Assembly (NCBI GenBank): GCA_964371255.1 | Contig: CAYJKV010000003.1 | Coordinates: 8,458-72,457, forward strand | Direction: 5' to 3' | DNA length: 64,000 bases | Origin: an uncultured Candidatus Saccharibacteria bacterium | Lineage (GTDB): Bacteria; Patescibacteriota; Andersenbacteria; UBA10190 | In this document: positions 1-64,000 of the stretch, piece after piece | Layout of the letters: each line of letters starts with the position of its first letter | How positions within the stretch are numbered: position 1 is the first letter of the stretch | The notes under the pieces: model-generated | The model's input: the letters and a program-made list of their open reading frames with translations, nothing else | The model's database searches: none | What the model was told of the DNA's origin: nothing | Made by a program: the position numbers and the translations under genes

Positions 1-108
1 CAGCAAATCGCTCCATTCCTGCCTGACACTCACGCCAAGCTTGATCAATTACTTTCTGCCCGTCCCATCAAAAAACCAAGCGAGCCATTATTTGCTAGAA
101 AAATCTAA
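1..108 (+). CDS. 3' end of an upstream ORF that starts before the window (C-terminal fragment, function unknown)
   Basis: Frame 1 is open from the window edge to TAA at 106-108. No recognisable domain is present in the fragment. Confidence 0.25.
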   Translation, partial: QQIAPFLPDTHAKLDQLLSARPIKKPSEPLFARKI

Positions 109-126
109 GATTATTACCCATCTTTA

Positions 127-151
127 CACCCCGGGGGTGTAAAAGAGGGGA
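127..151. repeat. GC-rich palindromic repeat CACCCCGGGGGTGTAAAAGAGGGGA, copy 1
   Basis: Contains the perfect palindrome CACCCCGGGGGTG. A near-identical copy lies at 199-222 and a related palindrome TACACCCCGGAGGTGTA at 877-893. Confidence 0.6.
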
Positions 152-198
152 TTAGTATCTATCTTTGCACCCTTTCTACGCCCGTCTTCCCACCCTTC

Positions 199-222
199 CA
201 CCCCGGGGGTGTAAAGGAGGGA
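199..222. repeat. GC-rich palindromic repeat, copy 2 (CACCCCGGGGGTGTAAAGGAGGGA)
   Basis: Direct repeat of 127-151. It lies about 35 bp upstream of the CYTH gene start. Confidence 0.6.
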
Positions 223-256
223 AACAAGATCCAGCTTTTACTTTCTTAATAGACCC

Positions 257-865
257 ATGATCGAAGTAGAAATCAAATTTCCTCTTATCAAGAATAACGA
301 GCAGTTAGTAACGGCTGGTGCTCGGCTGCTTGGTGAAAAAAAAGTTGTCGATCTGTATTATGACAACCCTTCACGACAACTGACCCTAGCCGACCGGTGG
401 CTGCGGTGCCGCAACGGCCAATTCGAATTCAAAGTCCCGGTCGACAACAACCACAAGAACACAACCTTTGTCGCGCGCCGCTACACGGAATTAACGACTG
501 ATCAGGAAATACTGCACGCTTTAAAATTATCTAGCCAAGACTTATCAACCGCTCTTGAGCAGAATAATTACACGCCATTCGCTACCATTAATACCACCCG
601 TCTCTCTTATGAATATGGAGATATTCACATCGACATTGATCGCACGGATTTTGGCTACGCGATCGGCGAAGTAGAAAGGCTCATCACAGACCCTGTACAA
701 ATCAAGGACGCGGAAAAAGAATTAAAGCGCTTTTTGTCAGAACGCCACATCGCTTATTCACACGGCCATATGGGCAAAGTCGCTCTCTATTTGCAGAAAC
801 ATAAGCCTGACCACTTTCATCTATTAGTCAAAGCCGGAGTAATCAGTCACACTCGTACAAACTAA
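257..865 (+). CDS. CYTH-domain protein (CyaB / thiamine-triphosphatase-like)
   Basis: N-terminal MIEVEIKF matches the CYTH ExExK signature. Its ~200-aa size fits the family, and acidic motifs such as DIDRTDFGYAIGEVE occur later in the sequence. Confidence 0.65.
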   Translation: MIEVEIKFPLIKNNEQLVTAGARLLGEKKVVDLYYDNPSRQLTLADRWLRCRNGQFEFKVPVDNNHKNTTFVARRYTELTTDQEILHALKLSSQDLSTALEQNNYTPFATINTTRLSYEYGDIHIDIDRTDFGYAIGEVERLITDPVQIKDAEKELKRFLSERHIAYSHGHMGKVALYLQKHKPDHFHLLVKAGVISHTRTN

Positions 866-876
866 CTTCCCCTCGG

Positions 877-893
877 TACACCCCGGAGGTGTA
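877..893. repeat. GC-rich palindrome TACACCCCGGAGGTGTA, directly downstream of the CYTH stop (possible terminator or REP-like element)
   Basis: Imperfect palindrome related to the two upstream copies. No T-run follows it. Confidence 0.4.
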
Positions 894-1038
894 CTATTAA
901 GCCGCGCAATGATCACGGTGCTTGTTTTCTGCTGCTGCACGACATCCAAGAATCTTCACGCTATATACTCGGGTGGTTAAAAAACATAGAAAGGGAAACA
1001 ACTTGCCATAAAATACTATTACTGGTACGACTCAATAT

Positions 1039-2040
1039 ATGAAATTATTAATCACCGGCGGGGCAGGATTTATCGGCAGTAACTTTATTCATTACTGGCT
1101 CAAAAAGCATCCCGATGATCATATCGTCAATCTGGACATCTTAACGTATGCCGGCAACCTAGCCAATGTCGATGACATTTCCCAGGACAAACGGTACCAA
1201 TTTGTTCAAGGCGACATCCTGGATAAGGACATCGTGGATGACTTGGTTAAGAGTTGTGATACGGTCGTCCACTTTGCCGCTGAATCTCATGTCGATCGTT
1301 CAATTCAAGGACCATCTGCCTTTGTGGAAACTAACATCAAGGGCACCTTTGTCTTATTGGAAGCTGCTCGCACCTATAATAAACGCTTCCACCATATCTC
1401 CACTGACGAAGTGTTTGGAGCACTGCCTTTAGGCACTAAAGATAAATTTAACGAACACACCCCGTATCAACCGAGCAGCCCCTACTCCGCGTCCAAAGCC
1501 GCCGCCGACCATCTCGTGCGGGCTTATCACGAGACATATAAAGTACCGGTAACCATCACCAACTGTTCCAACAACTTTGGTCCATATCAGCATCCGGAAA
1601 AATTTATCTCCCGCATGATTACCAATTTAATTGATGGCGAGAACATCAAGGTTTATGGCGACGGCAAATACGTGCGTGATTGGCTGCATGTTCAAGATCA
1701 CTGCCGCGCCATTGATGCCGTCCTCACCTCGGGTAAAATAGGGGAGACCTATTTAGTCGGCGGTATGACGGAGGATATCAATAATCTAGCGGTGGCCAAA
1801 CTGATACTGCAGCATATGAACTTAGGCGAAGATCGTATTGAATTCGTTAAGGACCGACTCGGTCATGATCGCCGTTACGCCGTCGACTGGACCAAGATCA
1901 AGCGTGACCTTAATTGGGAACCTGAATACACCTTCAACAAATGGCTAAAAACCACTGTTGACTGGTACCAGCAAAATGAAGATTGGTGGCGGCCGCTCAA
2001 AGAAGAAGCCGAAGCTATCTATAAAAAAAGCGGTCAGTAA
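1039..2040 (+). CDS. rfbB: dTDP-glucose 4,6-dehydratase
   Basis: N-terminal Rossmann motif TGGAGFIGSNF and catalytic YSASKAAAD (YxxxK). Its 333-aa length and overall similarity to RmlB/RfbB support the call. Confidence 0.85.
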   Translation: MKLLITGGAGFIGSNFIHYWLKKHPDDHIVNLDILTYAGNLANVDDISQDKRYQFVQGDILDKDIVDDLVKSCDTVVHFAAESHVDRSIQGPSAFVETNIKGTFVLLEAARTYNKRFHHISTDEVFGALPLGTKDKFNEHTPYQPSSPYSASKAAADHLVRAYHETYKVPVTITNCSNNFGPYQHPEKFISRMITNLIDGENIKVYGDGKYVRDWLHVQDHCRAIDAVLTSGKIGETYLVGGMTEDINNLAVAKLILQHMNLGEDRIEFVKDRLGHDRRYAVDWTKIKRDLNWEPEYTFNKWLKTTVDWYQQNEDWWRPLKEEAEAIYKKSGQ

Positions 2041-2144
2041 CTCAACATTGTAGCTGCAACCTGCCACGTCTCGCCAATAAAAAAACCAGTCCGAGATGAA
2101 CTGGGGTGCAATGAATGATTTACGCACTGGCATTTTGGCGTAGA

Positions 2145-2507
2145 CTATAATCTTCCTGCCGTTATGTACAGGATTAATATCATTTCGACCACGGCAATCA
2201 ATATCATAATCTTTCCCGCCAATATCCATTCCTCTATCATGCGTTGCCTATTTCGCCTTCTTCTCTGCCGCCTTGCCTCAGACATAATAGTAATTGCTTC
2301 CCGTTGATCAGGATACGCCGCTGCCAAATTTGGAGGATGTTTATGCCGCGGCCAAACAGACGCATGAGGCATGATTACTGCTTGATGACAATCTTGGCAA
2401 TAAACCCTCCTCCCGATAAACGCACTGTTGTGTGGCAGATAGTTGCCGCAGGGACATAGAAAGTGAACATCCTCTATAGCTTCTAGAACAGGATTCAATC
2501 TAATCAT
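2145..2507 (-). CDS. hypothetical small protein with a CxxC..CxxC zinc-ribbon-like motif and a C-terminal hydrophobic helix
   Basis: ORF with ATG start. Motifs CPCG...CQDCHQ are followed by IMILIAVVEMILILYI. No family was recognised. Confidence 0.35.
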   Translation of the reverse strand: MIRLNPVLEAIEDVHFLCPCGNYLPHNSAFIGRRVYCQDCHQAVIMPHASVWPRHKHPPNLAAAYPDQREAITIMSEARRQRRRRNRQRMIEEWILAGKIMILIAVVEMILILYITAGRL

Positions 2508-3106
2508 GGCTAGGCCCCCAATATATTATTGATAACGCCGCTAATTTAAAAGAACACCTTGCAACTGCAAATTGCTTACGTTGCACAGGATAAAAAACCC
2601 AATAATATACGTCAAGCATATTAACTTCTATTTTGTCAACATCTATTGGCATGTTTTCGTATCCATTTTCCACTCAGGACTGTAATAGCTATAACTTACG
2701 AAGCCGATTTTTCTTATATTCTCTTGTTTCTGTTCTGCGTGAATTTCACGCCATGTTACTCCTCAACTATTGTGATCAGCCAAGATTAATAAATAAATCT
2801 ATATAAAATATTATTATGTCAGCGAATTTTGACGTATTCATTTCAGAATAGAAGTACTTTCTTTGGCTGGTGCATTTACCCTTGGCGTTATCACGAACCT
2901 GAATAGTCTGGCTTGCCCAGAATGATCATGCCCCTTATAGGGCCTAAAGTCTGGTTTGCTAGCTAAAAGACGTTACTAAGCCGATTCCATAGACCCGTTG
3001 CAGGAACAATAATCTAGTAGTATAGCTGCTAGGCCATCACCAGACTCTAAAAATTCTCTTGCACTATAATTATTTTAAAAAATGAGGATCCAATAATACT
3101 CAACTT

Positions 3107-3148
3107 TTGTCATAAAGATTTGACAAAATGCTATTTGTGGCGTATAAA
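3107..3148 (+). promoter_or_regulatory. sigma70-like promoter (TTGACA-17-TATAAA) overlapped by inverted repeat TTGTCA-N8-TGACAA
   Basis: -35 TTGACA at 3120-3125, a 17-nt spacer, and -10 TATAAA at 3143-3148. A 6-bp inverted repeat at 3107-3126 overlaps the -35. The nitroreductase-fold gene starts about 25 bp downstream. Confidence 0.5.
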
Positions 3149-3172
3149 TACCTGTTTTAGCTTAAATATCAT

Positions 3173-4195
3173 ATGCTACAAAAAACCCCAAAACCAGCCG
3201 CCCAACAGCTCATATCTGCCAATACTTTAGCACGGCACATTATTCCATCTGCCATTCTGGCACCGTCCGCCCATAATACCCAACCTTGGAAATTTGAAAC
3301 TTCGTCAAACGTGATTGACATTTTTATCGACTGGAGCCGTCACTTAACTATATCCGATCCAACTCTCCGTCAACTTTATGTCAGTCTTGGTTGTGCTACG
3401 GCCAACGCGCTAAATGCTGCCAATTACTGGAACATGACAGCCGCTGTTCAATATTTCCCAGACGGTGCTGGTAAAGATAAACCGGTCGTGCGTCTAAGCT
3501 TCGCACCTGCCCACAAACCGGGAGAACACAATCAAGCGGAGGCAGACATGTTTGCGGCCATCGTCCAGCGGCACACCAACCGGTCTTTCTTTGATGAGCA
3601 GCCCCTGACTGTCGATGAACAAAAGGCTCTTAACCAGGACATTGATCAAAGCATCACCACCTTCGTCTCTGATCGTAACCAGATCGAACAAATCGCCCAA
3701 ATATCCCAAGAGGGGACTTTTAGCACTTTATCCCGCAAGGAATTTAAGGAAGAATTGTCTCATTGGGTGCGCAATAGTTGGACTTACCAGCATGACGGCA
3801 TGCCCGGTTATGCTATGGGCATTCCTGCCCCCCTTTCCCTGGTTGCTCCGATGATGGTTCGCATTGCCCCAATTCATGTTCAGGAAGCGCCCAAAACTAA
3901 ACAGCAAGTTGCCAGTTCCTCGACTCTGGCTATCTTTTCTACCGATACTGACACGCCTGTTGATCATCTAAAAGTTGGCCAGCAACTCCAGCAAGTCTGG
4001 CTCAACGCGACCGCGGCCGGATTAGCCGCCATGCCTGTGGTTGCCGCCATAGAAGCTGGCGAAGAATATCGCAACAGGTTGCGCGACATTACTCATGCCA
4101 AAACCTACCCCCAGTCTTTATTGCGTATCGGCCATTCATCTGCCACCAATCTTCGTGCCACACCCCGCCGTACGCTCGACGAATGCGTCCGCTAA
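3173..4195 (+). CDS. nitroreductase-fold flavoprotein (tandem or extended type, Acg/SagB-like size)
   Basis: Nitroreductase signature PSAHNTQPW near the N-terminus. The 340 aa is longer than classical ~200-aa nitroreductases, suggesting a tandem or extended fold. Confidence 0.6.
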   Translation: MLQKTPKPAAQQLISANTLARHIIPSAILAPSAHNTQPWKFETSSNVIDIFIDWSRHLTISDPTLRQLYVSLGCATANALNAANYWNMTAAVQYFPDGAGKDKPVVRLSFAPAHKPGEHNQAEADMFAAIVQRHTNRSFFDEQPLTVDEQKALNQDIDQSITTFVSDRNQIEQIAQISQEGTFSTLSRKEFKEELSHWVRNSWTYQHDGMPGYAMGIPAPLSLVAPMMVRIAPIHVQEAPKTKQQVASSSTLAIFSTDTDTPVDHLKVGQQLQQVWLNATAAGLAAMPVVAAIEAGEEYRNRLRDITHAKTYPQSLLRIGHSSATNLRATPRRTLDECVR

Positions 4196-4196
4196 T

Positions 4197-5306
4197 TTAG
4201 CTTTTCAAAATCTCCGCGACTTTTCGTGCCGCTTCTTCCCGCGCGGCAAAGTGAATTCGTAAGTATCCAGTTTCTTTACTGCTATCGTTAAACAATATGT
4301 TCGCCGGTGTTGTTACGATCTTTTTCTTGATCAATTCCTCCACTACTGCCATATCCGTCGGCCGGTCATGTTTCATCAGCATGTAATAAGTTGCGGGTAC
4401 GTGTAGGGGACTAAAACCATAATGAACAAACGCCTCTTCCAACACTGCTTTATTACGGAGTAACATTTCCCTCAAGTCACTGACGTATTGGTTTAGCTCC
4501 GGCAGATTATTTTTTAGCACCTCTGCCAGCACATGCTGGGACACCGTCGATCCTCCGATATACAGCGCATCGTGCCGCACTGCCATCTCTTCAATCCGTT
4601 CCGGGCTGGTTATGGCAAATCCCACGCGCCAGCCGGGAATCGCAAATGACTTTGACCAGCTGCGCACCAAGACCGTCTTTGACCAATCCATTTTCTTGTA
4701 GTCCGCGTCATCCTTCGGCGGATTGTCCCAGATAAATTCCCGATACATTTCATCCAATACCAGCAAACAATTCTTGGCCTTCGCCGCTTCGCTTAACTTC
4801 TTTAACGTCTCAAGAGACGCAGTCTGTCCCGTCGGATTAGCCGGAGAAGTAATAATGACCCCATCCACCTCATCCATTTTTTCTATCACAACATCCCAAT
4901 CAAGTTCTTCCCCAATCCTGGTTGGCAAAAAAACTATTTTATAGCCCAATGCGTTCAGCAGTATTTCATGCGCTATATAAAAAGGTTCTGGCAGCAGTAC
5001 CTTAGCACCCGGTTTAAGATCGGTTAATAAAGCGCTAGTTATTCCGGCCATCGCTCCGGCCACGGACATCACGTTTTCTACTTCAATATGCCACTCTCGT
5101 GAGTCTAAATATTGTACTAACGCCTCCCGATAAGCCGGCACGCCACGCTTGTTGTCGTACCGCGAAATTTGCTGGATCGGTACTTTATGGAGAGTCTCTA
5201 CCAAAACCTCCGGCAGATCCGTATCAATTACTCCCTGCGCTAAATCAATCGCCCCTTCCTTCTTAGCCCTTTCGGCTAATTCTCTGATCCCTAATTGTAT
5301 AGTCAT
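4197..5306 (-). CDS. class I/II PLP-dependent aminotransferase
   Basis: Motif SWSKSFAIPGWRVGFA around the PLP-lysine. Its 369-aa size and overall aminotransferase-like architecture support the call. It is convergent with the nitroreductase gene, 1 bp apart. Confidence 0.75.
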   Translation of the reverse strand: MTIQLGIRELAERAKKEGAIDLAQGVIDTDLPEVLVETLHKVPIQQISRYDNKRGVPAYREALVQYLDSREWHIEVENVMSVAGAMAGITSALLTDLKPGAKVLLPEPFYIAHEILLNALGYKIVFLPTRIGEELDWDVVIEKMDEVDGVIITSPANPTGQTASLETLKKLSEAAKAKNCLLVLDEMYREFIWDNPPKDDADYKKMDWSKTVLVRSWSKSFAIPGWRVGFAITSPERIEEMAVRHDALYIGGSTVSQHVLAEVLKNNLPELNQYVSDLREMLLRNKAVLEEAFVHYGFSPLHVPATYYMLMKHDRPTDMAVVEELIKKKIVTTPANILFNDSSKETGYLRIHFAAREEAARKVAEILKS

Positions 5307-5493
5307 ATCGTCCTATAATATACAACAATTCCAATCCTCACAAACTTAAAAATCCGCGCCGGGTCACCTTTAGGTGATCCTCTCTGCGGCGGGTAGAACC
5401 TCGCCGCGCCGGAAAAAACCCGGGTGTTAAAGAGGCGCGGTCGTTATTATCCGGGGTGGTTACGGATCAACTATCTTCCGCTATACTAAATTC

Positions 5494-6726
5494 ATGACAA
5501 AAAACCTTTTTAAAAAATTAGCATCAACACCTAACACCAACCCAGAACCTCCTAAACCGATTTTCTTTAGCTTATCTAATTCAGACGACGCTGCCCGATT
5601 GTCTGATCTCCTAGACCAGAATCCGCACATCAAGATTATTGACACTTACGACACCCAGCTCAAAGAATTGTTTACCCTGAATAATCCCGCTTTAAAAATG
5701 AACCCGCCCGAATTGGCTAAGCAGTTCGAGGCGTACCAAAAAGAACACTACCAAGACCTCGATCCGCGACAGGCAGGAAGCTGGGTTTATCTTCCCTGGC
5801 GGTTCGTGTTGCTCCACCTTCTTCAAGACAAAGATTTCCAGCAAGTCCGCACCGGCCGCAATCGCAACCTGATCACACCGGAAGAACAAGTAAAATATTA
5901 TAACAGCACCATCGGCATTGCCGGACAGTCCGTCGGCAATAGCTGCACCTTGAGCATCGTCTTAACCGGCGGCGGTAAGCATCTCAAAATTGCCGATCCG
6001 GACACACTAGAGCTGACTAACTTAAACCGCATCCGCGGCTCCATCGCCGATCTGACAGAACCGAAAGTATACATGTCCGCCCGCCAAATTTATGAACTGA
6101 ATCCCTATGCCGACATTACCATGTTCACTGACGGCATCACTGAGGATAATATCCAGGAATTTTGCGATGGGCTGGATGTGATGGTCGAAGAGATAGACAA
6201 TCTCGAAATGAAAATCCGTCTGCGTCAGGAAGCGCAAGTCAGAAAGATTCCCATCGTCATGGCCACTGACAATGGTGATAGCGGTGTGCTCGATGTCGAG
6301 CGTCACGATCTGGCAGATAATATCCCGCCTTTTCATGGACGGGGTGGTGATGACATCGCTGAACGTGTAGTTGGCAAAAAATTACCCTTGCCGGCCATCG
6401 GACAGATTATCGGCGGGGAATTGCTTGGTTATGACATTGCCGAGGAACGAACCGTACGCTCGCTGCTGGAAATTGGGCGTTCTATTCCCACCTGGCCGCA
6501 GCTCGGCTCCGCCGCCACCCTCAACGGTGCTGTTGTCGCTGTCGCCGTGCGCCGTATTCTAACGGGACAGCCCATCGTCGATGATCGTGCCAACATTTCC
6601 GTACCAGCGCTTATTGAACCTGGTTACACCGACAAAGAAACTACCGAGAAGCGCCTTAAAACCATCCACGAACTCGGCGACCAATTCAACACCATAGTCC
6701 AGCAAATCCTCAAGCATTCAAAATAA
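5494..6726 (+). CDS. ThiF/MoeB/E1-like adenylyltransferase-fold protein with ~130-aa N-terminal extension
   Basis: Rossmann and E1 signature IGIAGQSVGNSCTLSIVLTGGGKHLKIADPDTLELTNLNR (GxGxxG ... DxDxxExxNLNR). No CxxC zinc motif is present. Confidence 0.65.
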   Translation: MTKNLFKKLASTPNTNPEPPKPIFFSLSNSDDAARLSDLLDQNPHIKIIDTYDTQLKELFTLNNPALKMNPPELAKQFEAYQKEHYQDLDPRQAGSWVYLPWRFVLLHLLQDKDFQQVRTGRNRNLITPEEQVKYYNSTIGIAGQSVGNSCTLSIVLTGGGKHLKIADPDTLELTNLNRIRGSIADLTEPKVYMSARQIYELNPYADITMFTDGITEDNIQEFCDGLDVMVEEIDNLEMKIRLRQEAQVRKIPIVMATDNGDSGVLDVERHDLADNIPPFHGRGGDDIAERVVGKKLPLPAIGQIIGGELLGYDIAEERTVRSLLEIGRSIPTWPQLGSAATLNGAVVAVAVRRILTGQPIVDDRANISVPALIEPGYTDKETTEKRLKTIHELGDQFNTIVQQILKHSK

Positions 6727-6804
6727 TTGCATCGTCCGTTGTCTATCATGATAGCCTCCAATCATGTGAGGGAATAACATTAAGAAGATTTCGCGTCTTC
6801 CCTC

Positions 6805-6892
6805 TGCCTCGCCCCGCATAGCCCCGCCAACGGCGGGGCGACGTGGGGATAAGGGGCCTGCCTGCCGGTAGGCAGGGATAGGGGGGGTCTGC
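6805..6892. other. GC-rich double hairpin in an otherwise AT-moderate intergenic region (terminator or REP-like)
   Basis: Hairpins GCCCCGCCAACGGCGGGGC (6821-6839) and CCTGCCTGCCGGTAGGCAGG (6857-6876) lie between the ThiF-like stop and the NUDIX start. Confidence 0.45.
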
Positions 6893-6926
6893 AAACCAAC
6901 ACTTTCTAACTTAATCGATCGCATCA

Positions 6927-7409
6927 ATGAAAACAGCCAAAGAAAACAATGCGTTATTTGAAGTCTCCTTAAAATTCATCATCAAGGATGAAACTGATAA
7001 AATATTACTGCTTAAAATGCCCAAAACAGGGCCTATGGGTGGGTATTATGATTTGCCGGGTGGAAGAATAAAGGAACATGAAAAATCAAAACCATTCAGT
7101 GAAATTATTTCTCGAGAACTTACAGAGGAGCTCGGCACAAAGCCACGGATTACTTTTAATCAAATTCCCGTTGCTGCAGGACGGCACACCTATCCCAGAC
7201 CATCCTCGGGTGACGATGGACATATTTTCTGGGTGTTCTTTGAAGGCCTATTTCAAGGAGGAGAGATAGAGATATCCCCCGAACACGCTGGCTATAATTG
7301 GATTAGTTTAGGTAAGCACAATCTTGATAAATACTTTGTGCGAGGCCCATGGGAAGGAATGTATAACTATTTTTATAAGAGATTTCCACCTAAATTAATC
7401 CAAGATTAA
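6927..7409 (+). CDS. NUDIX hydrolase
   Basis: Nudix box GGRIKEHEKSKPFSEIISRELTEELG (Gx5Ex7REuxEExGu). Confidence 0.75.
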   Translation: MKTAKENNALFEVSLKFIIKDETDKILLLKMPKTGPMGGYYDLPGGRIKEHEKSKPFSEIISRELTEELGTKPRITFNQIPVAAGRHTYPRPSSGDDGHIFWVFFEGLFQGGEIEISPEHAGYNWISLGKHNLDKYFVRGPWEGMYNYFYKRFPPKLIQD

Positions 7410-7511
7410 TTTTTAAATTCAGACTATTAAGAACGAGTTGGGAAGTTATAATCACCCGACAACTATTTGCGATCAAACCAAACATACCAAGCAACTGTTC
7501 CTAATGTGAAA

Positions 7512-8222
7512 CTAGTCATATTCCTTATCTGATTTCATTATGACGATTGCTTCATCAAGCAACTTTTGAAAATTTCTATTTTCCCTCCAAGCTTGTCGCA
7601 ACTTATTTCTTAGTATTTGGTGCTTGGGGTAACCCCTGTCCTCAGATAAAATCACAGCATCGAATTCAGGTTCATTCAACAGAATCGTTAGCGCTTCTTT
7701 CAAATTATCGCTTTGCTTCATATTTAATCCGTTCTTCTTCAGATAATTTCTATAGTAATGCAGAAATTGAAGATGCATGATTTCATGGCAAATTGTTGTA
7801 ATCGAATCCGGGAGGCTACGCCACAACGAAACCATGAACCAATTTCCCTTTTCGTTATATGGGCACATGTAGCCTGTCGTCCAAAAACAATTAAACTTCT
7901 CAGAACAAATCGGCTTACCTGTCATTTTCTCTAAAGCTTGCCAGTACTGTTGTTCCACCATCTTCCAGGCGACTTCTAGTGATCTTATTTCTTCTTTAAT
8001 TATCAAATCCCTGTATTTACGTTTCTGATCACCTTGCAGATACTCCCTGATTATTTCTTCAGCGTCTGTAAAACTGGCTTTTAACACCTGCGATAATAAA
8101 TTCTTTGGGATATGGCCGACTTCGTCCTTCCAGTCCAGTCCCCAGAGATTTTTATCTTTAGCAATTAAAACCCAGCTCCAAGCGTCCTTCACGATATCAT
8201 ATTGAAATTTTATTTGTGACAT
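7512..8222 (-). CDS. hypothetical protein with HExxH motif (possible zinc metallopeptidase)
   Basis: ORF with ICHEIMHLQFLHYY (HExxH). The start is taken at ATG 8222 (MSQIKFQYD). The longer TTG-initiated version to 8336 would run into repeat copy A. No family was recognised. Confidence 0.45.
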   Translation of the reverse strand: MSQIKFQYDIVKDAWSWVLIAKDKNLWGLDWKDEVGHIPKNLLSQVLKASFTDAEEIIREYLQGDQKRKYRDLIIKEEIRSLEVAWKMVEQQYWQALEKMTGKPICSEKFNCFWTTGYMCPYNEKGNWFMVSLWRSLPDSITTICHEIMHLQFLHYYRNYLKKNGLNMKQSDNLKEALTILLNEPEFDAVILSEDRGYPKHQILRNKLRQAWRENRNFQKLLDEAIVIMKSDKEYD

Positions 8223-8281
8223 ATAAATTTCTATCAATATGTACCCTGTTAACCGTGTATCCCAACAGTAGCACCTATTTT

Positions 8282-8477
8282 CTCTTGATATACTATAAAA
8301 CCACATAATCCCATGGCTCCGTCGTCCCAATAACAATCACCGCGACTCGCTATTCAACCTGCCTATCTACCCTCCCCGCCCCTAAAAAATGGGGGAGTAG
8401 ACCTAGCCTGCCAGCAGCTCACTACTGACGTTAATCAAACGCTAACGTCCTTCTCTGTTGTTAAAGCCCGATGTCAG
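8282..8477. repeat. Direct repeat copy A (~196 bp), a degenerate duplicate of the 5' end of the downstream adenylating-enzyme gene (pseudo-fragment)
   Basis: Nearly identical to 11200-11396. Relative to copy B the start codon is lost (ATA versus ATG). An A-run of 6 versus 8 causes a frameshift, and the reading frame terminates within 7 codons. Confidence 0.85.
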
Positions 8478-8721
8478 CCGGCGAGGGAGAGGTTGGGCTC
8501 ACCGAAACAATTGTCAACCAACACTGACAAAACCATTTATTAATAATTGTCAAAAATCAGTTCTAACACTATGATTACACGTTGTATCTACTGTTGGTTC
8601 TTTAGACAAAAATCCCACATACAAGACCTTGTTGAAGAGCGCATAACGCTAATCGCCAGCAATGTTGCCAGCGGCTACTTCACAATGTACGTGTGTTAGG
8701 TATAGAAAGGAGGTTAATACG

Positions 8722-8880
8722 ATGAAGACAGAGCAAGTCAAGGGCATGCAAGAGAAACAGACTTACGGATTCAGCGGAAAACAAGAATCTGCCAAGATTT
8801 CTCTGAAAGCCACCAAAGTTCATGTCCAAAAGAGAGGAATGAATTCTGGCATCTCAGGCGGAAGTTCCCAATGTTGCTGA
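8722..8880 (+). CDS. candidate RiPP precursor peptide (52 aa, Lys-rich leader, C-terminal ...GISGGSSQCC)
   Basis: AAGGAGG sits 8 nt upstream of ATG 8722. The ORF track's longer 8662 start lacks an RBS. The peptide lies immediately upstream of an RRE-radical-SAM-SPASM gene and is followed by a hairpin terminator. Confidence 0.5.
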   Translation: MKTEQVKGMQEKQTYGFSGKQESAKISLKATKVHVQKRGMNSGISGGSSQCC

Positions 8881-8892
8881 ACAGATAAACTC

Positions 8893-8936
8893 GCGTGGCA
8901 TGTAATTGCTTTTTTGCATCATGCCACGCCTTTTTT
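8893..8936 (+). terminator. intrinsic terminator/attenuator between the precursor peptide and the radical SAM gene
   Basis: Stem GCGTGGCATG...CATGCCACGC is followed by CTTTTTT. Confidence 0.6.
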
Positions 8937-8950
8937 AAAAGGAGAACAGA

Positions 8951-10285
8951 ATGTCACCAACATATGTGAGGTTAGCTGATAGTGCCATATTCAAATCACG
9001 CTATGAGCAGAGGTACCTGATCAACACCTCTTGTCGTAACCGGGAACGCATTCTAATTGAAGGAGGGGCTGAACAAGTATTGCTTTTTCTATTTTCAGGA
9101 AAAAGTATCAGTGGCGCATGTACACATTTTTGTCTGGATTCAGAACAACTGACTGCCTATATACAAGGGCTGGTAGCCGAAAATGTTGTTGCTTGGTGCA
9201 CCAGTGCGATTGACTCCACAGCAAAGTGCTACAACACAGAGCCGCCACTCGATAGTATAAACATTCTTCTCACAAACGCGTGCAATCTTCATTGTGTACA
9301 CTGTGGCTTCTCGAGTGGCAAACCAATCGTGGGGGAACTAACTGGAGATGAGTGGATTAGTGTTCTTCAGGAAGCAGAACAGCTCGGTGTTTTTGAGGTC
9401 AACGTTTCCGGAGGAGAGCCAACGCTTCATAGAAATTTTATTCAGATAGCAAAACATATTTCTTCGATCCCATGCTTCAATGCCAATCTGAATACTAATG
9501 GTGTATCATTACCACCCCAGTACATTGAAACCATCGCGCAGGCCTTCACTAGTGTCCAAATTAGTATTGACGATGTTGTAGCATCAAAACATGACAAGTT
9601 TCGTGGTCGCAGAGGAAGTTTCAAGCGGTCAATAGAAACAATAAGACAGCTCGTCAATACAGGCGTCGAAACGAATATCGGTTTTACGTTAACCGCTGAT
9701 AATATTACAGCCCTAGATGATATTGTTGAGTTAGCGGAAAACTTAGGTGTCACTGTGCTGAACATCGGTCTAGTTGCCAATCTTGGTCGTGCTCACGATA
9801 ACCTACTACTAAAGGAGTTTGGAACAGGGCCGTGTCATAACAGTCCATTCATGGACCAAGTGTACCAGAGGATAAAGAAGTTATCGGTTAGTTCATCAAA
9901 TGTCCAGATTCTCCTGCCGTTTCGCATCCCTGACAAAAACCGGCCCGCGCCATTACAAGATAAGCGATACATTTGTGACGGCGATAACACGCAGGTTCTC
10001 TACATAACAGCGAATGGAAATATGATGCCTTGTGACAAGTTACCAGTTGAGGCGTTCTCTTACGGCAATGTGCGGCAGAACACGATACTGGGTACTTGGC
10101 AGTCTGATCGGATGAAAAAGTTCAAACTAATGAGTCCTAATGAGCTTCCCAAATGTAAAAAGTGCCCCGATTTAAGATTGTGTGGCGGAGCTTGTGTAGC
10201 ACGTGCTTATCAAGAGGGTGGTAGTCTGGATTCCTCAGATTGGATATCATGCGTTATTGCACAAAAGGTTTCTCAAGACTACTAG
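8951..10285 (+). CDS. radical SAM / SPASM-domain peptide-modifying enzyme with N-terminal PqqD-like RRE
   Basis: Cx3Cx2C motif NACNLHCVHCGF. The C-terminal Cys-rich SPASM region includes CDGD...MPCDKL...CKKCPDLRLCGGACVARAY. The first ~90 aa have a PqqD/RRE-like pattern. AAGGAG lies 7 nt upstream of the ATG. Confidence 0.8.
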   Translation: MSPTYVRLADSAIFKSRYEQRYLINTSCRNRERILIEGGAEQVLLFLFSGKSISGACTHFCLDSEQLTAYIQGLVAENVVAWCTSAIDSTAKCYNTEPPLDSINILLTNACNLHCVHCGFSSGKPIVGELTGDEWISVLQEAEQLGVFEVNVSGGEPTLHRNFIQIAKHISSIPCFNANLNTNGVSLPPQYIETIAQAFTSVQISIDDVVASKHDKFRGRRGSFKRSIETIRQLVNTGVETNIGFTLTADNITALDDIVELAENLGVTVLNIGLVANLGRAHDNLLLKEFGTGPCHNSPFMDQVYQRIKKLSVSSSNVQILLPFRIPDKNRPAPLQDKRYICDGDNTQVLYITANGNMMPCDKLPVEAFSYGNVRQNTILGTWQSDRMKKFKLMSPNELPKCKKCPDLRLCGGACVARAYQEGGSLDSSDWISCVIAQKVSQDY

Positions 10286-10360
10286 GCACCAGGAGAACGA
10301 TCTATCTCCTGTGCCTTTTTTATTTGTACTATCGCAGTATTATTATGTAGTTTTATTAGT

Positions 10361-11110
10361 ATGATGGATAAGCCTTGGTGGAAAACAGCCTTTAACGAAT
10401 CGTATCTTACTGCTTTTGATGACTACTACTCTGCAGTAAAAGGGGAAAAAGAGGCAGTTTTTCTTATTCAGGCATTGTCGATTAAGAAAGGCGCCAGTGT
10501 CCTTGATCTTGCATGCGGGCAAGGAAGGCACGCTATTGCACTTGCACAGAATGGCATGAAAGTAACTGGTCTTGATACTTCGGCTATTCTTTTAAACGAA
10601 GCTGGGAAAAGAGCGAAAATGGAAGGAGTGACAATCTCGTTTGTGAATGGAGACATGCGTTCATATCATGATACTAATAAATTTGAGGCTGTGCTTGTTC
10701 TGGGTAATTCGTTTGGATATTTTAGCGACAAAGATAACGAGAATGTATTATCAAATATCTCCACTTCTTTACAAGTTGGTGGTTGGTTGGTCTTAGATTT
10801 ACCAAATACACCTGGTATGCTCCGCCGGAAAATGACGGGGAAACAAATTCAGAAAAACGTGAACACAACAGTGACAACGCGCACGGTTAATTTCAACCCG
10901 GAAACATTTCGTGCAGATTTACAGTGGGAAATTTATCAAAACACAAAAAAGGTCTCATTCAATGGAAATTTGCGTTTGTACACGCCACCAGAGATTAATC
11001 ATCTTCTTAGCGAGCGAGGCTTGGTTATCAGAAAAACGTATGGTTCATTCAGTGATGAAACATACAATATTGATACAAAGCGTTACCTGGTAATAGCGCA
11101 AAAGATATAA
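10361..11110 (+). CDS. class I SAM-dependent methyltransferase
   Basis: Motif I VLDLACGQGRHAIALAQNGMKVTGLD, in a 249-aa protein. Confidence 0.75.
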   Translation: MMDKPWWKTAFNESYLTAFDDYYSAVKGEKEAVFLIQALSIKKGASVLDLACGQGRHAIALAQNGMKVTGLDTSAILLNEAGKRAKMEGVTISFVNGDMRSYHDTNKFEAVLVLGNSFGYFSDKDNENVLSNISTSLQVGGWLVLDLPNTPGMLRRKMTGKQIQKNVNTTVTTRTVNFNPETFRADLQWEIYQNTKKVSFNGNLRLYTPPEINHLLSERGLVIRKTYGSFSDETYNIDTKRYLVIAQKI

Positions 11111-11199
11111 TTAATATCACAAATAAGTTTATATTCTAAGGAAATTAGTCTTTGAGAACAGTTGAGCATTGTGGGCGCCATTCAGTAGCCTCAACCTCC

Positions 11200-11396
11200 C
11201 TCTTGATATACTATAAAACCATATGATCCCCTGGCTCCGTCGTCCCAATAACAATCACCGCGACTCGTTATTCAACCTGCCTCTCTACCCTCCAGCCCCT
11301 AAAAAAAATGGGGGAGTCGATCTAGCCTCCCAGCAGCTCACTACTGACGTTAATCAAATCTTAACGTCCTTCTCTGTTGTTAAAGCTCGCCGTCAG
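11200..11396. repeat. Direct repeat copy B (~197 bp), the intact 5' end of the PaaK-like gene
   Basis: Matches 8282-8477 with a few substitutions and a 2-nt A-run difference. It contains the ATG 11223 start and an open frame continuing into the 540-aa ORF. Confidence 0.85.
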
Positions 11397-12845
11397 TTAT
11401 CTGACGTAAGTGAGGAGGAATGGCAAGGCAGGGGAGAGAAGAGGGCGTTGGCCCTTTTCCGAGCAGCCGCTGAATATGTTCCCGCCTACAAAGATTTTCT
11501 TAAGAAGAATAAGGTTAACCCGGATAAAATTAAAACCGTCAGTGACTTCAAACAGGTGCCCTTCGTCGATAAAGAAAACTACCTGCGTGTTTACCCCTTA
11601 CAACAGCTTTGTTGGTATGGTGACTTGTCTTTCTCTCAAATAATTTCTTTTAGCTCTGGTTCATCTGGACAGCCATTGTTTTGGCCTCGCGGTCAAATAC
11701 TAGACACAGAAACTACCCTTGAACATGAATTATTCCTGTCATCGTTTTTTAATATTGATACAAAGTCCACCCTATTGCTCAATTGCTTTTCCATGGGTAT
11801 GTATGTCGCCGGTAGCATCACATTAAATAGCGTCCTTAATTTAGGCCGAAAAGGTTATCCCATAACTGTCGTTACTCCCGGAATAGACATGGAAGATATC
11901 ATCCGAGTCATCCCTGAACTAAATCCTCATTTTAACCAAATCATCATTGCTGGTTATCCACCTTTTGTAAAAGATATCCTCGATGAAGGCATCCGAGCAG
12001 GAATTAACTGGCAGGACATTTCCATTAAATTCATCTTAGCTGGTGAAGGATATAGTGAAACTTGGCGAAAGCACATATCCAAAATTGTTAATGACGGGAG
12101 CCCTCTCTACGATTTCATAAATCTTTACGGATCAGCTGACGCAGCTGTGTTAGCTCATGAAACCCCTACTTCTATTATAACGCGATCGCGACTGGCGGGA
12201 GATGATAAAGTTCGAGAAAAACTCTTTGGTAGTTCACTGTTACCATCCTTATTACAGTATTATCCTGAGCATAAATTCTTTGAGCCTGTAAACAACGAAT
12301 TGATCTTCTCTACCACCGGCGGCGTCCCTCTTGTCCGCTATAATATTCACGACAAGGGAGGAATATTAAGCAAAAAGGACATAACAAGTAATATCCCGGA
12401 ACTGGATGAGTATCATACGGAATTAAAACGCCAAAACCATCTCTGGAATTTGCCCTTCGTGTATGTTTTTGGTAAAAGCGACTGCACTATAATGTTGTAT
12501 GGTCTTAATATTTACCCGGATAACATAAAAACTGCCTTGGAAAGTGAAGCCTTAAGAAAAACAACTACTGGTCGGTTTACTATGACATCTGAATTCAACG
12601 CCAATATGGATCAATATTTGCTCATTAATGTTGAGCTTGCCCCCGCTACAGAGCCTTCTCAAGCCTTGACCAGTGATATTAGCGACGCGATTGTATCAAC
12701 TCTTAAGAAAATGAATCGTGAGTACCAAAAATTATTTAACTCCATTGGCAACAAAGCCCTACCCACAATACGTCTGCACAAAAAAGGGGAAGGTAATCTG
12801 TTCTCACGAGCCGGCAAACAAAAATGGGTGAGAAATAATCCATAA
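11223..12845 (+). CDS. phenylacetate-CoA ligase / coenzyme F390 synthetase-family adenylate-forming enzyme (CapK-like)
   Basis: AMP-binding motif SFSSGSSGQPLFWP (PaaK-family SSGTTG-like). The N-terminal LRAAAEYVPAYKDFL region is typical of the PaaK family. The protein is 540 aa. Confidence 0.7.
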   Translation: MIPWLRRPNNNHRDSLFNLPLYPPAPKKNGGVDLASQQLTTDVNQILTSFSVVKARRQLSDVSEEEWQGRGEKRALALFRAAAEYVPAYKDFLKKNKVNPDKIKTVSDFKQVPFVDKENYLRVYPLQQLCWYGDLSFSQIISFSSGSSGQPLFWPRGQILDTETTLEHELFLSSFFNIDTKSTLLLNCFSMGMYVAGSITLNSVLNLGRKGYPITVVTPGIDMEDIIRVIPELNPHFNQIIIAGYPPFVKDILDEGIRAGINWQDISIKFILAGEGYSETWRKHISKIVNDGSPLYDFINLYGSADAAVLAHETPTSIITRSRLAGDDKVREKLFGSSLLPSLLQYYPEHKFFEPVNNELIFSTTGGVPLVRYNIHDKGGILSKKDITSNIPELDEYHTELKRQNHLWNLPFVYVFGKSDCTIMLYGLNIYPDNIKTALESEALRKTTTGRFTMTSEFNANMDQYLLINVELAPATEPSQALTSDISDAIVSTLKKMNREYQKLFNSIGNKALPTIRLHKKGEGNLFSRAGKQKWVRNNP

Positions 12846-12953
12846 TTTCAGGTTATTTATCATCGTTCTCAATTGAAGCCCATTTCAATCCCCGATATGC
12901 CAAACACACCTGCCCTGAAATCATGCCCTTTGCGCCACAATTATCTTGCCATA

Positions 12954-12974
12954 TTGTCAATAACGGTTGACAAA
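12954..12974. promoter_or_regulatory. palindromic motif TTGTCAATAACGGTTGACAAA in the long intergenic region upstream of the 922-aa gene
   Basis: 7-bp inverted arms TTGTCAA/TTGACAA. It closely matches ATGTCAATAACCATTGACAAAA at 16523-16544. Related TTGTCAATAAATTGTTACAA and TTGTAACAA palindromes lie nearby at 13085-13180. Confidence 0.45.
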
Positions 12975-13215
12975 ACGCCCCAAAACTCGCTGTAGATCGT
13001 CGCTATATACCCCATAAATCAAGCCGTCTTAGGCCCTTTCAAGACAGAATCCTGCACTGTTTAACCATGTTCGTATATTGTTTGTCAATAAATTGTTACA
13101 AATTGCCTATATATACCGATTGACGTAAACCTATTCTCCTGCCTATTGTAACAATACTCAGTTTTCTGCTCGTCCTTTCCAACTAAATTTCCTCTGTTTC
13201 GAAAGGAGCTACCCA

Positions 13216-15984
13216 ATGGGTACCTCACGCCGCGTGAGGGGACTCGCCATGGAAAGTCTGGAAAGAAGGATTTATCTTTCTGCCGACCCCATTAGCCTGT
13301 CCCAATGGCAGAGCCAAGCCTGGTGTACAGGCTCGGTTTCTGAACAATCCGGTACAATCGTTGTAGCCGCCAATGGTCAAAGCCAGGGAGGCGACCATGT
13401 CGCCCTCACTGACTCGCCGGCCGTGGTTGACAGTGATCTCTATCTTGAGTTCACGCCGCAAGTCAACCATCTTGGCAACGACAAGGTGGTCTTCGAGATC
13501 AGTAATGGCAGTGGTACGCGCGTCGTCATCAACCTCGAACGCAACGACGCTGGTAACCTCTTTAGCATTACTGAACAAGAAGGGTATGGTGCACCGTCAT
13601 ATATCCAGACCGTCACCATCACCAACAACACTTCACACCGCCTGGAAATGAATGTGGATGAAGCAAGTTTTACTCTCTTCATCGACCAGCTGCCGCTCGC
13701 CACTTACCCTGGACAGCTGGCCGCGAACTCCTTTGTTCGTCTGTGCGTTCGCGGTGATAGGGAAATCGCGCAATTGCAGCTGACTGGTTTAGGCGGGATG
13801 TTCTCGGACTATACCAGTTCCTTAGGTGAATCTGGTGAAGCATCCGACCCCGCTGATCCGCTTGATGCGTCGCTTTGGCAACAGCAAACCTGGAGTACCG
13901 GTCAAGTCTCATCGACCGGCAGCCAGATTAGCCTTAGCGCCAACGGCGGAGCGCAGGGTGGAGACCATGTCGTAATCTTGCAGTCCCCAGTCGTTCCGGG
14001 AGATTTCTTTCTGGATATTCTTCCCAGTGTCAACTACGCTGCTGCGAACGCTGACAGCGACAAAGTCTTGGTTGAAATCGGCAACGGTACCACCTCGCGC
14101 CACACGGTCAATCTTGTCCGTGACAGCAATGGTGATCTGTACACAATTGTCGAGACCACAGATCCAGAGGCTCAGATTAGCCAGGTGACAATCACCAACG
14201 GCCAATCTCATCGCCTCGAGGTTAATGCGACAGAAACCGACTTCTCCGTCTTTGTCGATGAATCGCTCGTCGCTGCTTTCTCTGAGCCTTTAGCGGCCGA
14301 TGCTTTCGTCCGTTTGGGGCTGCGTGGTGACAAGGCTTTAGCGCAGGTAAGTCTCACTGGCTTAAATGGCGTCTTTACACCATATACCAGCGAGCTGATT
14401 GCCGGCGCTGAACCTCAAATCATCGAGCTCTTTGCTCTAGTTACTCTGGATGCCGCTGTCCTTCCAGTGGTGGAAGTGCCCAGCTTTGTAGCTAGCCTCT
14501 CCGCGCCGGCACCGACAGTGCCAAGCATGGGTACCGTTGAAACTGCCAGCTTCGCGCAACGCATTGCTCGCAGTATTACGTCTGCTAATACGATTGCTCG
14601 CACTGGTCGGACATATTACGACGCCGACTACGGAGTAGACGTCTACGCCGGTTCTAACCAGTACTTCGTGGAGTACAATAACGGCGCTGTTGAACTGCGA
14701 GTCATCCCCTCCGGTCTACCAGCCGGCCAGGACCACCCGTTTGTTCATGAAGTAACGCCGATTCTCCGCAACACTGCAGACGTCGGTCAGGTTGCTAAGC
14801 CGGTTAGTCGAACTGGCGCGACCTTCTACGATCCGGCACGCGGTATTGATGTCTATGCCGGTGAGGGCAAATACTTGATCGAATACACGGATGGCACCAT
14901 TGAAGAACGTAATCGACCTAGCGGCGGATACATTCCTCTTCCGGAAGACTTCACCGTCGGCGGCTCGGACTATTCCGAGCCCATGTCTGCCTTCGGACCT
15001 TCCGCGCAAGTCCTCGGTCTTTCCACGGATGGCACCAGCCCCAAGTCTAGCAGCGAACTCTACTATATCGGCCCTTCGTATGTGTCGAATAGCGGACAGC
15101 AGCGCATCGCCGGACCAGGTCAAGTTTTTCTGCAGGATCCTGTCACTAAAACGATTCTTCTTCGTCCCGTGGCAGATGGTGACGTAGCTCTGCAGAGGCC
15201 CGTATCCCCAGTAGTCACTATTGCCACCCATCCCGCTACGGTCATTACCGACCTCTTCCAGCAAACCTATGGCCGGACGCCAACCAGTGAAGAACTCTCT
15301 TACTGGCGCCAACGTACGGATAAGAGTGGGGATTCATTACTTGGAGCGATGGAGTATGCGCATCAGCAGTCTGTTGATGCAACTATAACTCAGTTAGGGT
15401 TAATAGATAGCAGTGCTATTGGATACTTTGATTCAGAGAGTCCAATGTCAGCATATGACCTTCCTGAGTTTCACAGCATTTCTCAGGTCCCCGTTGCAGA
15501 ATTCGTGGTGTCCTTAAATCTTGGCTTAATCGACCGTGATCAAGCAGCAGCCACGATTTATACGCACATCGAAGAGCTTGAGTTATGGTGGAACACTACG
15601 GTGCAAACGCATCTTGATGCATTCAGTTTATGGAAGAACGAATTAAGTTTTGTACCACCATCGCCCGTAAGCATGGAAGCGTTGTCGTTTTACATCAACA
15701 GTCCTGATTACGTAGTCACTGTAGACTCTTTACCATCATTTGTAACTGGAAGTATACATGATGGTGCCTCAACATCTATCCGAATTCGTCGTATTGGTAG
15801 TATCACTGGCACTCAAGTAACACTTGATGCCTCAGGCAATATCATTCAAGTAGGCGAGCAAGGAGCAGGCTCTGACGACATGATAAGCCCCACTAGCACC
15901 CCAGGACACATTTCACTCATAGACGGTGCACGACTTTGGGGGCATGTAACCTTGGACGTGCTTCCTTGGCTAATTTTTCAGTAG
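13216..15984 (+). CDS. large repetitive secreted or surface protein (two ~190-aa tandem N-terminal repeats, two ~80-aa repeats, DUF4214-like motif)
   Basis: AAGGAG RBS upstream of the ATG. Internal duplication is visible (QSQGGDHVALTDSP... versus AQGGDHVVILQSP...; TGRTYYDADYGVDVYAG versus TGATFYDPARGIDVYAG). A DUF4214-like LFQQTYGRTPTSEELSYWRQRTDKSGDSLLGAMEY lies near residue 700. The first ~2.1 kb is GC-rich and the last ~0.65 kb is AT-rich. Confidence 0.7.
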   Translation: MGTSRRVRGLAMESLERRIYLSADPISLSQWQSQAWCTGSVSEQSGTIVVAANGQSQGGDHVALTDSPAVVDSDLYLEFTPQVNHLGNDKVVFEISNGSGTRVVINLERNDAGNLFSITEQEGYGAPSYIQTVTITNNTSHRLEMNVDEASFTLFIDQLPLATYPGQLAANSFVRLCVRGDREIAQLQLTGLGGMFSDYTSSLGESGEASDPADPLDASLWQQQTWSTGQVSSTGSQISLSANGGAQGGDHVVILQSPVVPGDFFLDILPSVNYAAANADSDKVLVEIGNGTTSRHTVNLVRDSNGDLYTIVETTDPEAQISQVTITNGQSHRLEVNATETDFSVFVDESLVAAFSEPLAADAFVRLGLRGDKALAQVSLTGLNGVFTPYTSELIAGAEPQIIELFALVTLDAAVLPVVEVPSFVASLSAPAPTVPSMGTVETASFAQRIARSITSANTIARTGRTYYDADYGVDVYAGSNQYFVEYNNGAVELRVIPSGLPAGQDHPFVHEVTPILRNTADVGQVAKPVSRTGATFYDPARGIDVYAGEGKYLIEYTDGTIEERNRPSGGYIPLPEDFTVGGSDYSEPMSAFGPSAQVLGLSTDGTSPKSSSELYYIGPSYVSNSGQQRIAGPGQVFLQDPVTKTILLRPVADGDVALQRPVSPVVTIATHPATVITDLFQQTYGRTPTSEELSYWRQRTDKSGDSLLGAMEYAHQQSVDATITQLGLIDSSAIGYFDSESPMSAYDLPEFHSISQVPVAEFVVSLNLGLIDRDQAAATIYTHIEELELWWNTTVQTHLDAFSLWKNELSFVPPSPVSMEALSFYINSPDYVVTVDSLPSFVTGSIHDGASTSIRIRRIGSITGTQVTLDASGNIIQVGEQGAGSDDMISPTSTPGHISLIDGARLWGHVTLDVLPWLIFQ

Positions 15985-16039
15985 TCCATCGTACTCTTTA
16001 GGAGACAGATTTATGGCCGCATGTAACATTGCGGCTTTT

Positions 16040-16390
16040 TTATACTACCATTCCTAAAACCATCATTATTCCAATAATAAATACCCCCAAACTTAAATGT
16101 AACCACCCAGACAGATATCTGCGATGCAGAATTCGATAAACTCCAAAAAGAGCCAGCATACCAATACTACCTATCCATAAAAAACCAAATAAACCCGTCA
16201 ATATTAGTAATAAAATTGACGTCTCGTCTCGCATCCAGGCAAAACGATTAATAGAAGAGAAGAATACACTTAAGAATCCAAGAGACATTGAAACTAATAA
16301 AGGCAGCCACCACGACTCGACATATAACCTTATAAATCTTTCAAAGGATGGTAGGGACTGAGCAGGTATCTTTTGACCGTTATTTACCAT
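16040..16390 (-). CDS. hypothetical small membrane protein (3-4 TM helices)
   Basis: Hydrophobic ORF with no recognised family. Confidence 0.35.
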   Translation of the reverse strand: MVNNGQKIPAQSLPSFERFIRLYVESWWLPLLVSMSLGFLSVFFSSINRFAWMRDETSILLLILTGLFGFLWIGSIGMLALFGVYRILHRRYLSGWLHLSLGVFIIGIMMVLGMVV

Positions 16391-16522
16391 AAATAATTTA
16401 TACTCTTAAAAAAGATATATCTCAATCTGTATGCCTCATAAAAGTAGGACATTACACGAGATGACATAGCCATAATCTTCTAAACAACTAAAATATTCCT
16501 TTAGCAGAGCGTAAAATAAAAA

Positions 16523-16564
16523 ATGTCAATAACCATTGACAAAAACCTGTTGCCATAATATAAA
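16523..16564 (+). promoter_or_regulatory. sigma70-like promoter (TTGACA-17-TATAAA) embedded in palindrome ATGTCAATAACCATTGACAAAA
   Basis: -35 at 16536-16541, a 17-nt spacer, and -10 TATAAA at 16559-16564. It lies about 50 bp upstream of the secreted-protein gene. Confidence 0.5.
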
Positions 16565-16615
16565 TAAAAGCCCAAAGTAAGCGAAATTAATTATTTAAAT
16601 AAATCTGTGAAAACA

Positions 16616-17512
16616 ATGAAAAGTCTAATTATACTTACAGGAGCGATTTTATTGCTCTCCCCATCAATCGGCTACGCGGTCACCAGTCAGGTTTGGGTAG
16701 ACGATTTCGCTGTGAGTTTATGCGGTAATCAAAGCTTCGCCTTCTCAGGAACAGCTGAACTCAATAGTTCGGAAGAATTACTGGTGAAACTAGACAATGT
16801 GATTATTAATCACACCTTAAGCGACATTAATTGGATAACCGGACTGACACCGGTTGGTGTTGGTGCTCACACGATCAGAGCGGAAATAGTTCGCACTGCT
16901 GATAATTACATCGTAAACCAGCACCAAAGACCCTTTGTTGTTGCTTCTTGTGTGGTAAATCCCACGCCAGCCCCATCCAATGAAGGCAGCAATAGTGATT
17001 CTGACGGAGGAGGTAGTTCTGGCGGTGGTGGCGGTGGAGACGGGGGAGACGACGGCAACAACACGCCAGAACCGGCAGCTAGAAAACCTAAAGTTAAAGG
17101 CGCTAAAATCAAAGGCTCGAAATGCAGCATAGCTAACCTATCAGTACCTGCCGTTGTCGCCCGTAACTTCTCGCAAGTCTTCGGCCGCTCTATTACCCAC
17201 GCTGAAAGTGTTTATTGGAAAACAAGAGCCAGAGGCGACAAATGTAATGAAATTACTTTGGCGGGCGCGATGCGATGGCATAAACAAAAAGGTTCCGCCG
17301 GACCTACCAGAAGCCAAAACGTAGCGGGTATCAATCATGTCTCAGGTAAAGTACATCAATCTCAGATAAATTCGTTATTCCTCTCGGTTTATAACCGCAA
17401 CCCTAGCATCAGTGAAAATTCATACTGGCTATCCCGAATAAACGACAAACCATCCGTGGCCGCCATGCTTGGTGCTATGAAATTTCATTTGGCAACCCGT
17501 ATATCGCACTAG
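16616..17512 (+). CDS. secreted Gly/Asp-rich protein with two DUF4214-like motifs
   Basis: Signal peptide MKSLIILTGAILLLSPSIGYA. A low-complexity region SDSDGGGSSGGGGGGDGGDDGNN is present. Motifs ESVYWKTRARGDK...LAGAMRWH and ENSYWLSRINDKPSVAAMLGAMKFH also occur. The ATG 16616 start is preferred over the track's GTG 16607. Confidence 0.65.
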   Translation: MKSLIILTGAILLLSPSIGYAVTSQVWVDDFAVSLCGNQSFAFSGTAELNSSEELLVKLDNVIINHTLSDINWITGLTPVGVGAHTIRAEIVRTADNYIVNQHQRPFVVASCVVNPTPAPSNEGSNSDSDGGGSSGGGGGGDGGDDGNNTPEPAARKPKVKGAKIKGSKCSIANLSVPAVVARNFSQVFGRSITHAESVYWKTRARGDKCNEITLAGAMRWHKQKGSAGPTRSQNVAGINHVSGKVHQSQINSLFLSVYNRNPSISENSYWLSRINDKPSVAAMLGAMKFHLATRISH

Positions 17513-17729
17513 GCGTACCGATTAAATTTATTACCGCCAATGTTACAGATAGCAATTGCATTCTTGGCTTGAACTAGTAACTATCGTAACCACTTTCTAC
17601 GGTTGCTCTCTTAAACAATCAACAAACCAATCTAGAAGTATGTCCGTACTATCAGTGCGGTACAAAATGTCATCCCCATGCATATTAGTAAAACCTATTA
17701 CCCGCTTGCTATACTTAAAAAGGAAGTCT

Positions 17730-18707
17730 ATGGATACCATACAAAAACCTGTAATAAAAAAACGTTCTGCAATTATTGATGCCGCCATTCTTGATTTGCT
17801 TGAGTACAGAAAAAGTTGCGATCAGCAACTATATTATTCAATAGATGAAAACATCAGGTTCTTTGAGGCTGCTCGTTCGTTGCCTCGTTATATTTTTTGG
17901 CTCCTTACAGAATACTCTAAAATCAACGGACATCGTATCTTAGAGCTTTCAGATTTTCATTTGCGTGAGGGTGAATGGGAAAAGATGTTGCTTGGTCAAC
18001 TGCTTACCCTGGAAAGAAAAAACATTCCAGACCTGATCGGACCATTAAGGAAACAGCTATCAAAAGAAATCCGAACAATAACTCAGCAAAAAAATGAACC
18101 AATCGTAGTAATTAATATGGGCTGTGGCGGAATGGAAACCGAGCGAAGAATAGCCTTAGGGCTATTCAAAAAACCTCTTACCCAACCCATCATCTTTATT
18201 GGTATCGATTCTTCCCCAGCTGCCATCAAGGTTGCTCAGCAAAATTTGCGTAGTTTTAGTAAGGAATTTACGCAATTGGAAAGCCTTACCCCTGATGTCA
18301 TTCATTCAATCAAAAATATCCAAACAGACAAACCTGTTCAATTTAAAGTATTTATTGGCGATGCCCTAAATATTCATAATTATGCCGAGCCTCAAACAAT
18401 CGACATAATTTTTCATTCCAAGTTTCATCATCATCTGTCAGATCAAGACAAAAGACGCTTTGACGATATGATAAGAAAGACTGCTTGTTGTGCAATCGAA
18501 TTCGATGATTATCGGGGTGCCTATTTACCTATACTCTCTATCCTAACCGGCTGGAATAAGCCCATTCTACTAAATGGCGCTGTTATTAGCAGTCTGCGTG
18601 ATCCAACTAAAGAGGATATTAAAAACTACAAAAAAGAAGGATGGATAACCAAAATCTATCCGTTAAAAGGATTTTTGAAAATACATCACTCGTCCCAAAC
18701 CTGTTAA
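17730..18707 (+). CDS. putative class I SAM-dependent methyltransferase-fold protein
   Basis: Gly-rich motif VINMGCGGMETERRIALGL followed by IFIGIDSSPAAIKVAQQNL. The start is taken at ATG 17730, which has AGGAAG upstream. The track's TTG 17556 gives a longer version. Confidence 0.4.
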   Translation: MDTIQKPVIKKRSAIIDAAILDLLEYRKSCDQQLYYSIDENIRFFEAARSLPRYIFWLLTEYSKINGHRILELSDFHLREGEWEKMLLGQLLTLERKNIPDLIGPLRKQLSKEIRTITQQKNEPIVVINMGCGGMETERRIALGLFKKPLTQPIIFIGIDSSPAAIKVAQQNLRSFSKEFTQLESLTPDVIHSIKNIQTDKPVQFKVFIGDALNIHNYAEPQTIDIIFHSKFHHHLSDQDKRRFDDMIRKTACCAIEFDDYRGAYLPILSILTGWNKPILLNGAVISSLRDPTKEDIKNYKKEGWITKIYPLKGFLKIHHSSQTC

Positions 18708-18737
18708 TATAGAAGCACCACTTAACCAGCAGTCTTT

Positions 18738-20990
18738 ATGTACGCAGAAACAGTCTTCCGTCTTATTATTCTTTCCATAACTATAATTCTCGGCTTTCTT
18801 GCATATCGCAGGAATTCTCGTCATGCAACCAATACACTTCTGGCACTACTAACCGTCCTAATTTTTTTATGGGGTGTTAGTAATGAAATATCACTTTATT
18901 CAACAACTACCACAGGCACATTGTTCTGGATCCGCATGACGATGTTTTTTGCGGTACCAACAGCTGTCCTCTTTTTTGTTTTTATGCATACGTTTCCTCG
19001 TGCCAGCCTCGCGATGTCACGTCAACTAATGGCACTCGTTCTTCTAGTGACTGGCAGTGTTATGTCACTATCGTTATCACCCTGGTTGTTCACCACTATT
19101 GCCGATGGCGTGGGAGCAAACGCGAAACCTGTGCCAGGGTTTGGCATTATAATATTTGCCTTAACAGTCACCGCCGCAAATCTAACTGCTATCTACCTTT
19201 TGATTGTAAAAAACTTTAAACTCTCTGGCGTCTTTAAGCTCCAAGCCCGTTATCTCTTGCTTGGTACAGCCATTACTCTGAGTTTAATCATGGGTCTCGT
19301 TTTCTTCCCAGTTGTCTTGCTCCGCTTCACTGCTTTTGTGCCCTATCAGAGTGAGCTCATGCTACCTTTTGTCGCCCTCACCGCCTACGCCATTGTCCGT
19401 TACCGCCTCATGGACATCCGCGCTGCCATCGCTCGCAGTCTTTCCTTTTCCATTCTGCTCGGCGCCTTCTTCGCCATCTACGGCGCTATTCTCATCTTCG
19501 CTGTACCACGTTTAGCTGACTGGTTAGGTATCCGTGAAGGGTTTATCGCCGCTGTCGGCGCCCTTCTCTCTGTTTTGCTTGCCCGCTATATCCAAGAAGC
19601 CCTGCGCCGTCTCACCGACCGTTTCCTTTTCCAAAACCAAATTGATTACCGCCGCGCTCTCGTTGAAACCAGCAAGGAACTATCTACCACCATCCACATC
19701 GAAGACGTCACCAGGACTGTCCTGGATATTATGGAGAAGGTTATCCGTACTAAGAAAACCATCATTTTTCTTCAGGAAAACAAAGGCCACAATTTTACCC
19801 CTTATGCCAACCGCGGCGCCAGTTCCATCAAAGTCTCTATCCCCAAGGAGCATGTCCTAGTTCGCCATATTCAACACAACATGGGCCTGCTTGTTAAGGA
19901 TGAATTGGCTCATGAGCGCGAGCAGGAACGCGACGAATCCCACGCAGCGGAAATTAAGCAAGTGGAGCAAACTTTTGTCTGGCTCGACATGGCTGTCGTG
20001 TTACCCCTGTACGTTAACAAACAACTGACCGGCCTGATCGTTCTGGGCGACAAAAAATCCGGCACTCCTTACATGCAGGATGACCTAAACTTTCTAGCTG
20101 CCTTATCTCCCCAGGCTGCCACCGCCCTCGAAAATGCCCGTCTCTACCAGGAATCTCTGGCTTTCGGGGAAAAATTGAAATCTGAAGTTAAGCGCGCCAC
20201 TCACGAACTGGAAATTGCCAACGCCCAGTTGCGCGACTTAGACAAGGCCAAGAGTGAATTCTTGAGCATCGCTAGCCACCAGTTGTACACCCCCATGACC
20301 GCCCTCCGGGGCTACCTGTCCATGTTGCGGGAAGGGGACTATGGCGCTACTCCATCCAAACAACAACCCATCATTAAAATTCTGGAAACCAGCTCTACCC
20401 GCCTCATTAATCTAATCAAGAATTTACTCGATGTGTCGCGCATTGAAAGCGGCCGTCTTGAGCTCAATCTTGAGTCGCTGGACTTTAGTCACATGGTTAA
20501 AGAGCTTGTCCAAGATCTCATGCCTAACGCCCTTAACAAAAAAGTTAAGCTGCAATACTACCAGCCTGCAGAACAATTGCCCCATGTCGTGGCCGACCAG
20601 GAACGCGTTCGCCAGGTCATCCTCAACATCGTTGACAATGCCATTAAATACACAGACCAAGGTCGCATTGATGTCCGTGTGCAGCAAACGGACCACACCA
20701 TCACCCTTACGGTCAATGACACGGGCCGCGGCATGACGCCGGACGAAATGACCAAGCTCTTCACCAAATTCACCCGTGTCGGCGGTGCCTCCAAATACCG
20801 CAAAGAGGGGACTGGCCTTGGCCTCTACGTTGCCAAGCAAATCATCCGCGAGCATCATGGCGACATCGAAATAACGAGTCCCGGCCTGAACCACGGCTCT
20901 ACTTTCTATGTTCATCTGCCCATCGAAGGCTCGCCCAATGCCCTCACCGCCGGCAAGAAAGTATCCGTCGAAATTAAAGCGGGGAAATAA
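18738..20990 (+). CDS. sensor histidine kinase (multi-TM N-terminal sensor, GAF, HisKA, HATPase_c)
   Basis: About 6 N-terminal TM helices. A GAF-like region ends at ...LENARLYQE. The H-box is LSIASHQLYTPMTAL. N/G1/G2 boxes NIVDNAIKYT, DTGRGM and GTGLGL are present. Confidence 0.85.
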   Translation: MYAETVFRLIILSITIILGFLAYRRNSRHATNTLLALLTVLIFLWGVSNEISLYSTTTTGTLFWIRMTMFFAVPTAVLFFVFMHTFPRASLAMSRQLMALVLLVTGSVMSLSLSPWLFTTIADGVGANAKPVPGFGIIIFALTVTAANLTAIYLLIVKNFKLSGVFKLQARYLLLGTAITLSLIMGLVFFPVVLLRFTAFVPYQSELMLPFVALTAYAIVRYRLMDIRAAIARSLSFSILLGAFFAIYGAILIFAVPRLADWLGIREGFIAAVGALLSVLLARYIQEALRRLTDRFLFQNQIDYRRALVETSKELSTTIHIEDVTRTVLDIMEKVIRTKKTIIFLQENKGHNFTPYANRGASSIKVSIPKEHVLVRHIQHNMGLLVKDELAHEREQERDESHAAEIKQVEQTFVWLDMAVVLPLYVNKQLTGLIVLGDKKSGTPYMQDDLNFLAALSPQAATALENARLYQESLAFGEKLKSEVKRATHELEIANAQLRDLDKAKSEFLSIASHQLYTPMTALRGYLSMLREGDYGATPSKQQPIIKILETSSTRLINLIKNLLDVSRIESGRLELNLESLDFSHMVKELVQDLMPNALNKKVKLQYYQPAEQLPHVVADQERVRQVILNIVDNAIKYTDQGRIDVRVQQTDHTITLTVNDTGRGMTPDEMTKLFTKFTRVGGASKYRKEGTGLGLYVAKQIIREHHGDIEITSPGLNHGSTFYVHLPIEGSPNALTAGKKVSVEIKAGK

Positions 20991-21093
20991 CCCTTCTTCA
21001 CCTACTCAAAATAAACCAGCCATCAATCGCTCATACAACTAAAAAATACACTAACTCAGTGCACTGATTCTCCGTATACTCTAAACTAAGTTT

Positions 21094-22929
21094 ATGCCTA
21101 AGCTCTCATTCGTTATTGGCGCGCTAACCATGGCCATTATTTTGGTTGTAGGCCTTTTTGTGCTCACGCCCGTGGTATTTTCCGGTCGTATCGCCCCGGG
21201 CATCCAAGCCGGTGTCCATAACCTCACCGGTGTCAGTACAGATGATTTACCATCCATCATCAAACTGCTCGAGGAAGATATCGCCCGCCAAACCGTTACA
21301 TTGACTCTCAAAGACAAGTCGCAGTCTTATCAGTTAGCGCAGCTGGGAGTGAGCTTAGATCAGGCAGCCACACGCCAAGCCATAGAGCAAAGTAGTGTGT
21401 ATTCTGTCATCGTGAATCCATCGACCATACAGCCGGTACCTCTAATTGATGCCAATATTCTGCTCCAGCAGGTTAATACAGATTTTTCTATACTCATTAA
21501 TAATCCGCTAAACGCCACCCTGCAAATTAATGACGCTGACGCACTCCTGCTCATGCCCAGCCATCCGGGCGAGGTTATTGCCACGGACGATTTAGTGTCT
21601 GCCCTGCAGGACGTCGTCACAACTTCTGCCTGGTCCACGACGATCCCGCTCACGGTACGAACCAGCCCCGCCAGTGTTCAAGATGACGAAACACAGGCCG
21701 CCCAAACCTTTGCGCAGCAGCTGTTGACCGATGGACTTGTCCTCACATTTTCTGACAAGACATTCACTATGAAGCCCTTCACTATTAAACGGCTGCTGGA
21801 ATTTGCTCCGCAGGTCGATCCTAACAATTATGACAATCAGGTACTAGGCTTGAAAATTAATTCAGAAGGTTTAGCCGAATACTTAACTACCACAATAATT
21901 CCCGAGATTGACCAACCCGCGCAAAATGCTCGCTTTGTTTTAAGCGATGATGGACGCGTCGAGCAGTTCGGTCTGCCCCAATCAGGCCAACAACTTGACC
22001 TGACGGCTACCGCTGCCAACATCGCTGCTAAGTTAGCCAAGCATGAACGCACCGCTTCTTTAGTCGTTAATGTCGCCGAACCGGCCATTTCCGAACACGC
22101 GGATATTAAACAACTGGGTATCACCGCCAAACTATCCACTGGTGAATCGGATTTTGCCGGCTCACCAGCCAACCGGAAGCACAACATCACAATCGGTGCC
22201 GCGCGCTATCATGGCTTGCTCATCGCACCCGGCGCTGAATTTTCCTTTAATGAATTCCTTGGTCCGGTCAACGCCGCTGCTGGTTTCAAACCGGAACTGG
22301 TTATTAAAGAGAATGTTACTACTCCTGAATTTGGCGGGGGATTGTGTCAGGTTTCAACGACCTTATTCCGCTCCGCCTTATACGCGGGTTTGGAAGTCAC
22401 TCAGCGCCGCAACCATTCGTATGCGGTCAGCTACTATGGCCAACCCGGCCTTGACGCGACCATTTATCCCCCTTATACTGACCTTCGTTTCCTGAATAAT
22501 ACTCCCGGATATATACTTATCCAGTCTCGTATTGAAGGAACCAAACTTGCTTTTGACTTCTGGGGAACAGAAGATGATCGCTCAGTGACGGTCACCGGAC
22601 CGATTACCTATGAGCGTGGATCGGATGGATCAGTCAAAGCCTATGTCAGCCAGCAAGTTGCCTTGGCTGATACGACGATTATCGATCAGACATTTTATAG
22701 TCGATACAAATCTCCCAAGTTATTCCCGCGTGTGTTAGCGGCCAATGGGGAAGCAACCGTGGCACCAGCCCCCGCTCCGGCCAGTGCCAAGATTAGCCCC
22801 TCGCCCGTTATTACCCCTACTCCCACTAATAACCCTACGTCGCCCTCACCCAGTATTAAACCAGTTAGTAAATCACCTAAACCAACCAATGAATCCAGTT
22901 CCGCCGCCACTCCGCCAGCCAACCCCTAA
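21094..22929 (+). CDS. VanW-family protein with N-terminal TM helix and Pro/Ser/Thr-rich C-terminal tail
   Basis: VanW core GGGLCQVSTTLFRSALYAGLEVTQRRNHSYAVSYYGQPGLDATIYPP. N-terminal TM helix IGALTMAIILVVGLFVL. The low-complexity tail is APAPAPASAKISPSPVITPTPTNNPTSPSPS. Confidence 0.75.
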   Translation: MPKLSFVIGALTMAIILVVGLFVLTPVVFSGRIAPGIQAGVHNLTGVSTDDLPSIIKLLEEDIARQTVTLTLKDKSQSYQLAQLGVSLDQAATRQAIEQSSVYSVIVNPSTIQPVPLIDANILLQQVNTDFSILINNPLNATLQINDADALLLMPSHPGEVIATDDLVSALQDVVTTSAWSTTIPLTVRTSPASVQDDETQAAQTFAQQLLTDGLVLTFSDKTFTMKPFTIKRLLEFAPQVDPNNYDNQVLGLKINSEGLAEYLTTTIIPEIDQPAQNARFVLSDDGRVEQFGLPQSGQQLDLTATAANIAAKLAKHERTASLVVNVAEPAISEHADIKQLGITAKLSTGESDFAGSPANRKHNITIGAARYHGLLIAPGAEFSFNEFLGPVNAAAGFKPELVIKENVTTPEFGGGLCQVSTTLFRSALYAGLEVTQRRNHSYAVSYYGQPGLDATIYPPYTDLRFLNNTPGYILIQSRIEGTKLAFDFWGTEDDRSVTVTGPITYERGSDGSVKAYVSQQVALADTTIIDQTFYSRYKSPKLFPRVLAANGEATVAPAPAPASAKISPSPVITPTPTNNPTSPSPSIKPVSKSPKPTNESSSAATPPANP

Positions 22930-23587
22930 ACCGGCCGCCAAGCCGAGCCGGCCTTTTAGTCGTCCTGCGGCTAAGCATGAACGAAAAGAATATAATCGTC
23001 CGTCCAATCGTCGTCCGATCCGTTGGGAAATATCCGCTGGCGGTGTCGTCGCCCGTCAGGAACAAGATCGCTGGCTAGTTGCATTATTAAAAACCGAACA
23101 CAAACGCGGACCGGTTTGGATTTTACCGAAGGGGCATGTTGAACCAGCCGCGGGGGAAACTGTTTCCGATGCCGCCATACGCGAGGTACAGGAAGAGGCC
23201 GGTATCACCTCTCTTTCCATTAAAGATCAGCTGGGCGTCACCCGTTATTCCTTTCAGGCCGAAGAAGCCTTAGTAAAAAAAACCGTCCATTATTTTCTAA
23301 TGACCACCGACCAAAAACGTCTTACCCCACAAGCTGAAGAAAATCTTATTGATGCGGCCTGGCATCCCATCGACGAGGCTATTGAATGTCTGGAGTACGA
23401 CTCAGATAAAAATATTGTGGCTAAAGCCCGCGAGAAGCTCACCGGCCAGAAAGCCCAATTGATTCGCCGCCCCTCATTCAAACGAACTCATCGCGCCGCG
23501 CCGCAACCTATCGACCCTGCCATCAACAAAACCACGCATCCCCATCAGCCAACCACTGGCCACCGGCCAAAACGGATTCACACCTAA
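22888..23587 (+). CDS. NUDIX hydrolase with Pro/Arg/Lys-rich N-terminal extension (start uncertain)
   Basis: Nudix box GHVEPAAGETVSDAAIREVQEEAGI. The frame is open from 22745 and overlaps the VanW 3' end in a different frame. The first in-frame ATG after the poly-Pro stretch is at 22888. Confidence 0.6.
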
Positions 23588-23612
23588 ATTCAACCCGTTA
23601 ACTTTTGTTGCC

Positions 23613-24656
23613 CTAATTGATCCGCTCTAAACTGCGGGCAATTTGTTGTTCCAATAATGTCGTCGGATGTACAGCTCCCGCCTTTAGCTGCTGCCAGAGT
23701 GGCGTTAACGCGGTCAAAGTTGGTATCGTATTTACCTCCAGCAGGCGAATGTCTTCCCCGTCCACACTGACATCAAAACTCACGACCCCGTCGCATCCCA
23801 CATCGTCATAAATATCTCTGGCTACTGCCTGCACTTTTTTCAAGATTGAGTTGCTTTCCAGGGGCGGGGTATTCAGGGTGACTCGTCCGGCGCGACGCTT
23901 GGCCAAATGGTCATAAAAAGATACTTTTTGCGGCACAATCACTGTTGGTGGCAAAGCCTTAACATTGCCTCGACGGTCATTGAATAACGTCACGGACATT
24001 TCCGTACCGGCTGCTCTCTTTTGCACAATCACATCACCGGCTTGTTGCGCCCGGCGCACCGCCGCGCCCAGTTCATCAATGCTGTTTACTTCCTCGACGC
24101 CCACACTGGCCTCCTCATAAACCGGTTTAACGAATAATGGCGGTACATACAAACCTCTAACAAGCTCAACAATTTTGTTGCTGTCCGCGTTTTTTTTGAA
24201 CCGCTGCATTTCGGGACTATCTACTATATTACTGACCCGTTGCGCGCAGATGTATTTATCGCTGGTTTGTTGGCACACCGGGAGAGAGGACCCCATAACC
24301 GGGATAGAAAGCGTCCTTCCCACCCCCTGGAGCGAGCCATCGTCGCCACCCACGCCGCGGACAAATGTCAGCAACAAATCTATCGGCCGGCGCAGCAGCC
24401 GCTCAATTCCTTTGGCTGCCGATATTACCGGCACTGCTTCAAACATCTTGCTCATCATCCGATGGATGGGACCTTGCTGCGGTAAGCTGCCCAACGGGAC
24501 CTGCCAACGGCCGTCTAATGCTACCCGGACAGGCGTAATCTGATACTGGGAGCGGGGGATATACTGGCACGCCCAATAACCCGTTTCCTCACTCAAATCA
24601 TGACTGCCAGCCTGGCCGCCAAAAAATATTGCGATATGCGGTTTCCTGTTTCTCAT
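23613..24656 (-). CDS. ddl: D-alanine--D-alanine ligase-family ATP-grasp enzyme (divergent)
   Basis: N-terminal HIAIFFGGQAGSHDLS. ATP-grasp motifs PLFVKPVYEEASVGVEEV and GCDGVVSFDVSVDGEDIRLLEVNTIPTLT. ATG 24656 is preferred over TTG 24662. Confidence 0.65.
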   Translation of the reverse strand: MRNRKPHIAIFFGGQAGSHDLSEETGYWACQYIPRSQYQITPVRVALDGRWQVPLGSLPQQGPIHRMMSKMFEAVPVISAAKGIERLLRRPIDLLLTFVRGVGGDDGSLQGVGRTLSIPVMGSSLPVCQQTSDKYICAQRVSNIVDSPEMQRFKKNADSNKIVELVRGLYVPPLFVKPVYEEASVGVEEVNSIDELGAAVRRAQQAGDVIVQKRAAGTEMSVTLFNDRRGNVKALPPTVIVPQKVSFYDHLAKRRAGRVTLNTPPLESNSILKKVQAVARDIYDDVGCDGVVSFDVSVDGEDIRLLEVNTIPTLTALTPLWQQLKAGAVHPTTLLEQQIARSLERIN

Positions 24657-24867
24657 TTCCAAAAAGAAGGAATACGGGTAAATCCAATGCCCTTAGCATA
24701 ACACGACCAAGGGAGGAGAAAAATCCAAATGTCCAAATACTAATACTCAATGACCAACTGGTTGCGCAATTATATTACAGGTTTTGTCACTTTGGTATTT
24801 TGGATTTGGTTGGTCCCGAAGGGATCCCTTAGGGATCATTGGGATTTGGTCATTGGGATTTTTGCGT

Positions 24868-26442
24868 CTACCTTCTCGTCTTCCCCTGCGCATCTTTCAA
24901 CCATTGAATCGTCCCTCCTAGTTTTTCTATAGTGTTCCGGTCACCTGACTCTATCCGGCCATACCAATAATCCTTATCCGCCTCGTCCGGCTCCTTTTGG
25001 TGCGTAAAGTAGAACAGGTAGGGAAACCAATGGCTCTTTAATTTGTCGCCGCCAATCTCAGCCGTCCATGACGTTCTTGCTGGCTTTTTCCCGGTAACAG
25101 CCGCCCTCTTCATCGCCGCGCGCAAGTCCGCCTCATTATTCACTTCACCGTTGTAAATATAATCCACCCAGAATTTATTCTCACTCACCGTCGGCTCCTT
25201 GTCATACGCTGTCAGGTAATAATCATTCACGTTATTAATCATTGTTCGGATATGCGGTCTCACCTTTATTAAAGTAGATGAAGTATTGGGCGCGGCCGAG
25301 GGCTGCTCTTTGCCGGCACTGCTCGCCACCACCGATTTAAAAGCGCCGATCGAATAACCGTGCGGATAGCGTTTTAAGAATTCCGGATAATTTTTCATTA
25401 CGTATTTTTGTTTATATCCCATCGCGGCGAATACCCCGGGAGAGGCGACTAACCTCAGCTTCCCGCCTTGCACCACGTAGATATTGTTACCCAAGCCGAC
25501 CACCCATCCGTTCGGGTATCTTTCAATATTTGATCCTCTTTCATGACGTGCCAACATGGCCGTATTAGCGGGTGCGCGCATACTCTCGTCCGGATTCCCG
25601 TCTGCTTCGTAAATATAATCAGAGAGATACAAATGCTTTGTTAATTTGCCTCCACTGGCTTCCTTAATCCGCCAAATCTGGCCGCCGTGCCACGCTCCGG
25701 AATAAACCACCATCCCGCCCGGATATTGCGTGGTGGAAGATAACGCCGGCCCTGTCGCAAACTCACTCAAGTGCGCGGCGCTCGTGCCGTATAAATTACC
25801 ATCCGGCATCTTGTAAGCCGCGCGTAAACTCGCTGAGATTTTCCGTTTGCGGAACTTATCGTCAATATAATATTGCGTTCCGTCTGGGTGCTGTAACACT
25901 TTACCGATGTAAATCTCATTCACTGATATTGTTTGGGGGTAACGTGCCAGGTCTTCCTCAGAAACAGTAATAATAATATCATGTTTAAAATAGTGGTTCT
26001 CGTTCAGCCACCGGTCGATCACGGCCGGCAACACCCAACTTTTCTTTCCGCCTCGTAAATAATAAACAGCGCTCTTGGTGGGGGATTTTACCAGTGTTCC
26101 GTCCGGCAAGAAATTTGGATTTATCGCGGAAGGATATAGATTTTTCGCCACTTTAAAATTTTTCGCCGTCGGTACATTGCTCGCGTTCAGACTGGTGATT
26201 CCAGCCACGCTTGTTCCCATAGTTTTTCTATATCCGATTGCCCCCACTAGTTCCCGATAGGTCTTTTTCTCACCGCGAGTGACCCGCGCGGCCCAATAAG
26301 ACCATTCAGCTGTCGTCGGCAGGCGATTGTTTATCTCTCGAAACGCTTGATTAATCTGGTCAATCAACGCCGCCTCCGCGACAAGTGGTAGGCTTAATAA
26401 AAGCAAAAAAGTGGCTATCAATTTTGCCACACGACTTCTCAT
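24868..26442 (-). CDS. secreted protein with DUF4214-like motifs
   Basis: Signal peptide MRSRVAKLIATFLLLLSLPLVAEA. Motifs TAEWSYWAARVTRGEKKTYRELVGAIGY and DKDYWYGRIESGDRNTIEKLGGTIQWL. Confidence 0.65.
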   Translation of the reverse strand: MRSRVAKLIATFLLLLSLPLVAEAALIDQINQAFREINNRLPTTAEWSYWAARVTRGEKKTYRELVGAIGYRKTMGTSVAGITSLNASNVPTAKNFKVAKNLYPSAINPNFLPDGTLVKSPTKSAVYYLRGGKKSWVLPAVIDRWLNENHYFKHDIIITVSEEDLARYPQTISVNEIYIGKVLQHPDGTQYYIDDKFRKRKISASLRAAYKMPDGNLYGTSAAHLSEFATGPALSSTTQYPGGMVVYSGAWHGGQIWRIKEASGGKLTKHLYLSDYIYEADGNPDESMRAPANTAMLARHERGSNIERYPNGWVVGLGNNIYVVQGGKLRLVASPGVFAAMGYKQKYVMKNYPEFLKRYPHGYSIGAFKSVVASSAGKEQPSAAPNTSSTLIKVRPHIRTMINNVNDYYLTAYDKEPTVSENKFWVDYIYNGEVNNEADLRAAMKRAAVTGKKPARTSWTAEIGGDKLKSHWFPYLFYFTHQKEPDEADKDYWYGRIESGDRNTIEKLGGTIQWLKDAQGKTRR

Positions 26443-26582
26443 GCCATTATTATAACACGCCTAATTGTAAAAAGCAAATTTATTTGTTACGTTAGCCAAA
26501 AAAAATGGACGTCAGGGTGACGTCCTAAAAGTACTAAAATTATTTGCGACGCATAGCTTCAGTTAATCGGCGCAAAAACTAC

Positions 26583-27209
26583 TTAGGCAACCGGATGTTC
26601 GAAGCAGCATAATTCACGCAGCTGATCCAATGCAAACAGGGCATGAAGCCTTAGATCTGCTTTTGCTAATTCCTCGGCACCTCCTTGCTGCAAGTCTACC
26701 AACGTAAGCACATCCCGCACCGTGAATTCATGTCTGGTCAGCACGGCAATGGACTCCAGCGTGCTTTCGGCATCAGTGATGAAATCATCGATAACCAGCA
26801 CAGTGCCGCGGGGTCGGTCATTTGATCGTCGAAAATCCCAGGCATCCGACGCTGTATTGACCATCTCCAGTAACCCAACATTACAGCCGACCGTTCGATG
26901 TGCCCGCGCGAGTGCTTCTGCAAATGGACCGCCGGCTTCCGGTAATCCCACGATATAATCATAAGGTCTCACGCATCTTTCAATTGCTATTTCTTGCCAC
27001 AGTTTGTGCCCCGTTGTTGCCACCAAATCAGACGTCACAGGGCCGCGGTTCGGATTGTCCGTGGTCCGCAGATTCAAACCGTCGGGAGATAGCGATTGCA
27101 GGTCACCAAATGCTCCCACTTCAAAATACCGCCGAGCCAACGACTTCAACGATTGTCTCATTACCATTCCCATATCCTTTCTACACCAGTGACGAGCCAT
27201 GTCTAACAC
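26583..27209 (-). CDS. type I phosphoribosyltransferase (orotate PRTase-like)
   Basis: PRPP-binding motif GTVLVIDDFITDAESTLESIAVL. The start is probably at the internal Met (MGMVMRQ, near 27170). Confidence 0.5.
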   Translation of the reverse strand: MLDMARHWCRKDMGMVMRQSLKSLARRYFEVGAFGDLQSLSPDGLNLRTTDNPNRGPVTSDLVATTGHKLWQEIAIERCVRPYDYIVGLPEAGGPFAEALARAHRTVGCNVGLLEMVNTASDAWDFRRSNDRPRGTVLVIDDFITDAESTLESIAVLTRHEFTVRDVLTLVDLQQGGAEELAKADLRLHALFALDQLRELCCFEHPVA

Positions 27210-27447
27210 AAAAAGACCGCGTACTCATTTCCTAACTTATACCGTCAACCAAGCCTATATTGTGAAGGAACAATCAATTCTACCTAACTATCATACCTGA
27301 TCATACTGTGTATTATTACACCCTAAATCAATCGCTTTCAAAAGGCAAATGTTTTCCTCAGGCCTAAGGAAATCAGACATTTTGAAGCATTGATGCTAAA
27401 CAGCAGACGCCTCAAGACGCTAACTGCCAGACAAAATTATTGTTTAC

Positions 27448-27520
27448 ACACTAAGTGTGCACTCGGCAGGATTCGAACCTGCGACCCCCAGCTCCGCAAG
27501 CTGATGCTCTATCCACTGAG
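27448..27520 (-). tRNA. tRNA-Arg (anticodon read as GCG)
   Basis: Manual cloverleaf with acceptor GCACTCG/CGAGTGC, D-arm GCTCAGTGGATAGAGC, anticodon loop TTGCGGA and T-arm GCAGGTTCGAATCCTGC. It resembles E. coli tRNA-Arg. No CCA is encoded. Confidence 0.7.
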
Positions 27521-27825
27521 CTACGAGTGCCCAACTACGCTCTGCTTTCCAGCAGAACTTCGTTGGGCGAGAGGTACGTTATTTAACGTACGCTCGTCCC
27601 GCGAAGCCCTGAGAGAATGCGAAGGGCGAAGTGGGAAGCTACGAGTGCAAGATATAAAATTTTACAGTTTTCAAATCACGTTTTTACAAAGATCCGCGAT
27701 TTCCCCGTGAGTTTACAATACCATCAAAACTCTGGCAACTTTCCCCTTGGTACACCTTCAGGGCATGCCAGGAACTTTCCGGCCGGATAAAAACTATTTA
27801 TAATTAAAAGTGTTATACTATTTCT

Positions 27826-28527
27826 ATGATTATTAGCCGATTTCGTCGTCGCGAAAACAAGCTGCAGCCGCCTATCCCGTCCCAGCCCCAGTCCCCGCCA
27901 GCTACAGATCAATGGAGAAAAAATCACCCTAACGAACCTCTTCGTCAGGCTGCTGAAAAACGCATCGGAACAAGTCAGACGGACCCTCGTTGGCAACATG
28001 AAGCAAAAGAAATGCGGGCCACTCATGACTTGGATGAGGTTGATGATGATGTCGAAAAAGCTGCCACTTTGCTTGAATGGCGGGCGCTGGAACACGAACA
28101 TCGTCCCAAAAGTACTGTCTGGTTCGCGGTCTTGGCTGGCGGAACAACTGCCATCGTCGGCATTATGTTGTTTATTTTTACCAACATCATAGGTGCGATT
28201 ACTGTCGGCCTAATTGGGGGATTAATGTACTACATAGCCCAACAAAAACCGAATGTTACTCGCTATCGGATTATGCTAGATGGCATTGCTTTAAATAATA
28301 TTCTCTACCACTGGGAAGACTTAGCCGCCTTTAATGTTATCTATGAGCCGGGCGAAACCAAGACTGTGATTTTTCGCAGTGCTAAACGTTTTTCACCTTA
28401 CCTGCACATGGAAATAGGGGACGCTGACCCCATAGCTATCCGCGAGATTTTAATGGAATTCGTCACCGAAGATCAGAGCATTGAGGAGCCCATCGCCGAT
28501 ATCATCGCGCGCCGTCTCGGGTTTTAA
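27826..28527 (+). CDS. hypothetical membrane protein (2 TM helices plus possible bacterial PH-like C-terminal domain)
   Basis: TM helices VWFAVLAGGTTAIVGIMLFIF and IIGAITVGLIGGLMYYI. No recognisable catalytic motif. Confidence 0.45.
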   Translation: MIISRFRRRENKLQPPIPSQPQSPPATDQWRKNHPNEPLRQAAEKRIGTSQTDPRWQHEAKEMRATHDLDEVDDDVEKAATLLEWRALEHEHRPKSTVWFAVLAGGTTAIVGIMLFIFTNIIGAITVGLIGGLMYYIAQQKPNVTRYRIMLDGIALNNILYHWEDLAAFNVIYEPGETKTVIFRSAKRFSPYLHMEIGDADPIAIREILMEFVTEDQSIEEPIADIIARRLGF

Positions 28528-28731
28528 AACCAAAAGCTGCAAGATAAAACGACGGATAAAAACCGCCGTTATTTATTTGGGCGGGCCACTAGAGTTAAGT
28601 GCCACCACAGTATGGTATGTTGAGGCCTTTTTCAAGCATTAGTTTGGGCTTGGATTTGAGGCACTCGAGTCGCTATCTAATTTCCGAACTGTTACAAATG
28701 TTACGTTTTTTGGGTTTTGGAGTGTAACATT

Positions 28732-29232
28732 TTATATGATCCGAGTCTCCATTAATTGAATAGTCAGAGCCTGCTCACTCACACGATAGAGCTTTGATAA
28801 CTCTTTTAAATTTCGGGTTTTCTTAAAATCATTTTTAATAAAATCTGTTGGCATAAGCAGTTCGCTTGCAAAAACATTAGCCTCGCGCTCGTTATGAGAC
28901 CCACCACCCTCACTGTTACAGGTATGGCCAAGTAATAGGTGTCCTATCTCATGAGCAATAGTGAAGCGACGTCGATACCAAGGATGACTGGCATTAAAGC
29001 CAATCGTTACGTACTCTTCATCAACTTCCTTGCAGACCACTAGCAACCCGGACACCCTCTCTCCTGCGTCGGGTATATGCTGAACTGCAATTGACCGCGT
29101 AGACTGCAGATACTCAATAACTCGTTGCAAGGAAACAGGAGCCTTGTTCACCGCAACATCTTTTAGAAGTCGTGCCGCGAGGGTCTTAGCAAACTTTTTT
29201 CTGGGACCCAGATTAGGAAGATCGCTTTCCAT
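28732..29232 (-). CDS. ImmA/IrrE-family zinc metallopeptidase
   Basis: HEXXH motif FTIAHEIGHLLLGH in a 160-180-aa protein. It overlaps the 3' end of the upstream XRE gene. The start at MESDL is chosen and a longer version is possible. Confidence 0.7.
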   Translation of the reverse strand: MESDLPNLGPRKKFAKTLAARLLKDVAVNKAPVSLQRVIEYLQSTRSIAVQHIPDAGERVSGLLVVCKEVDEEYVTIGFNASHPWYRRRFTIAHEIGHLLLGHTCNSEGGGSHNEREANVFASELLMPTDFIKNDFKKTRNLKELSKLYRVSEQALTIQLMETRII

Positions 29233-29557
29233 GCTTCTTTTTAGCCATTTCAATAAAATGCAATATGGCATACTTATCTTCGTCGCTTAAATCCTTATCA
29301 GTCCGTAATGCAATTCGCACGTCGACAGGAGCGTCTTCGTCTTGTCCTAGAAAATACTTCGTATCCCTGTGCAAAACTTCGGCAAGTTTAGGCAAAATAC
29401 CCGACGGCACCCGTCGCTCACCACTTTCAATAAGCGAGATCGCAGTAGCAGATTGAAAGCCTACAATTTTAGCTAATTTGAGCTGGGAAAGCCCCCTAGC
29501 CTCACGGGCGGCCTTGATGCGGTCTCCAATACCCCCCTTGTTTTGTTCATTTTTCAT
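29213..29557 (-). CDS. XRE-family helix-turn-helix transcriptional repressor (ImmR/DdrO-like)
   Basis: HTH RIKAAREARGLSQLKLAKIVGFQSATAISLIESGERRVP. It pairs with the downstream ImmA/IrrE gene. ATG 29557 is taken as the start. Confidence 0.7.
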   Translation of the reverse strand: MKNEQNKGGIGDRIKAAREARGLSQLKLAKIVGFQSATAISLIESGERRVPSGILPKLAEVLHRDTKYFLGQDEDAPVDVRIALRTDKDLSDEDKYAILHFIEMAKKKHGKRSS

Positions 29558-29574
29558 ATTGTAACTATAGTATT

Positions 29575-29614
29575 TGCACTTTGATTTGACAAGTGCATTT
29601 ACGTTTTGATAAAT
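29575..29614 (+). promoter_or_regulatory. divergent promoter/operator: palindrome TGCACT-N11-AGTGCA overlapping a TTGACA-17-ATAAAT promoter
   Basis: -35 TTGACA at 29586-29591, a 17-nt spacer, and -10 ATAAAT at 29609-29614, reading toward the GIY-YIG gene. Inverted repeat arms lie at 29575-29580 and 29592-29597. The XRE gene diverges from this region. Confidence 0.5.
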
Positions 29615-29692
29615 TGTGTATAGCAAAGTGAAAGCCGATAGGTCGACGGTGTTCAGCTTTGTCACTTAATTAACAATAGGTAAAAAATCACT

Positions 29693-29998
29693 ATGATCAA
29701 TAAGTACCAAGGAAACTATCCCTATAGTAAAGCAATTGTCAGCGGCTGGAATTCGGTCGCAACAGGTGTCTACTATTGCGGCTCCCTGTCTAATGGTGCC
29801 TTAACGGCACTCTATATAGGGAAGGCAGTTGCTGACGGAGGCATACGCAACCGACTTCTTCAGCACCTGCAAAGCGACAACTGGCCAGGCGTTACTCACT
29901 TTGGGTATCGCACCTGCACCACAGCCCAAGAAGCGGAAAACCTTGAGGCAAGTGAAATCAAGCGCTGTCAGCCAAGGTATAACACACAGGGGAAATGA
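29693..29998 (+). CDS. GIY-YIG nuclease-domain protein (small, stand-alone)
   Basis: GVYY...LYIGKA...RLLQHL...EAENLEASEIKRCQPRYN fits GIY-YIG motifs (GIY, YIG, R, H, E...N). Confidence 0.6.
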   Translation: MINKYQGNYPYSKAIVSGWNSVATGVYYCGSLSNGALTALYIGKAVADGGIRNRLLQHLQSDNWPGVTHFGYRTCTTAQEAENLEASEIKRCQPRYNTQGK

Positions 29999-30031
29999 TA
30001 CGGAAAATCCGTAAAATTAAGCTGAGGCGTA

Positions 30032-30058
30032 AAAGGAGTTAGCAATGCTAGCTCCTTT
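30032..30058. terminator. bidirectional hairpin between convergent GIY-YIG and dinD genes
   Basis: AAAGGAGTTAGCAATGCTAGCTCCTTT has a nested stem (AAAGGAG/CTCCTTT and TAGCA/TGCTA). Confidence 0.45.
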
Positions 30059-30256
30059 ACTATTACCATAAATATATGTCCGCCAAAGAAAAAAATAAGT
30101 ACATATACACCACCGACTATTACCGCATGCGGAAGCTGGTCAAAAATAAGCGTTTCAAGTAAAGACGGCACCAATGAAGAAAAGCGCGAATTAATGGGAT
30201 GCTTTAACTCGAAAATTACGGTCACGAAAAAAGTAGTAGCAATCAGCAAGTAGCTT

Positions 30257-31096
30257 CTACTTCTTTAGTTTTTTTATTTTGTCTAATTGGCCGACTTTTT
30301 TAATCCTTCTTTCGAGTTTTTTTATATCCTCTTCTGGCGGTAAATGTTCCGGATAGATCCCTTCGTCGGTTAACACCTCGCGCACACTGGTATTATGCGA
30401 TTCGTGGGTATGCATTATCTGATTTCCACTCTTTAAGCCTTTTTCCTTAGTCTTAAAAGTTGTCATTTCAGCAGCCAAGTCTTTTGCTTTAATGGTGATT
30501 GTCGGCAGAAAATCAGCTATGGGTCGATTACCCCTGATTCCCAGCTTATCTTTCATTTGCTTTGTCGTTCTACCTCCAAACAATGCCTTGTCGCCAGCAG
30601 ACTTGATAATAGCCAAGCCTCTTCCATCTATACCCCTTTCAAACAAGACGCCAGCAAATTCCTTTTCCGTTTGGGATAACTTTTGTCTTGCTAATAAACG
30701 CTCCAGCGCCCCCATTCGTTCTTGCTGTACTTCTTGTTTTCTGGTCTGAAAAGCAAAATATGTCTGTGCAAGAGCTATTTCTTGATTACTTCGTGGATCG
30801 CCGTTTTGTGCAATTAAGTAGCATGCATATCTTGTTAGTGCGATATCATACACGCCCGTAGCTTGCCTATTGATAGAAATTTGACTTGTTACACGGTGAA
30901 AATGGTCTTCTACCTTAAAGCCACTACGAGCACAGGCCGCTTTTGCTCGATCGATCAGTACAGAAAATTCCGTCCAGTTGGTATATCCTAGAGCTTCCAT
31001 AAAAGCACTGGCAAACCAAAACTCTTCATTATTGGCGTTTACCTGCCTAATTGCTTCAAATTTTTTACCGGCAATACTAAGCTTTAAATCTTCCAT
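30257..31096 (-). CDS. dinD: DNA-damage-inducible protein D family (DinD-like)
   Basis: EEFWFASAFMEALGY...LTRYACYLIAQNGDP...ALAQTYFAFQ parallels E. coli DinD (QEFWSARELAPLLDY...LSRYACYLVVQNGDP...AAQTYFAIQ). Confidence 0.65.
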   Translation of the reverse strand: MEDLKLSIAGKKFEAIRQVNANNEEFWFASAFMEALGYTNWTEFSVLIDRAKAACARSGFKVEDHFHRVTSQISINRQATGVYDIALTRYACYLIAQNGDPRSNQEIALAQTYFAFQTRKQEVQQERMGALERLLARQKLSQTEKEFAGVLFERGIDGRGLAIIKSAGDKALFGGRTTKQMKDKLGIRGNRPIADFLPTITIKAKDLAAEMTTFKTKEKGLKSGNQIMHTHESHNTSVREVLTDEGIYPEHLPPEEDIKKLERRIKKVGQLDKIKKLKK

Positions 31097-31189
31097 AGTC
31101 CATCTATGTTACATTTGTTGTTCGGCGTCGACAAGTCATATTGCCGTGCAGTCTAGGCACTCGCGTCACCCGATACTTAATATTTAAGG

Positions 31190-31279
31190 CGGAGAGGGTG
31201 GGATTCGAACCCACGGACCGGTTTTACCCAGTCAACGGTTTAGCAAACCGCTCTATTCGGCCACTCTAGCACCTCTCCC
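31190..31279 (-). tRNA. tRNA-Ser (anticodon GCT)
   Basis: Acceptor GGAGAGG/CCTCTCC, long variable arm, anticodon loop TGCTAAA and T-arm GTGGGTTCGAATCCCAC. Confidence 0.8.
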
Positions 31280-31384
31280 AGTAATGCATTATTACCTAAA
31301 TTTGCCTCTTATGTAAAATATTAGTATAAAGTCTGCACAGACGCATTCGTATTTATAGCTCTTTAGAAACTACTATATATTAAG

Positions 31385-31456
31385 CACCCGTAGCTCAATT
31401 GGCAGAGCAGATCCCTCTTAAGGATACGGCTGAAGGTTCAAGTCCTTCCGGGTGCA
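31385..31456 (+). tRNA. tRNA-Lys (anticodon CTT)
   Basis: Acceptor GCACCCG/CGGGTGC, D-arm GCTCAATTGGCAGAGC, anticodon loop CTCTTAA and T-arm GAAGGTTCAAGTCCTTC. Confidence 0.8.
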
Positions 31457-31517
31457 CAATAGACAATAGAGTGAAGCGACTTCCCCAACAACTTAAGATG
31501 AGATATAAAGGGTACAC

Positions 31518-31604
31518 GGAGAGATCGCATAGCGGCCGAGTGCGCGTGCTTGGAAAGCACGTAGGGCTTCACCGCCCTCGAGGGTTCGAATCCCTCTCTC
31601 TCCG
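31518..31604 (+). tRNA. tRNA-Ser (anticodon GGA)
   Basis: Acceptor GGAGAGA/TCTCTCC, anticodon stem-loop CGTGC-TTGGAAA-GCACG, long variable arm and T-arm GAGGGTTCGAATCCCTC. Confidence 0.8.
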
Positions 31605-31765
31605 CAGCAAAAAGAATTTTTGCGAGGAAGAGCGAGCGAATGACATTGAGTCATTCGCGTTGGGATGAGAAGGCCGGAGCAATGTGCGAGTTTGCCCATC
31701 AAGGCAAGGCGAGCACTGCGAGGCCAGGCCCGGAAGAAATTCCCGTCAGGGAATTTACTGTAGGG

Positions 31766-31783
31766 GAATCCCTCTCTCTCCGC
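31766..31783 (+). repeat. 18-bp direct repeat of the tRNA-Ser(GGA) 3' end (GAATCCCTCTCTCTCCGC), an att-like remnant
   Basis: Identical to 31588-31605 inside the tRNA. The intervening 160 bp carries two perfect hairpins (GCGAATGAC/GTCATTCGC and AAATTCCC/GGGAATTT). Confidence 0.6.
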
Positions 31784-31830
31784 CAAGACAAGTTTTATCG
31801 CGCAACCCATGGGTAACATACTAATAAAAT

Positions 31831-32664
31831 ATGAAGCGCTATCGTATTTTGAACATTGATTTTGATTCCAGGGCAATACTATTGTCTCAAAAAATTGGAG
31901 ATCATTGGGAAGAGCAAGTTAAAAATCTCTATCGTGAGAACAAAGAAAAGACTAGCGCTGGTCTCATTGAAGAGTTTGGGGAGTTCCGGTTTGAAGATAA
32001 GCTTAAGAATTTCTTAGATCTTGGCCCTAAGCCTTTCTCTATCATTGCATTTCACAACAAATTCTTTGAGCAATGCCGTAGAGCCTTTATTGTTGAAGCA
32101 TATTATTCAGCTCTTACAGGTGCATGTGCTCTAGGTGAAAGAATATTAAATCATTTGATTTTAGCGCTTCGTGATGATTTTAAGTCTACACCTGAGTACA
32201 AGCATGTATACCGCAATGAGTCATTCGATGATTGGAATCGGGCTATTACCACGCTTGAAACATGGAATGTTTTGTTATTATCAACAGCAAAGAAGTTTCG
32301 AGAACTTGCCGATGTTAGACACAGAGAAGCACTTCATTTCAATTCAGAAATAGAAAGCAATGATCGGGAAATTGCATTAAAAGCATTAAAACTATTAGAA
32401 AGTATAATATTAAACCAGTTTGCTGCTTGGGGAAGTTTGCCTTGGATTTTTATCATTCCGGGGCAGGCTTACATAAAGAGGCAGTATGAAGTAGATCCTT
32501 TTGTGCGAAAGGTGTATTTGCCAAACTGTGTATATGTTGGCCCCTTTCATAAAGTTAAAGAGATAACGCCAGAGGGTCACTGGATAATTCAGGATCAGGA
32601 ATATGAAGATCGGGAAATTACGGACGAGGAATTTTCTAGATTACAAACTCAAGGAAAAATTTAG
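31831..32664 (+). CDS. hypothetical protein, AT-rich (~36% GC), with Rx5H (HEPN-like) motif
   Basis: A 277-aa ORF immediately downstream of the tRNA cluster and att-like repeat. Motif ADVRHREALHF. Composition differs from its neighbours. It is followed by a hairpin terminator. Confidence 0.5.
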   Translation: MKRYRILNIDFDSRAILLSQKIGDHWEEQVKNLYRENKEKTSAGLIEEFGEFRFEDKLKNFLDLGPKPFSIIAFHNKFFEQCRRAFIVEAYYSALTGACALGERILNHLILALRDDFKSTPEYKHVYRNESFDDWNRAITTLETWNVLLLSTAKKFRELADVRHREALHFNSEIESNDREIALKALKLLESIILNQFAAWGSLPWIFIIPGQAYIKRQYEVDPFVRKVYLPNCVYVGPFHKVKEITPEGHWIIQDQEYEDREITDEEFSRLQTQGKI

Positions 32665-32777
32665 CAACAATGACCCAACCTACCTACATCAATTTGTGTT
32701 TCGAATTGACCTTCAATAAAAGCCTCAACACACGGAAAGGTGTGGGTACCTAACCCAAGTGGCCCGCATCTAATATA

Positions 32778-32803
32778 AAACCGGCATCAGCCGGTATTTT
32801 ATT
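32778..32803 (+). terminator. intrinsic terminator after the 277-aa gene
   Basis: AAACCGGCATCAGCCGGTATTTTATT. Confidence 0.6.
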
Positions 32804-32991
32804 AGATATGATACTAGTGGGATTCGAAGGGTATTCTAAAAACGTAAAATTGATTTACGTTTTTAGAAACCCTATCTGCGAAGGAGGAGCCAAACCTCAA
32901 GCGAAGCGAGTGCGAGGCGATGGGTGAGCAGGAAGCCCTCTCTTTGCAATAATAAGAGAGGCTGACCTTGCCTCCGCTGCTTTTAATTTTA

Positions 32992-33714
32992 TTACCCCCG
33001 CAACACCGTTAAGCCCCACACTTCCTTTGTCCCGCCGTCCCACAGCAGATTAGCCACGGCACTCAAGGTCGATCCGGAGGTAGTCACGTCATCTATCACG
33101 ATATAACGCTCAGCCGCCAGTATATCTTTATCAACTAAAGCAAAGGCATCTCGCACGTTGTTCACCCTCATTTCTGAGGGCAGCATCGCCTGCGTCCACG
33201 TCTTCTTACTGCGCTGAACAATTGGCCACATTGGCAAGCCCAGCCATTGACTCAGCTCTTTGGCTAATACTTCGCTTTGATTAAATCCTCTTTGCCGCAG
33301 CCGTGAGCGGTGCAGGGGAACAGGCACCAGCGTCGTTGCTCGCCTGAGCTCAACCAGGGGAGCGATGGTTGTAATTCTGGCCGCCATCAAATAAGCCAGA
33401 GTTGGCGCCACCCCGGTAATACTCTTAAACTTCAGCCAGTGTACCCCCCGTCTCAGTAAATTAGATCCATATAACCCAACGCTCACCACACCCGTTAAAG
33501 CAATTTTTCTACGGCAGTCTTTACACACTCTGCCTTGCGGCTGGACTTTGCCGCACCCCACACAAATCAGTGGTGCAAAACTTACCTCTCTCTGACAAGT
33601 ACTGCATAGCCACTCTCCTTCGCCCAGACAACCCATACACCGCACTGGCGCCAACATGTCTGTTAGACTGTTGCCTATATCCCGGACAAACTTTTGAGAA
33701 TCTTTAAGCCTCAT
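32992..33714 (-). CDS. comFC: ComF-family protein (double zinc ribbon plus phosphoribosyltransferase domain)
   Basis: N-terminal CMGCLGEGEWLCSTC...CVGCGK...CKDC and C-terminal PRTase motif RYIVIDDVTTSGSTL. Confidence 0.7.
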   Translation of the reverse strand: MRLKDSQKFVRDIGNSLTDMLAPVRCMGCLGEGEWLCSTCQREVSFAPLICVGCGKVQPQGRVCKDCRRKIALTGVVSVGLYGSNLLRRGVHWLKFKSITGVAPTLAYLMAARITTIAPLVELRRATTLVPVPLHRSRLRQRGFNQSEVLAKELSQWLGLPMWPIVQRSKKTWTQAMLPSEMRVNNVRDAFALVDKDILAAERYIVIDDVTTSGSTLSAVANLLWDGGTKEVWGLTVLRG

Positions 33715-33807
33715 TCATGCACAAACCACCATCACTTTTGCCATAGTTTTATTGGTATTCTTTTCTGGACACTGCTGCAGTACCCGGGACCGCTAACTTA
33801 ATTAGAA

Positions 33808-36366
33808 TTATTTCTTCTTGATCGAATCAATCGGTACAACTTTGATCTGTCCGCCGGTCTTTTTTGCCAAAACGCTATGCCCTTCCGACAATTCTTCTGC
33901 CACCACTGAGCTGGCGATTGGATCCTCTAGCAGTTCCTGAATAATTCGCCTGATCGGTCTGGCTCCCGCTCCTTCTCGAAAGGCTTTCTCGGCAATCTCG
34001 TCCCGCACACCTTTAGATACTTCCAGCGTGATTTGTTTACCCTGCAATCGTTTTTGTAGTTCCTGTACCTGTAAGTCAGTAATCGCCTGCAAGTCATTTT
34101 GTTGCAGCGGTGAGTACACAATCACTTGATCAATGCGCCCCAATAGTTCCGGTGCCATCTTGTTACGCAACTCTTTCAACACTGTATCTTTCAATTCGTC
34201 ATACCTGGACTGGACGGTCTCTTTCATGCCGCTTTCTTCTTTTAAAGCAAATCCCATGCGGGCCTGTTGCGACAGCTCATGCGACCCGATATTGCTTGTC
34301 ATAATCACGATCGTGTTACGGAAGTTCACGTGCTTGCCGTGTTGATCCGTCAACTCACCTTCATCTAATATCTGCAGCAGGATATTAGTCACATCCGAGT
34401 GGGCTTTCTCGATCTCATCGAACAATACAATCGAATATGGCTGGCGCCTGACCTGTTCCGTCAATTTACCACCCTCCTCATACCCGATATAACCAGCGGG
34501 CGCACCGATTAATCTGGCTACGGAATGCGCTTCCATAAACTCCGACATATCCACGCGGATTAAGGCTGATTCATCCTCAAAGACTTCCCGCGCTAAAACT
34601 TTGGCCGTTTCCGTCTTACCAACTCCCGTGGGACCTAAGAAGATGAAAGAGCCAAGCGGCCTGTTCGGGCTGGCAATACCCGCTCGACTGCGTCGGACAT
34701 ACCGCGCTAAAGATTTAATGGCTTCCTCCTGGCCGATAATATGCCGGCGCAAAATATCCTCCAGATTTGTGAGCTTCTTAAGCTCTGATTTCAATAGTCT
34801 TGTCACCGGCACCCCAGTGCTTTCCGCCACTATGTTGGCAATGTGCTCTCTGGTTATCTCCGGCCGCTGGTTGCCTTTTTTAGCGCTCATCTTGCGTGTG
34901 TAAGCCGCCAGTTTTTCATTCAACAGATCCTCTTCGCGCTTAACCAATAGTGCTTCCTCGTAGTTTTCCGCTTCAATCGCTTTTTCCTTCTTTTCCTGCA
35001 AATGATCCAATTGTTTTTTTAGTTGATTGGCACCCTGCGCCTCATCCGTACCAGCCAGTTTCAGCTGCAAAGTCGAAGCGGCTTCGTCCAGCAAATCAAA
35101 AGCTTTATCCGGCAAGAAACGATCGGGTACATAGCGGACACTCATCTCTACCGCTGCCTTAATGGCCTCGTCCGTCACTGTTAATCCATGGTGTTGCTCA
35201 TAGGCCTCTCGGGCCCCTTCTAAAATGGCAGTCGTTTCCTCTTGTGTCGGTTCCTTGACCTGTACTGGTTGGAAACGGCGCTCCAGCGCGGAATCTTTTT
35301 CAATATGTTTCCGATATTCATCCATGGTTGTTGCGCCAATCACACTAATCTCTCCCCGGGTCAGTGCCGGCTTAAGCATATTGGCTGCGTCTAAACTGCC
35401 GCCGGCTGATCCAGCCCCCACGATGGTGTGTATTTCATCAATAAACAGCACTGCGTCCTCATCGTTTTCCAATTCTCTCATTAACTCTTTAATACGCTCC
35501 TCAAACTCACCCCGGAAAGTAGTGCCCGCCAGAATACTCGCCATATCTAACACTAAAATCTTTTTATTTTGTAGCTTCGCTGGTACGGCGCCGGCCGCAA
35601 TCCTTTGCGCTAGACCGATCACTATCGCTGTTTTACCTGTCCCCGGATCACCAATCAACAGGGGATTGTTCTTGGTCTTACGGTTTAAAATACTCATCAC
35701 GCGGTCGATTTCCTTGCTTCGTCCGATGACCGGATCGTATTTTCCCTCGGCTGCTGCTTGCGTTAAATTCTGTGTGAAGAAATCAAACGCCGGTGTCTTG
35801 GCCTTCTTGGTTGATGGTTCCTCGTCCAGCATTGGATCTATCGGCCCGCGTTTTTGCAGGGCTGTTTGGGTGGGGCTAACTGACGGCTGCGCTGGTATCC
35901 CTAAAAAATTAGACAGGTCCGGAAAATGCGACGTGCTCTTTAACACAATCTGCACTTGTTGCATCAACGCCTTGGTGTCCACCGTCGACTTCTCTAGAAT
36001 CTTATATGCCGTACAGTCTTTGAGCGACAATATACCGAACAAGATGTGCTCCGTGCCAATATACCGGTGGTGGTACTGAAAAGCTGTTCTTGCCCCTTTT
36101 TCGAAAACTGTTCGGGTATGGGCTGATAGCTCTTCTTGCCAGTGCGCAGTCTTGGCTATTTTATCCAGTTCGCCCCGCACAAACTCAGGCGTCAAACCAA
36201 ACTTCTTTAAAATACTATAAGCCAATGAACCGGCCTCCAGAGTCATTCCATACAAAACATGCTCGGTACCAATTCTGGCCTGTTTCATCTCCTGCGAAGT
36301 TTTAGTAGCGTTCGTTAAGATATTTTTGAGTCGGCTAGTGAGCTTGTCTTGAATTGGATTTTTCAT
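33808..36366 (-). CDS. clpC: ATP-dependent Clp protease ATP-binding subunit (ClpC/ClpB-family AAA+ chaperone)
   Basis: Two Clp-N repeats, two AAA+ modules (Walker A GDPGTGKT and GPTGVGKT) and a short middle domain. 852 aa. Confidence 0.85.
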   Translation of the reverse strand: MKNPIQDKLTSRLKNILTNATKTSQEMKQARIGTEHVLYGMTLEAGSLAYSILKKFGLTPEFVRGELDKIAKTAHWQEELSAHTRTVFEKGARTAFQYHHRYIGTEHILFGILSLKDCTAYKILEKSTVDTKALMQQVQIVLKSTSHFPDLSNFLGIPAQPSVSPTQTALQKRGPIDPMLDEEPSTKKAKTPAFDFFTQNLTQAAAEGKYDPVIGRSKEIDRVMSILNRKTKNNPLLIGDPGTGKTAIVIGLAQRIAAGAVPAKLQNKKILVLDMASILAGTTFRGEFEERIKELMRELENDEDAVLFIDEIHTIVGAGSAGGSLDAANMLKPALTRGEISVIGATTMDEYRKHIEKDSALERRFQPVQVKEPTQEETTAILEGAREAYEQHHGLTVTDEAIKAAVEMSVRYVPDRFLPDKAFDLLDEAASTLQLKLAGTDEAQGANQLKKQLDHLQEKKEKAIEAENYEEALLVKREEDLLNEKLAAYTRKMSAKKGNQRPEITREHIANIVAESTGVPVTRLLKSELKKLTNLEDILRRHIIGQEEAIKSLARYVRRSRAGIASPNRPLGSFIFLGPTGVGKTETAKVLAREVFEDESALIRVDMSEFMEAHSVARLIGAPAGYIGYEEGGKLTEQVRRQPYSIVLFDEIEKAHSDVTNILLQILDEGELTDQHGKHVNFRNTIVIMTSNIGSHELSQQARMGFALKEESGMKETVQSRYDELKDTVLKELRNKMAPELLGRIDQVIVYSPLQQNDLQAITDLQVQELQKRLQGKQITLEVSKGVRDEIAEKAFREGAGARPIRRIIQELLEDPIASSVVAEELSEGHSVLAKKTGGQIKVVPIDSIKKK

Positions 36367-36441
36367 CGAATATTTTTTAATGAATTACCTTCCCAGTATA
36401 GCTGATTATAAAGGCAATTCCACGGAATTACGAATTCAACT

Positions 36442-36686
36442 TAAAACGTAAAAAGCAAAATTAAAAGCAACGGTCTAAAGCTAAAAATAACCACTCAATT
36501 AAGCCCGTATTCAAAAATTGCATTTAACAATCTGTATATTATGAACATGTTATTTTCGCTAATTTTTATCCGTAGTCGCGTTTCTAATTTGAGATTTTTA
36601 GATTTCTAATTTGTTTCGGATTTCCAGATTTCGAATTTCGGATTTTAAAGTATCCCTTTGCTTTTTTCTCTTTACGTTTTACGTTC
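36442..36686. repeat. A-rich inverted-repeat pair of the GCGTAAAA family flanking the clpC/recX divergent promoter region
   Basis: Left arm TTAAAACGTAAAAAGCAAAAT (36442-36472). Right arm CTTTACGTTTTACGTTCTAA (36655-36686), which is its approximate reverse complement. Related pairs lie at 38659-38779 and 49805-49945. Confidence 0.5.
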
Positions 36687-36691
36687 TAATC

Positions 36692-37168
36692 ATGCCTCTT
36701 CCCAAACGTGCCGATCCATTCTACCAAGCTCAAGACATCCTCTCTCGGCGTGACCATTCCGAGTTTGAGTTACGAACCAAAATGCGCCGCAAACATTTCA
36801 CGCCAGCCCAGGTCGACGCCGTCGTCATCAGGCTTAAAAAAATCAATTTGCTTAACGATAGAAAATTCGCCGCCATGTTTATCGCGAATACCCTGCTTTT
36901 CAAACCAGTCGGACCGAAATATTTGAGCTATAAACTTAAGCAAAAAGGAATTAGATCCTCTCTGATTGAAGCCGCTTTGGCCGAAGCGTTCGTACCAGGT
37001 CGGGAAGCAGAACTCGCCCGTCAAGCCGCGACCGCATGGCGCCGCACCCATTATCCGAAGAATACCGACCACATCGAAATAAAAAAACATCAGCAGCGCT
37101 TAATTCGTATTCTTGTTTCCCGCGGCTTCTCTTTTTCCGCGATTGAATCTGCCACAACTAAAGGATAG
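36692..37168 (+). CDS. recX: regulatory protein RecX
   Basis: A 159-aa protein with a RecX-like repeated helical pattern (ELRTKMRRKHFTPAQVDAVVIRLKKINLLNDRKFAAMF...). ATG 36692 is taken as the start. Confidence 0.6.
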   Translation: MPLPKRADPFYQAQDILSRRDHSEFELRTKMRRKHFTPAQVDAVVIRLKKINLLNDRKFAAMFIANTLLFKPVGPKYLSYKLKQKGIRSSLIEAALAEAFVPGREAELARQAATAWRRTHYPKNTDHIEIKKHQQRLIRILVSRGFSFSAIESATTKG

Positions 37169-37329
37169 GGGACAAACCACACCCAAACCCCTCAGGTGTC
37201 GGAGTGGGTTCCGGACCAGTCAACTGGCTTTCCGAAGGGCTTCCTTCAATTTCCATGTACGCAACAATGGCACATTAGTGCGCTCCTCGAGTAATTTTGT
37301 TTTATAAGCGAATCTACGCCAGTAAAAGG

Positions 37330-37713
37330 CTAGTGCGCTTGCGCTTTGTTATGTATTTTTCTCTTCAGGTCATACACGTCCTGCTCCAGCCTCTCCACTC
37401 TCTCAGGTAAATCCTGCTGATAACGTACTCGCTCATCTAAACGCAATACCGAACGGTGAATCAATTTTAACTCCTGCATCATTTCTGCTCGTTCTTGTTT
37501 AGCGTCTCTGTTATCTAATTTTAAACCCAGGATATCACCCTTCATAACCTTAATATCTTTTTCTATTACATCAAACCGCTGGTCCACAGCATCAAACCTC
37601 TGGTCTATTGATGCGTACTTCTTTTCTGCTGTGGCATTGTGCTTGTCTACAACCCTCTCTAACCTTCGCAGATCCCCCTTGGTTGCCGGCTCGTTATCTC
37701 CTTTTTTAGACAT
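37330..37713 (-). CDS. hypothetical coiled-coil protein
   Basis: A 127-aa charged ORF with heptad-like content. No family recognised. Confidence 0.35.
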   Translation of the reverse strand: MSKKGDNEPATKGDLRRLERVVDKHNATAEKKYASIDQRFDAVDQRFDVIEKDIKVMKGDILGLKLDNRDAKQERAEMMQELKLIHRSVLRLDERVRYQQDLPERVERLEQDVYDLKRKIHNKAQAH

Positions 37714-37751
37714 AGCTAAATATTAACAAGATCTCTCACCTTTAGCCATTA

Positions 37752-38651
37752 CTATCTTGACTCTCTCAATCGTCGTATGCGATCTTCCACTGGCGGATGT
37801 GTCGCGAATAAAGTGCTCAGGCTCTTTCCTTTGAATGGATTGGCGATAAAAAGATGAGCCGTGGCATGCCCGGCAGTCTCTAACGGTGGGCCGCTGGAAA
37901 TTTTTTCGAGCGCCCGTGCCAAGCCCTCCGGATAACGGGTTAACAACGAGCCGGCCGAATCAGCCAAATATTCTCGTTGTCGGGAAACCGCCAGTTGAAT
38001 CAACTTCCCGATAATAGGCGATACGATGAGCAGGGTCAGACCCACAACGGCGAGTATCGCCCCCAGTCGATTATCGCTGCGATTATTATCCCGGCCTCTA
38101 AAACCGCCGCCCCAAAAAGAGACCCGCATGAACATGTCCGATAAAATAACCAGAAAGCCGACAAAAATAGCGACCAGAGTGGCAAACCGTATATCATAAT
38201 TTTTTACGTGTCCTAGTTCGTGCGCTATAACACCCTCTAGTTCTGATCGTTCTAATCTCTCTACCAGCCCCCGTGTCACGGCAATGGAGGCATGCTCGGG
38301 GTCTCGGCCCGTGGCGAAGGCGTTGAGAGCAGGGGAGTCAATGTAATATAACTTCGGCTTGGGCAGTCCCGCCGTTATCGCCAGATTCTCAACCATTCTG
38401 TTTAATTCAGGCGCCGCGTCCGGCGGCAGATTTACCGCGCGATTGGTGGCCAAAGCAATTTTATCTCCGGAGTAATAACCGATTAAGGATGAAGGGATGG
38501 CAAAAATGGCAGCGATAATTGGCAACACAAAATCCCCGCGTACATAGAACGAATACAAACCAACTACCCCGATTACGAGTCCTAACACTAATGTGATCAG
38601 AATAATCGAAGCCCGCTTATTGGCTTCAATTTGTTTATATAAATTGGGCAT
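37752..38651 (-). CDS. htpX: M48-family zinc metalloprotease HtpX
   Basis: HELGHVKNYD (HEXXH) with multiple TM helices. ATG 38651 (MPNLYKQ) is preferred as the start. Confidence 0.8.
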   Translation of the reverse strand: MPNLYKQIEANKRASIILITLVLGLVIGVVGLYSFYVRGDFVLPIIAAIFAIPSSLIGYYSGDKIALATNRAVNLPPDAAPELNRMVENLAITAGLPKPKLYYIDSPALNAFATGRDPEHASIAVTRGLVERLERSELEGVIAHELGHVKNYDIRFATLVAIFVGFLVILSDMFMRVSFWGGGFRGRDNNRSDNRLGAILAVVGLTLLIVSPIIGKLIQLAVSRQREYLADSAGSLLTRYPEGLARALEKISSGPPLETAGHATAHLFIANPFKGKSLSTLFATHPPVEDRIRRLRESR

Positions 38652-38658
38652 AATTTTA

Positions 38659-38779
38659 GCGTAAAGTTTAAAATGAAAAACGCAAACCAACAGTTCAAAA
38701 CTAAAATCAACACACCAATCAACTATACTTTACACTTTTGGTTATTGTTTTGCGCTTTTCGTTTTACGCTTTTATTTTG
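38659..38779. repeat. A-rich inverted-repeat pair (GCGTAAAA family) between the lemA stop and the htpX start
   Basis: Left arm GCGTAAAGTTTAAAATGAAAAACGCAAACC. The right arm GTTTTGCGCTTTTCGTTTTACGCTTTTATTTTG is its approximate reverse complement. Confidence 0.5.
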
Positions 38780-39335
38780 TATTGCCAAATTCCACTTTCG
38801 GTAGTTCTTTCTCGCTTTCGTCAGCGGCAAAAAATTCTTCGGCTTTGAATTTGAACAAGCTGGCAATAATATTTTTCGGCACTTGCTGGATGGCCGTATT
38901 GTAATCCTTCACGTTAGTGTTGTAGAACCGGCGGGCCGCCTGGATTTTGTTTTCTGTATCCGACAATTCCCTTTGCAATTCCAGGAAATTTGCATTGGCC
39001 TTCAAGTCCGGATAGGCTTCGGCCACCGCGAACAAACTTTTCAATGTCGATGACAACATATTTTCTGCCTTGGCTTGTTCCTCTGGCGTTGTTGCACCCA
39101 TGGCCTGGGCCCGTGCTTGCGTCACGTTTTCAAATGCTTCTCTTTCGTGCGTGGCGTAGCCCTTGACTGTCTCTACCAAATTTGGAATTAAGTTATACCG
39201 TCGCTTTAACTGGACATCAATGTCGCTCCACGCTTCTTTGACTTGATTGCGCTGTCGAATCAAGGCGTTATAAACCAACAACGCGTAAGCGGCTACGGCG
39301 ATAACAATTATTAGTAACCAAGTTCCCAAACTCAT
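38772..39335 (-). CDS. lemA: LemA-family protein
   Basis: N-terminal TM helix then LemA core [34 protein letters not shown]... Confidence 0.8.
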
Positions 39336-39414
39336 ATCACTTCTTATGGTAAAATAAATGCATTAATAATTCAACTCCTTCTTAATCTTCCATTACCAGG
39401 TTCACTTATTGTCT

Positions 39415-40446
39415 ATGGTCGCTTTTCACGGACAACCTCGCTCATTTCTCGGCATCAATCTAACCTCTACTCAGGTCAGTGTAGTGGAATTGATCAATCG
39501 GGGTCCGCGCATTGAGTTAGCCACTTATGCGTTAGCGGACTTACCCCCGGCTGCTCAGCCTGCCATTAACACGCATGACCCGCAGGCCACACAGCAGCTG
39601 GTCGCTTTTCTGGAACAGGTTTTTGAACAGGCGGCCTTATCCAGTGATGCGGCGATCTTCTCTTTATTTAGTCCCCATATTTTTTCCACCATTATGGAGT
39701 TTCCTGATATCGCAGACCAGGAACTCGCATCCGCCATCTATTCTAAAGCGCGTGACCTAGTACCAGCCGATCTTAACAATATGGTCATTACCGCCACCCG
39801 GCCGAATGAACATAAGCACCATGTGCCATGGCAGCAGCCGCAGCCCGCCACTGTCGTCTTATCACCCGCGCCAGCTATTGAGGCACCCGGCACCGGCACT
39901 GGACGTCCTGTGGCCGCCAGTAACTCTCGTTACCTTATTCATGCCATTCCTTTACCGACTCTCACCTGGTATCGGGAACTGGCCCGCGCTCTTCATCTAG
40001 AGCTCATCGCGCTGGAAGAAAATGTTTTTCCCATATCCCGCATCCACCCCGTCACAAATTCACATTGTACTTTCTTTATTCACACGGACAATAACATGGT
40101 CAATGTCTACGCGGCCAATCGTCAGTCTGCTTATTTAACCCGGACCATCGATTATAATAATCAAAAGCCTGACCCGACCAGTCTAGCGGACGAAATTGAG
40201 CGCACCATTGCTCGTCACGTACAGACTGGTTTTCCTGCCCCCTCCCAAGTGTATCTGCTCGGACGCGGTGCAAACCTCTCATCTTTACAGCAGGTTTTAT
40301 CCAGCGCCCTCTCCTGCCCGGTTAACATCAGCCAGCCGTTTAGCGGTCTGGCTTATCCGCAGGGAATTGAACAGAGCCTGTCTGTTCAAGGCCCGGCTTT
40401 TACGGTCGCCGTCGGTTTGGCCGAGCGCCAAATCAATATCATGTAG
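39415..40446 (+). CDS. pilM: type IV pilus assembly protein PilM-like (actin-fold)
   Basis: It lies at the head of the pilB-pilT-pilin-pilD operon. The ~340-aa size fits PilM, with N-terminal FLGINLTSTQVSVVEL. The motif conservation is weak. Confidence 0.5.
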   Translation: MVAFHGQPRSFLGINLTSTQVSVVELINRGPRIELATYALADLPPAAQPAINTHDPQATQQLVAFLEQVFEQAALSSDAAIFSLFSPHIFSTIMEFPDIADQELASAIYSKARDLVPADLNNMVITATRPNEHKHHVPWQQPQPATVVLSPAPAIEAPGTGTGRPVAASNSRYLIHAIPLPTLTWYRELARALHLELIALEENVFPISRIHPVTNSHCTFFIHTDNNMVNVYAANRQSAYLTRTIDYNNQKPDPTSLADEIERTIARHVQTGFPAPSQVYLLGRGANLSSLQQVLSSALSCPVNISQPFSGLAYPQGIEQSLSVQGPAFTVAVGLAERQINIM

Positions 40447-40479
40447 TATAATAACTGTATTCACCCTTATCCTTCCTTT

Positions 40480-42210
40480 TTGACTGTGGCTAATCCTAAA
40501 AATTCCTTAGAAAACTTGCTCTTGGAACACGGTTTACTTAAGCCGAATCAGTTGGAGTATGTGCAAGATAAAGCTCAAAGCCAAAAACAATCGATCACAG
40601 ATATCATTCGCGCTGAACAGTTAGTCTATCCAGAACCATTAGCGCAACTGACCGCCGAGTCCTTAGGTCTGCCTTATGTTGATTTACAATCCGTTCAGGT
40701 CGACCCCTCCGCCATGGCAGATATTTCCTCTCGCGCTGCCCACACCTATCGCTTCCTGGCTTTCGGCCAGACTGCCGATAAGCTGCAAGTGGCCCTGGCC
40801 GATCCAGCCGATTACCAGGCGCTGGAAGCGGTGCGCTTTATCGCTAAAAAACAAAATCGCAACCTAGAATTATACTGCGCCTCTGCGGAGGGGATTGAAC
40901 AAGTGTCCTCGCCTGAGCCGCGGCCAAATATTAATCAAGCCCTGCGAGATTTCGGCAAGGATATTCAGCAATCTTCCCGTTTGCCGGAAGACGAAACTAA
41001 ACTGCAGCAAACATTAGCGGAGGCACCGATCAGTAAGGTTTTTGCTGTCATTATGCGTCACGCCGTTGAAGGCCTGGCCTCTGACGTGCACATCGAACCT
41101 TTTGGCAATGAGTTACGCATTCGTTACCGGATTAACGGGGAACTGCATACTTCACTGCTGCTTTCCCATAACCTCCATCGCTCAATTGTCTCGCGTATAA
41201 AAATGTTAGCGAGTATGCAGGTCAGTTCCTCAAACGTACCGCAGGAAAGCCGCTTCACTTTTGCTTCCGGCCAGCAAGTCTACAGTGTCCGCGTCGCTAT
41301 CATGCCGACCATTCATGGCGAAAAAATCACTTTGCACTTGGTGGATACGACTAAAGCCGCTCCCTCCTTTGCCGAACTAGGTTTTGTGGGCTTGGCTTTG
41401 TCGCAGCTCAAAGAGCAGCTGCAAGACCCCAAGGGATTAATTATTGTGGCTGGACCGGACGGATCAGGAAAATCAACCACCATTAATGCTATTTTAACTT
41501 CGCTCAACGTGCCCTCAACCAGTATCGCGACCGTTGAGGAAACAATTGAATATGAGGTGCCCGGTATTACTCAAACGCAAATCAGCCCCGCCATGGAAAT
41601 TACTTATGAACGGGTGCTGCAAAATTTACTGCGACAAGACGTGGATATTATTATGGTTGAAGAAATCCGTTCGGCTAAAACGGGCCACCTGCTCACCAAG
41701 GGAGCATTGGCCGGCCGCCTGATGTTGTCGACCATTCATGCCCAGGACGCTTTGCGAACCATTCCTCAACTAATTGATTTAGGCATCAGTCCCTATGTTT
41801 TGTCGTCCAGTCTTCGCCTCATCATCGCGCAGCGCCTCGTCCCCAAACTGTGCCAGTTCTGTAAAAAACCAGTGCCCATCCCCAAATCCTTAACCAAAAC
41901 CGTCAGCGAAGAAATCAAACGCCTCCCTACCCAATTCGTCTCCGCGTATTCACTTGCTTCGCCGGCCACCTTCTATGCCAGCGCCGGTTGTCCGAAGTGC
42001 CACGAGCGAAAAACTTTTGGTCAGATCGCTATCTTCGACCTGGTTCGCATCTCCAAAGATCTGGCGCAGGCTATTGCTAACGGCGGAAACTATGAAGAGT
42101 TAACGACTATCGCCAGCAGCGCTGGTCACTTAACGTTAGCCCAGGATGGATTGCTGAAAGCGCTTCAAGGCTTGGTGCGTTATGCCGATGTTGTTCGTGT
42201 GACTGCCTAG
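40480..42210 (+). CDS. pilB: type IV pilus assembly ATPase PilB (GspE family)
   Basis: GspII_E N-terminal domain, Walker A AGPDGSGKSTT and a C-terminal tetracysteine motif (CQFC...CPKC). TTG start. Confidence 0.85.
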   Translation: MTVANPKNSLENLLLEHGLLKPNQLEYVQDKAQSQKQSITDIIRAEQLVYPEPLAQLTAESLGLPYVDLQSVQVDPSAMADISSRAAHTYRFLAFGQTADKLQVALADPADYQALEAVRFIAKKQNRNLELYCASAEGIEQVSSPEPRPNINQALRDFGKDIQQSSRLPEDETKLQQTLAEAPISKVFAVIMRHAVEGLASDVHIEPFGNELRIRYRINGELHTSLLLSHNLHRSIVSRIKMLASMQVSSSNVPQESRFTFASGQQVYSVRVAIMPTIHGEKITLHLVDTTKAAPSFAELGFVGLALSQLKEQLQDPKGLIIVAGPDGSGKSTTINAILTSLNVPSTSIATVEETIEYEVPGITQTQISPAMEITYERVLQNLLRQDVDIIMVEEIRSAKTGHLLTKGALAGRLMLSTIHAQDALRTIPQLIDLGISPYVLSSSLRLIIAQRLVPKLCQFCKKPVPIPKSLTKTVSEEIKRLPTQFVSAYSLASPATFYASAGCPKCHERKTFGQIAIFDLVRISKDLAQAIANGGNYEELTTIASSAGHLTLAQDGLLKALQGLVRYADVVRVTA

Positions 42211-42225
42211 GCATATAATACAATC

Positions 42226-42621
42226 ATGACTAAACCAAACACTTCAATTTTATTAGTCGAGGACGATTCCTTCATCTCTGGTATGTACCAGACCAAGCTC
42301 ACTAATCTGGGCTACCAGGTCGAGTTAATCGATGATGGGGAAGCGGCGGCAGTTAGACTAAAACAAGATCCGTTGCCTGACCTTCTATTACTGGATGTCG
42401 TGCTGCCGAAGAAGGATGGCTTTGAAATTTTAGAGGACCTGCGCCAGGAAGAGCGCACGGCCAAACTACCGGTTATCTTACTTACCAACTTAGGCCAGAA
42501 GCCTGATGTCGAACGGGGCATCAAGCTGGGCGCCGACGACTATATTATTAAAGCCCACTACACGCCGACCGAAGTAGTGGAAAAAATTACTAAAGTACTC
42601 TCCGAACGCACCGCCCAATAA
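42226..42621 (+). CDS. stand-alone response-regulator receiver (CheY-like) protein
   Basis: LLVEDD...LLLLDVVLPKKDGFEIL...K fits the REC domain with phospho-acceptor Asp. 131 aa. Confidence 0.8.
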   Translation: MTKPNTSILLVEDDSFISGMYQTKLTNLGYQVELIDDGEAAAVRLKQDPLPDLLLLDVVLPKKDGFEILEDLRQEERTAKLPVILLTNLGQKPDVERGIKLGADDYIIKAHYTPTEVVEKITKVLSERTAQ

Positions 42622-42662
42622 TGTTTATCTGATGTGCTTTATAAAATAGGAGGCTGGTTCAC

Positions 42663-43721
42663 ATGGATAAATTAAACGACCTTTTAGCCGAAGCCAAAGC
42701 CGCTGGCGCGTCTGATGTACACCTTGCGCCGAATCGCCCGCCGTATTTTCGTGTTGATGGCCAGCTGCTCAAAGCGGCCGACGCCGCCCTCACCGACGAT
42801 CACCTCAAGACGGTGATTGATGTATTGCTTAAAAACAACTCTAAATCACAACAAGAGTTGGACACCAACCAACAGACTGATTGTTCGTATTCTTTACCAG
42901 ACAATACCCGTTTTCGTGTTAACGCATTTTATCGCACTGGACATTTTGCGGTCGCTTTGCGGTTGATCAGTGCCAAGTTAAAAACCATCGAGGAACTTAA
43001 CCTGCCCGGGGGAATTCTTGAGTTTGCCGAGTTGCGCCAGGGTTTTTTACTCGTCACCGGTCCGGCGGGGGAAGGAAAATCAACCACTTTAGCTGCTCTA
43101 GTTAATTACATCAACCAAACGCGCAGCGAACATATTATTACTATCGAAGACCCCATTGAGTATTTATTTACTGAAGTGAAGTCCATTATCGACCAACGCG
43201 AGATCGGCCGTGATGCCGTTTCTTTTCCTGCCGCCATCCGCGCCACCCTCCGCCAGGATCCGGACGTTATTCTGATCGGTGAACTGCGCGACCGAGAATC
43301 TATGCAAACGGCCCTGACCTTGGCGGAAACAGGTCACTTGGTCATGGCCTCTCTCCATACCAACGATGCCGCCCAAACCATCGAACGGATTATCGACATT
43401 TTTCCCGCCAGCCAGCAATCGCAGATCCGTTCGCAATTGGCCGCCTCTTTGTCCGGCGTCATTACGCAGCGGTTAATCCCCACCGGTAAAGGCGGGCGCT
43501 TGCCGGCGGTCGGCATTATGCTGGCGACCACGGCAATCCGCAACGCCATTCGCGAGGACAAAGCTCACCAGATTGAAGGCATGATTCAAACCAGCCAGGA
43601 ATCCGGCATGCAAACATTGGACAAAAGTATTAACGATATGATCGCCGTCAATCTCATCACTAAAGAAGCGGCCCAACCGTATTTAACTCCCGAGATCTCT
43701 TACGCTAAAAATAAAAGTTGA
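42663..43721 (+). CDS. pilT: twitching-motility / pilus retraction ATPase PilT
   Basis: Walker A TGPAGEGKSTTLAALVNYIN and His box GHLVMASLHTNDAAQTIERI. 352 aa. Confidence 0.85.
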   Translation: MDKLNDLLAEAKAAGASDVHLAPNRPPYFRVDGQLLKAADAALTDDHLKTVIDVLLKNNSKSQQELDTNQQTDCSYSLPDNTRFRVNAFYRTGHFAVALRLISAKLKTIEELNLPGGILEFAELRQGFLLVTGPAGEGKSTTLAALVNYINQTRSEHIITIEDPIEYLFTEVKSIIDQREIGRDAVSFPAAIRATLRQDPDVILIGELRDRESMQTALTLAETGHLVMASLHTNDAAQTIERIIDIFPASQQSQIRSQLAASLSGVITQRLIPTGKGGRLPAVGIMLATTAIRNAIREDKAHQIEGMIQTSQESGMQTLDKSINDMIAVNLITKEAAQPYLTPEISYAKNKS

Positions 43722-43843
43722 TGTCTAAGCCCCCGCGTCTGCTGGTTACGCTTGTTAATTAAAATATTCCAGTATGCTACAATCAACACAGGTCGTATGT
43801 GGATAAAAAACAAGCTAATTTCTTTGAGAGGAGGTGAGGGTAT

Positions 43844-44305
43844 ATGAAGAAGAATAAAGGTTTCACCCTCATTGAGTTACTAGTTGTCATCGCTATTATT
43901 GGTATCTTGGCCGCCTTAGTCTTGGTCGCCCTGGGCAACGCCCGCGACAAAGCCAACGACGCGCGCATTAAAGCTAATATTGGACAGCTGCGCACTTTGG
44001 CTGAAATCATCTACGATGCAGCCGGGTCAAGCTACAACAACGGTACTATTACCGTAGCCGGTTGTTTTGCAGGACCAACGACTGCTAACTGTGGCAACGC
44101 TACTACCGCATCTTCTGTTACTACACTGCGTGCTGATACTGTCGCCGCTAATGCTAGCGCTGCGATCACTTCCACGGATACAGCCTCTGCTTTTTGCGTC
44201 ATGGCAACGATGCTGTCCGGTCAAGAAGTCTGCGTTGACAGTACTGGTGTCACAAGAACAGCTGCAGCTGGCACTTGTGTTGCCGGTGTATGTGCCGGGA
44301 CATAA
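43844..44305 (+). CDS. pilA: type IV pilin (major pilin candidate)
   Basis: Class III leader MKKNKG|[18 protein letters not shown] and C-terminal Cys pairs. A strong RBS GAGGAGGTGAGGG precedes the gene and a terminator follows it. Confidence 0.85.
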
Positions 44306-44330
44306 ACGTAAGTACGTAAGCTAAGAACAA

Positions 44331-44364
44331 ACTAGTCGCCTTCCAATGGCGACTAGTTTTTTTA
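44331..44364 (+). terminator. intrinsic terminator after pilin gene 1
   Basis: ACTAGTCGCC-TTCCAAT-GGCGACTAGT followed by TTTTTTT. Confidence 0.7.
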
Positions 44365-44386
44365 ATCTAATTTATCGTGTGTTATA

Positions 44387-44860
44387 ATGTGCTCAATCCA
44401 TCCTATGCCCAGCGGAATAAATCCTTCTACTCACCATAAAACTCACGGCTTCACCCTCATTGAATTGCTGGTAGTCATCGCTATTATCGGTATCCTAGCC
44501 TCGTTGGTTGCTGCGGCCACTATTAGCGCCCGGCACAAAGCGGATGATACCAAAATCAAGAACGATGTTCGACAGGCGCGCTGGTTAGCCGAAATTGTTT
44601 ATAACACCAATAACAACGATTTCACGGACTGGTCGACCAACTCGCAAATCACTGCCGATTTGGATATTTTAGTGGCCGATATTGAGGACGTTCATGATGA
44701 CGCTCACACTGTCACGATTGGTGATACTGATATGCAGACTTTCTGCGTCAGTGCTCCAATGAAAAGTGATGTCAATCAGCATTACTGCATCGATGCCAGC
44801 CGTGAAATTCACATCACAGATAGTCCCTGCGAGGTTGATGCTCCTCACGTGTGTCCTTAA
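44387..44860 (+). CDS. type IV pilin-like protein 2 (minor pilin candidate)
   Basis: HG|[19 protein letters not shown] prepilin motif. The leader length is uncertain and an alternative ATG lies at 44405. C-terminal Cys residues are present. Confidence 0.75.
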   Translation: MCSIHPMPSGINPSTHHKTHGFTLIELLVVIAIIGILASLVAAATISARHKADDTKIKNDVRQARWLAEIVYNTNNNDFTDWSTNSQITADLDILVADIEDVHDDAHTVTIGDTDMQTFCVSAPMKSDVNQHYCIDASREIHITDSPCEVDAPHVCP

Positions 44861-45708
44861 TTATTCCAATTAGCGCCATCTTCGGGGCTGCCTTAGGCAG
44901 TTTTTTAAATGTTGTTATCCTGCGCTATCCAACCAGACCGTTAACCGGCCGCTCCCATTGTCCGCGCTGTCATCGCCAGCTCACCGCTTGGGATTTAATC
45001 CCCGTTCTATCCTGGATCATATTACGCGGACAATGTCGGCACTGCCATACGCCAATTTCCATCCAATATCCAGTAGTCGAACTCCTGAGCGCCGTCGCGG
45101 CCGTTCTCCTCACTCGCTCCGCTATTTTTTACCAGGTTAACCCCCTATTAGTCACGCTGGAGTTTTTGGTGGTCCTTACCCTAATGGTCTTATTCGCCAT
45201 CGATCTGCGTACCATGTTGCTGCCCGATACATTCATCTTTATCCTAACCGCCCTTGTGCTCCTGGTTATTTTTTCTCATGTCTTGCCGGTCCTTTCCCTT
45301 CAAAATTACCAACCATCTTTTAGCTCCGATCACAGCTTGTCCTTATTTAATAAAATAAACCTCGAACCACCATCGGCCTTTCGCGCCAGTCTTTATTCTG
45401 CCCTCAGCGGTGCCTTCCTGGGAGCAGGATTACTCTTGCTTCTCTGGCTTCTGACCTCAAAACAGGGGATAGGCTTTGGGGATGTTAAGCTGATGGTTCC
45501 CTTGGGGTTGCTGTTCGGGCCTGTTAATACCATCCTGCTTCTCTTTGTGGCGTTTATCTGCGGCGGTTTTGTTGGCACCTACTTGCTTGTCACCAAACAA
45601 GCCACCCTAAAAACCGCCGTCCCCTTTGGACCATTTTTAGCCGGAGCAGCAATTATATTTATCCTCTTTCCACGCATTCCAACGTATTTGTTGTCGTTGA
45701 TAATATAA
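44851..45708 (+). CDS. pilD: prepilin peptidase PilD (A24 family)
   Basis: N-terminal CPRCHRQL...CRHCHTPI zinc motif then a polytopic membrane peptidase domain. GTG start overlaps pilin 2. Confidence 0.8.
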   Translation: MSLIIPISAIFGAALGSFLNVVILRYPTRPLTGRSHCPRCHRQLTAWDLIPVLSWIILRGQCRHCHTPISIQYPVVELLSAVAAVLLTRSAIFYQVNPLLVTLEFLVVLTLMVLFAIDLRTMLLPDTFIFILTALVLLVIFSHVLPVLSLQNYQPSFSSDHSLSLFNKINLEPPSAFRASLYSALSGAFLGAGLLLLLWLLTSKQGIGFGDVKLMVPLGLLFGPVNTILLLFVAFICGGFVGTYLLVTKQATLKTAVPFGPFLAGAAIIFILFPRIPTYLLSLII

Positions 45709-45769
45709 TTACATTAAATCCAAAGACCAACGATGTGATTAATTACGATTCCGCCATTGACTAGACTGA

Positions 45770-47869
<2,100 letters not shown>

Positions 47870-48011
47870 GTAAAAAAAATGTCAAAATCCAATTACAAAT
47901 GAAATCCAAAATCCAAATATTCAAAACTGCTCTTTTCCAAAGCGCCCACTTTAATGATCAAAAGATCAAGCTGATTTTTGACATTTACCATTGATTTAAC
48001 ATTTGGATTTT

Positions 48012-48308
48012 ATGCAATACATTTCTTCCTCTGAAGTAAAACGCATCGCTAGCCTCTCGCGTCTCCAATTATCCAACGCCGATGTTAAACAAGCCACGAA
48101 AGATTTGGGCAACGTGCTGGATCATTTTTCCCAAATACAAGCTATCGACACATCTAACGTCCCCACCTCTGACGACGTCACCGGTTTAAGCAATATTAGC
48201 CGCGTCGATCAGGCCGTGGATGATTTATTGTGTTCCACCCAGTCCTTGCTCGACAATGCGCCGAAGACTTATCAAGGACAATTCAAAGTTAAAGCCATCT
48301 TTTCTTAA
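48012..48308 (+). CDS. gatC: Asp/Glu-tRNA amidotransferase subunit C
   Basis: ISSSEVKRIASLSRLQLSNADVKQ is typical of GatC. It lies immediately upstream of gatA. ATG 48012 is preferred. Confidence 0.8.
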   Translation: MQYISSSEVKRIASLSRLQLSNADVKQATKDLGNVLDHFSQIQAIDTSNVPTSDDVTGLSNISRVDQAVDDLLCSTQSLLDNAPKTYQGQFKVKAIFS

Positions 48309-48310
48309 TT

Positions 48311-49879
48311 ATGGCTCCTCCACAAACCATTATTGAAGCCGCTAACGCGATCCGTAGCCGTGATATATCTGCTACTGAAATAATCGAGACCTCGTTACGC
48401 AGCATTGAACAATGGGAACCGCATGTGCACGCCTTCTTGGAAATATTTGCCGATACTGCCCGCCAGCAAGCCGCTGCCTTAGACTCCTCAAAACCGGGGA
48501 GTAATCAGCCGCTGGCCGGCATTCCCATTGCCATTAAAGACGTGATTTGTACCACTGAGGGGCACACCACTGCGGGATCAAAAATTCTACAGCACTTTCG
48601 ATCGCCCTACGAAGCCACCGTTATTAAGCGACTCCGTCATGCCGGTGCGATTCTGATGGGCAAAGCCAATCAGGACGAATTTGCCATGGGAGCCAGTAAT
48701 GAATTTTCTGCTTACGGTCCCGCGTATAATCCTTGGGATACCAGCCGTGTTACCGGTGGCAGCAGCGGTGGATCAGCGGCTAGTGTATCTTGCGGTGAAG
48801 TACTGGGCTCACTGGGTACGGACACGGGCGGGTCAGTCCGTCAGCCGGCCAGTTTTTGCAGTGTCGTTGGACTAAAACCTACCTATGGCCGTGTTAGTCG
48901 CTTTGGTGTCGTCGCTTATGCTAGTAGCTTGGATCAAGTCGGCCCCTTCGCCCGTACGGTACAGGACTGTGCTTTGTTGTTCGAGACTATTGCCGGACCG
49001 GACAAGCTCGACGCGACAACTTCTCCGCAGCTGGTTGGTCAATACGTCCAAGCTTGTGGCCGGGACATAAAAGGCCTGCGCGTCGGCTTGCCAGCTGAAT
49101 ATTTTACTAAGGAAGTTGATCCGGCAGTAGTGTCAATCGTTCAGACCGCCATTAAACAGCTAGCCAAATTAGGGGCGGTTATCAAAGAGATATCCTTGCC
49201 TTTAACCAAATATGCCGTTCCGACATATTACGTCATCGTTAAGTCCGAAGCTTCAACCAACCTCGCCAGATTTGATGGTTTGCGCTATGGCCACTTGGCT
49301 GTTGCCGCTAATGATTTACTCGAACAATACTTTGTCGGTCGCGGTAAATATTTTGGGCCAGAAGTCAAACGGTCCATCCTGATGGGCACCTTTACCTTAT
49401 CCTCTGGCTATATTGATGCCTGGTACAAACAAGCCAGTAAAGTTCGGACGTTAATTAGGAATGAATTTAATGAACTGTTTAAGGAGGTAGATGTTATTGC
49501 CGGACCGGTTTCTCCTGAACCGGCTTTCCCGGTCGGGCAGAAAGCCGATGATCCTCTGGCTATGTATCTGGCGGACATGTTAACCGACCCGGCCAGCGTC
49601 GCCGGTCTGCCGGCTATCTCCGTACCCTGCGGCTTCAGTTCGGTTGCCGCTCTGGAAGAGGACAGTCATCCTGTCCAACTGCCGGTTGGTCTTCAACTGA
49701 TCGCCCCCCACTTCATGGAAGAGCGCCTATTCCAGGTTGCCCATGCCTATGAACAGTCCACTGCTTGGCATAAACAAAAACCAGTTTTACCCGCTAGGGT
49801 AAATGGAAACACGAATAAAAAAGCGAAAAGTGTAAAGCGTAAAATGAAAAACAACAGCGTAAAACCTAAAGCACTGTAG
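48311..49879 (+). CDS. gatA: Asp/Glu-tRNA amidotransferase subunit A (amidase signature) with Lys-rich C-terminal extension
   Basis: Amidase signature GGSSGGSAASV and a Ser-cisSer-Lys triad region. The last ~35 aa (NTNKKAKSVKRKMKNNSVKPKAL) are encoded by an A-rich repeat. Confidence 0.9.
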   Translation: MAPPQTIIEAANAIRSRDISATEIIETSLRSIEQWEPHVHAFLEIFADTARQQAAALDSSKPGSNQPLAGIPIAIKDVICTTEGHTTAGSKILQHFRSPYEATVIKRLRHAGAILMGKANQDEFAMGASNEFSAYGPAYNPWDTSRVTGGSSGGSAASVSCGEVLGSLGTDTGGSVRQPASFCSVVGLKPTYGRVSRFGVVAYASSLDQVGPFARTVQDCALLFETIAGPDKLDATTSPQLVGQYVQACGRDIKGLRVGLPAEYFTKEVDPAVVSIVQTAIKQLAKLGAVIKEISLPLTKYAVPTYYVIVKSEASTNLARFDGLRYGHLAVAANDLLEQYFVGRGKYFGPEVKRSILMGTFTLSSGYIDAWYKQASKVRTLIRNEFNELFKEVDVIAGPVSPEPAFPVGQKADDPLAMYLADMLTDPASVAGLPAISVPCGFSSVAALEEDSHPVQLPVGLQLIAPHFMEERLFQVAHAYEQSTAWHKQKPVLPARVNGNTNKKAKSVKRKMKNNSVKPKAL

Positions 49880-49945
49880 TAACACGCTCGGAGTCATTTT
49901 AATTTTTTAGTTGTTGCTTTGCGCTTTTTGCTTTACATTTTGCGA
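49805..49945. repeat. A-rich inverted-repeat pair (GCGTAAAA family) spanning the gatA stop and the gatA/gpmI convergent junction
   Basis: Arm D AAAAAGCGAAAAGTGTAAAGCGTAAAATGAAAAACAACAGCGTAAAACC lies inside the gatA 3' coding region. Arm E GCTTTGCGCTTTTTGCTTTACATTTTGCGATTT lies downstream. Confidence 0.5.
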
Positions 49946-49946
49946 T

Positions 49947-51542
49947 TTATTGCAACGAGCCAAGAAGTGATACGCCTGTCATGCTGCTCGGTTTCGGCAA
50001 TCGCAAAACATCCAACACTGTTGGTGCTACATCGGCTAATACCCCAATCGGAGACATTAAGCTGGTAATGACTTCACTATCGCTCTTCTTGGTCGTGCGG
50101 CGCAGCTCTTCTCTGACATAATAAAAAGGCACGGGATTTTTAGTATGCTCAGTAAACTGTTGGTGCGTTTCTTTCTCTCCCACCTCTTCGGCTTTGCCGT
50201 GATCGGCTGTCACGATCATGGCGCCGCCTTGCTGGTTAACACTGTTATAAATTTTACCTAAACACTCATCCACACAGGCGCACGCTTTAACAGTGGCATC
50301 AAAGTCCCCGGTATGGCCAACCATATCGGCATTCGCAAAATTCACGAAATATACATCATATGCACCGCGCGCTAGCTCGTCTGTTATGCGTTTGGTTATT
50401 ACGTCTGCCTCCATGCGCGGCTTTTGAGCCCAATCTTTCACGCCTGACGAGTGTACTAAATCATGTACTTCGCCGGCGAAGGGTTCTTCATGGCCTACGT
50501 TCAAATAATATGTGATATGAGCATATTTCTCTGTTTCAGCAATGTGCAGCTGCATTAATCCGGCCTCGGACACCACCCGGGCTAATGGATACTCGGCAAT
50601 TTCTTCACGATATGCGGCTGGACAGGGGAGTGCCTTATCGTACTCATTCAAGGAAGCAAAATATAAATTTTTTAATGTCTTCGCCGGCCACCCGACCTTA
50701 TCGGGAGCCACAAAGGAGGCAGTCAGCTGCCGGGCACGATCGGGTCGGAAGTTAAAGAAGATTACCGCGTCATTGTCCTTGATTAGCGCAATCGGCGCGC
50801 CGCCCGAAGTAATAACAGTCGTCGGAATTTTTTCATCAATGAATCCTTTCGCGTGCGCTTGCGCTATCGCTACCTCTGGCGAGGGTGCTCCATCTGGCCT
50901 CAGCCCTCCCGTTAACATATCAAAAGTCGCCTGGGTCCGGTCCCAGTTCTCATTACGATCCATAGCGTACAACCTCCCCGTGACTGACGCGATCGTCCCC
51001 ACTCCCCAATGCCCTATGGCTTCCTCCAGTTTTCTTAAATAGAATGGCGAGCTCTTCGGTGGCGTGTCGCGGCCATCAGTAAACATATGAATGTACACCC
51101 GGTCCCGGAATTTCTCCTGAGCCAGCATCTGCAGCAAGGCAATCAGATGATTCATATGCGCGTGCACGCCACCCGGTGAAACCAGCCCCATTAAATGCAA
51201 GTCGCTGTTATTATCGCGTGCGTGCTTAATCGCGTTTAGTAACACTTCATTTTGAAAAAAGGAGCCGTCATCAATCGCTTGATCAATATCGGCCATAATC
51301 TGATACTGCACGCAACCCGCTCCAATATTGCGATGTCCCGTTTCTGAATTTCCAGCCACGCCGCTCGGTAAGCCGACCTCTAATCCAGACGCTACCAAGG
51401 ATGCGCTGGGATAGTACCAAGAAAACATATTCAAAGTCGGGGTCGGCGCGGCATCAATCGCGTTACCTTTGCCTTTTAAACTTAAACCCCAGCCATCTAG
51501 AACTATCACCACTAATGGTCTGGGTCGGGGCAAAGTATTCAT
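49947..51542 (-). CDS. gpmI: 2,3-bisphosphoglycerate-independent phosphoglycerate mutase
   Basis: N-terminal LVVIVLDGWG and overall iPGM architecture. 531 aa. Confidence 0.9.
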   Translation of the reverse strand: MNTLPRPRPLVVIVLDGWGLSLKGKGNAIDAAPTPTLNMFSWYYPSASLVASGLEVGLPSGVAGNSETGHRNIGAGCVQYQIMADIDQAIDDGSFFQNEVLLNAIKHARDNNSDLHLMGLVSPGGVHAHMNHLIALLQMLAQEKFRDRVYIHMFTDGRDTPPKSSPFYLRKLEEAIGHWGVGTIASVTGRLYAMDRNENWDRTQATFDMLTGGLRPDGAPSPEVAIAQAHAKGFIDEKIPTTVITSGGAPIALIKDNDAVIFFNFRPDRARQLTASFVAPDKVGWPAKTLKNLYFASLNEYDKALPCPAAYREEIAEYPLARVVSEAGLMQLHIAETEKYAHITYYLNVGHEEPFAGEVHDLVHSSGVKDWAQKPRMEADVITKRITDELARGAYDVYFVNFANADMVGHTGDFDATVKACACVDECLGKIYNSVNQQGGAMIVTADHGKAEEVGEKETHQQFTEHTKNPVPFYYVREELRRTTKKSDSEVITSLMSPIGVLADVAPTVLDVLRLPKPSSMTGVSLLGSLQ

Positions 51543-52204
51543 TCTCTAAAAATACCATGCCAACCTAGACCAGAAAACAGATAGTCGGTTTCGAGTTTTG
51601 AATTTCTGATTTGTCTAGGGTTTCTCGATTTCTCCCTAGGGGACCACATGGGGGGATTTCGGATTTTATGTAGCGGGGGTCGGAATTGCACCGACGATTT
51701 CCTGGTTATGAGCCAGGCGAGATACTACTTCTCCACCCCGCGTTATATTGGTCAGTCCGAGTCACCTAAACGTATACTCTCAAACTGATATTTCTGTTTC
51801 TTTACTGCCTCCCGTCTTAAAAAATCGCTTAACGAATATTTATAACGCTATCTGGTTGCAGTGTGCCCCATTGTACGCTCAACCAATTAAGCATGCAACT
51901 GTCAATGATTATTTACAAAATGGTGGTAAAAAACCTTGCGCCTCTCCTCTGCTTCTAGGCATGGTTATATTGACCGGTGGGACATTAATAGGGGGGAATA
52001 TTTACACACAGATCACGCCCCGAATAAACCTACTGCGTCCTTAAGAGCTACCGCACCCAGTGCGAGCTTTACATCCCCGCTCATGCGGGGTTGTTCTTTA
52101 TTATAAAATTGGCTACATTTTCTCTGCCTCTTCTTTTATGATGAATAGTATCGTCAGCTTAATGTTTTTAGGCCACAAGGCTTTTTGAACATTTAGCCTC
52201 GGTG

Positions 52205-52281
52205 AAACTTGTTTGGCGGGGTAGCTCAGTTGGTTAGAGCGCGGGACTCATAAGCCCGAGGTCGGAGGTTCGAACCCTCTC
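52205..52281 (+). tRNA. tRNA with CAT anticodon (Met or Ile2/lysidine), CCA encoded
   Basis: Acceptor GGCGGGG, D-arm GCTCAGTTGGTTAGAGC, anticodon loop CTCATAA, T-arm GGAGGTTCGAACCCTCT and 3' ACCA. Confidence 0.75.
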
Positions 52282-52363
52282 CCCGCTACCACGTAAAATC
52301 TGCACCCGCCTTTGGCGGGATGCAGATCACGTGGCAAGCCGCGCCAGCAGATTGTCACGTGAA

Positions 52364-52401
52364 AGCCCCATAAGAGGCGTATGCCTCATGGGGCTTTTTT
52401 T
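52364..52401 (+). terminator. intrinsic terminator downstream of the tRNA
   Basis: AGCCCCATAAGAGGCGTATGCCTCATGGGGCT followed by TTTTTTT. Confidence 0.65.
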
Positions 52402-52450
52402 ACGTGAGCCCCGTGATCGCGGAGTTTACGACGCGATTTTACGTACACTC

Positions 52451-52789
52451 ATGTACTGGATCTACCTACTCAGATGTGATGACGACGAGTCATGGTATAT
52501 CGGTTACACCACCAATCTAAAAACTCGTCTTAAGGATCACCTCGAAAAACATGGAGCAAGAACAACACGAAGAAAAGAAAACTGGAAACTCATCTACTGC
52601 GAAGGCTACGTAAATAAGAAAGATGCACAAGGACGGGAGAGATTTCTAAAAAGTGGATCGGGGAGAAGATTTCTAAAAAAGCAGCTGAAATACTATTTGG
52701 CAGATAAAGTTAAAAAAACCGCAGGGCGAACCATGCGGTCTACAACCTTTTCTCATAAAAGATCGTCTCAATCTAGACAACAGCGGTAA
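52451..52789 (+). CDS. GIY-YIG nuclease-superfamily protein (YhbQ/UPF0213-like)
   Basis: MYWIYLLRCDDDESWYIGYTTNLKTRLKDHLEKHG...WKLIYCEGYVNKKDAQGRERFLK. The start is taken at ATG 52451 because the longer track ORF includes the terminator hairpin. Confidence 0.7.
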   Translation: MYWIYLLRCDDDESWYIGYTTNLKTRLKDHLEKHGARTTRRKENWKLIYCEGYVNKKDAQGRERFLKSGSGRRFLKKQLKYYLADKVKKTAGRTMRSTTFSHKRSSQSRQQR

Positions 52790-52853
52790 ATCATGTACTC
52801 TACATCTACAGTCCTTTAATATATAGACTAAACAACTAACCTGTAATTCACCC

Positions 52854-52927
52854 GGGCCCGTAGCTCAGCTGGTTAGAGCGATTGCCTGTCACGCAATAGG
52901 TCGCCGGTTCGAGTCCGGTCGGGCCCG
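52854..52927 (+). tRNA. tRNA-Asp (anticodon GTC)
   Basis: Acceptor GGGCCCG/CGGGCCC, anticodon stem-loop ATTGC-CTGTCAC-GCAAT and T-arm GCCGGTTCGAGTCCGGT. Confidence 0.8.
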
Positions 52928-52959
52928 CCCAAGTCTCAATAATTACACCTTTTTCTCAT

Positions 52960-53379
52960 ATGGAAAATAGACCTCTCGTTGGTGTCGGTGTCATGGTGCT
53001 TAAACAAAACCTTGTTTTATTAGCACAAAGAAAAGGTTCGCATGGTGCCGGGGAGTACTCTTTCCCTGGTGGTCATTTAGAATTTGGCGAGTCGATCACC
53101 CATTGTGCCAGGCGCGAGGTGGCGGAAGAAACTGGCCTAAAAATAAAAAACATCAGGTTTTTGCTGGTTGAAAACATTCTCACGTACTCTAACAAACATT
53201 ACTTGCACGTTGGTCTTGTCGCCAACTGGCAATCCGGCGTACCCCAAATTTTGGAACCAGATAAAAGCATGGCCTGGGGCTGGTATAAAATGAACCATTT
53301 ACCCCGCCCCCTTTTCGCCACCATCAAGCATACGATTCAAAGTTATCAATCGGGTCGTAACTTCTATGATTCTTTTTAA
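52960..53379 (+). CDS. NUDIX hydrolase (MutT-like)
   Basis: Nudix box GGHLEFGESITHCARREVAEETGL. Confidence 0.8.
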   Translation: MENRPLVGVGVMVLKQNLVLLAQRKGSHGAGEYSFPGGHLEFGESITHCARREVAEETGLKIKNIRFLLVENILTYSNKHYLHVGLVANWQSGVPQILEPDKSMAWGWYKMNHLPRPLFATIKHTIQSYQSGRNFYDSF

Positions 53380-53589
53380 CGTCTGGCTATTAATTACTTA
53401 TCACTAAATAATTATCAATTTTATGCTCCAGCCCTACGAGCTTGAAGACGATTCCTCAGAATTACTCTCCTGGCCGCGGCTCATTGTGCTTGCTCTGGTC
53501 GTTTGGGTAATCGCTTGGTGGATACGGCCGTGAATTTGTTACAATGAAAGAATAGTAAGTTTAATCAAAGCCCTTATGACTTTTGCTCA

Positions 53590-54000
53590 ATGATGACTGT
53601 TCGCGTTTTTATTGTCGGTTCTTTTTTAACCGCCATAATCGGATGGTCAATTTGGCTAGCTATCATTTTGCTGCTCGATCCGCTGCAAGCGGGTATCTTA
53701 GGTTTTGTCCTATTCTTTCTCGCCCTCTTTCTAGCGGTCGCTAGCAGCGCCAGCCTGGCCGGTTATCTAGTGCGTCGTTTAGTCGCGCCGACCATATTCT
53801 CCGCCTATACCGTTCGTGTCGCTTTGCGTCAGGGATTATGGCTAAGTCTGTTTCTTAATCTGCTCCTTCTCCTCCATTTAAGTGAACTTTATCGCTGGTA
53901 TTTAGGTGTTTTCCTAATTGTTATCTTTCTATCCGTTGAACTGGTATTTTTAAGTATTGATCGTTTGGTTACCCAACGCTTAAACAAACCGCATGACTAA
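53590..54000 (+). CDS. hypothetical membrane protein (4 TM helices)
   Basis: A hydrophobic 136-aa ORF that overlaps the pheS start by 8 nt. Confidence 0.45.
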   Translation: MMTVRVFIVGSFLTAIIGWSIWLAIILLLDPLQAGILGFVLFFLALFLAVASSASLAGYLVRRLVAPTIFSAYTVRVALRQGLWLSLFLNLLLLLHLSELYRWYLGVFLIVIFLSVELVFLSIDRLVTQRLNKPHD

Positions 54001-55021
54001 TTCGCTCACCCAATCTTTAACCAAACTATCCGCTGCTGCCCTTCAGGAGTTGGAGCAGATCGGTGACCTGGCCCAACTTGAAAAGTGGCGCATAAATTAC
54101 CTGGGTCGCAAGGGACAAGTGCCCCAGCTGCTGCGAGCAATTAAAAATGTCTCACCCGCTGACCGCAAAAGCTATGGTCAACTGGGTAATCAGATACGCG
54201 CGCAGTTGACCCACGCCTTTGCGCAACAGCTAACGCGCTTAATGCCCACTGCCACTGCCGCACTCAAAACCGGCCCCGCCCAGTCCCAAGCCTCTGACCG
54301 TCCCGGCCACTTACATCCTCTCACCCTCGCTGTTCGGGATCTGCAGGCGATCTTCTATCAACTTGGTTTTCAGCTGGTGGAGGGACCGCTCGTAGAAGAA
54401 ACAAAATACAACTTCGACTTATTAAATATTCCCTTGGAACATCCTGCCCGGACCGAGACCGACACCTTTCATTTAGCGGACGGTTTAGTCCTGCGCACCC
54501 ACACTTCGCCTGTCCAATTGCGTTCCGTACTGGCCAATGGCCTGACTCCGCCGTTTCAAGTCTATTCCACCGGCCGCACTTTCCGCGCTGAACGGACGGA
54601 CGCTTCGCACGATCACACCTTTAACCAGATTGAGGCTTTAATGGTGGGCAGCTCAATTAGTATCGCTGACTTTAAAGGTGTTCTTGAATATGTTTACGCA
54701 GAATTTTTCCGCCAAAGCGTGGTCACGCGCTTGCGGCCTTCGTATTTTCCTTTTGTCGAACCTGGCTTTGAAGTGGATATGAGCTGTGTCATCTGCCAGC
54801 AGCAGGGCTGTCGCGTTTGTCACCAGACAGGGTGGCTGGAAATGATGGGTGCTGGGATGGTTCACCCCAACGTTCTGACAAATATGAATATCGATTATCA
54901 GCAGTATCAAGGGTTTGCTTTCGGTGGGGGAATTGAACGCCTCGCTATGCTTCGTCATCGCATTCCCGATATCCGGCTTTTCCAGTCGGGTGATCTTAAG
55001 TTCCTTCGGCAGTTCAGTTAA
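53993..55021 (+). CDS. pheS: phenylalanine--tRNA ligase alpha subunit
   Basis: Class II aaRS motifs FRAERTDASHDHTFNQIEALMVG and GFAFGGGIERLAMLRHRIPDIRLF. Confidence 0.9.
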   Translation: MTNSLTQSLTKLSAAALQELEQIGDLAQLEKWRINYLGRKGQVPQLLRAIKNVSPADRKSYGQLGNQIRAQLTHAFAQQLTRLMPTATAALKTGPAQSQASDRPGHLHPLTLAVRDLQAIFYQLGFQLVEGPLVEETKYNFDLLNIPLEHPARTETDTFHLADGLVLRTHTSPVQLRSVLANGLTPPFQVYSTGRTFRAERTDASHDHTFNQIEALMVGSSISIADFKGVLEYVYAEFFRQSVVTRLRPSYFPFVEPGFEVDMSCVICQQQGCRVCHQTGWLEMMGAGMVHPNVLTNMNIDYQQYQGFAFGGGIERLAMLRHRIPDIRLFQSGDLKFLRQFS

Positions 55022-55062
55022 TAGTAGTTTTATTTTATTACCGGCATTTTTCTTAATTTGTT

Positions 55063-57408
55063 ATGTTGATTTCTTACAATTGGCTGCGCCAGCTACTGCC
55101 GGCCCTAACGGATAGTCCCTCAAATGTGGCGGATTTATTAACCAGCCATAGTTTTGAAACAACCATCAGTCATTCCTTCGCCCTTGATCCGAATGTCACT
55201 GTTGCGCGGATTGTGGCTATTGCATCCCACCCGAATGCCGACCGGCTGCAGCTCGTCACTGTCGACAACGGCAGAGGCGAGGCGACCGTCGTTTGTGGCG
55301 CCCACAATATTGAAGTCGGGGATATTGTCCCTTATTCTCCAACCGGAACGAAACTACTTGATGACCAGGGCCGCCTCTTTACCTTGACCTCGGCCAAAAT
55401 CCGCGGCGTGATCAGTGCCGGCATGTTAAACTCACCGCGTGAATTAGGGTTAGGGGATAGCCACCAAGGCATATATATTCTCCCGCCGGACACCACCCCC
55501 GGTACCAGTTTGGCCACGCCTCTGCCCCCCGATACTATTCTTGACGCAGATATCACTCCCAACCGGGCGCACGATTGCCTGAGCCACTTAGGCATCGCCC
55601 GCGAATTGGCTGCCATTAAAGACTATCCCGCGCCCGTCCTCACCATACCGCCTCTGCCAACCGCGCCGGCTCAGCCTTGGCTGCTGGATATCACCGAGCA
55701 GAATAAGGTGATGCGATATATTGGTATCGCTTTGCGGGACATTAAAATTAAGCCATCTCCTCTCTGGTTGCAGGCTAAACTTTGGGCCATTGGCAGTAAA
55801 CCAATTAATAATGTTGTCGATATAACTAATTACGTATTATTTGAAACCGGCTATCCCTCTCATGCCTTTGATAGTGCCCGCTTGCCCGGTCAAACTATTG
55901 GTGTCCGGTTTGCCAAACCTGATGAATGCCTAACCACCTTGGATGACAATGAACATAACTTAACTTCCCAAAACCTGGTGATTACTTCTTCCAATCAACC
56001 CGTTGCTGTCGCGGGTGTGATCGGTGGAGTTGCCAGCCAGGTCGGGGACAGTACCCGCGAGATTTTTCTGGAAACAGCCGTCTTTCATCCTTACACTATC
56101 CAACAGTCAGCCGCGTCCCTTAAAATCGAGACGGAAAGTGCTCGTCATTTCAGCAAAGGCATGACCCCCGCCTTAGTGGATATGGCTGCGGCCCGCGCAG
56201 CTGCCTTATTGCAGGAGCTGGCGGACGCCAAGGTAACCAGTTATGTAGAATATTTTCCGTCACCATCAGAGCCGCGCCAAATAAAATTCAATCCCCGTCG
56301 TGTCTCCGCTTTATCCGGCACTGCTATTTCCGCCGCCAGCATTAAAGACGCGCTTACCCGCCTGCGCTGTCGGGTCAAAGGCAGGCTGAACTGGCAGGTA
56401 ACCGTACCGGCTGATCGGCTCGATTTAACCGGGGAACATGACCTGATCGAGGAGGTTGTCAGACTAAGCGGCCTGCAAGCAATCATGAGTCATTCGCCCC
56501 GACTAACTAACCAGGGGCCAAAGTTACCGGAGATAGCGCAGTGGCGCGAGATGGTGCGCGACGTGCTCGTTGCGCATAACCTAACAGAGACATCCAATTA
56601 TTCTTTTTCCGACTCGAACCTGGAACATATGTTAGGTTTGGCTGTTGTTAATGACGCGGCCCTTGTCGTTTCCAACGCCGTCGCGCCAGAACAGTCTCAC
56701 TTACGTCAGTCACTTTTACCTCGCTTAGCCGGAAATTTATTAACCAATAAAGCGGCCTGGCGTACTAAATTTTCCCATAAGGAGTCCGGTGTATTTGAAA
56801 TTGGCATTGTTTTCCAAACCGGGGATGGCGGCCTGGTGCCCGGTGTGGTGGAGCAGGAGTATGCGGCGGTTGCGCTGGTTGGCGAGAGCGCCAACGAACC
56901 TGCCGCCCACGCTATTGTCACTGCCCTGTGTGCTCCTTTCGGCATCACTAATCCGCCGGCTGATATAATTAGCATACTGCCCGTGCCGGCTGCTTCACCT
57001 ATTCAACGCAAGCTTGGTTTACCGGTTGTGTTTATTGAAATCAACTTAAGTATCCTCTTGACGCACGCTTCTCTGCCGCCTGATTATACTCCCGTTTCAT
57101 CCGGTCCTATTGTTGTGTATAAGAGCACCAGTAAATTCCCGCCTGTTTATCGCGATCTCTCCTTGCTAGTCGATGCACCTGTTACCAGCGAGCAAATCCA
57201 AGCAATAATTGCTCAGGTTGGTGGTTCAACAGTGGCGGCCGTCGATCTTTTTGATCAATACCAACCGATCGATTCGAGCCAAAAAGGACTCGCTTTTCAT
57301 GTGGCTTACCAAGCCCAGGACAGAACTTTAAACGACTCAGAAGTAAATAGTCTGCACAATAACATTATCGCTGCTCTGCAAAGAGAATTAAAGGCCCAGT
57401 TAAGATAA
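55063..57408 (+). CDS. pheT: phenylalanine--tRNA ligase beta subunit
   Basis: N-terminal MLISYNWLRQLL is typical of PheT. B3/4 and B5 regions and a C-terminal FDVA-like domain are present. 781 aa. Confidence 0.9.
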   Translation: MLISYNWLRQLLPALTDSPSNVADLLTSHSFETTISHSFALDPNVTVARIVAIASHPNADRLQLVTVDNGRGEATVVCGAHNIEVGDIVPYSPTGTKLLDDQGRLFTLTSAKIRGVISAGMLNSPRELGLGDSHQGIYILPPDTTPGTSLATPLPPDTILDADITPNRAHDCLSHLGIARELAAIKDYPAPVLTIPPLPTAPAQPWLLDITEQNKVMRYIGIALRDIKIKPSPLWLQAKLWAIGSKPINNVVDITNYVLFETGYPSHAFDSARLPGQTIGVRFAKPDECLTTLDDNEHNLTSQNLVITSSNQPVAVAGVIGGVASQVGDSTREIFLETAVFHPYTIQQSAASLKIETESARHFSKGMTPALVDMAAARAAALLQELADAKVTSYVEYFPSPSEPRQIKFNPRRVSALSGTAISAASIKDALTRLRCRVKGRLNWQVTVPADRLDLTGEHDLIEEVVRLSGLQAIMSHSPRLTNQGPKLPEIAQWREMVRDVLVAHNLTETSNYSFSDSNLEHMLGLAVVNDAALVVSNAVAPEQSHLRQSLLPRLAGNLLTNKAAWRTKFSHKESGVFEIGIVFQTGDGGLVPGVVEQEYAAVALVGESANEPAAHAIVTALCAPFGITNPPADIISILPVPAASPIQRKLGLPVVFIEINLSILLTHASLPPDYTPVSSGPIVVYKSTSKFPPVYRDLSLLVDAPVTSEQIQAIIAQVGGSTVAAVDLFDQYQPIDSSQKGLAFHVAYQAQDRTLNDSEVNSLHNNIIAALQRELKAQLR

Positions 57409-57534
57409 TAATATTAATACTATCTCTCCCAACGAAAGCCCTGAAAAGGCTGTCTTTTTTGTTCCATTCATGCTATTATTTACAGGTAAAAGAGCGGGGG
57501 AAAGCCCTACTTTTTACTTCAAGTCAGCCAATAA

Positions 57535-59610
<2,076 letters not shown>

Positions 59611-59682
59611 TGTCCATCTGGCCTCGACAAATGATTCTCTATTGTTACCCTGGTAGCAGTCTAATAAACTAACTTAATACAT

Positions 59683-60228
59683 ATGGTCACAATCGGAGAA
59701 CCAGTCGGGGATTTTAATCTTGAAGCCTATCACAACAAGGGGATTAAGCGCGTTCAGCTATCCCAATTTAAAGGCAAATGGGTGCTGTTGTATTTCTATC
59801 CGGGTGATTTTACCTTCGTTTGCCCCACCGAACTGGGCGAGGCAGCGGACCACTATCAAGAAATAAAAAAATTGGGTGCCGAAATACTGAGCATTAGCAC
59901 GGATAGCGTCTACGTTCATCAAGCCTGGCACACCTCTGCTTCCGTGATTGCCAAAATAAAATATCCAATGCTGGCCGATCCCACTGGCGCCGTTTGCCAG
60001 CAGTTTGGGGCCTATCAGTTTTCTCAAGGCATTGCTTGGCGAGCCACTTTTACTATCGATCCGCAAGGTATCCTGCGCGCCCTGGAAATGCATGATGACA
60101 GCTTTGGACGAAGCACGACAGAGATCATCCGCAAACTAAAAGCAGCTATTTATACCGCTAAACATCCCGGCCAAGTTTGTCCGGCCAGTTGGCAACCCGG
60201 TGACGAAGTCATTATAAAAAAAGCGTGA
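59683..60228 (+). CDS. peroxiredoxin (AhpC/TSA family, 2-Cys type)
   Basis: FTFVCPTEL peroxidatic Cys motif. 181 aa. Confidence 0.85.
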   Translation: MVTIGEPVGDFNLEAYHNKGIKRVQLSQFKGKWVLLYFYPGDFTFVCPTELGEAADHYQEIKKLGAEILSISTDSVYVHQAWHTSASVIAKIKYPMLADPTGAVCQQFGAYQFSQGIAWRATFTIDPQGILRALEMHDDSFGRSTTEIIRKLKAAIYTAKHPGQVCPASWQPGDEVIIKKA

Positions 60229-60365
60229 CGCACCTTTAAAGATCTTACAACCTCGCCGTCAATTGCATTATTTCTTACTTTGATATACATTCACATTAAT
60301 AGCCCCCCGGGGCTGTTTTTAAGAAATATTAACTAGGATCTCACCCCGCAAAATATATTACCGAT

Positions 60366-60593
60366 ATGCCCCATCAGCCCAAAACAACGGCTATCACGCG
60401 CCTTACTGGTTTTCCACAAACCGTGCTGTCTTTTCTTAAGGAGGCAAAAGAAGAATTAAAAAAAGTGACCTGGCCGACACGCCAAGCCACCATCCGTTAT
60501 ACCCTGATTGTAGTTGCCGCTTCCATTGTCGTCAGTCTTATTATTGGCGGCATCGACTACTTGTTGGAGATTACTTTGGAAACCGTTGTCTAA
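60366..60593 (+). CDS. secE: preprotein translocase subunit SecE
   Basis: Position immediately upstream of nusG. KEAKEELKKVTWPTRQAT plus a single C-terminal TM helix. Confidence 0.75.
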   Translation: MPHQPKTTAITRLTGFPQTVLSFLKEAKEELKKVTWPTRQATIRYTLIVVAASIVVSLIIGGIDYLLEITLETVV

Positions 60594-60610
60594 ATTATTA
60601 AACTAAACCC

Positions 60611-61210
60611 ATGACTAATAGTCCTCGAGATAATCAGCCGCCTCGCCCCACCGATTTAGTGGACGATCAATCAATTACCCCCGATAACATTCATTGGTAC
60701 GTACTGCACACTTATTCGGGTTATGAGGATAACGTCGCTCGTAACTTGCGGCAGCGGATAGAATCAATGGGTATGGAAGATAAGATCTTGGATGTCGTCG
60801 TGCCCCGTGAAAAGAAAATACGAGTAAAACACGGCAAGCGTCGCACCATCGAAGAACGTCTCTTTCCCGGTTATGTCCTGGTCAAAATGATCGTCACAGA
60901 AGACTCTTGGTACGTAGTCAGAAATACACCTAACGTAACCGGTTTCGTCGGTTCTGGCACAACCCCGACCCCTGTCTCGCAAGATGAAATCGACCGCTTA
61001 CTTAAACGGATGGGTGAGGATGAACCTAAGTACAAGATGGACGTGGCTGAAGGCGATGCCGTTAAAATCATTGATGGGCCGTTTAAGGACTTTGAAGGGC
61101 GCATCTCTGAAGTTAGTGAAGCCAAAGGCACTGTTAAAGTTCTGGTCAATGTCTTTGGTCGGGAAACACCGGTGGAGTTGGACTTTCTTCAAGTTCATAA
61201 AGAGGCGTAA
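60611..61210 (+). CDS. nusG: transcription termination/antitermination factor NusG
   Basis: NGN domain WYVLHTYSGYEDNV and a C-terminal KOW (GDAVKIIDGPFKDFEGRI). Confidence 0.9.
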   Translation: MTNSPRDNQPPRPTDLVDDQSITPDNIHWYVLHTYSGYEDNVARNLRQRIESMGMEDKILDVVVPREKKIRVKHGKRRTIEERLFPGYVLVKMIVTEDSWYVVRNTPNVTGFVGSGTTPTPVSQDEIDRLLKRMGEDEPKYKMDVAEGDAVKIIDGPFKDFEGRISEVSEAKGTVKVLVNVFGRETPVELDFLQVHKEA

Positions 61211-61338
61211 TTGGCTATCCACGGGTGATAAACCAGATAAGCACTTGCCAAATCAACTCTTCTGTCTTACTTTATCATGTTAGCCTCTTGCCAGAACTAT
61301 TTACCTGATTAACTTACTTATTTACTAATTCACTTAAA

Positions 61339-61758
61339 ATGCCTGAAATACTTACCAAGTTTAAAATCCAAGCTCCCGGCGGCAAGGCGACACCTGCCCC
61401 GCCAATCGGTCCTGTGCTGGGTCAGCACGGTGTGAACATTCAAGACTTCGTCAATCGTTTTAATGAGATGACCAAAGAAATGATGGGTGATGTCATCCCG
61501 GCTGAAGTCACTGTTTATGCTGATCGGTCTTTTTCGTTAGTCCTTAAAACTCCTCCTGCCGCTGAATTATTAAAGAAAGCCGCCGGTATTCCCAAGGGCT
61601 CGGGTACCCCCAATACGGCCAAAGTCGGTACCGTCACTCAAGAGCAGGTCAGAGAAATTGCTGAGCGTAAATTGGCGGACTTATCCGCCCGGGATATTGA
61701 TGCGGCCATCAAAATTATTGCCGGTACCGCTCGCTCCATGGGCATTACTATTAAGTAA
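61339..61758 (+). CDS. rplK: 50S ribosomal protein L11
   Basis: [28 protein letters not shown], the L11 N-terminal signature. Confidence 0.9.
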
Positions 61759-61826
61759 ACTGGTCCATCTTTTAAACCTCGCCCTGTCCGTTACCACTTA
61801 ATTTACTTGTTAACCAATTATCAGCT

Positions 61827-62504
61827 ATGCGATCAAAATCATTTGATAAAATGAAAAAGGCTATACCGTCTCAACCCATCTCCATCGATGAGGCTGTCGC
61901 CTGGTTGAAAGCCAATGTGAAGACTAAGTTTGATTCCACAGTCGAAGTGCATATTAGGCTGGGTGTAGATGCTCAAAAATCCGAACAAATGGTCCGCGGG
62001 CAAGTAGTTCTGCCAGCCGGGGCGGTTACTAAACCGGCGATTGTGGTCTTCACCGACGATGCTGCTGCGCAGAAGGAAGCCATGGCGGGCGGGGCCGAAG
62101 CCGCCGGCGGTGTCGAGCTTATTGAGCAGATTAAAAAAGACGGATCACTCAGGGCGGACATAACGATCGCCACACCATCCATGATGCCCAAAGTAGCCCA
62201 GATAGCTAAAATCCTGGGGCCCCAGGGACTCATGCCCAACCCCAAAACAGGCACCGTAACCGATCAGCCTGCCGCCGTGATCAGTGAATTACTTGCCGGT
62301 AAAATTTCTTTTAAGATGGATCAGCTAGGCAACTTGCATCAAGCCGTCGGTAAAATAAGTTGGGACGAAGAAAAAATTACCCTTAACACCAAGACTTTCT
62401 TGGACGCGGTGAAAGCGGCTAAACCATCTGCCTCACGAGGCGAGTTCTTAAAGTCGGTTTTTCTCAAGAGCACAATGAGCCCCAGTCTCCCGCTGAACGT
62501 ATAG
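61827..62504 (+). CDS. rplA: 50S ribosomal protein L1
   Basis: Conserved L1 pattern (FDSTVEVHIRLGVD...) downstream of rplK. Confidence 0.9.
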   Translation: MRSKSFDKMKKAIPSQPISIDEAVAWLKANVKTKFDSTVEVHIRLGVDAQKSEQMVRGQVVLPAGAVTKPAIVVFTDDAAAQKEAMAGGAEAAGGVELIEQIKKDGSLRADITIATPSMMPKVAQIAKILGPQGLMPNPKTGTVTDQPAAVISELLAGKISFKMDQLGNLHQAVGKISWDEEKITLNTKTFLDAVKAAKPSASRGEFLKSVFLKSTMSPSLPLNV

Positions 62505-62689
62505 GGCACACCCTCGGTCCAGCCACCCCCCCCAACACTAATGTTAAAATCAAAATTTCCCTTCAGGCATTCCTTTGGGACCATTCAATGCCAAATCTTA
62601 ATACCTAAATCCACGGATCAGCTATATTTATTCTACATCAGGCTCTTGGCATTTATTTAACATTGTAATTTGGAATTTTGGATTTTTTT

Positions 62690-63391
62690 ATGCCAGGCAC
62701 ACTAATCTCATTTGATGGCATTGACTCTTCAGGCAAAGAGACTCAAGCCAAACTACTGTTGGATAAAATTAAGGCGGCGGGCCATTTAGTCGGCTTCTTT
62801 CAAACGCCAGACTATCAAACAGCCTCCGGCATGAAACTAAAGCGCTTGTTCCAGGGCGTTGATGGCTCATGGGATAATCTGGCCTGGCCGAAGAAGATGC
62901 GGTTGATCGCAGCCAACCGCGCTGAGCATAAAAACGAAGTCGTGCAGCTCTTACAGCAAAACGGCGTGGTTATCTATGACCGATACGTGCCCAGCAGTAT
63001 TACTCATATGACGGCTGATGCTTTACCAAATGAAGCAACGCATTCTGATCGACAGACTATTCGCACACTAGTCGAGGAACATGAATACAAAGAGCAACAG
63101 ATGCCTCGCGAGGATTTGTCGATCTTCTTGGATCTTTCACCCGCCCAGGCGGCTGCCTTATTGCATGTCAGAAAACAGCAGTTAGGTGAGCCGGATGAAG
63201 CCACTGATCAGATTGAATTGCAGTCTAGAATTTACCAGGAGTATCAAATATTTGTCAAAGAAAATCCTGACCGCTGTATCAAAATTAATTGTGTCAGTCG
63301 CGGGCAGTTGTTGGCGATTAGTACCATTGCTGACCGAGTCTGGCAAACCGTCAGCCAACGGTTTCCTCATCTATTGCGCGGTGATAAATAG
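62690..63391 (+). CDS. thymidylate-kinase-fold protein with degenerate P-loop (paralog 1)
   Basis: ISFDGIDSSGKETQ replaces the canonical FEGxDGSGKST motif, and DRYVPSSITHM replaces DRYxxSxxAYQ. ATG 62690 is taken as the start and the track used TTG 62678. Confidence 0.55.
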   Translation: MPGTLISFDGIDSSGKETQAKLLLDKIKAAGHLVGFFQTPDYQTASGMKLKRLFQGVDGSWDNLAWPKKMRLIAANRAEHKNEVVQLLQQNGVVIYDRYVPSSITHMTADALPNEATHSDRQTIRTLVEEHEYKEQQMPREDLSIFLDLSPAQAAALLHVRKQQLGEPDEATDQIELQSRIYQEYQIFVKENPDRCIKINCVSRGQLLAISTIADRVWQTVSQRFPHLLRGDK

Positions 63392-63417
63392 AGATTTATT
63401 TTAAATCTATAACTTCT

Positions 63418-64000
63418 ATGTCGAAATTCTTCGTTATTGAAGCCCTCGACGCGGGTGGCAGCCAAACACAAACAGACCGTCTGGCTGAACACTTTACACA
63501 ATCTCATTATCAGGTTTTGCAGCTGCATTTTCCTCAAGAGGACCAGCCCACTGGCCGATTCGTGTATGAAAAATTTTTGTTATCGCATAACCAGCCAAAA
63601 TTCACGCGTCGCGAACAAGCGCTCATCTATATTCAAGATTTCTACTCGCAAGCAGACGCCATCCAGACGCACTTATCTCGATCAAACAAGTCCATTGTTG
63701 TCTCCGACCGCTTTTATACCAGCACACTCGCGTACCAATCCATCGGGCTCACCGGCCGCCAGCGGTTAGCCATGCTGTCCTGGATTAAGTTCCTCGCGGA
63801 GCAGGGGACGCATCCTTTACCGCGTCCCGACATGGTAATATTCTTAGATACGCCGGTCAGTATTTCTCTCCATCATCTTAAGGACAAAACTAAAGACTTC
63901 TTCGAGAACAAGCAAAAATTGGTCGCGATTCGTAACAGCTACCTGCGTCAGGCCAGATCAGAACAATGGTTAGTCGTTAACAGTGTGAACGAGCAGGGGG
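63418..64000 (+). CDS. tmk: thymidylate kinase (paralog 2, 3'-truncated by window end)
   Basis: The frame is open from ATG 63418 to the window end. P-loop-like FVIEALDAGGSQTQ and DRFYTSTLAYQ (DRY..S..AYQ motif). Confidence 0.6.
   Translation, partial: MSKFFVIEALDAGGSQTQTDRLAEHFTQSHYQVLQLHFPQEDQPTGRFVYEKFLLSHNQPKFTRREQALIYIQDFYSQADAIQTHLSRSNKSIVVSDRFYTSTLAYQSIGLTGRQRLAMLSWIKFLAEQGTHPLPRPDMVIFLDTPVSISLHHLKDKTKDFFENKQKLVAIRNSYLRQARSEQWLVVNSVNEQG

Follow-up and report, generated by a model that had tools for sequence, protein, structure and literature searches.

A candidate oxazolone-type small-molecule gene module and an inserted RiPP-like cassette in a Patescibacteria genome

Introduction

The 64-kb window, i.e. 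the whole stretch of DNA analysed, carries genes for an E1-like protein and a nitroreductase-fold flavoprotein in the vicinity of a radical SAM (rSAM) cassette, which raises the question of whether these genes act together on a peptide, constitute some other pathway, or are adjacent by chance. The machinery of azoline/azole (TOMM) peptides consists of an E1-like ‘C’ protein, a YcaO ‘D’ protein and a SagB-type FMN dehydrogenase. The original prediction viewed the region within this frame, recorded the lack of a YcaO, and offered either a different tailoring set or coincidental adjacency. All the genes that it listed were found in place, and YcaO was indeed detected in the window neither when the 36 longest ORFs were scanned against Pfam nor by tblastn with the SagB-YcaO fusion from a related contig (best E-value 0.14).

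The region is here read, with a probability of roughly 0.55, as two units: (A) a small-molecule module of oxazolone type found in Patescibacteria, and (B) an inserted RiPP-like cassette. Module A consists of an aminotransferase, a PaaK-family ligase, a ThiF-like protein of TrzS/OxzB type and an Acg-type flavin-dependent oxidase (FDO), and its genes are co-conserved. Unit B comprises an HExxH protein, a 52-aa precursor, an rSAM/SPASM maturase and a methyltransferase, together with a NUDIX hydrolase of uncertain affiliation. The original interpretation is on the whole partly supported: co-conservation of the E1-like, FDO and PaaK genes favours a set over coincidence, and the rSAM cassette stands apart from that set.

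ThiF-like protein and flavoprotein

The ThiF/E1-like adenylating enzyme (410 aa, 5494..6726, plus strand) is of the TrzS/OxzB (Rv1355c) type. Its Pfam ThiF match begins at residue 122, leaving an N-terminal extension of about 120 aa, and the motif D168-x-D170-x-x-E-x-x-N-L-N-R179 was found. Profile-HMM assignment placed the protein in the Rv1355c family (313 bits, model positions 9-349), with zero matches to Ocin_ThiF_like. The ThiF half of a Rhodococcus Rv1355c-family fusion was 36% identical (E-value 3e-58), with the N-extension covered. ATP-site motifs including D235 are invariant, and D235 would equate with TrzS D217 on alignment to the fusion.

The 340-aa FDO (3173..4195, plus strand; nitroreductase fold, APSAHNTQPW) was assigned to the Acg family (model NF047509, 257.6 bits, cut-off 199), and no SagB match was obtained in the HMM assignment. 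Part of the Rv1355c model, its C-terminal half (positions 366-652), is matched as well, at a score lower than that of the Acg model. The FDO aligns over its full length with MsAcg 2ymv, and is 22% identical (E-value 1e-11) to the FDO half of the Rhodococcus fusion. The same FDO subtype lies immediately 3′ of ThiF in loci L021, L052, L057, L032 and L077.

A TOMM-type pairing, the comparison drawn in the original prediction, was rejected on these assignments. The idea that the two form a functional pair held, as the Rv1355c/TrzS family has them as a fusion and CPR relatives as adjacent genes. The E1-like protein corresponds to the N-terminal half of Rv1355c/TrzS, an oxazolone synthetase in which ThiF and FDO are fused, and the ThiF-like protein and the FDO are homologous to the two halves of TrzS.

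Conservation of the gene neighbourhood

Neighbourhoods were compared among 80 non-redundant loci with a ThiF-like gene (81 in some counts), all of them from Patescibacteria. Of all neighbours, the PaaK-like ligase was conserved most often together with the ThiF-like gene, being present in 67 of 81 loci and adjacent in 57; the FDO was nearby in 60/81 (adjacent in 44), and a 7TM histidine kinase in 48/81. The usual layout has an aromatic-amino-acid deaminating enzyme upstream (directly 5′ of PaaK in 36/80 loci) and the kinase downstream (immediately 3′ of FDO in 29/80), and the order PaaK-ThiF-FDO-kinase was seen in 36 of the 80 loci. Gaps in the canonical operon are below 50 bp, and only a few bases in more than 40 loci; no conserved ubiquitin-like or precursor ORF was found within it. 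Adjacency is kept between CPR classes at ThiF identities of 42-47%, and in Actinobacteria the ThiF-like protein and FDO are fused into one protein. The PaaK-like gene is missing within 10 kb in the closest relative, and L016 has no FDO nearby. In the window, the four module genes lie on both strands and are scattered across 9.7 kb.

The PaaK-family adenylate-forming ligase (540 aa, 11223..12845, plus strand) belongs by neighbourhood conservation with the E1/FDO pair and not with the rSAM cassette. Among the PaaK-family proteins that its model matches are the CoA-independent ligases ClxA and NatL2 (PMC9400959, PMC7204872).

The upstream deaminating enzyme is an aminotransferase, an ammonia-lyase or a Trp/Phe-type dehydrogenase depending on lineage. 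The lyase, found immediately 5′ of the PaaK-like gene in 18 CPR loci, is closest to the flexirubin tyrosine ammonia-lyase model FlxA (594 bits NCBIfam, below cut-off), and the dehydrogenase to the tryptophan dehydrogenase model ScyB. Ser-His or Gly-His occupies what we take to be the two substrate-selectivity switch positions of the lyases, presumably a histidase-like pattern. The window has a class I PLP aminotransferase (369 aa, 4197..5306, minus strand; PF00155, 177 bits), convergent with the FDO gene and divergent from ThiF. It falls under every NCBIfam cut-off, and its nearest PDB entries are Asp/aromatic aminotransferases. As most loci in the Andersenbacteria-like clade (L009, L013-L018, L067) have an opposite-strand aminotransferase flanking ThiF, and a co-directional one lies just 5′ of PaaK in L029, L060 and L086, it is regarded as this clade’s version of the deaminating enzyme.

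Further downstream, a methyltransferase-like protein (383 aa, 17556..18707, plus strand; weak methyltransferase Pfam matches) has orthologues directly 3′ of PaaK in L179 (45%) and 5′ of the histidine kinase in L177 (58%), and is regarded as a backbone neighbour of PaaK in the window’s clade. The sensor histidine kinase (750 aa, 18738..20990, plus strand; PF16927, GAF, HisKA, HATPase_c) has a 77% identical orthologue in L177 and belongs to the HisKA_7TM-GAF class found 3′ of the module in other CPR genomes, which hints at sensing or regulation of the product.

Predicted chemistry and known systems

The closest characterised system, which was not considered in the original TOMM framing, is the small-molecule oxazolone synthetase, known as OxzAB of Pseudoalteromonas rubra and as TyzACB and TrzAS (TrzS being Rv1355c) of Mycobacterium tuberculosis and relatives (PMC10404671, PMC12856293). 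Common to these and to the window are a ThiF-like ATP-dependent cyclase paired or fused with an Acg-fold FDO of the nitroreductase superfamily of about 340 aa, and a small-molecule rather than peptide setting without carrier protein (PMC10404671, PMC12856293); the N-terminal extension and the C-terminal TWPQLG region of the window’s ThiF-like protein are shared with the Rv1355c family. Unlike the oxazolone synthetases, which occur in Proteobacteria or Actinobacteria, the Patescibacteria module combines a ligase of the PaaK family with an enzyme that deaminates aromatic amino acids, both co-conserved and followed by the 7TM histidine kinase, and in the window its genes are split and interrupted by the island.

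In the proposed pathway, an aromatic-type amino acid would be deaminated to an aryl acid, by the aminotransferase in the window’s clade and by the ammonia-lyase or dehydrogenase in other lineages. The PaaK-like ligase would adenylate the aryl acid and either couple it with an amino acid at the amino group, in the manner of the PaaK-type ClxA, or make a CoA thioester; either way it may substitute for the OxzA/TyzA/TrzA N-acyltransferase. The ThiF-like protein is predicted to be the ATP-dependent cyclase, and the FDO, as its predicted desaturase partner, would desaturate the Cα-Cβ bond. It speaks against this last step that known FDO desaturation requires O2, whereas many CPR bacteria are anaerobic.

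The predicted oxazolone-type product, and the chemistry of the CPR family altogether, lean on the 36% and 22% identities to characterised enzymes. Against it stand the absence from the loci of an OxzA/TyzA/TrzA-type N-acyltransferase, which defines the oxazolone systems, and the three kinds of upstream enzyme, which would yield chemically different acids (2-oxo or acrylic). Moreover, the window’s FDO resembles the Acg (FDO-B-like) model more closely than the fusion-type FDO-A of oxazolone synthetases, and Grigg et al. held Acg-type FDO-B enzymes to be unrelated to oxazolones. The wide scatter of the four genes in the window also counts against it, as do the missing PaaK-like gene of the closest relative and the missing FDO of L016.

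Among PaaK-type ligases that work without CoA, NatL2/BomJ (nataxazole) and ClxA/ClxC (closoxazole) adenylate aryl acids and hand them straight to an O or N nucleophile before heterocyclisation (PMC7204872, PMC9400959). The window’s ligase differs from these in being about 100 residues longer, extended at both ends, and about 20% identical, and its partner cyclase is ThiF-like as against an amidohydrolase.

It is unlikely, on our estimate, that the PaaK-like protein is instead an aryl-CoA ligase serving, with the deaminating enzymes, the salvage or catabolism of aromatic acids, while ThiF and FDO perform another, non-oxazolone or unrelated step. PaaK and an aminotransferase are a known pair for the interconversion of aryl acids and amino acids, and in both sequence and fold the ligase is matched best by phenylacetate-CoA ligases; its scores, however, all lie far below the PaaK cut-offs (e.g. 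57.8 bits vs 646). The tyrosine ammonia-lyase with a PaaK-like CoA ligase resembles the starter-unit logic of flexirubin (FlxA/FlxY), although the CPR ligases match FlxY weakly (38.7 bits NCBIfam, below cut-off), polyketide or fatty-acid-synthase genes are absent, and the window has an aminotransferase in place of the lyase. Against salvage, the tight ThiF/FDO operon points to a single pathway, and downstream catabolic genes, PaaABCDE or IOR for example, are not conserved nearby across the loci.

The inserted island and remaining alternatives

The variable island between ThiF and PaaK begins with the NUDIX hydrolase (160 aa, 6927..7409, plus strand; PF00293, 33 bits), which gave one weak, distant tblastn match among the 80 loci and is not co-conserved with the module; non-homologous NUDIX genes occupy similar places in L179, L177, L042 and L063. 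The HExxH protein (CHEIMH; 236 aa, 7512..8222, minus strand) is without a Pfam or NCBIfam model and belongs to a CPR-wide family (192 homologues, 53-89% identity), the roughly 231-aa members of which agree with its 236-aa form. In Moranbacteria L171 and in Parcubacteria L175/L176 the HExxH gene comes immediately 3′ of an rSAM gene and a Cys/Gly-rich ORF of 50-54 aa, whereas in L173/L174 it stands without such a preceding pair. The recurrence bears out the earlier association of HExxH with peptide/rSAM cassettes, as whose partner the protein is a putative metallopeptidase.

The 52-aa precursor-like ORF (8722..8880, plus strand) ends in GISGGSSQCC, has a AAAGGAGG ribosome-binding site, and is called as a gene in L001. 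A hairpin with a T-run comes after it at 8893-8936, and comparable Cys/Gly-rich peptides adjoin related cassettes. Next come the rSAM/SPASM peptide maturase (444 aa, 8951..10285, plus strand; PF04055, PF13186), whose best NCBIfam matches are peptide maturases with every score below cut-off, and a class I SAM methyltransferase (249 aa, 10361..11110, plus strand; Pfam methyltransferase families). The nearest rSAM relative (L089, 47% identity) has a 40%-identical methyltransferase immediately 3′, i.e. the methyltransferase travels with the rSAM gene, and this pair, on another contig, adjoins a genuine SagB-YcaO fusion, with ThiF, FDO and PaaK absent nearby.

Precursor, rSAM and methyltransferase are bracketed by a 196-nt direct repeat of about 90% identity. 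The right copy (11200-11396) is the first 174 nt of the PaaK-like gene with 23 nt upstream; the left (8282..8477, plus strand) is a decayed duplicate of this 5′ end (23 nt upstream and 58 codons), in which ATG has turned into ATA, a 1-nt frameshift has arisen and stops interrupt the translation. In the closest relative, whose ThiF is 89% identical, both the rSAM cassette and the island are missing beside that gene, the rSAM gene is absent from 73 of 80 loci, and in L016 ThiF and PaaK are 9 bp apart without an island. The co-conservation with the rSAM cassette that the original prediction had asked about was not found, and the ThiF-PaaK interval is regarded as a recombination hotspot carrying a RiPP-like cassette that is dispensable for module A.

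That the E1-like protein, flavoprotein and PaaK-like ligase modify the rSAM precursor, in a YcaO-less azoline/azole-like or C-terminal manner with HExxH as leader peptidase, is judged quite improbable. Like TOMM systems (McbBCD, SagBCD), the window brings E1-like and nitroreductase-fold genes together, close to HExxH and a precursor-like peptide. Cassettes of rSAM, HExxH and small peptide turn up again alongside the module in L015, L042, L045, L078, L080 and L083; L179 has the same order of ThiF, NUDIX, HExxH-like, small ORF, rSAM, methyltransferase and PaaK, and PaaK, NUDIX, rSAM and kinase occur together in L177. An rSAM cassette lies less than 2 kb from a module gene in 6/80 loci (about 8%), in addition to L179 and L177, which exceeds naive expectation, so that a loose coupling to peptides is conceivable. 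Unlike TOMM systems, however, the window lacks YcaO, and its Acg-type flavoprotein is joined by an Rv1355c-type E1-like protein with adenylation motifs retained. The canonical operon has no precursor ORF, recombination scars bracket the cassette, the true homologue of the rSAM-methyltransferase pair has its own SagB-YcaO fusion, and cassettes at the ThiF-PaaK site are 24-27% identical between genomes and therefore analogous, not orthologous.

Chance proximity of genes with housekeeping roles (a sulfur-carrier activator of MoeB/ThiF type, AspC and a nitroreductase of a generic kind) is highly improbable and largely refuted, since, although source annotations call the homologues ‘molybdopterin/thiamine biosynthesis adenylyltransferase’ and the aminotransferase has no specific family assignment, the ThiF-like protein scores 42-66 bits against MoeB and ThiF models (cut-offs 152-450), is set apart from MoeB/ThiF/TcdA by its extra N-terminal domain, and has in no locus a nearby MoaD/ThiS-like GG-ended ORF, the partner named in the original prediction, and since the module’s adjacency across CPR classes and the fusion in Actinobacteria argue against coincidence.

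Promoter region of the FDO gene

Upstream of the FDO gene, a promoter-like site and a palindrome were read from the sequence at 3105..3148 (plus strand). The -35 box TTGACA (3120-3125) is followed by a 17-nt spacer and the -10 box TATAAA (3143-3148). The strong consensus promoter overlapped by a palindrome, as originally described, is present in both its parts, but the TTGACA-17-TATAAA site falls short of perfect with 11/12 consensus matches, and was passed over by the promoter scan because position 6 is A. The palindrome TTTTGTCA-N8-TGACAAAA spans 3105-3128, overlapping the -35 box, and occurs as a single copy in the window and in 0 of 100 shuffles. Promoter, palindrome and the sequence up to the ATG are near-identical in L009, whereas the DNA further upstream is unalignable; the block thus constitutes a phylogenetic footprint, and 3105..3148 probably serves the FDO gene as promoter and operator.

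Gene content and the putative promoter of the flavoprotein gene

The window belongs to a genome of the Patescibacteria near Candidatus Andersenbacteria; its contig recurs in several ENA assemblies, and an Andersenbacteria MAG is the nearest relative that bears a name. The region holds, in order, a 340-aa nitroreductase-fold flavoprotein (3173–4195), a convergent class I aminotransferase (4197–5306, minus strand), a ThiF-like (E1-like) protein with an N-terminal extension of about 120 aa (5494–6726), a NUDIX protein (6927–7409), an HExxH protein (7512–8222, minus strand), a 52-aa precursor-like ORF (8722–8880), a radical SAM (rSAM/SPASM) protein (8951–10285), a methyltransferase (10361–11110) and a PaaK-like enzyme (11223–12845). 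Every gene listed in the original prediction was found at the position claimed for it, and the reported absence of a YcaO protein held for the entire 64-kb window, in which PF02624 matched 0 of 36 ORFs and a tblastn query with a SagB-YcaO fusion gave a best E-value of 0.14.

The flavoprotein gene had been credited with a consensus promoter overlapped by a palindrome. The promoter was present as TTGACA-17-TATAAA, near-consensus (11 of 12 matches) rather than full, and the palindrome, TTTTGTCA-N8-TGACAAAA, was located at 3105–3128 as its single occurrence in the window. The promoter/palindrome block was near-identical in a relative; since it was kept while the DNA farther upstream could not be aligned, the block probably represents a genuine promoter and operator. 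Between rmlB and this promoter lies a 120-aa ORF (2145–2507, minus strand) that has CxxC…CxxC motifs and, at its C-terminus, a hydrophobic helix, and for which a 45% identical match was identified in one related locus (L010).

Family assignment of the ThiF-like protein and the flavoprotein

The ThiF-like protein was most similar to the Rv1355c family (NF005901, 313 bits), covering positions 9–349 of the 722-position model, and shared 36% identity over 327 aa (E-value 3e-58), N-terminal extension included, with a Rhodococcus plasmid protein of the same family, in which ThiF and flavin-dependent oxidase (FDO) are fused. [quoted passage not shown] The flavoprotein, hereafter FDO, passed the Acg-family NCBIfam model (257.6 bits, cut-off 199), aligned with positions 366–652 of the same Rv1355c-family model (101.9 bits) and with the C-terminal half of the Rhodococcus fusion (E-value 1e-11); its sole solved relative is Acg of M. 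smegmatis. As the ThiF-like protein matches the N-terminal half and the flavoprotein the C-terminal half of the Rv1355c model, the two correspond to the split halves of a known fusion and, on the basis of these alignments, are each homologous to one half of an oxazolone synthetase.

The adenylation residues are present in the ThiF-like protein, with D168, D170, N176, N178, R179, K191 and D235 invariant among 12 family members. D235 (in DVMVEEIDN) aligned with D212 (in DLVIEECDS) of the Rhodococcus fusion, and is the putative equivalent of TrzS D217, judging by residue numbering and by the DCTDN motif of MoeB. Among solved structures, AclA (PDB 9egb) has the fold closest to that of the protein. 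For the FDO, the BLAST alignment to the Rhodococcus paralogue was ambiguous at the positions of TrzS R540 and Q651. The FDO of the window scored higher against the Acg than the Rv1355c model (257.6 vs 101.9 bits), whereas a canonical CPR (candidate phyla radiation, Patescibacteria) FDO, from the related locus L036, scored 220 and 189 bits against the fusion models and 150 against Acg; the ThiF-associated FDO-A subgroup is A4, A8 or A23 (Grigg et al.).

The original prediction compared the E1-like and nitroreductase-fold proteins with the pairs typical of TOMM pathways, in which the flavoprotein is a SagB-like dehydrogenase, and proposed either an undescribed tailoring set or coincidental adjacency. 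The profile searches instead put the flavoprotein in the Acg family, its NCBIfam matches being confined to Acg-family and ThiF-nitroreductase fusion models with no SagB-type FMN dehydrogenase model among them, and the E1-like protein in the Rv1355c family, the top match among 17 NCBIfam matches that included no Ocin_ThiF_like model. None of the TOMM, MoeB or ThiF models reached its cut-off for the E1-like protein, and TOMM is not a safe default reading of E1-like plus nitroreductase pairs. A housekeeping MoeB/ThiF identity was rejected, as the models scored 42–66 bits against cut-offs of 152–450 and the gene has no sulfur-carrier partner; near ThiF in 80 loci, the GG-ended ORFs that could have represented MoaD/ThiS or ubiquitin-like partners were antisense junk only.

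The PaaK-like ligase

The PaaK-like protein has the ANL P-loop, the C-terminal lysine and the PaaK fold, and its predicted model (pLDDT 88.4) matched PaaK-family structures, among them those of ClxA and NatL2, two enzymes that join aryl acids to N or O nucleophiles independently of CoA (PMC9400959, PMC7204872). It fell far short of the phenylacetate-CoA ligase equivalog (TIGR02155, 57.8 bits vs cut-off 646), and the Pfam AMP-binding model gave no match.

Conservation of the module across Patescibacteria

A scan of one genome per species returned 273 related stretches, the best 80 of which were all from Patescibacteria, spread over many classes. For 80 non-redundant loci, every ORF lying up to 7 kb from the ThiF-like gene was entered into a de novo clustering. 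A PaaK-like ligase was near the ThiF-like gene in 67 of 81 loci, in 57 within 300 bp and mostly just upstream, an FDO in 60 of 81 and a HisKA_7TM histidine kinase in 48 of 81. The FDO adjoined the ThiF-like gene, mostly just downstream, in 44 of 81 loci, L015 and L018 included, and in the window one gene separates the two. The kinase was directly 3′ of the FDO in 29 of 80 loci, the order PaaK-ThiF-FDO-kinase was found in 36 of 80, and a deaminating enzyme directly preceded PaaK in 36 of 80. This enzyme took three forms: an aromatic ammonia-lyase (top match the flexirubin tyrosine ammonia-lyase FlxA), an ELFV dehydrogenase (top match the tryptophan dehydrogenase ScyB) and a class I aminotransferase. 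PaaK-like ligase, ThiF-like protein, FDO, a deaminating enzyme and a sensor kinase are thus conserved together, and we are highly confident that the module of aminotransferase, PaaK-like ligase, ThiF-like protein and FDO is real. Among ORFs of at least 40 aa, a search that shorter or fast-evolving peptides escape, no conserved small precursor was found in the canonical operon.

The clade of the window has a different order: FDO, aminotransferase (on the minus strand), ThiF and PaaK, followed by the genes of a methyltransferase-like protein and a 7TM-GAF kinase. The FDO of the window is of a subtype more Acg-like than that of the canonical operon; this Acg-like subtype nonetheless lies directly 3′ of ThiF in five other lineages and directly 5′ in L015 and L018. 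In the related locus L016, ThiF and PaaK are separated by 9 bp and the kinase follows. The methyltransferase-like gene and the HisKA_7TM-GAF histidine kinase of the window (17556–20990) are conserved downstream partners of PaaK in the clade (L177, L179). In the window this pair is separated from the PaaK-like gene by a second insertion (13216–17512) that contains the gene of a 922-aa protein, in which a lectin/laminin-G-like region is internally repeated, and two ORFs of 116 and 301 aa; none of the three had a clear family. A second, longer NUDIX gene (280 aa, 22745–23587), about 16 kb downstream, adjoins VanW-like and D-Ala-D-Ala ligase genes.

The rSAM cassette and the ThiF-PaaK gap

The NUDIX, HExxH, precursor, rSAM and methyltransferase genes form an island (6927–11110) sited between ThiF and PaaK. 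The closest relative, whose ThiF is 89% identical, has kept FDO, aminotransferase and ThiF as well as the synteny upstream of them; downstream of ThiF, lipase, helicase and restriction-modification genes stand in place of those of the window. Co-conservation was found for the ThiF-like protein, FDO and PaaK-like ligase but did not extend to the rSAM cassette, which is independent of the module. The original interpretation of the region was only partly supported: the observation was confirmed, but neither the TOMM/SagB assignment nor the inclusion of the cassette survived.

The 52-aa ORF has a ribosome-binding site and is followed by the rSAM/SPASM gene. The sole close relative of this rSAM protein (47% identical) is in L089, a CPR contig, where the methyltransferase is again adjacent (40%). 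The neighbours there (3795–10171) are a 611-aa fusion of SagB and YcaO, two HExxH proteins, one of them a DUF2268 protease, and a Cys-rich peptide of 50 aa (…GPGGGSQCNGQCGGK), with ThiF, FDO and PaaK absent, and this stretch is a hybrid YcaO/rSAM RiPP cluster. The HExxH protein of the window belongs to a CPR-wide family (53–65% identity across classes), which in two of the three lineages sampled lies directly 3′ of a 50–54-aa Cys/Gly-rich ORF and an rSAM gene; beyond the motif, it had no homology to the HExxH proteins beside rSAM in L083 and L089. From the rSAM-methyltransferase pairing in L089, and from the HExxH family travelling with peptide and rSAM, it follows that HExxH protein, precursor, rSAM and methyltransferase constitute a RiPP-like cassette of their own. 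Between the precursor ORF and rSAM, a 10-bp GC-rich hairpin (GCGTGGCATG…CATGCCACGC, 8893–8936) with a 17-nt loop and a T-run after it resembles the attenuators often found after RiPP precursor genes.

A direct repeat of 196 nt (about 90% identical) flanks the precursor, rSAM and methyltransferase genes. Copy B (11200–11396) is the genuine start of the PaaK-like gene, and copy A (8282–8477) a decayed duplicate in which ATA replaces the ATG and the reading frame is shifted. As to structured RNA, Rfam gave 0 matches over 2000–21500, and the fold z-score of the repeat was −1.0. The PaaK 5′ segment, with about 23–40 nt of upstream sequence, is present in two copies in the window and in three in the related locus L179 (2960–3230, 4198–4388, 7960–8182), each ahead of inserted genes, and one of the L179 copies encodes a peptide identical to the first 59 residues of that in the window. 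Along PaaK, identity between the window and L179 was 82–93% over 11190–11366 and 50–70% thereafter, a drop indicative of a recombination tract.

In L179/L180 (PaaK 63% identical), the gap holds genes for an MFS protein, NUDIX, a small HExxH-like protein, methyltransferases, a 42-aa ORF, rSAM and another methyltransferase, in the order of the window, yet only 24–27% identical to those of the window. This analogous island and the three PaaK 5′ copies weaken the idea of a simple, recent insertion confined to the genome of the window. The gap between ThiF and PaaK looks like a hotspot, at which, in our reading, cassettes are exchanged by recombination at a conserved anchor, the PaaK 5′ segment. 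Genes for rSAM proteins were also found near the module in five other loci (L015, L042, L045, L078, L083), and in some lineages the peptides may be functionally linked to it. In one further locus (L080, 9944–15973), a PaaK-ThiF tandem duplicate encloses an rSAM gene, with a Cys/Pro-rich C-terminus, and an HExxH protein gene. In L015 (12876–20901), from an Andersenbacteria-related genome, four radical-SAM-like genes follow in series downstream of FDO, ThiF and aminotransferase.

Predicted product and relation to oxazolone synthetases

Rv1355c is TrzS, which with the acyltransferase TrzA gives N-acyl tryptazolones; its ThiF domain catalyses the ATP-dependent cyclisation of an N-acyl amino acid and its FDO domain the O2-dependent desaturation, and OxzAB of Pseudoalteromonas and TyzACB of M. 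tuberculosis share this mode of action (PMC12856293, PMC10404671, bioRxiv 10.1101/2020.06.11.147165). A 2025 review names OxzB as the one ThiF-like enzyme with a known small-molecule substrate (PMC12596934). Like these systems, the window has a ThiF-like cyclase and a nitroreductase-superfamily FDO, and an oxazolone-type heterocycle is accordingly the predicted product of the module, at a probability of about 0.55 given the homology to both synthetase halves.

Unlike them, the window has no neighbouring N-acyltransferase of the OxzA/TyzA/TrzA type. Acyltransferase families were absent among the conserved ThiF neighbours and, by Pfam, around the locus in the window; tblastn for an OxzA/TrzA-like gene, using as queries the neighbour of the Rhodococcus Rv1355c-family gene (only a presumed TrzA homologue) and a Streptomyces ThiF-linked GNAT, gave no match in the window and one weak match in 88 loci. 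The N-acyl amino acid, probably an aryl-acyl one, would be supplied by the PaaK-like ligase instead of an acyltransferase, a substitution proposed less firmly than the heterocycle chemistry. The 7TM kinase, in turn, might be related to the pathway product.

It is conceivable, though improbable as a whole, that the operon (deaminating enzyme, PaaK-like ligase, ThiF-like protein, FDO, 7TM kinase and sometimes a response regulator) is a self-contained CPR signalling system, in which the adjacent kinase would sense an oxazolone-type heterocycle derived from an aromatic amino acid and produced by a new, ligase-dependent route, in the manner of an autoinducer synthase and receptor, with the ThiF-PaaK gap serving in one clade as a RiPP cassette-exchange hotspot via the PaaK 5′ end. 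Because CPR genomes are very small and of low biosynthetic capacity, a class-spanning small-molecule operon beside a sensor kinase is unexpected, and it could be relevant to how CPR episymbionts perceive their hosts and kin or send signals to them. We found no paper on this operon, nor any linking CPR with ThiF/nitroreductase/PaaK or oxazolone biosynthesis. If the prediction is true, oxazolone synthetases would reach past Proteobacteria and Actinobacteria, would include systems in which ThiF and an Acg-like FDO are separate proteins, and would gain a route to the N-acyl amino acid by way of an ATP-dependent ligase. The labels 'MoeB/ThiF', 'nitroreductase' and 'phenylacetate-CoA ligase', carried by hundreds of CPR genes, are corrected by the present analysis.

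A stand-alone TrzS-type ThiF, 36–38% identical to that of the window, was found on a Streptomyces plasmid (NZ_CP109451.1; L170, 4830–6628). Its gene has no FDO nearby and overlaps a GNAT gene by 4 nt, an arrangement that may represent a further pathway variant.

Follow-up and report, generated by a model that had tools for sequence, protein, structure and literature searches.

Promoter-bearing 5′ ends of a PaaK-like gene bound a putative RiPP module in an uncultured Candidatus Saccharibacteria bacterium

How did a three-gene cassette come to lie between two direct copies of the start of a neighbouring gene? The question was raised by a 64,000-nt window (contig CAYJKV010000003.1 of assembly GCA_964371255.1, forward strand) from an uncultured Candidatus Saccharibacteria bacterium. 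A first-pass annotation had described two nearly identical repeats of 196/197 bp and had explained them as a target-site-like duplication accompanying insertion of the cassette. A repeat search, MAFFT and a blastn comparison of the window against itself all recovered the match. In the blastn comparison, 8282-8477 (copy A) matched 11200-11396 (copy B) over 198 columns with 90.9% identity and 2 gaps (E 2e-72), and the pair is the sole long repeat within the window. The repeats therefore exist, but at about 90% identity, and with ~13 private substitutions or indels in copy A, they are not nearly identical. The homology begins further left, at CAGTAGC (8264 and 11183), so that each copy takes in a conserved predicted promoter of ~40 bp, designated promoter P.

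Promoter P occupies 8264-8304 in copy A and 11183-11222 in copy B, both on the forward strand, and in copy A reads CAGTAGC, a 12-nt spacer and then CTTGATATACTATAAAAC. The window contains its 18-nt core exactly two times, where 0.05 occurrences would be expected, and the element directly precedes the PaaK gene in all orthologues, to identities as low as 47%. In copy B it abuts the ATG with no Shine-Dalgarno sequence, and judging from this spacing the mRNA is probably leaderless. The spacer is of a different type in the two copies, with mismatches at 7 of 12 positions versus 19 of 196 elsewhere (Fisher p = 1e-4), which argues that the copies were not identical at birth. The spacer of copy A, unlike that of copy B, is the ‘resident’ type found in the flank of L005 and at copy c0 of L179, two of the metagenome contigs on which our whole comparison was built.

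Downstream of the promoter, the repeat corresponds to codons 1-58 of the gene for a PaaK/F390-synthetase-like adenylate-forming enzyme (11223-12845, forward strand; 540 aa), a conserved gene that anchors the locus. The repeat is thus a conserved promoter plus the 5′ coding end of this gene. Copy B, on the forward strand, is coding, in agreement with the earlier annotation, and appears to be the working gene start: the first 60 residues that it encodes can be aligned to homologues as distant as 43% identity, and it is separated from the functional copies of other contigs by codon differences of which 9-19 are synonymous and 0-2 non-synonymous. Copy A, on the same strand, has ATA (8305-8307) where copy B has ATG (11223-11225), and an A-run of 6 nt in place of 8, both as previously noted; the preceding C-run is longer by one base. 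The frame read from the ATA meets a stop at codon 27, and not after 7 codons as had been stated, a figure that fits only an out-of-frame ATG at 8313. Copy A is best read as the displaced start of an earlier allele, a remnant of codons 1-58 with a shifted frame, whose coding part is decaying and whose promoter core is unaltered. The same trend is seen in other contigs: the 18-nt core has no mismatch in 7 truncated copies (P ~2e-6 at 10% divergence), and 4 of 6 coding remnants lack a start or a frame. It appears that a presumably active promoter is maintained while the coding remnant erodes.

Concerning the cassette, the three genes reported between the copies are all present on the forward strand. 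The first (8722-8880), preceded by an AGGAGG Shine-Dalgarno sequence, encodes a 52-aa peptide whose core ends in GMNSGISGGSSQCC. Such a precursor lies beside the maturase in four lineages (rSAM identity 100%, 66%, 65% and 48%); the homologous small ORFs upstream of the 65%, 66% and 48% rSAM homologues end in ...KISLQASKVPVRKTGMNSGISGGGYQCC, ...GMNSGITGGGYQCC and ...KISIRKRGMNSGITGGGYQCC. They share a leader motif, KIS[LI], and a core, GMNSGI[ST]GG..QCC, which found no match among Pfam or NCBIfam models. A hairpin with a U-run follows at 8893-8936 on the same strand, between the precursor and maturase genes (-21.9 kcal/mol, z = -3.6, with an equally good fold in 0 of 200 shuffles); by this folding prediction it is likely an attenuator or terminator.

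The second gene (8951-10285) encodes a 444-aa radical SAM/SPASM protein, with Pfam matches to Radical_SAM (PF04055, 1e-21) and SPASM (PF13186, 1.4e-11). Among 45 homologues, no variation is seen at CX3CX2C (C111, C115, C118) or at the SPASM residues C342, G356, C361, C402, C405, C411 and C415, and almost none at C434, in the form CX9-15GX4C ... CX2CX5CX3C ... C. There are ~47 close homologues, and where a source is named CPR bacteria predominate. The first-pass annotation had proposed HMM searches of this protein, which bore out SPASM; the expected PqqD-like RRE gave no match to Pfam PqqD at E < 0.01. The AF2 model (pLDDT 92 overall, 86-98 over residues 1-100) places strands at 5-8, 12-17 and 20-25 ahead of helices at 40-48, 53-60 and 64-76, which is the order of an RRE. 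The top structural matches were SkfB, SuiB and CteB; the best in sequence and fold were SkfB (2e-45 and 2e-23) and SuiB (TM 0.69), the whole-length Foldseek alignment to SuiB covers ~470 columns, and the CteB profile match begins at position 53. Like SkfB, CteB, SuiB and StsB-type maturases, the protein combines CX3CX2C with a seven-cysteine SPASM and an N-terminus of strands and then helices, and as in those systems a short precursor with C-terminal cysteines adjoins it. It differs from the characterised enzymes in sequence (at most 25% identity) and in the constant presence of a methyltransferase partner, and it scored far under every NCBIfam equivalog cutoff, among them those for StsB (139.6/625), SkfB (119.9/300), PapB (82/340) and AlbA (73/850).

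The partner gene (10361-11110) encodes a class I SAM methyltransferase (249 aa; Pfam Methyltransf_25, 6e-19). All homologous loci have it 3′ of the rSAM gene, and its divergence parallels that of the maturase (62% and 41% identity). The Pfam domains, invariant cysteines, conserved precursor core and methyltransferase partner support the RiPP-type reading proposed earlier, and we regard 8722-11110 as a RiPP module of precursor, radical-SAM/SPASM maturase with an RRE-like N-terminus, and methyltransferase. In the predicted chemistry, the N-terminal RRE-like domain would bind the leader, the radical-SAM/SPASM core would most likely cross-link the C-terminal Cys-Cys in a thioether of the sacti- or ranthipeptide type, and the methyltransferase would tailor the product peptide.

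The module has a control region of its own on the forward strand (8511-8575), made up of a palindrome, TTGTCAAccaacacTGACAA (8511-8530), and a sigma-70-like promoter, TTGTCA-17-TATGAT (8547-8575). Members of this palindrome family also head operons at 3107, 12954, 13082 and 16523, as well as the cargo after the c2 copy of contig L002 and after the c0 copy of L179. On the other side, a forward-strand spacer of 72 bp (11111-11182) links the cargo to promoter copy B. Window positions 10833-11308, which run from the methyltransferase 3′ end across this spacer and the promoter and on through 28 codons, match L179 5853-6326 with 90% identity; the junction is old and common to both.

The locus as a whole has a conserved frame, consisting of ThiF/aminotransferase genes, a variable region, the PaaK-like gene and a histidine kinase gene. 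With 1339 homologues, the closest of them full length, the PaaK-like protein matched NCBIfam PaaK (TIGR02155) from residue 73 at 6.7e-16, with a score of 57.8 versus a cutoff of 646; it falls short of PaaK (phenylacetate-CoA ligase) at the equivalog level and is no more than a superfamily relative. To the left of copy A and divergent from it, a reverse-strand gene (7512-8222) encodes a 236-aa HExxH-motif protein that matched nothing in Pfam or NCBIfam and is found at the same position in L005 (87% aa) and L179 (90% aa). Within the PaaK-like gene, a foreign patch (11404-11600, forward strand) begins 8 bp past the repeat end. It has 68-75% identity to L005, L086 and L002, in contrast to 90-95% for its flanks, and its best match in all data is 76%.

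An empty site, which had been suggested as a check, was found in L005. This near-identical relative carries the 236-aa HExxH gene, one promoter and repeat copy, and the PaaK-like gene, with no cassette; presence of the cassette therefore varies among near-identical genomes. L005 is 100% identical to the window at 4494-7170 and 12083-12782, but across 7173-8477 the identity drops to 84-91%, with divergence likewise in copy B and the 5′ part of the PaaK-like gene. This pattern places the cassette within an exchanged tract of ~4.9 kb.

Related Andersenbacteria-like contigs carry the promoter/5′ fragment 3 or 4 times in direct order, with differing cargo. L002 has three copies and a promoter-only copy before a NUDIX gene. 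L178 and L179 have four, followed in turn by rSAM455 and MT246; 71aa-MT-pep42-rSAM-MT225; Peptidase_S66 and rSAM387; and PaaK. One further repeat with different cargo is present in L184. Overall, the cargo of the arrays amounts to a peptidase and three peptide/rSAM/methyltransferase modules that are unrelated to one another. The fragments are truncated after about 21-28, 58, 60, 66, 80 or 86 codons, at junctions with no motif in common, so that the repeat length ranges from ~35 to ~290 bp depending on the cargo. Copies c3′ and c4 of L178 are 79% identical, and copies within one genome are not sisters. L002 and L178 share 98.8% identity across cassette and promoter and become foreign to each other from about codon 5, and the next copy displays the reciprocal switch; together these show a crossover at the promoter core. 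The region upstream of the PaaK-like gene is mosaic, and we take it to be a recombination hot spot in this CPR (Andersenbacteria-like) chromosome.

Do the repeats belong to the cassette or to the locus? The earlier annotation had named repeats without the cassette, or the cassette without repeats, as findings that would speak against insertion by the cassette. We found both: the repeats flank other cargo in L002, L178/L179 and L184, and the cassette family occurs with neither repeats nor PaaK gene in L167-172 and L185-187. The repeats are accordingly a property of the locus rather than of the cassette. The statement that nothing resembles a transposase or integrase held, as no recombinase is encoded in the cassette (peptide, rSAM and methyltransferase alone) or among the window ORFs scanned, and a repeat scan of 6000-14000 found no inverted repeats at the cassette ends.

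Taking these results together, we favour, by a modest preference, a recombinase-free displacement array generated by illegitimate joins in the PaaK 5′ end and homologous crossovers. Incoming DNA with cargo, promoter and PaaK gene would join illegitimately within the first ~90 codons of the resident gene and cross over homologously farther downstream, a displacement by homology-facilitated illegitimate recombination (HFIR). The promoter and 5′ stub of the resident gene would stay behind upstream, and the incoming copy would restore the PaaK gene. A finished unit with its promoter/5′ repeats could then enter any relative by plain homologous recombination, the crossovers falling either in flanking genes or within the ~25 invariant bp of the promoter core, and repeated rounds would build arrays. 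Anchor-gene fragments between modules, non-sister copies and motif-free junctions, as expected of HFIR, are all seen here. We know of no demonstration of HFIR in CPR bacteria, and we infer it here from end products alone.

Several observations qualify the displacement array. We found no donor in which the cassette type of the window lies immediately 5′ of promoter-PaaK and copy A is missing, so that for this cassette the first step is unobserved. Relative to L005, copy B is 93% identical and the adjacent patch 70%; as copy B is nearer the resident clade than the patch, HFIR needs a later A-to-B gene conversion, which we likewise infer, or a mosaic donor. Standing against displacement, the cargo-to-promoter junctions all lie at the same left promoter edge, for which selection may be responsible and a site-specific step could be. 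In addition, six of six truncation points fall within the first 86 of 540 codons (chance 1.6e-5 if uniform along the gene), a clustering that hints at some further constraint.

Among the alternatives, the one that survives best, although we consider it improbable, is a Campbell-type cycle, in which an excised circle with one repeat and the cargo re-integrates by a single RecA crossover into a naive PaaK promoter/5′ segment and regenerates the flanking repeats. Direct repeats of ~200 bp around the cargo, exactly one copy in the L005 allele and a foreign patch right after the repeat end, consistent with repeat-limited homology, all agree with this. The copies of L178 that are chimeric relative to L002, with a crossover near the ATG, are also what a single crossover predicts. 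However, the PaaK body of L178 is unlike that of L002 (62% beyond codon 126), so that a linear donor and a double crossover account for the chimera just as well. Between the window and L005, the difference extends over the 4.9-kb tract, with crossovers in flanking genes, outside the repeat, and after a single crossover one copy should be of the recipient type, yet A and B were originally ~97% alike apart from the spacer. How each cargo first gained its repeat is left unexplained by the cycle.

Still more doubtful is an integron-like capture, with the left promoter edge (…AAACAGTAGCC) or the TTGTCAA-N6-TTGACAA palindrome heading each cargo as the site of a recombinase encoded elsewhere (e.g. 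Xer-type), and the promoter repeat expressing the cassettes. Integron arrays are likewise ordered, exchangeable cassettes beside a fixed expression element, and the units here follow one another in a set order and in direct orientation. Every cargo meets the promoter at one and the same edge, a pattern seen in at least 6 different contexts, and palindromes (7-bp arms, 6-bp spacer) stand at the head of several cargos and of neighbouring operons. A host enzyme acting in trans would make a local recombinase unnecessary. On the contrary, the right-hand junctions range from codon 21 to 86 with no common motif. A -35-like TTGACA overlaps the palindrome, a -10-like box follows 17-19 nt downstream, and the palindrome also stands before non-cassette operons, which is operator-like behaviour. 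The promoter edge also bounds conservation in single-copy orthologues, so that the ‘fixed’ boundary can be put down to functional constraint. No integrase domain, including IntI, was found in the window ORFs scanned, nor any attC-like inverted repeats in the scan of 6000-14000. Unlike integron cassettes, those here have promoters of their own, and what is repeated is a promoter together with a variable-length gene stub.

The original proposal, one in-situ insertion or transposition duplicating ~196 bp by staggered cut or replication slippage with copies born identical, accounts for cargo exactly bounded by direct repeats and for some variants common to A, B and L005 against L086 and L002, but is very improbable, since the promoter spacers of A and B come from different lineages, every cargo has its own repeat length, the cassette family lacks repeats elsewhere, and L179 has the same cargo-promoter junction though most of its cargo has been replaced; a transposon or IS with a TSD is contradicted by the absent transposase and inverted repeats, the variable length and the non-identical spacers.

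The displacement array has close parallels in the Rhs/CDI orphan arrays and the Vibrio cholerae T6SS clusters (PMC5361080; PMC3967940). As here, those have a conserved anchor gene, modules gained by homologous recombination plus an illegitimate join, anchor-gene fragments between modules, non-sister copies and no dedicated recombinase, and the T6SS effector-immunity arrays have been explained by HFIR-like displacement (PMC5361080). As cited there, HFIR in transformable bacteria (de Vries & Wackernagel 2002; Prudhomme et al. 2002) pairs a homologous anchor on one side with a non-homologous join on the other, which fits the variable, motif-free junctions in the PaaK 5′ end. The present locus would be a mirror image, in which promoter-bearing 5′ ends pile up upstream rather than 3′ tips downstream. 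Its cargo consists of peptide/rSAM/methyltransferase modules instead of toxin-immunity pairs, it resides in a CPR bacterium, and the remnants retain an active-looking promoter core.

We tentatively suggest, as a broader possibility, that this CPR clade runs a recombinase-free cassette platform, in which the invariant, leaderless promoter and the 5′ stub of a single conserved gene serve as homology handle and expression element and RiPP-type modules, of at least three unrelated peptide/rSAM/methyltransferase types along with a peptidase, are captured, stacked and swapped between strains. Such a platform would be a functional counterpart of integrons and polymorphic-toxin arrays for modified-peptide arsenals. 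The GMNSGI[ST]GG..QCC peptide family has its own rSAM/SPASM enzyme and methyltransferase, outside the named maturase subfamilies, in a system small enough for heterologous expression. What had been an unexplained ‘196-bp target duplication’ becomes a testable architecture in tiny-genome organisms, with arrays of modified-peptide modules divided by promoter-bearing anchor-gene stubs. Should the arrays prove to be real arsenals, they would provide a concrete locus for strain-level chemical diversity in CPR bacteria and a route to gene flow among them, and the duplicated-promoter signature would be a simple handle for mining further cargo.

The two segments paired in the first-pass annotation, 8282–8477 (copy A) and 11200–11396 (copy B), are real repeats: a repeat search, pairwise MAFFT alignment and blastn of the window against itself gave the same pairing (198 columns, 90.9% identity, two gaps, E 2e-72) and no further long repeat in the 64 kb. 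They had been called nearly identical, but their identity is about 90%. Homology begins at CAGTAGC (8264 and 11183), and a contig 99.6% identical to the window (L166) breaks at the repeat. In copy B, ATG 11223 opens the 540-aa ORF of the PaaK-like gene (11223–12845). Protein-level conservation of the first 60 residues, which extends to homologues of only 43% identity, makes copy B the coding start of this gene, as had been suggested, and rules out that the repeat is a non-coding leader and the true start lies further on. Copy A has ATA (8305–8307) for the start codon and an A run 2 nt shorter, as described earlier, together with one extra C relative to copy B; its frame had been said to end after 7 codons, but the stop comes after 27. 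A structured RNA or riboswitch was ruled out by Rfam and folding: the gathering mode returned tRNAs only, the E-value mode found no match in 8150–11500, and the fold of 11220–11400 was not significant (z = -1.35). Local alignment of copy A past 8477, allowing internal deletions to match the related copy c0 of contig L179, gave scores of 17–19 against a shuffle mean of 15.6 (sd 2.8), which is not significant.

The homopolymer run AAAAAAAATGGGGG (A8 then G5; 11300–11312, PaaK codons 26–30) varies in length among copies, with A8 in copy B, A6 in copy A (8384–8394) and A7 in the 'full-length' copy of L178/L179 (about 13090 in L178), where it frameshifts PaaK; either slipped-strand phase variation or a mistake in assembly could account for the length change. 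A perfect 8-bp stem, GACGTTAA...TTAACGTC, with a T-rich tract also lies inside the coding repeat (11346–11368 and 8427–8449). It is kept in close alleles only, covariation is absent, and it is probably incidental.

The proposal that a RiPP-type module lies between the copies is supported by the maturase domains, a conserved precursor and a partner methyltransferase. The gene at 8951–10285 (rSAM444) encodes Pfam Radical_SAM and SPASM domains, and aligning 45 full-length homologues showed no variation in its CX3CX2C motif or its seven SPASM cysteines. Its top curated matches in NCBIfam are sactipeptide-type maturases, every score being far below cutoff, and among solved structures it is closest to SkfB, PqqE, CteB and SuiB by sequence profile and to SkfB, SuiB and CteB by fold (AlphaFold model, pLDDT 92). 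Pfam PqqD did not match the maturase; at the N-terminus of the model, strands precede three helices, as in an RRE, and such a domain is likely to be present there. The precursor ORF (8722–8880) was matched by no Pfam or NCBIfam model. It has the leader motif KIS[LI] in common with small ORFs upstream of rSAM homologues of 65%, 66% and 48% identity, which end in the core GMNSGI[ST]GG[GS][SY]QCC, and we regard it as real on these comparisons. A strong hairpin with a U-run separates precursor and maturase genes. The methyltransferase (MT249, 10361–11110) lies 3' of the maturase in every homologous locus, and the two co-diverge. About 47 close maturase homologues (37–98% identity) were found, those with named sources being mostly from CPR/Patescibacteria and one labelled Planctomycetota. 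The module adds a new member to a known kind of enzyme. In Buchananbacteria (L167–L169, MHIG01000001, 7677–13654), several neighbours of a cassette homologue are RiPP-associated, namely another rSAM/SPASM accompanied by a 38-aa peptide of its own, a transglutaminase-like protease, a DUF2268 protein and a C39 peptidase, making this a multi-RiPP locus in another CPR lineage. BLASTP detected no relationship between DUF2268 proteases near other cassettes and the HExxH protein encoded left of copy A (7512–8222, minus strand).

In every PaaK orthologue examined, down to 47% protein identity, the element (A)AGTAGCC, 9–13 nt, CTTGATATACTATAAAAC is present immediately 5' of the ATG. A Shine-Dalgarno sequence is missing and 4–6 nt separate the motif from the ATG, from which we infer a leaderless promoter. 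Gene order in the clade is epimerase, nitroreductase-like gene, ThiF, aminotransferase, variable region, PaaK, histidine kinase, VanW, NUDIX and Ddl. The conserved core beside PaaK (3173–7409) encodes nitroreductase-like, aminotransferase (best match GntC-like), ThiF/E1-like (Rv1355c family) and NUDIX proteins, and with the adenylating enzyme looks like a small biosynthetic pathway of unspecified product. On the other side of PaaK, 12846–18737 encodes three proteins, one of 922 aa with internal repeats, one of 301 aa and a methyltransferase-like one of 383 aa. In the syntenic L173, L176 and L177 a HisKA_7TM histidine kinase directly follows PaaK, and L086 lacks 12834–17867; this interval is a second variable slot. 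Five operons of the region, including those of the nitroreductase-like gene, the cassette, the 922-aa gene and the 301-aa gene, are headed by the palindrome TTGTCAA-N6-TTGACAA (3107–3126, 8511–8530, 12954–12973, 13082–13101 and 16523–16542; 11 matches observed against 4 expected), with a -10-like box 17–19 nt downstream. An operator overlapping the -35 box is more likely than a recombination site, and the palindrome looks like a shared operator and hence the mark of a local regulon.

A cassette-free allele with a single copy of the segment does exist, in L005 (PaaK 95% identical; order aminotransferase, ThiF, NUDIX, HExxH gene, PaaK), but it is not a simple pre-insertion state, the window and L005 being mosaic. 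Identity to L005 is 100% over 4494–7170, 84–91% over 7173–8477, 85–96% in copy B, about 70% over 11404–11600, about 90% up to 12082 and 100% over 12083–12782. The cassette therefore lies within a homologously exchanged tract of about 4.9 kb, whose crossovers lie in the flanking genes. The two contigs come from sibling samples, and their alternation of 100% and 70–91% blocks reflects recent, fine-scale recombination within one CPR population.

Related contigs carry arrays of truncated copies with other cargo. Copy A keeps 58 codons before pep52-rSAM444-MT249. In L002, c1 keeps 60 codons before a methyltransferase, c2 keeps 21–28 before 71aa-MT-pep42-rSAM-MT225, and a promoter-only copy of 35 bp is followed by NUDIX. 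L178/L179, from an Andersenbacteria assembly, has four copies in direct order: c0 (about 86 codons, followed by MT246 and a third peptide/rSAM455 module), c2 (21–28 codons; cargo as L002 c2), c3' (66 codons; Peptidase_S66 with rSAM387) and the full-length c4, the PaaK gene itself. The Peptidase_S66 in the L178 cargo is MccF-like. About 80 codons are kept in L184, before Peptidase_S51 and a YcaO cluster. Identity between any two of the three rSAM types is only 22–25%. In L088 and L176 one cassette type lies immediately upstream of promoter-PaaK with no duplication, and the window's own type is found in other CPR genomes with neither PaaK nor promoter nor flanking repeats. Repeats with different cargo, and the cassette without repeats, are the two observations that the first-pass annotation had named as refuting its reading; a target-site duplication is therefore not supported, and the repeats are a feature of the locus rather than of the cassette.

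An 18-nt promoter core is identical in all seven truncated copies (chance about 2e-6 at the remnants' divergence), and start or frame is lost in four of six coding remnants. Intact truncated ORFs occur in L002 c1 (60 aa) and L178 c3' (73 aa, on 17 contigs), their differences mostly synonymous, but the ORF is broken in copy A, L179 c0, c2 and L184, which argues against general selection on the stub as a small protein. The stubs seem to be retained for the promoter, or to be merely recent, rather than kept for the peptide. The alignments further indicate that copies flanking a cargo are not sisters. The promoter spacers of A and B differ at 7 of 12 positions, compared with 19 of 196 elsewhere (p = 1e-4), copy A having the HExxH-flank type of L005 and L179 and copy B another type; L178 c3' and c4 are 79% identical. 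L002 and L178 are 98.8% identical from c2 across cassette and promoter and become unrelated from about codon 5, with the reciprocal pattern at the next copy, which puts the crossover at the invariant core of the promoter. In the window, a stretch running from the 3' end of the methyltransferase gene through the 72-bp spacer and promoter to codon 28 matches L179 5853–6326 at 90% identity, and the remainder of that cassette is replaced in L179; the cargo-promoter junction is therefore old and shared.

Insertion by transposition had been suggested; the data fit recombination instead. The cassette had earlier been noted to hold nothing like a transposase or integrase, and the scanned ORFs of the window include no recombinase. 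From the end products seen in metagenome contigs, we infer that incoming cargo-promoter-PaaK DNA would join illegitimately within the 5' end of the resident gene, creating a new unit, and then cross over homologously downstream, displacing the resident promoter and stub upstream. Finished units would spread by ordinary homologous recombination via flanking genes (window and L005) or the promoter core (L178 and L002). A foreign patch (11404–11600), for which a sequence search found no donor, starts 8 bp past the repeat end, so this account requires in addition a subsequent gene conversion from A to B, an integration of circle type or a donor that was itself mosaic. The patch position, the same promoter edge at all cargo-promoter junctions and truncations all within the first 86 codons leave room for circle loop-out and loop-in between repeats (Campbell-type), and for a site-specific system acting in trans; no common motif was found at the junctions inside the coding stub among the copies compared.

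Type IV pilus genes and RecX (36611) are encoded in the window, which is chromosomal; they would be compatible with DNA uptake and RecA recombination. The pilus cluster (39409–45708) comprises PilM, a PilB-like ATPase, a response regulator, a PilT-like ATPase, two pilins with a 62-bp repeat in common (43859 and 44447) and a prepilin peptidase. A small tRNA-bounded island (27458–31604), possibly what is left of a prophage or of a defence system, encodes an IrrE-like M78 peptidase, an Xre-type HTH protein and a Bro-N protein.

[quoted passage not shown] The displacement proposed here would be the mirror image of what has been suggested for T6SS arrays and Rhs/CDI orphans. Architecturally, the array is a variation on known displacement arrays and is itself new; with its mechanism read from end products in metagenome contigs, it matters in that it recurs and is testable.

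Follow-up and report, generated by a model that had tools for sequence, protein, structure and literature searches.

A conserved 20-base palindrome as a putative regulator-binding site in an Andersenbacteria-like bacterium of the Candidate Phyla Radiation

Genes and palindromes of the locus

We analysed a stretch of 64,000 nucleotides (the window) from an Andersenbacteria-like bacterium of the Candidate Phyla Radiation, in which the 20-base palindrome TTGTCAA-N6-TTGACAA precedes a handful of genes and is kept in related species. We regard the palindrome as the very probable docking site of one gene regulator, which would act by an ordinary mechanism. The first-pass annotation had placed palindromes at 12954-12974, 16523-16544 and 3107-3126, and all three sequences are present there. 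The features are listed below; sites are given without a strand, and the external matrix is a weight matrix trained solely on other species' sites.

2145-2507, minus strand: gene for a 120-aa membrane protein, downstream of the 2633 site
2633..2652: further site TTGTCAACATCTATTGGCAT, intergenic, 126 bp before the minus-strand 120-aa gene; 22.9 bits, external matrix
2816..2835: further site ATGTCAGCGAATTTTGACGT, sharing a 665-bp intergenic region with 2633; 15.5 bits with the external matrix, 18.7 with the first matrix
3107..3126: palindrome TTGTCATAAAGATTTGACAA at the Acg-family nitroreductase promoter; 25.0 bits, external matrix
3120..3148, plus strand: promoter-like unit, TTGACA at 3120-3125, 17-nt spacer, TATAAA at 3143-3148
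3135-3142, plus strand: conserved spacer element TTGTGGCG, inside the 17-nt spacer of the nitroreductase promoter
3173..4195, plus strand: Acg-family FMN-binding oxidoreductase (nitroreductase fold); Pfam PF14512 and PF00881, NCBIfam NF047509
3302..3321: intragenic match TCGTCAAACGTGATTGACAT, 129 nt inside the nitroreductase gene; 18.4 bits; doubtful function
8511..8530: weaker site TTGTCAACCAACACTGACAA, between a minus-strand 264-aa HExxH gene and the 52-aa peptide/radical-SAM operon
8722..10285, plus strand: probable target operon, 52-aa peptide gene (8722-8880) and radical SAM/SPASM maturase (8951-10285)
12954..12973 (12974 with the A): perfect-arm site TTGTCAATAACGGTTGACAA(A), 262 bp before the 922-aa gene; 28.4 bits, external matrix
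13082..13101: second site TTGTCAATAAATTGTTACAA, 134 bp before the 922-aa gene; 22.2 bits
13216..15984, plus strand: gene for a 922-aa protein with two lectin-like repeats and one ~45-aa repeat in common with the 301-aa protein
16523..16542 (16544 with the AA): site ATGTCAATAACCATTGACAA(AA) at the 301-aa gene promoter; 24.4 bits, external matrix
16536..16564, plus strand: promoter-like unit, TTGACA at 16536-16541, 17 nt, TATAAA at 16559-16564
16607..17512, plus strand: gene for a 301-aa protein; signal-peptide-like N-terminus, ~45-aa repeat in two copies
17730..20990, plus strand: 325-aa methyltransferase-like gene and 7TM-GAF histidine kinase gene, a conserved pair; possible regulon members
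47879..47898: borderline match ATGTCAAAATCCAATTACAA between ligA and gatC; 13.2 bits, external matrix
51899..51918: borderline match CTGTCAATGATTATTTACAA between two divergent tRNA-Met genes; 14.4 bits, external matrix

The protein encoded at 3173..4195 scored 257.6 bits against the NCBIfam Acg-family model NF047509 (cut-off 199) and covered model positions 3-318 of 319, which bears out its earlier label as a nitroreductase. It is one half of a split Rv1355c-type ThiF and nitroreductase pair. The label DUF4214 (PF13946), given before to the 301-aa and 922-aa proteins, is not supported at Pfam thresholds: the former reached 15.5 bits (E 0.018), below the gathering cut-off of 23.2, and the latter had no match to this Pfam family. 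The ~45-aa repeat is common to both proteins (BLASTP E 4e-6). In the peptide operon, the maturase matched Pfam Radical_SAM and SPASM, and its top NCBIfam matches are peptide maturases. The histidine kinase has 7TM, GAF and HisKA (PF00512) domains, and the methyltransferase-kinase gene pair is conserved in L336, L337 and L341.

Frame, frequency and conservation of the motif

The three palindromes of the first-pass annotation and the sites at 13082, 2633, 2816, 3302 and 8511 share one frame, TTGTCAA-N6-TTGACAA, with 7-nt half-sites. The spacers of 4, 6 and 8 nt reported earlier reflected how the half-sites had been delimited; with 7-nt half-sites the spacer is a constant N6. Because the spacing is constant, the suggestion that more than one factor might be involved is not supported. 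The site consensus is TTGTCAAWAA-nnn-TTGACAA, and the fuller form of the operator is (T)TTGTCAA-N6-TTGACAA(A), with conserved TT/AA flanks with T- and A-tracts.

Chance is excluded as an explanation of the recurrence of the palindrome. In the window, TGTCA-N(4-12)-TGACA occurs four times against 0.35 expected, and the 20-mer with at most three mismatches seven times against 0.06 expected. The external matrix gave seven window matches of at least 15 bits (0.07 in shuffles) and six of at least 18 bits (0.025 in shuffles), and the best score in a shuffle averaged 11.3 bits. Nine of the ten candidate sites are intergenic, though the window is 86% coding, and eight of the ten lie between 2.6 and 16.5 kb; no site was found at hsp20 (~6 kb upstream). 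In 755 kb around distant nitroreductase orthologues (identity <=43%), the top matrix score was 18.1. In metagenomes we counted more than 120 copies of the exact 24-mer, most of them from unrelated taxa and beside unrelated neighbour genes, so the 24-mer sequence alone is not diagnostic.

The footprint at the nitroreductase gene covers nine species, whose proteins are 50-78% identical. The site lies 66-100 nt before the orthologous start codon in L011, L012, L014, L016, L017, L018, L019 and L021, and in nine of nine species exactly 17 nt separate it from a TA-initiated hexamer downstream. Most of the nine keep the 17-nt spacing, the AAAT spacer start and TTGTRGYG, and just the TA of the downstream hexamer is invariant across them (TATAAA here; TAGAAG, TAGGAA and TACCAT in relatives). 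The sequence further upstream is unrelated among the nine species, and in many cases a divergent gene would not fit there; the preceding gene runs in the same direction. The intragenic match at 3302 has a weaker counterpart in L016 (15.9 bits) and none in L011.

Conservation at the other genes was also analysed. The 12954 site is conserved in three species: it is found in the close relative L340 (at 1930) and, as GTGTCAATAGGGTTTGACAA, in L012/L341 upstream of a 40%-identical orthologue of the 922-aa gene. The 13082 site is kept in L340 at 2057 and is vestigial in L012. For the 8511 site the external matrix gave 12.4 bits and the first matrix, whose training set included it, 19.9; comparable sites precede radical-SAM operons in L011 (18347), L338 (4176) and L337 (6005). 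At the 301-aa gene, L340 has an identical promoter stretch, TTGACA-17-TATAAA, in which the left half of the palindrome is absent, and L341 lacks an upstream site. Because L340 keeps the promoter without the left half, the membership of the 301-aa gene in the regulon is recent or unstable, and the 301-aa promoter therefore does not depend on the palindrome, which speaks for repression. Taken together, these results show a genuine motif that holds one register, is confined to intergenic DNA, persists across species and changes by non-compensatory substitution. The earlier proposal that one dimeric regulator governs the secreted-protein and nitroreductase genes is partly supported: a single dyad motif, enriched and conserved, links these genes. 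The proposal needs qualifying at the 301-aa gene, whose palindrome is not conserved in L340.

The candidate regulator and competing readings

At 3107 and 16523 the right half of the palindrome is the -35 hexamer TTGACA, 17 nt from TATAAA, as the first-pass annotation had it for two of its three sites. Our promoter scan required TAnnnT, and since TATAAA has no T at position 6, the units at 3120-3148 and 16536-16564 were not listed by it. A promoter overlap is not supported at 12954; this site lies ~260 bp upstream of the gene, and a -10-like hexamer looked for at 16-18 nt was not found. The TTGACA-16-18-TAnnnT arrangement is likewise absent at 13082, 8511 and 2633, and several strong sites lie 130-260 bp from a gene without a recognisable promoter. 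At 3107 and 16523 the -35 overlap is that expected for occlusion of RNA polymerase; repression itself we infer.

A plausible regulator gene was looked for in ~79 kb of the source contig and none was found, nor any TrmB gene; a TrmB homologue is absent from the window, L001 and L339. The sole HTH protein in these ~79 kb is an Xre protein from a mobile-element remnant with a different inverted repeat of its own. On unrelated contigs, the exact palindrome is found at promoters of TrmB-family (PF01978) genes (L231; L266/L343, with two paralogues; L272/L342; L225), and in four cases it overlaps the gene's own -35. Close homologues of these genes are annotated as TrmB-family regulators of Parcubacteria group bacteria, and at E<=1e-10 the family comprises 5,446 clusters. 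L029 and L056 have a homologous TrmB gene within the same module as genes for a PaaK-like ligase, ThiF, a nitroreductase and a 7TM-GAF kinase; the promoter palindromes there have a spacer of 3 nt, not 6 nt. This circumstantial evidence, from other contigs and organisms, points to a Parcubacteria-type TrmB-family protein as the regulator. In the literature, we found no paper linking TrmB to Patescibacteria.

With moderate confidence, we read the palindrome as the operator of one homodimeric helix-turn-helix regulator that serves a small regulon specific to the lineage of Andersenbacteria-like bacteria of the Candidate Phyla Radiation, represses at the -35 and is most likely of the TrmB family. 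We infer that a protein binds, that its mode is repressive and what kind of protein it is. A homodimer would bind (T)TTGTCAA-N6-TTGACAA(A); where the right arm of this sequence coincides with the -35 hexamer, as at 3107 and 16523, a bound dimer would block sigma region 4, leading to repression. The upstream sites at 12954, 13082, 2633 and 2816 may be auxiliary or cooperative, or may be operators of not-yet-recognised promoters. The regulator would most likely be a winged-helix TrmB-family protein of ~255 aa, of a kind common in Parcubacteria. The predicted regulon is an island with sites at 2.6-16.5 kb, comprising the genes they precede and likely co-transcribed neighbours to ~21 kb. Its putative members are the Acg-family nitroreductase, the 120-aa membrane protein, the peptide and radical-SAM/SPASM operon, and the 922-aa and 301-aa exported proteins; the methyltransferase-like and 7TM-GAF kinase pair probably belongs to it too.

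A possible though somewhat unlikely alternative is that the palindrome is an activator site, for example for a response regulator partnered with the island's 7TM-GAF histidine kinase, which would use a class II site over the -35 at 3107 and 16523 and class I-like upstream sites at 12954, 13082 and 8511. The kinase gene is a conserved island member, L236 (31 bits) and L337 (20.6 bits) have the motif upstream of the methyltransferase homologue of the methyltransferase-kinase pair, and several sites lie well upstream of anything promoter-like. The -10-like hexamers of the nitroreductase promoters, weak and conserved in TA alone, would also suit an activator-dependent promoter. However, the examined loci of this clade contain no DNA-binding response regulator gene, and L340 keeps the 301-aa promoter without the left arm. 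The island's kinase carries HisKA; the usual partners of such kinases are OmpR- or NtrC-type regulators, which typically recognise direct repeats. The TrmB genes whose own -35 is covered by this palindrome resemble cases of autorepression, which also argues against an activator.

We consider it unlikely that no dedicated regulator is involved and that the similarity is derived from promoters, with a consensus -35 and an A-rich spacer start, the upstream TTGTCAA being incidental or the -35 of a back-to-back divergent promoter. TTGACA is the sigma-70 -35 consensus, the L340 promoter of the 301-aa gene does without the left arm, and some window sites (2633, 8511, 16523) are in divergent intergenic regions. 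In addition, about a quarter of 99 unique metagenome 24-mers have TAnnnT 16-18 nt from one arm, and five have it on both sides. Against this, the left arm is conserved before the nitroreductase gene in nine species with a co-directional upstream gene, and at the strong sites 12954, 13082 and 2633 neither strand has a -10 at 16-18 nt. A consensus -35 is not a general promoter feature here, because about half of the window's 23 TTGACA hexamers (both strands) lie within the motif and just three others are intergenic; a further promoter conserved in this clade belongs to the extended -10 type. A bidirectional (symmetric) promoter was rejected, since the symmetry is at the -35 and neither a divergent gene nor a -10 lies left of the nitroreductase sites. 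Known bidirectional promoters use -10 symmetry, not -35 symmetry: their -10 elements coincide on opposite strands, with divergent transcription (bioRxiv 10.1101/2020.01.31.928960; PMC12825309).

It is very improbable that the inverted repeat forms a hairpin, serving as a terminator, an attenuator or an RNA-stability element, or that it marks one end of a small mobile element. Its arms of 7-9 nt around a 6-nt loop and the occurrences that closely trail an upstream gene (47879 after ligA; in L017 and L021 the epimerase gene ends within a few nt of the site) would fit, but the AT-rich arms have no T-run after them, Rfam gave no match, and the sites, single-copy and at orthologous positions, have neither flanking repeats nor target duplications. 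Moreover, the arms of 23 sites show 26 deviations, of which 22 affect one side and two are complementary; because substitutions break the symmetry rather than compensate, a protein that reads the sequence, not a hairpin, is indicated.

Comparison with known systems

The reading as the operator of a dimeric repressor agrees with the general class of autoregulated dimeric repressors whose operator lies over the -35. As in that class, the site is a 20-bp dyad with one arm equal to TTGACA and 17 nt to a -10-like hexamer, it recurs at several promoters of one neighbourhood, and it lies over the -35 of candidate regulator genes elsewhere. Unlike that class, several sites here are far from a recognisable promoter, and the regulator is a candidate from other contigs.

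The TrmB candidates resemble archaeal TrmB, TrmBL1 and Tgr in their N-terminal PF01978 winged-helix domain, frequent autoregulation, and palindromic sites that overlap core promoter elements and give repression. They differ in half-site sequence and spacing: our motif matches none of the known TrmB-family motifs TACT-N3-AGTA, TATCAC-N5-GTGATA (TGM) and TACT-N7-8-GAGTA (PMC4158304). The TrmB/TrmBL1 models match just the N-terminal ~100-140 residues of the ~255-aa bacterial candidates, far below equivalog cut-offs.

The TnrA/GlnR sites of Firmicutes, TGTNA-N7-TNACA of 17 bp (PMC6191146), share the TGTnA/TnACA core and can overlap a -35. In contrast, all sites here are TGTCA-N8-TGACA of 18 bp with conserved TT/AA flanks with T- and A-tracts, and the target genes are unconnected with nitrogen metabolism. 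Identity with the TnrA/GlnR box was rejected, as every site has N8, not N7.

In mycobacteria, the 20-bp palindrome TTSGGGACTWWAGTCCCSAA of DosR controls acg/Rv2032 and Rv3131 via the GAF-domain kinases DosS and DosT; DosS is soluble, with a HisKA_3-type domain. Our locus is similar in having a 20-bp palindrome before an Acg-family oxidoreductase and a GAF-domain histidine kinase in the same neighbourhood. A DosR-type dormancy regulon was nevertheless rejected, as the motif sequence is unrelated, the examined loci have no NarL-type regulator and the kinase is 7TM-GAF-HisKA.

A wider reading, which we hold to be rather unlikely, is that the palindrome is the operator of a Parcubacteria-wide TrmB-type family of ~255 aa that, together with the 7TM-GAF kinase, switches a portable island of split Rv1355c-type ThiF and Acg oxidoreductase, PaaK-like ligase, radical-SAM-modified peptide and large exported proteins. 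If true, the Candidate Phyla Radiation, in which gene control is almost unstudied, would have in this island a counterpart of a dormancy or host-contact regulon, and a bacterial TrmB regulator would have its regulon and its operator defined for the first time.

Occurrence of the palindrome in the window

The three palindromes reported by the first-pass annotation were found in the window at the coordinates it gave. Their spacers had been described as varying among 4, 6 and 8 nt, but this was because the arms had been delimited differently; with 7-nt arms, all three sites read TTGTCAA-N6-TTGACAA. The pattern TGTCA-N(4-12)-TGACA matched the window four times against 0.35 matches expected, and the 20-mer with up to three mismatches matched seven times against 0.06. 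A first weight matrix gave ten window positions scores of 18-32 bits, and everything else scored 8 bits or less. To avoid circularity, a second matrix was built from eleven sites of other species only. With this external matrix, seven positions scored 15 bits or more, compared with 0.07 in shuffled sequences, and three others exceeded only slightly the best score that a shuffle gives on average (11.3 bits).

Candidate sites in the window, by start coordinate, with external matrix score
2633, 15 bits or more
2816, 15 bits or more
3107, 15 bits or more, before the nitroreductase gene (3173-4195)
3302, 15 bits or more
8511, 12-14 bits
12954, 15 bits or more, before the gene for a 922-aa protein
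13082, 15 bits or more, before the same gene
16523, 15 bits or more, before the gene for a 301-aa protein
47879, 12-14 bits
51899, 12-14 bits

Nine of the ten candidate sites lie in non-coding DNA, which makes up 14% of the window, and conserved flanks extend the motif to roughly TTTTGTCAA-N6-TTGACAAAA. The spacer was asymmetric at all sites, being A-rich at positions 8-10 (WAA) and not T-rich at positions 11-13, suggesting that the sites are oriented with respect to the gene that follows. The window lies on a metagenome contig of 173 kb, ERZ13693046 NODE_190; another ~15 kb of this contig, outside the window, held no further motif sites. The weak match at 51899 is just upstream of a structured stretch (51935-52105, z = -2.2) that lies between two divergent tRNA-Met genes and has a terminator-like hairpin at its end (52076-52100). 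No Rfam family matched this stretch, which may encode an unannotated small RNA.

Among known boxes, those of TnrA/GlnR have similar arms, but their spacing is N7 versus N8 in the window motif. The BirA box was rejected because its half-sites (TTGTCAACC), though similar, are spaced 14-15 nt. The LexA, Rex, PadR and CusR boxes were also rejected, since arm sequence, orientation or spacing differs. In the DosR regulon, too, a 20-bp palindrome goes with an Acg-family target and a GAF kinase, but this is an analogy only. A literature search found nothing on such a motif in Patescibacteria.

Conservation across species and probable mode of action

Orthologous loci were obtained via protein look-ups and one scan of a genome collection. 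The palindrome was found upstream of the nitroreductase orthologue in nine species (50-78% protein identity), and in every one exactly 17 nt separated it from a TA. In most species this 17-nt promoter spacer starts with AAAT and ends with TTGTRGYG, whereas the DNA farther upstream is unrelated between species; at two loci (L017 and L021) just a few nt separate the site from the end of the co-directional gene before it. The best matrix score was 18.1 in 755 kb of DNA flanking more distant nitroreductase orthologues (43% identity or less). Site 12954 was retained at a similar distance, ~250 bp, before a 40%-identical orthologue of the 922-aa protein (L012/L341), and no site was found in L341 upstream of the counterpart of the 301-aa protein. 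Three other loci (L011, L338 and L337) have motif sites ahead of peptide and radical-SAM operons; such sites are also found before a methyltransferase-like/7TM-GAF-kinase pair in two loci (L236 and L337) and before an epimerase gene in L337. The exception is 16523: the close relative L340 has TTGACAAAAACCTGTTGCCATAATATAAA base for base, without the left arm.

The right arm doubles as the -35 hexamer at 3107 and 16523, with TATAAA 17 nt away, as the first-pass annotation had noted, and a regulator bound at these two sites would occlude RNA polymerase. The overlap did not extend to 12954; neither this site nor 13082, 2633 and 2816 lies over any recognisable promoter. This, together with the weak and variable -10-like hexamers, favors an activator, or a regulator of dual action, as a possible alternative to repression. 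However, L340 still has the promoter although the left arm is missing, a finding that speaks for occlusion of RNA polymerase rather than for dependence on an activator.

A hairpin or RNA element was rejected, as it had no Rfam match and the substitutions are non-compensatory: over 23 sites, 22 of the 26 arm deviations were one-sided and 2 were complementary, suggesting that the base sequence, not a stem, is selected and that a protein reads the palindrome. Of the 23 TTGACA hexamers in the window, about half fall within the motif and just three of the rest are intergenic, so the hexamer does not mark promoters in general here. At the nitroreductase gene the left arm cannot serve as the -35 for divergent transcription, because there is neither a divergent gene nor a -10. 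We concluded from these sequence patterns that the palindrome would be the operator of a dimeric regulator.

A different promoter element, TTGCTATACTTA (extended -10 type), is conserved in four species ~20 nt upstream of a gene for a 325-aa methyltransferase-like protein, which suggests that a -35 element is often not needed at promoters of this clade.

Copies of the TTGCTATACTTA promoter
window, ~17700-17712
L336, ~15-30
L337, ~6075-6090
L338, ~5650-5665

Genes downstream of the sites

The gene content of the window is consistent with a Candidate Phyla Radiation (CPR) bacterium, and the nearest named relative is a Candidatus Andersenbacteria MAG (nitroreductase protein, 77% identity). The nitroreductase call of the first-pass annotation held, the protein being a true Acg-family FMN-binding oxidoreductase. 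Its gene neighbors a ThiF-like gene (5494-6726), and the two proteins match the C-terminal and N-terminal halves, respectively, of the fused Rv1355c family (NF005901), and are therefore a split pair. A PaaK-like ligase and a 7TM-GAF kinase stay linked with this pair in distant CPR genomes. At 8722-10285, a 52-aa ORF ending in GGSSQCC immediately precedes a radical SAM/SPASM maturase, and a methyltransferase belongs to the same group; we regard the three genes as a RiPP-like cassette. In its counterpart in L011 (18542-20115), a 42-aa ORF occupies the equivalent position. The DUF4214 label could not be kept for the 301-aa and 922-aa proteins, both of which were below the Pfam threshold; they have a ~45-aa repeat in common. 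A 524-aa protein (24868-26442, minus strand) has a sub-threshold DUF4214-like C-terminal repeat (15.6 bits), as in the 301-aa protein, and no motif site was found upstream of its gene. A direct copy of ~196 bp (8282-8477 versus 11200-11396, 89-90% identity) comprises the upstream region and first ~58 codons of a gene for a 540-aa PaaK-like protein. It stops ~30 bp before site 8511, and this end looks like a rearrangement junction.

Candidate regulators

No suitable regulator gene was found in ~79 kb of source contig, including ~15 kb outside the window. The site-adjacent ORFs were rejected, since the divergent ORFs 16040-16390 and 2145-2507 encode small membrane proteins and 7512-8306 an HExxH protein. 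The one HTH gene in the ~79 kb, Xre, belongs to an Xre/ImmA-like pair at 28.7-29.6 kb that was rejected as a mobile remnant with a different inverted repeat and no motif match. This tRNA-bounded island (27457-31605) looks like the remnant of a mobile element; it encodes the Xre protein (likely true start near 29557), an M78/ImmA-like peptidase and a Bro-N protein, and its inverted repeat is TTGCACTT-N9-AAGTGCA near 29575-29600.

A metagenome-wide scan for the 24-mer TTTTGTCAA-N6-TTGACAAAA gave at least 120 matches, as did a viral scan for the 14-base core. The matches listed were mostly from unrelated taxa and contexts, L236 being the only homologous one, and thus no regulon could be defined from these scans. 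A Pfam census of 113 genes flanking the listed matches was heterogeneous, so no single target family emerged, apart from one cluster that stood out, TrmB-family (PF01978) regulators of ~255 aa. The palindrome lies upstream of TrmB-family genes on unrelated contigs (L231, L266/L343 at both paralogues, L272/L342 and L225), and in four cases it overlaps the gene's own -35. Close homologues of these proteins carry the annotation of TrmB regulators from the Parcubacteria group; the family has many members. In two distant genomes (L029 and L056), a homologous TrmB gene lies within the module of PaaK-like ligase, ThiF, Acg oxidoreductase and 7TM-GAF kinase. The promoter palindromes there (L029 3480-3494, L056 ~1290-1305) are 15-mers, TGTYAA-N3-TWRACA, with arms as in the window motif and a spacer 3 nt shorter (3 nt). 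Known TrmB motifs differ in sequence from the window palindrome, and the literature search found nothing linking TrmB regulators to Patescibacteria/CPR. These data are a lead, not proof, and we suggest, with somewhat more doubt than confidence, that the regulator is a TrmB-family protein.

DnaA boxes, TTATCCAC(A), lie one nt from the palindrome at four unrelated metagenome loci, far above chance; a link to DnaA boxes was rejected, as none was near the window sites.

DnaA boxes beside the palindrome
L231, 596-605
L236, 1-10
L258, ~2796-2804
L288, ~12194-12203

CPR bacteria encode few regulators and do not grow on their own in culture. To our knowledge, almost nothing is known about their transcriptional control, and the literature search found only work on the LexA/SOS network. 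Taken together, the comparisons of sequence indicate that the lineage-specific, conserved operator and its small regulon are real. The mechanism, an operator overlapping a promoter, is ordinary and textbook; the motif and the regulon are new, and the TrmB family as cognate regulator is plausible but unproven. The motif links exported proteins with an Acg-type oxidoreductase and with a peptide-maturation operon. It points to a candidate family of regulators and provides for CPR bacteria a concrete, testable cis-element kept in at least nine species.

Follow-up and report, generated by a model that had tools for sequence, protein, structure and literature searches.

A divergent DUF4214 subfamily shared by three proteins of a Candidatus Andersenbacteria genome and its putative role in envelope anchoring

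Introduction

DUF4214 (PF13946) is a small, all-helical domain that exported multidomain proteins carry once or several times. Known examples include the surface proteins of segmented filamentous bacteria (SFB) as well as many RTX and S-layer-associated proteins. In SFB it is likely a surface-anchoring domain (PMC12780176), and elsewhere DUF4214 proteins have been called S-layer associated (PMC11970703). The one member studied experimentally, Psh of Pseudomonas putida KT2440, is a phage-blocking RTX-DUF4214 substrate of a type I secretion system (T1SS) and binds O-antigen (bioRxiv 10.64898/2026.09.02.748959). Two further systems bear on the proteins described here: the type VII secretion core component EccB, of which the EccB1 repeats are similar to the cell-wall-binding PlyCB (PMC4769845), and the N-terminal domain of RsaA (PF19198; PDB 7peo), which anchors the Caulobacter S-layer to O-antigen.

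Here, we analyze a stretch of 64,000 nucleotides (the window) from a genome that our analysis assigned to Candidatus Andersenbacteria, a CPR lineage. An initial annotation had reported a DUF4214-like motif in three of its proteins, of 922, 301, and 524 aa (p922, p301, and p524).

Results

The motif occurs in six copies of about 50 aa each: p922 has a single copy, p301 has two, and p524 has three. The open reading frames and copies, with the methods that detected the latter, are as follows.

13216-15984, plus strand: p922, 922 aa; multidomain protein, strong RBS AAAGGAG
15232-15396, plus strand: p922 DUF4214-like copy, aa 673-727, VITDLFQQTYGRTPTSEELSYWRQRTDKSGDSLLGAMEYAHQQ (HMM, hhalign, phmmer)
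16607-17512, plus strand: p301, 301 aa; signal peptide, N-terminal domain, linker, two DUF4214-like copies
17147-17296, plus strand: p301 copy 1, aa 181-230 (HMM, hhalign)
17357-17506, plus strand: p301 copy 2, aa 251-300 (HMM, hhalign)
24868-26442, minus strand: p524, 524 aa; signal peptide, one DUF4214 copy, four EccB-like repeats, two DUF4214 copies
26218-26370, minus strand: p524 copy 1, aa 25-75 (hhalign)
25087-25245, minus strand: p524 copy 2, aa 400-452, degenerate (FWVDY...AAMKRA) (HMM, hhalign)
24883-25041, minus strand: p524 copy 3, aa 468-520 (HMM, hhalign)

All motif strings quoted in the initial annotation were found in the sequence, and its counts for p922 and p301 stand; where it gave at least two copies for p524 there are in fact three, the degenerate middle one having been overlooked. 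A copy HMM searched against 1,163 six-frame fragments of the window matched nothing beyond the three proteins. When HMMs were built with one protein left out, the omitted protein was the top nontraining match in all three cases (E = 1e-7 for p922, 1.3e-20 for p301, and 1.4e-13 for p524). Likewise, hhalign matched the p301/p922 copies to p524 copy 1 at 99.3% (E = 3.5e-20), to copy 2 at 97.6%, and to copy 3 at 97.1%. The similarity among the three proteins is not due to chance, and the subfamily signature can be written as hxxhFxxhhxRxPxxxExxYWxxR-(6-9)-LxGAMxxh.

Taken by themselves, the window proteins remain under the PF13946 gathering cutoff of 23.2 bits: p301 scores 15.5 bits (at copy 2, aa 249-280; E = 0.018), p524 scores 15.6 bits, and p922 gives no match, while the short window copies reach only 13 to 16 bits and the homologues of p301, seven of which are present in the word index, 13.8 to 15.1 bits. 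The DUF4214-like label is nevertheless borne out, because the p524 orthologues, direct phmmer matches, and profile-profile comparison supply the link. At E ≤ 0.01, 54/66 p524 orthologues match PF13946 (best E = 3e-11), and the ten that were examined score 24 to 44 bits at copies 1 and 3, with the best score over the copy 1 stretch. The p922 motif region alone matches seven proteins, all with DUF4214 as their top Pfam family and five of them above its cutoff (P0164, P0168, P0169, P0173, and P0177; 31 to 156 bits); by phmmer, the canonical DUF4214 proteins P0169, P0168, and P0177 are matched directly. The window motif covers positions ~22 to 62 of the 72 in the PF13946 profile. AF2 models of the copies are helical, with three to four helices per copy (pLDDT, 91 and 96), and together with copy numbers of 1, 2, and 3 and Sec signal peptides on two carriers this agrees with the small, multicopy, exported character of DUF4214. 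The shared element, a small helix bundle, is a divergent subfamily of DUF4214. It keeps the core signature FGRxP...E..YW... but has its own tail motif, R-x-DK...L-x-GAM-x-x-H/K, and its partners (EccB-like repeats, tandem lectin-like repeats, and a virus-associated module) have not been reported for DUF4214.

The initial annotation regarded the carriers as three paralogs arisen by local expansion. Neither idea survived: BLAST finds nothing alike outside the motif, p524 is conserved as a single-copy gene, p922 and p301 are rare, and identity is lower between copies of one protein (23 to 35%) than between copies of different proteins. p922, p301, and p524 are otherwise unrelated proteins with only this domain in common, a case of ordinary domain sharing to which a conserved 18-bp palindromic control element at two of the genes adds a small extra.

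The claim that all three proteins are secreted fits p301 and p524, which have Sec-type signal peptides. In p301 this is a clear N-terminal signal (aa 1-24, MKTMKSLIILTGAILLLSPSIGYA followed by V), after which come a ~95-aa domain with two Cys and no family assignment and a Gly/Ser/Asp-rich linker. The p524 signal peptide (MRSRVAKLIATFLLLLSLPLVAEA followed by A) is predicted to be cleavable, and no other hydrophobic segment follows it. The claim does not extend to p922, the N terminus of which has no hydrophobic segment (Kyte-Doolittle maximum, 0.87 over 11 aa) and no classical signal peptide. Besides its DUF4214 copy, p922 contains the following elements.

13243-13296, plus strand: N-terminal motif, aa 10-27, LAMESLERRIYLSADPIS, of the LEPR-XLL or "Planctomycete extracellular" type, subthreshold
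13282-14403, plus strand: tandem repeats, aa 23-396, two ~185-aa units, 46% identical (self-BLAST E = 6e-55)
14584-14925, plus strand: two ~44-aa repeats, aa 457-570, RTGxTxYDxxxGxDVYAGxxxYxxEYxxGxxExRxxPSG

The N-terminal segment matched only PF07595 (13.7 bits, E = 0.054; cutoff, 25.5) and NF012209 (12.5 bits, E = 0.09; cutoff, 17). Homologues of p922 numbered two in the word index and 50 in an exhaustive HMMER search; one, P0130, has the motif at its true N terminus, and the N terminus of another relative, P0132, scanned alone, reaches 27.8 bits, above the PF07595 cutoff. In p922, the putative motif (ESLERRIYLSA) stands at the extreme N terminus, as it does in P0130 and P0132; it remains subthreshold, and its host is a CPR genome. 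The position of the motif matches that in large extracellular proteins of Planctomycetes. The tandem repeats give galectin/LamG-like (ConA-like lectin) signals: Gal-bind_lectin scores 23.9 bits against a cutoff of 22.1, but over the last 60 profile positions only, and the Laminin_G matches are weak. The ~44-aa repeats open a core module (aa ~435-720) common to a virus-associated family.

Between p922 and p301 and upstream of both lie three further features.

12955-12972, no strand: 18-bp palindrome TGTCAATAACGGTTGACA, candidate operator, 244 nt before the start codon of p922
16040-16390, minus strand: 116-aa predicted membrane protein, divergent from p301
16524-16541, no strand: 18-bp palindrome TGTCAATAACCATTGACA, 66 nt before the start of p301

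The gene order is the same in two other lineages, L001 and the distant L048 (42 to 52% amino acid identity). Searches gave no family match for the 116-aa protein, but we count it as a member of the cassette because its position is kept in all three lineages, the equivalent slots in L001 and L048 holding genes of 121 and 143 aa. That two carriers have a palindrome in common, as originally noted, is correct: it precedes p922 and p301, not p524, and is very unlikely to be there by chance. The pattern TGTCAATAAC[GG/CA]TTGACA is found twice in the window versus 0.03 times expected, and in each of the three loci TGTYAA-N6-TTGACA occurs only upstream of the p922/p301 genes (0.01 to 0.03 expected). 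In L001 and L048, the p922 homologues are likewise preceded by the p922-side palindrome (TGTCAATAGGGTTTGACA in L048), and the p301-side palindrome is identical in L001 and degenerate (TGTTAAGTATTATTGACA) upstream of the L048 p301 homologue. TGTCAA-N6-TTGACA is probably the binding site of one dimeric regulator. The window contains no DNA-binding response regulator, and no regulator gene adjoins the palindromes. The right arm of the p922-side palindrome is a TTGACA (-35-like) hexamer, and the p301-side palindrome is followed by TTGACA-17 nt-TATAAA. Because the palindrome arm is identical to the -35 consensus, part of the conservation could reflect promoter function only.

p524 lies in a different context, and its repeats and main neighbors are listed here.

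25363-26100, minus strand: p524 EccB-like repeats, aa 115-360, four beta3-alpha2 units (DSSP; AF2 pLDDT, 91)
23613-24662, minus strand: ddl (D-Ala-D-Ala ligase), directly follows p524 in the same orientation
18738-20990, plus strand: 7TM-GAF histidine kinase, conserved context
21094-22929, plus strand: VanW/PG_binding_4 protein, conserved context

With a NUDIX gene, ddl and the VanW and histidine kinase genes are the neighbors of p524, a conserved Andersenbacteria gene that has more than 130 orthologues and a conserved ddl/vanW neighborhood. The p524-ddl adjacency recurs in other Andersenbacteria, and ddl is also nearby in L004. The histidine kinase-VanW block (18738-22929), conserved in independent genomes, connects the cassette of p922 and p301 with p524-ddl. 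In Foldseek searches of the PDB, the only significant matches of the p524 repeats were the periplasmic repeat domains of EccB1 and EccB5 (E = 2.8e-5 to 1e-3; best probability, 0.95). Like EccB, p524 has four repeats of a beta-sheet with two helices, but TM-scores are low (~0.11), so the likeness is limited to the repeat unit and does not extend to the overall assembly. Where EccB has an N-terminal TM anchor, p524 starts with a cleavable signal peptide, and its repeats are flanked by DUF4214 domains; neither an EccB central core nor other ESX genes were identified in p524 and its neighbors. We place p524 in a wall context because the ddl adjacency and the VanW/histidine kinase block are conserved and the repeats are EccB/PlyCB-like.

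Discussion

Our data show the homology of the domain, the architecture of its carriers, two signal peptides, synteny, and conservation of the palindrome. By analogy, the most likely role of the DUF4214 domain would be anchoring to an envelope glycopolymer. We propose, with a probability of about 0.55, that the DUF4214 modules hold the three proteins noncovalently on such a polymer and that p922 and p301 form an accessory surface cassette co-regulated through the palindrome. The module would bind a peptidoglycan-associated or other surface polysaccharide and, as a retention or targeting module, would keep the variable "business" domains attached to the surface of the cell. With three DUF4214 copies and four EccB/PlyCB-like repeats, encoded just upstream of ddl, p524 would be cell wall associated. 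The lectin-like repeats of p922 and the N-terminal domain of p301, carried on a Gly-rich linker, would belong to accessory surface proteins, plausibly adhesins. The genes of these two proteins and of the small membrane protein make up one conserved cassette, with one dimeric regulator probably binding at both palindromes; in this arrangement, we infer a surface location for p922 and co-regulation of p922 and p301.

Psh, a secreted DUF4214 protein that ends up bound to surface polysaccharide, offers a precedent for envelope-glycan binding. In contrast to this T1SS substrate, export here would proceed via Sec signal peptides; p922, p301, and p524 have no Pfam match to RTX/HemolysinCabind, and there are no ABC/MFP genes among the neighbors scanned. 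The organism, a CPR bacterium, is not known to have LPS O-antigen, unlike the host of Psh. The anchoring analogies come from diderm Proteobacteria and Clostridia, not from CPR bacteria.

Alternatively, the DUF4214 copies might be protein-protein assembly modules, involved in S-layer lattice formation or oligomerization in a phycobilisome linker-like manner, and the carriers part of a proteinaceous surface layer rather than glycan binders. InterPro is reported to place DUF4214 in the phycobilisome-linker superfamily, the canonical DUF4214 proteins P0169 (34.6 bits, above cutoff) and P0168 (24.3 bits) co-match PBS_linker_poly, and the S-layer association ascribed to DUF4214 proteins points the same way. 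However, a fold match to the PBS linker (PF00427/G3DSA 1.10.3130.20) is not significant, its entries in the Foldseek list being 2ky4 (E = 2.7; TM, 0.30) and 5y6p (E = 4.4), and it is only the distant canonical proteins that co-match, with no Pfam match to PF00427 in the window proteins. Given that Psh binds O-antigen and that the ddl, VanW, and EccB/PlyCB-like context of p524 favors the wall over a protein lattice, we consider assembly modules possible but unlikely. An outright spurious label, with the motif a product of composition, chance, or a generic helical repeat (HAT/TPR), could appeal to the subthreshold Pfam scores and to the sole PDB sequence match of the motif profile, a HAT/TPR-like protein at E = 0.37. 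The leave-one-out E values down to 1e-20, the hhalign results of 97 to 99%, the orthologues and p922-motif matches that pass the DUF4214 cutoff, and the silence of all other window fragments refute it, and we regard it as extremely improbable.

A viral origin of p922, perhaps of the whole cassette, or a function in phage-host conflict also has to be weighed. In that case, p922 might be a tail-module or receptor-binding protein that has been domesticated, or else a Psh-like receptor masker, its DUF4214 variant recognizing a phage-targeted envelope polymer. Its core module is common to a ~770-aa coiled-coil family that is found in gene-dense unidirectional clusters, occurs in two IMG/VR viral contigs, and, although otherwise unrelated, has a DUF4214 copy 60% identical to that of p922. 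The L044 homologue has a beta-helix/minor-tail-like ORF on one side and an M23 peptidase on the other, Psh sets a precedent for phage-related DUF4214 function, and the G+C content of the p922 region is 0.51 versus 0.40 for the adjacent p301 region. Nevertheless, no other window gene has a counterpart in the viral contigs, PHROG matches are lacking, and the cassette occupies a conserved chromosomal neighborhood in three lineages, while L043 to L045 are called viral from IMG/VR classification and weak matches only. A phage-related explanation is therefore rather doubtful.

The proposed glycopolymer anchoring also invites comparison with RsaA. The similarity of the window domain to the RsaA N-terminal domain is far below significance, and, unlike RsaA, the window proteins have no Ca-binding or S-layer body. 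Among canonical DUF4214 proteins, P0168 shows a weak overlap with RsaA_NTD, a point in favor of the anchoring analogy.

Identity of the shared motif

The motif is shared by three proteins of 922, 301 and 524 aa, here called p922, p301 and p524, which are encoded by the following open reading frames (ORFs):

13216-15984, forward strand, p922
16607-17512, forward strand, p301
24868-26442, reverse strand, p524

Every motif peptide quoted in the initial annotation was located in these proteins, and its counts of one copy in p922 and two in p301 agree with ours. The unit proved longer than the ~35 aa proposed there, covering ~50 aa that conform to hxxhFxxhhxRxPxxxExxYWxxR-(6-9)-LxGAMxxh, and p524, for which at least two copies had been noted, does contain two plus a degenerate middle copy (FWVDY...AAMKRA) that had been overlooked, bringing the number to six. 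An HMM of all six copies found no further match among 1163 six-frame fragments of the window. Because this test is circular, leave-one-protein-out models were built, and each recovered the omitted protein as the best non-training match (p922, E 1e-7; p301, E 1.3e-20; p524, E 1.4e-13). Together with the hhalign comparison described below, these scans rule out a chance or compositional origin, and the similarity among the three proteins is, judged by sequence, genuine.

To our knowledge, DUF4214 is a widespread domain that is almost without experimental characterization. In a Pfam scan it was the sole family matched by p301 (E 0.018, 15.5 bits) and p524 (E 0.017, 15.6 bits), in both cases below the cut-off of 23.2 bits, and it was not detected in p922. 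Under Pfam's threshold, all three proteins would go unannotated as DUF4214. Three independent bridges nevertheless lead from the motif to this family. DUF4214 was matched at E<=0.01 by 54 of 66 aligned p524 orthologues (best, 3e-11), and the ten that we examined scored 24 to 44 bits, all above the cut-off, with their best stretches in copies 1 and 3 (aa 25-75 and 468-520 of p524) and at profile positions ~22-62 of 72; homologues of p301 were as weak as p301 itself. When 1.84 billion representatives were searched exhaustively with phmmer, the p922 motif region alone retrieved seven proteins, all with DUF4214 as top Pfam family; five of these exceed the cut-off, the strongest, at 152-156 bits, carrying three to five repeats. 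Finally, the p301 and p922 copies, combined in one profile, were matched by hhalign to the three p524 copy profiles at probabilities of 99.3% (E 3.5e-20), 97.6%, and 97.1%. On these grounds, the motif is a divergent DUF4214 subfamily, which upholds the proposed DUF4214 likeness even though the window proteins themselves score below threshold. Recognition of this 'YW..R..DK..GAM' variant as DUF4214 widens the detectable range of the family in CPR genomes.

AlphaFold2 gave a confident model from the p524 alignment (pLDDT 91.2) and for the C-terminal double module modelled alone (pLDDT 96.3), with three to four helices predicted per copy. The often quoted kinship of DUF4214 with phycobilisome linkers is a superfamily placement in InterPro. 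Since the linker domain surfaced in Foldseek solely at E 2.7 and a profile search of PDB sequences matched nothing, this relation is unconfirmed for the present variant. The invariant aromatic and Arg residues of p524 (Y49, R53, W425, W493, and R496) are of kinds that occur in carbohydrate sites.

The three carriers had been taken for paralogues produced by a local expansion, a view that our comparisons contradict. BLAST alignments among them were confined to the motif regions, and copies within one protein (35% identity in p301, 23-34% in p524) are less alike than those of p922 and p301 (45-47%); the p922 copy is 60% identical to one in an unrelated family (P0134). With no likeness beyond the domain, tandem expansion was rejected, and the sequences indicate that the copies are old and came with their host architectures, without expansion within these 13 kb.

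Architecture and relatives of the three carriers

p524 comprises a Sec signal peptide (cut after AEA24), one DUF4214 copy, a region of four beta3-alpha2 repeats (aa 115-360), and two further DUF4214 copies. It has more than 130 orthologues, and its named best matches, up to 83% identical, are from 'Candidatus Andersenbacteria bacterium', which places the window in a CPR/Patescibacteria genome of this group. When the whole model was compared with the PDB by Foldseek, the only significant matches were the periplasmic repeat domains of EccB1/EccB5 (E 2.8e-5, probability 0.95); because TM-scores were low, the likeness concerns the repeat unit and not the overall assembly. EccB1 repeats have been reported by Wagner et al. 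to resemble the cell-wall-binding PlyCB, and peptidoglycan binding was suggested without experimental proof (PMC4769845). The order p524-ddl-NUDIX-VanW/PG_binding_4-histidine kinase is found again, at ~60% identity, in independent genomes of Andersenbacteria (L003 and L005, partly L004). This conservation supports a conserved wall-associated role for p524, as an Andersenbacteria protein that combines DUF4214 with EccB/PlyCB-like repeats and adjoins ddl.

p301 consists of a signal peptide, an N-terminal domain of ~95 aa with two Cys and no family match, a Gly/Ser/Asp-rich linker, and two DUF4214 copies. A word index yielded seven homologues, one with a single copy and one with a different N-terminal module. 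In public annotations, the start of p301 homologues is set 15 codons too late (P0121 and P0123, 286 aa; window 16607-16651, L001 5441-5483, L048 1908-1983), which costs them the signal peptide, and that of the p922 homologue P0130 is placed at MLSADP, with loss of a LEPR/Planc_extracel-like N-terminus. Secretome predictions based on annotation would miss these proteins.

All three carriers had been described as secreted. The signal peptides noted for p301 and p524 were confirmed, whereas p922 lacks a hydrophobic N-terminus, and an upstream alternative start that might supply a signal peptide was discarded, 13216 being the first start codon of the ORF. The only library matches of its N-terminal motif ESLERRIYLSA were sub-threshold (PF07595 'Planctomycete extracellular', E 0.054; LEPR-XLL NF012209, E 0.09). 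The motif is kept in the true N-terminus of P0130 (42% identical), and the N-terminus of another relative, P0132, exceeds the Pfam cut-off for the Planctomycete extracellular motif when scanned alone. The remainder of p922 holds two ~185-aa repeats (46% identical) with galectin/LamG-type signals, two ~44-aa repeats, one DUF4214 copy, and ~190 C-terminal aa.

The region of p922 at aa ~435-720, which includes the DUF4214 copy, is common to ~40 proteins of ~600-830 aa with long coiled-coil C-termini, encoded in gene-dense unidirectional clusters without Pfam matches (L043). Two members lie on IMG/VR viral contigs, both found solely by alignment-based search, a single-protein search having given nothing:

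L044 9662-11992 (IMG/VR UViG_3300020213_000049), coiled-coil family locus on a viral contig
L045, coiled-coil family locus on a viral contig
L043 2941-5250, coiled-coil family locus in a unidirectional cluster

Members of ~770 aa bear a p922-type repeat and a DUF4214-like module (FGRxPxxxELxYWxGRTDKxGAALxGAMQFAKQ). Pfam recognized no DUF4214 in P0133-P0138, P0144, and P0153 of this family, and PHROGs recognized none of P0133-P0136 and P0144.

A conserved cassette with a candidate operator

The reported sharing of an upstream palindrome by two carriers was confirmed for p922 and p301:

12955-12972, palindrome 1, TGTCAATAACGGTTGACA, 244 nt 5' of p922
16524-16541, palindrome 2, TGTCAATAACCATTGACA, 66 nt 5' of p301

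These are the only two TGTCAA-N(2-10)-TTGACA sites in the 64-kb window (0.03 expected), and both are retained in a ~80%-identical relative (L001). In a distant relative with proteins 42-52% identical (L048, JGI 3300009373), TGTYAA-N6-TTGACA occurs exactly twice in 14 kb, again 5' of the p922 and p301 homologues (0.01 expected). The gene order p922, opposite-strand small membrane protein, p301 is identical in all three lineages; in L048 it is followed by ThiF, a 539-aa gene, a 7TM histidine kinase, VanW, and NUDIX, so that ThiF and the 539-aa gene separate the p301 homologue from the kinase, a difference from the window. Conserved order and retained palindromes make this a conserved cassette, in which both sites are a candidate operator of dimer type whose sequence overlaps a -35-like hexamer. 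This defines a candidate regulon, small in size, that is marked by a clean 18-bp candidate operator.

The best promoter fit for p301 is TTGACA-17-TATAAA, and p922 lacks a good -10 suitably spaced from the palindrome TTGACA; as the consensus scanner made no call, we rejected this hexamer as a canonical sigma-70 promoter. A widespread motif was likewise dismissed, since exact scanning of 185,579 species genomes turned up 37 matches scattered over unrelated taxa, on the order of chance expectation and none informative. Sharing of the palindrome with p524 was also rejected: it is absent 5' of this gene, where the sequence contains just a TTGCTT...TATAAT-like promoter of ordinary type and the preceding gene's terminator.

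No DNA-binding response regulator was found in the window. The sole response-regulator-like sequence is a stand-alone receiver-domain ORF (42211-42618) directly following a 576-aa ORF (40480-42210), and a 7TM-GAF histidine kinase (18738-20990) is without an adjacent partner. A two-mismatch palindrome lies between tRNA-Met genes (51670-51742 and 52215-52291):

51900-51917, reverse strand, TGTAAATAATCATTGACA

A possible role at the cell envelope

The surfaces of CPR/Patescibacteria mediate an episymbiotic lifestyle and are poorly understood. The best-supported reading of our analysis is that the DUF4214 variant may act as a non-covalent envelope-retention module, given the export signals of two carriers, the wall-gene context of p524, and the DUF4214 literature. 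DUF4214 has been named a likely surface-anchoring domain in SFB surface proteins (PMC12780176), and Psh, an RTX-DUF4214 protein, binds LPS O-antigen (bioRxiv 10.64898/2026.09.02.748959). On this reading, the variant would bind a wall-associated glycopolymer and thereby display variable domains at the envelope: the EccB/PlyCB-like repeats of p524, the lectin-like repeats of p922, and the N-terminal domain of p301 on its flexible linker.

As a rival explanation, the copies could serve protein-protein assembly in an S-layer or linker-like manner. Alternatively, p922 might be of viral origin or act in phage conflict: in L044, the homologue of its module has a beta-helix/'minor tail'-like ORF on one side and an M23 peptidase on the other. 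The viral and virus-like contigs show no resemblance to other window genes, and PHROGs found nothing in p922, p301, or p524. In a further reading, p922, the membrane protein, and p301 might form a conserved palindrome-controlled Andersenbacteria surface module for host-cell attachment or phage-receptor masking, whose DUF4214 variant, 60% identical in tail-module proteins of uncultivated viruses, would recognize a CPR-specific envelope polymer. We regard this proposal as improbable; if true, one and the same cell-wall 'address tag' would serve the surface proteins of the host and its phages.

Current concepts are unchanged by these data, and their value lies in incremental annotation: a set of divergent members is added to a known domain family, in part with partner domains new to it, along with a compact candidate regulon. 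For Andersenbacteria, they also supply candidates for surface markers and adhesins, and the link they suggest between surface proteins of the host and tail-module proteins of viruses can be tested.

Other features near the locus

Upstream of p922 (5494-12845) lies a run of modification-type enzymes, possibly a cluster for the maturation of a peptide or metabolite:

5494-6726, ThiF-like
6927-7409, NUDIX
8951-10285, radical SAM/SPASM
10361-11110, class I methyltransferase
11223-12845, PaaK/F390-synthetase-like adenylating enzyme

In Andersenbacteria GCA_016197005.1 (L003 449-5848), phage-like genes (ParB-methylase, terminase-like gene, serine recombinase) precede the p524 orthologue as a block, and the p301 homologue P0126 (L002 1-1903) has a serine recombinase/MerR-type excisionase and heavy-metal genes as neighbours; mobile DNA is therefore often found beside DUF4214 carriers. 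In the window, two further genes lie between tRNA-Arg (27457-27530) and a cluster of tRNA-Ser/Lys/Ser (31188-31605), and the stretch 27457-31605 resembles what is left of a prophage or mobile element at tRNA genes:

28732-29271, reverse strand, Peptidase_M78, ImmA/IrrE-type
30257-31096, reverse strand, Bro-N protein
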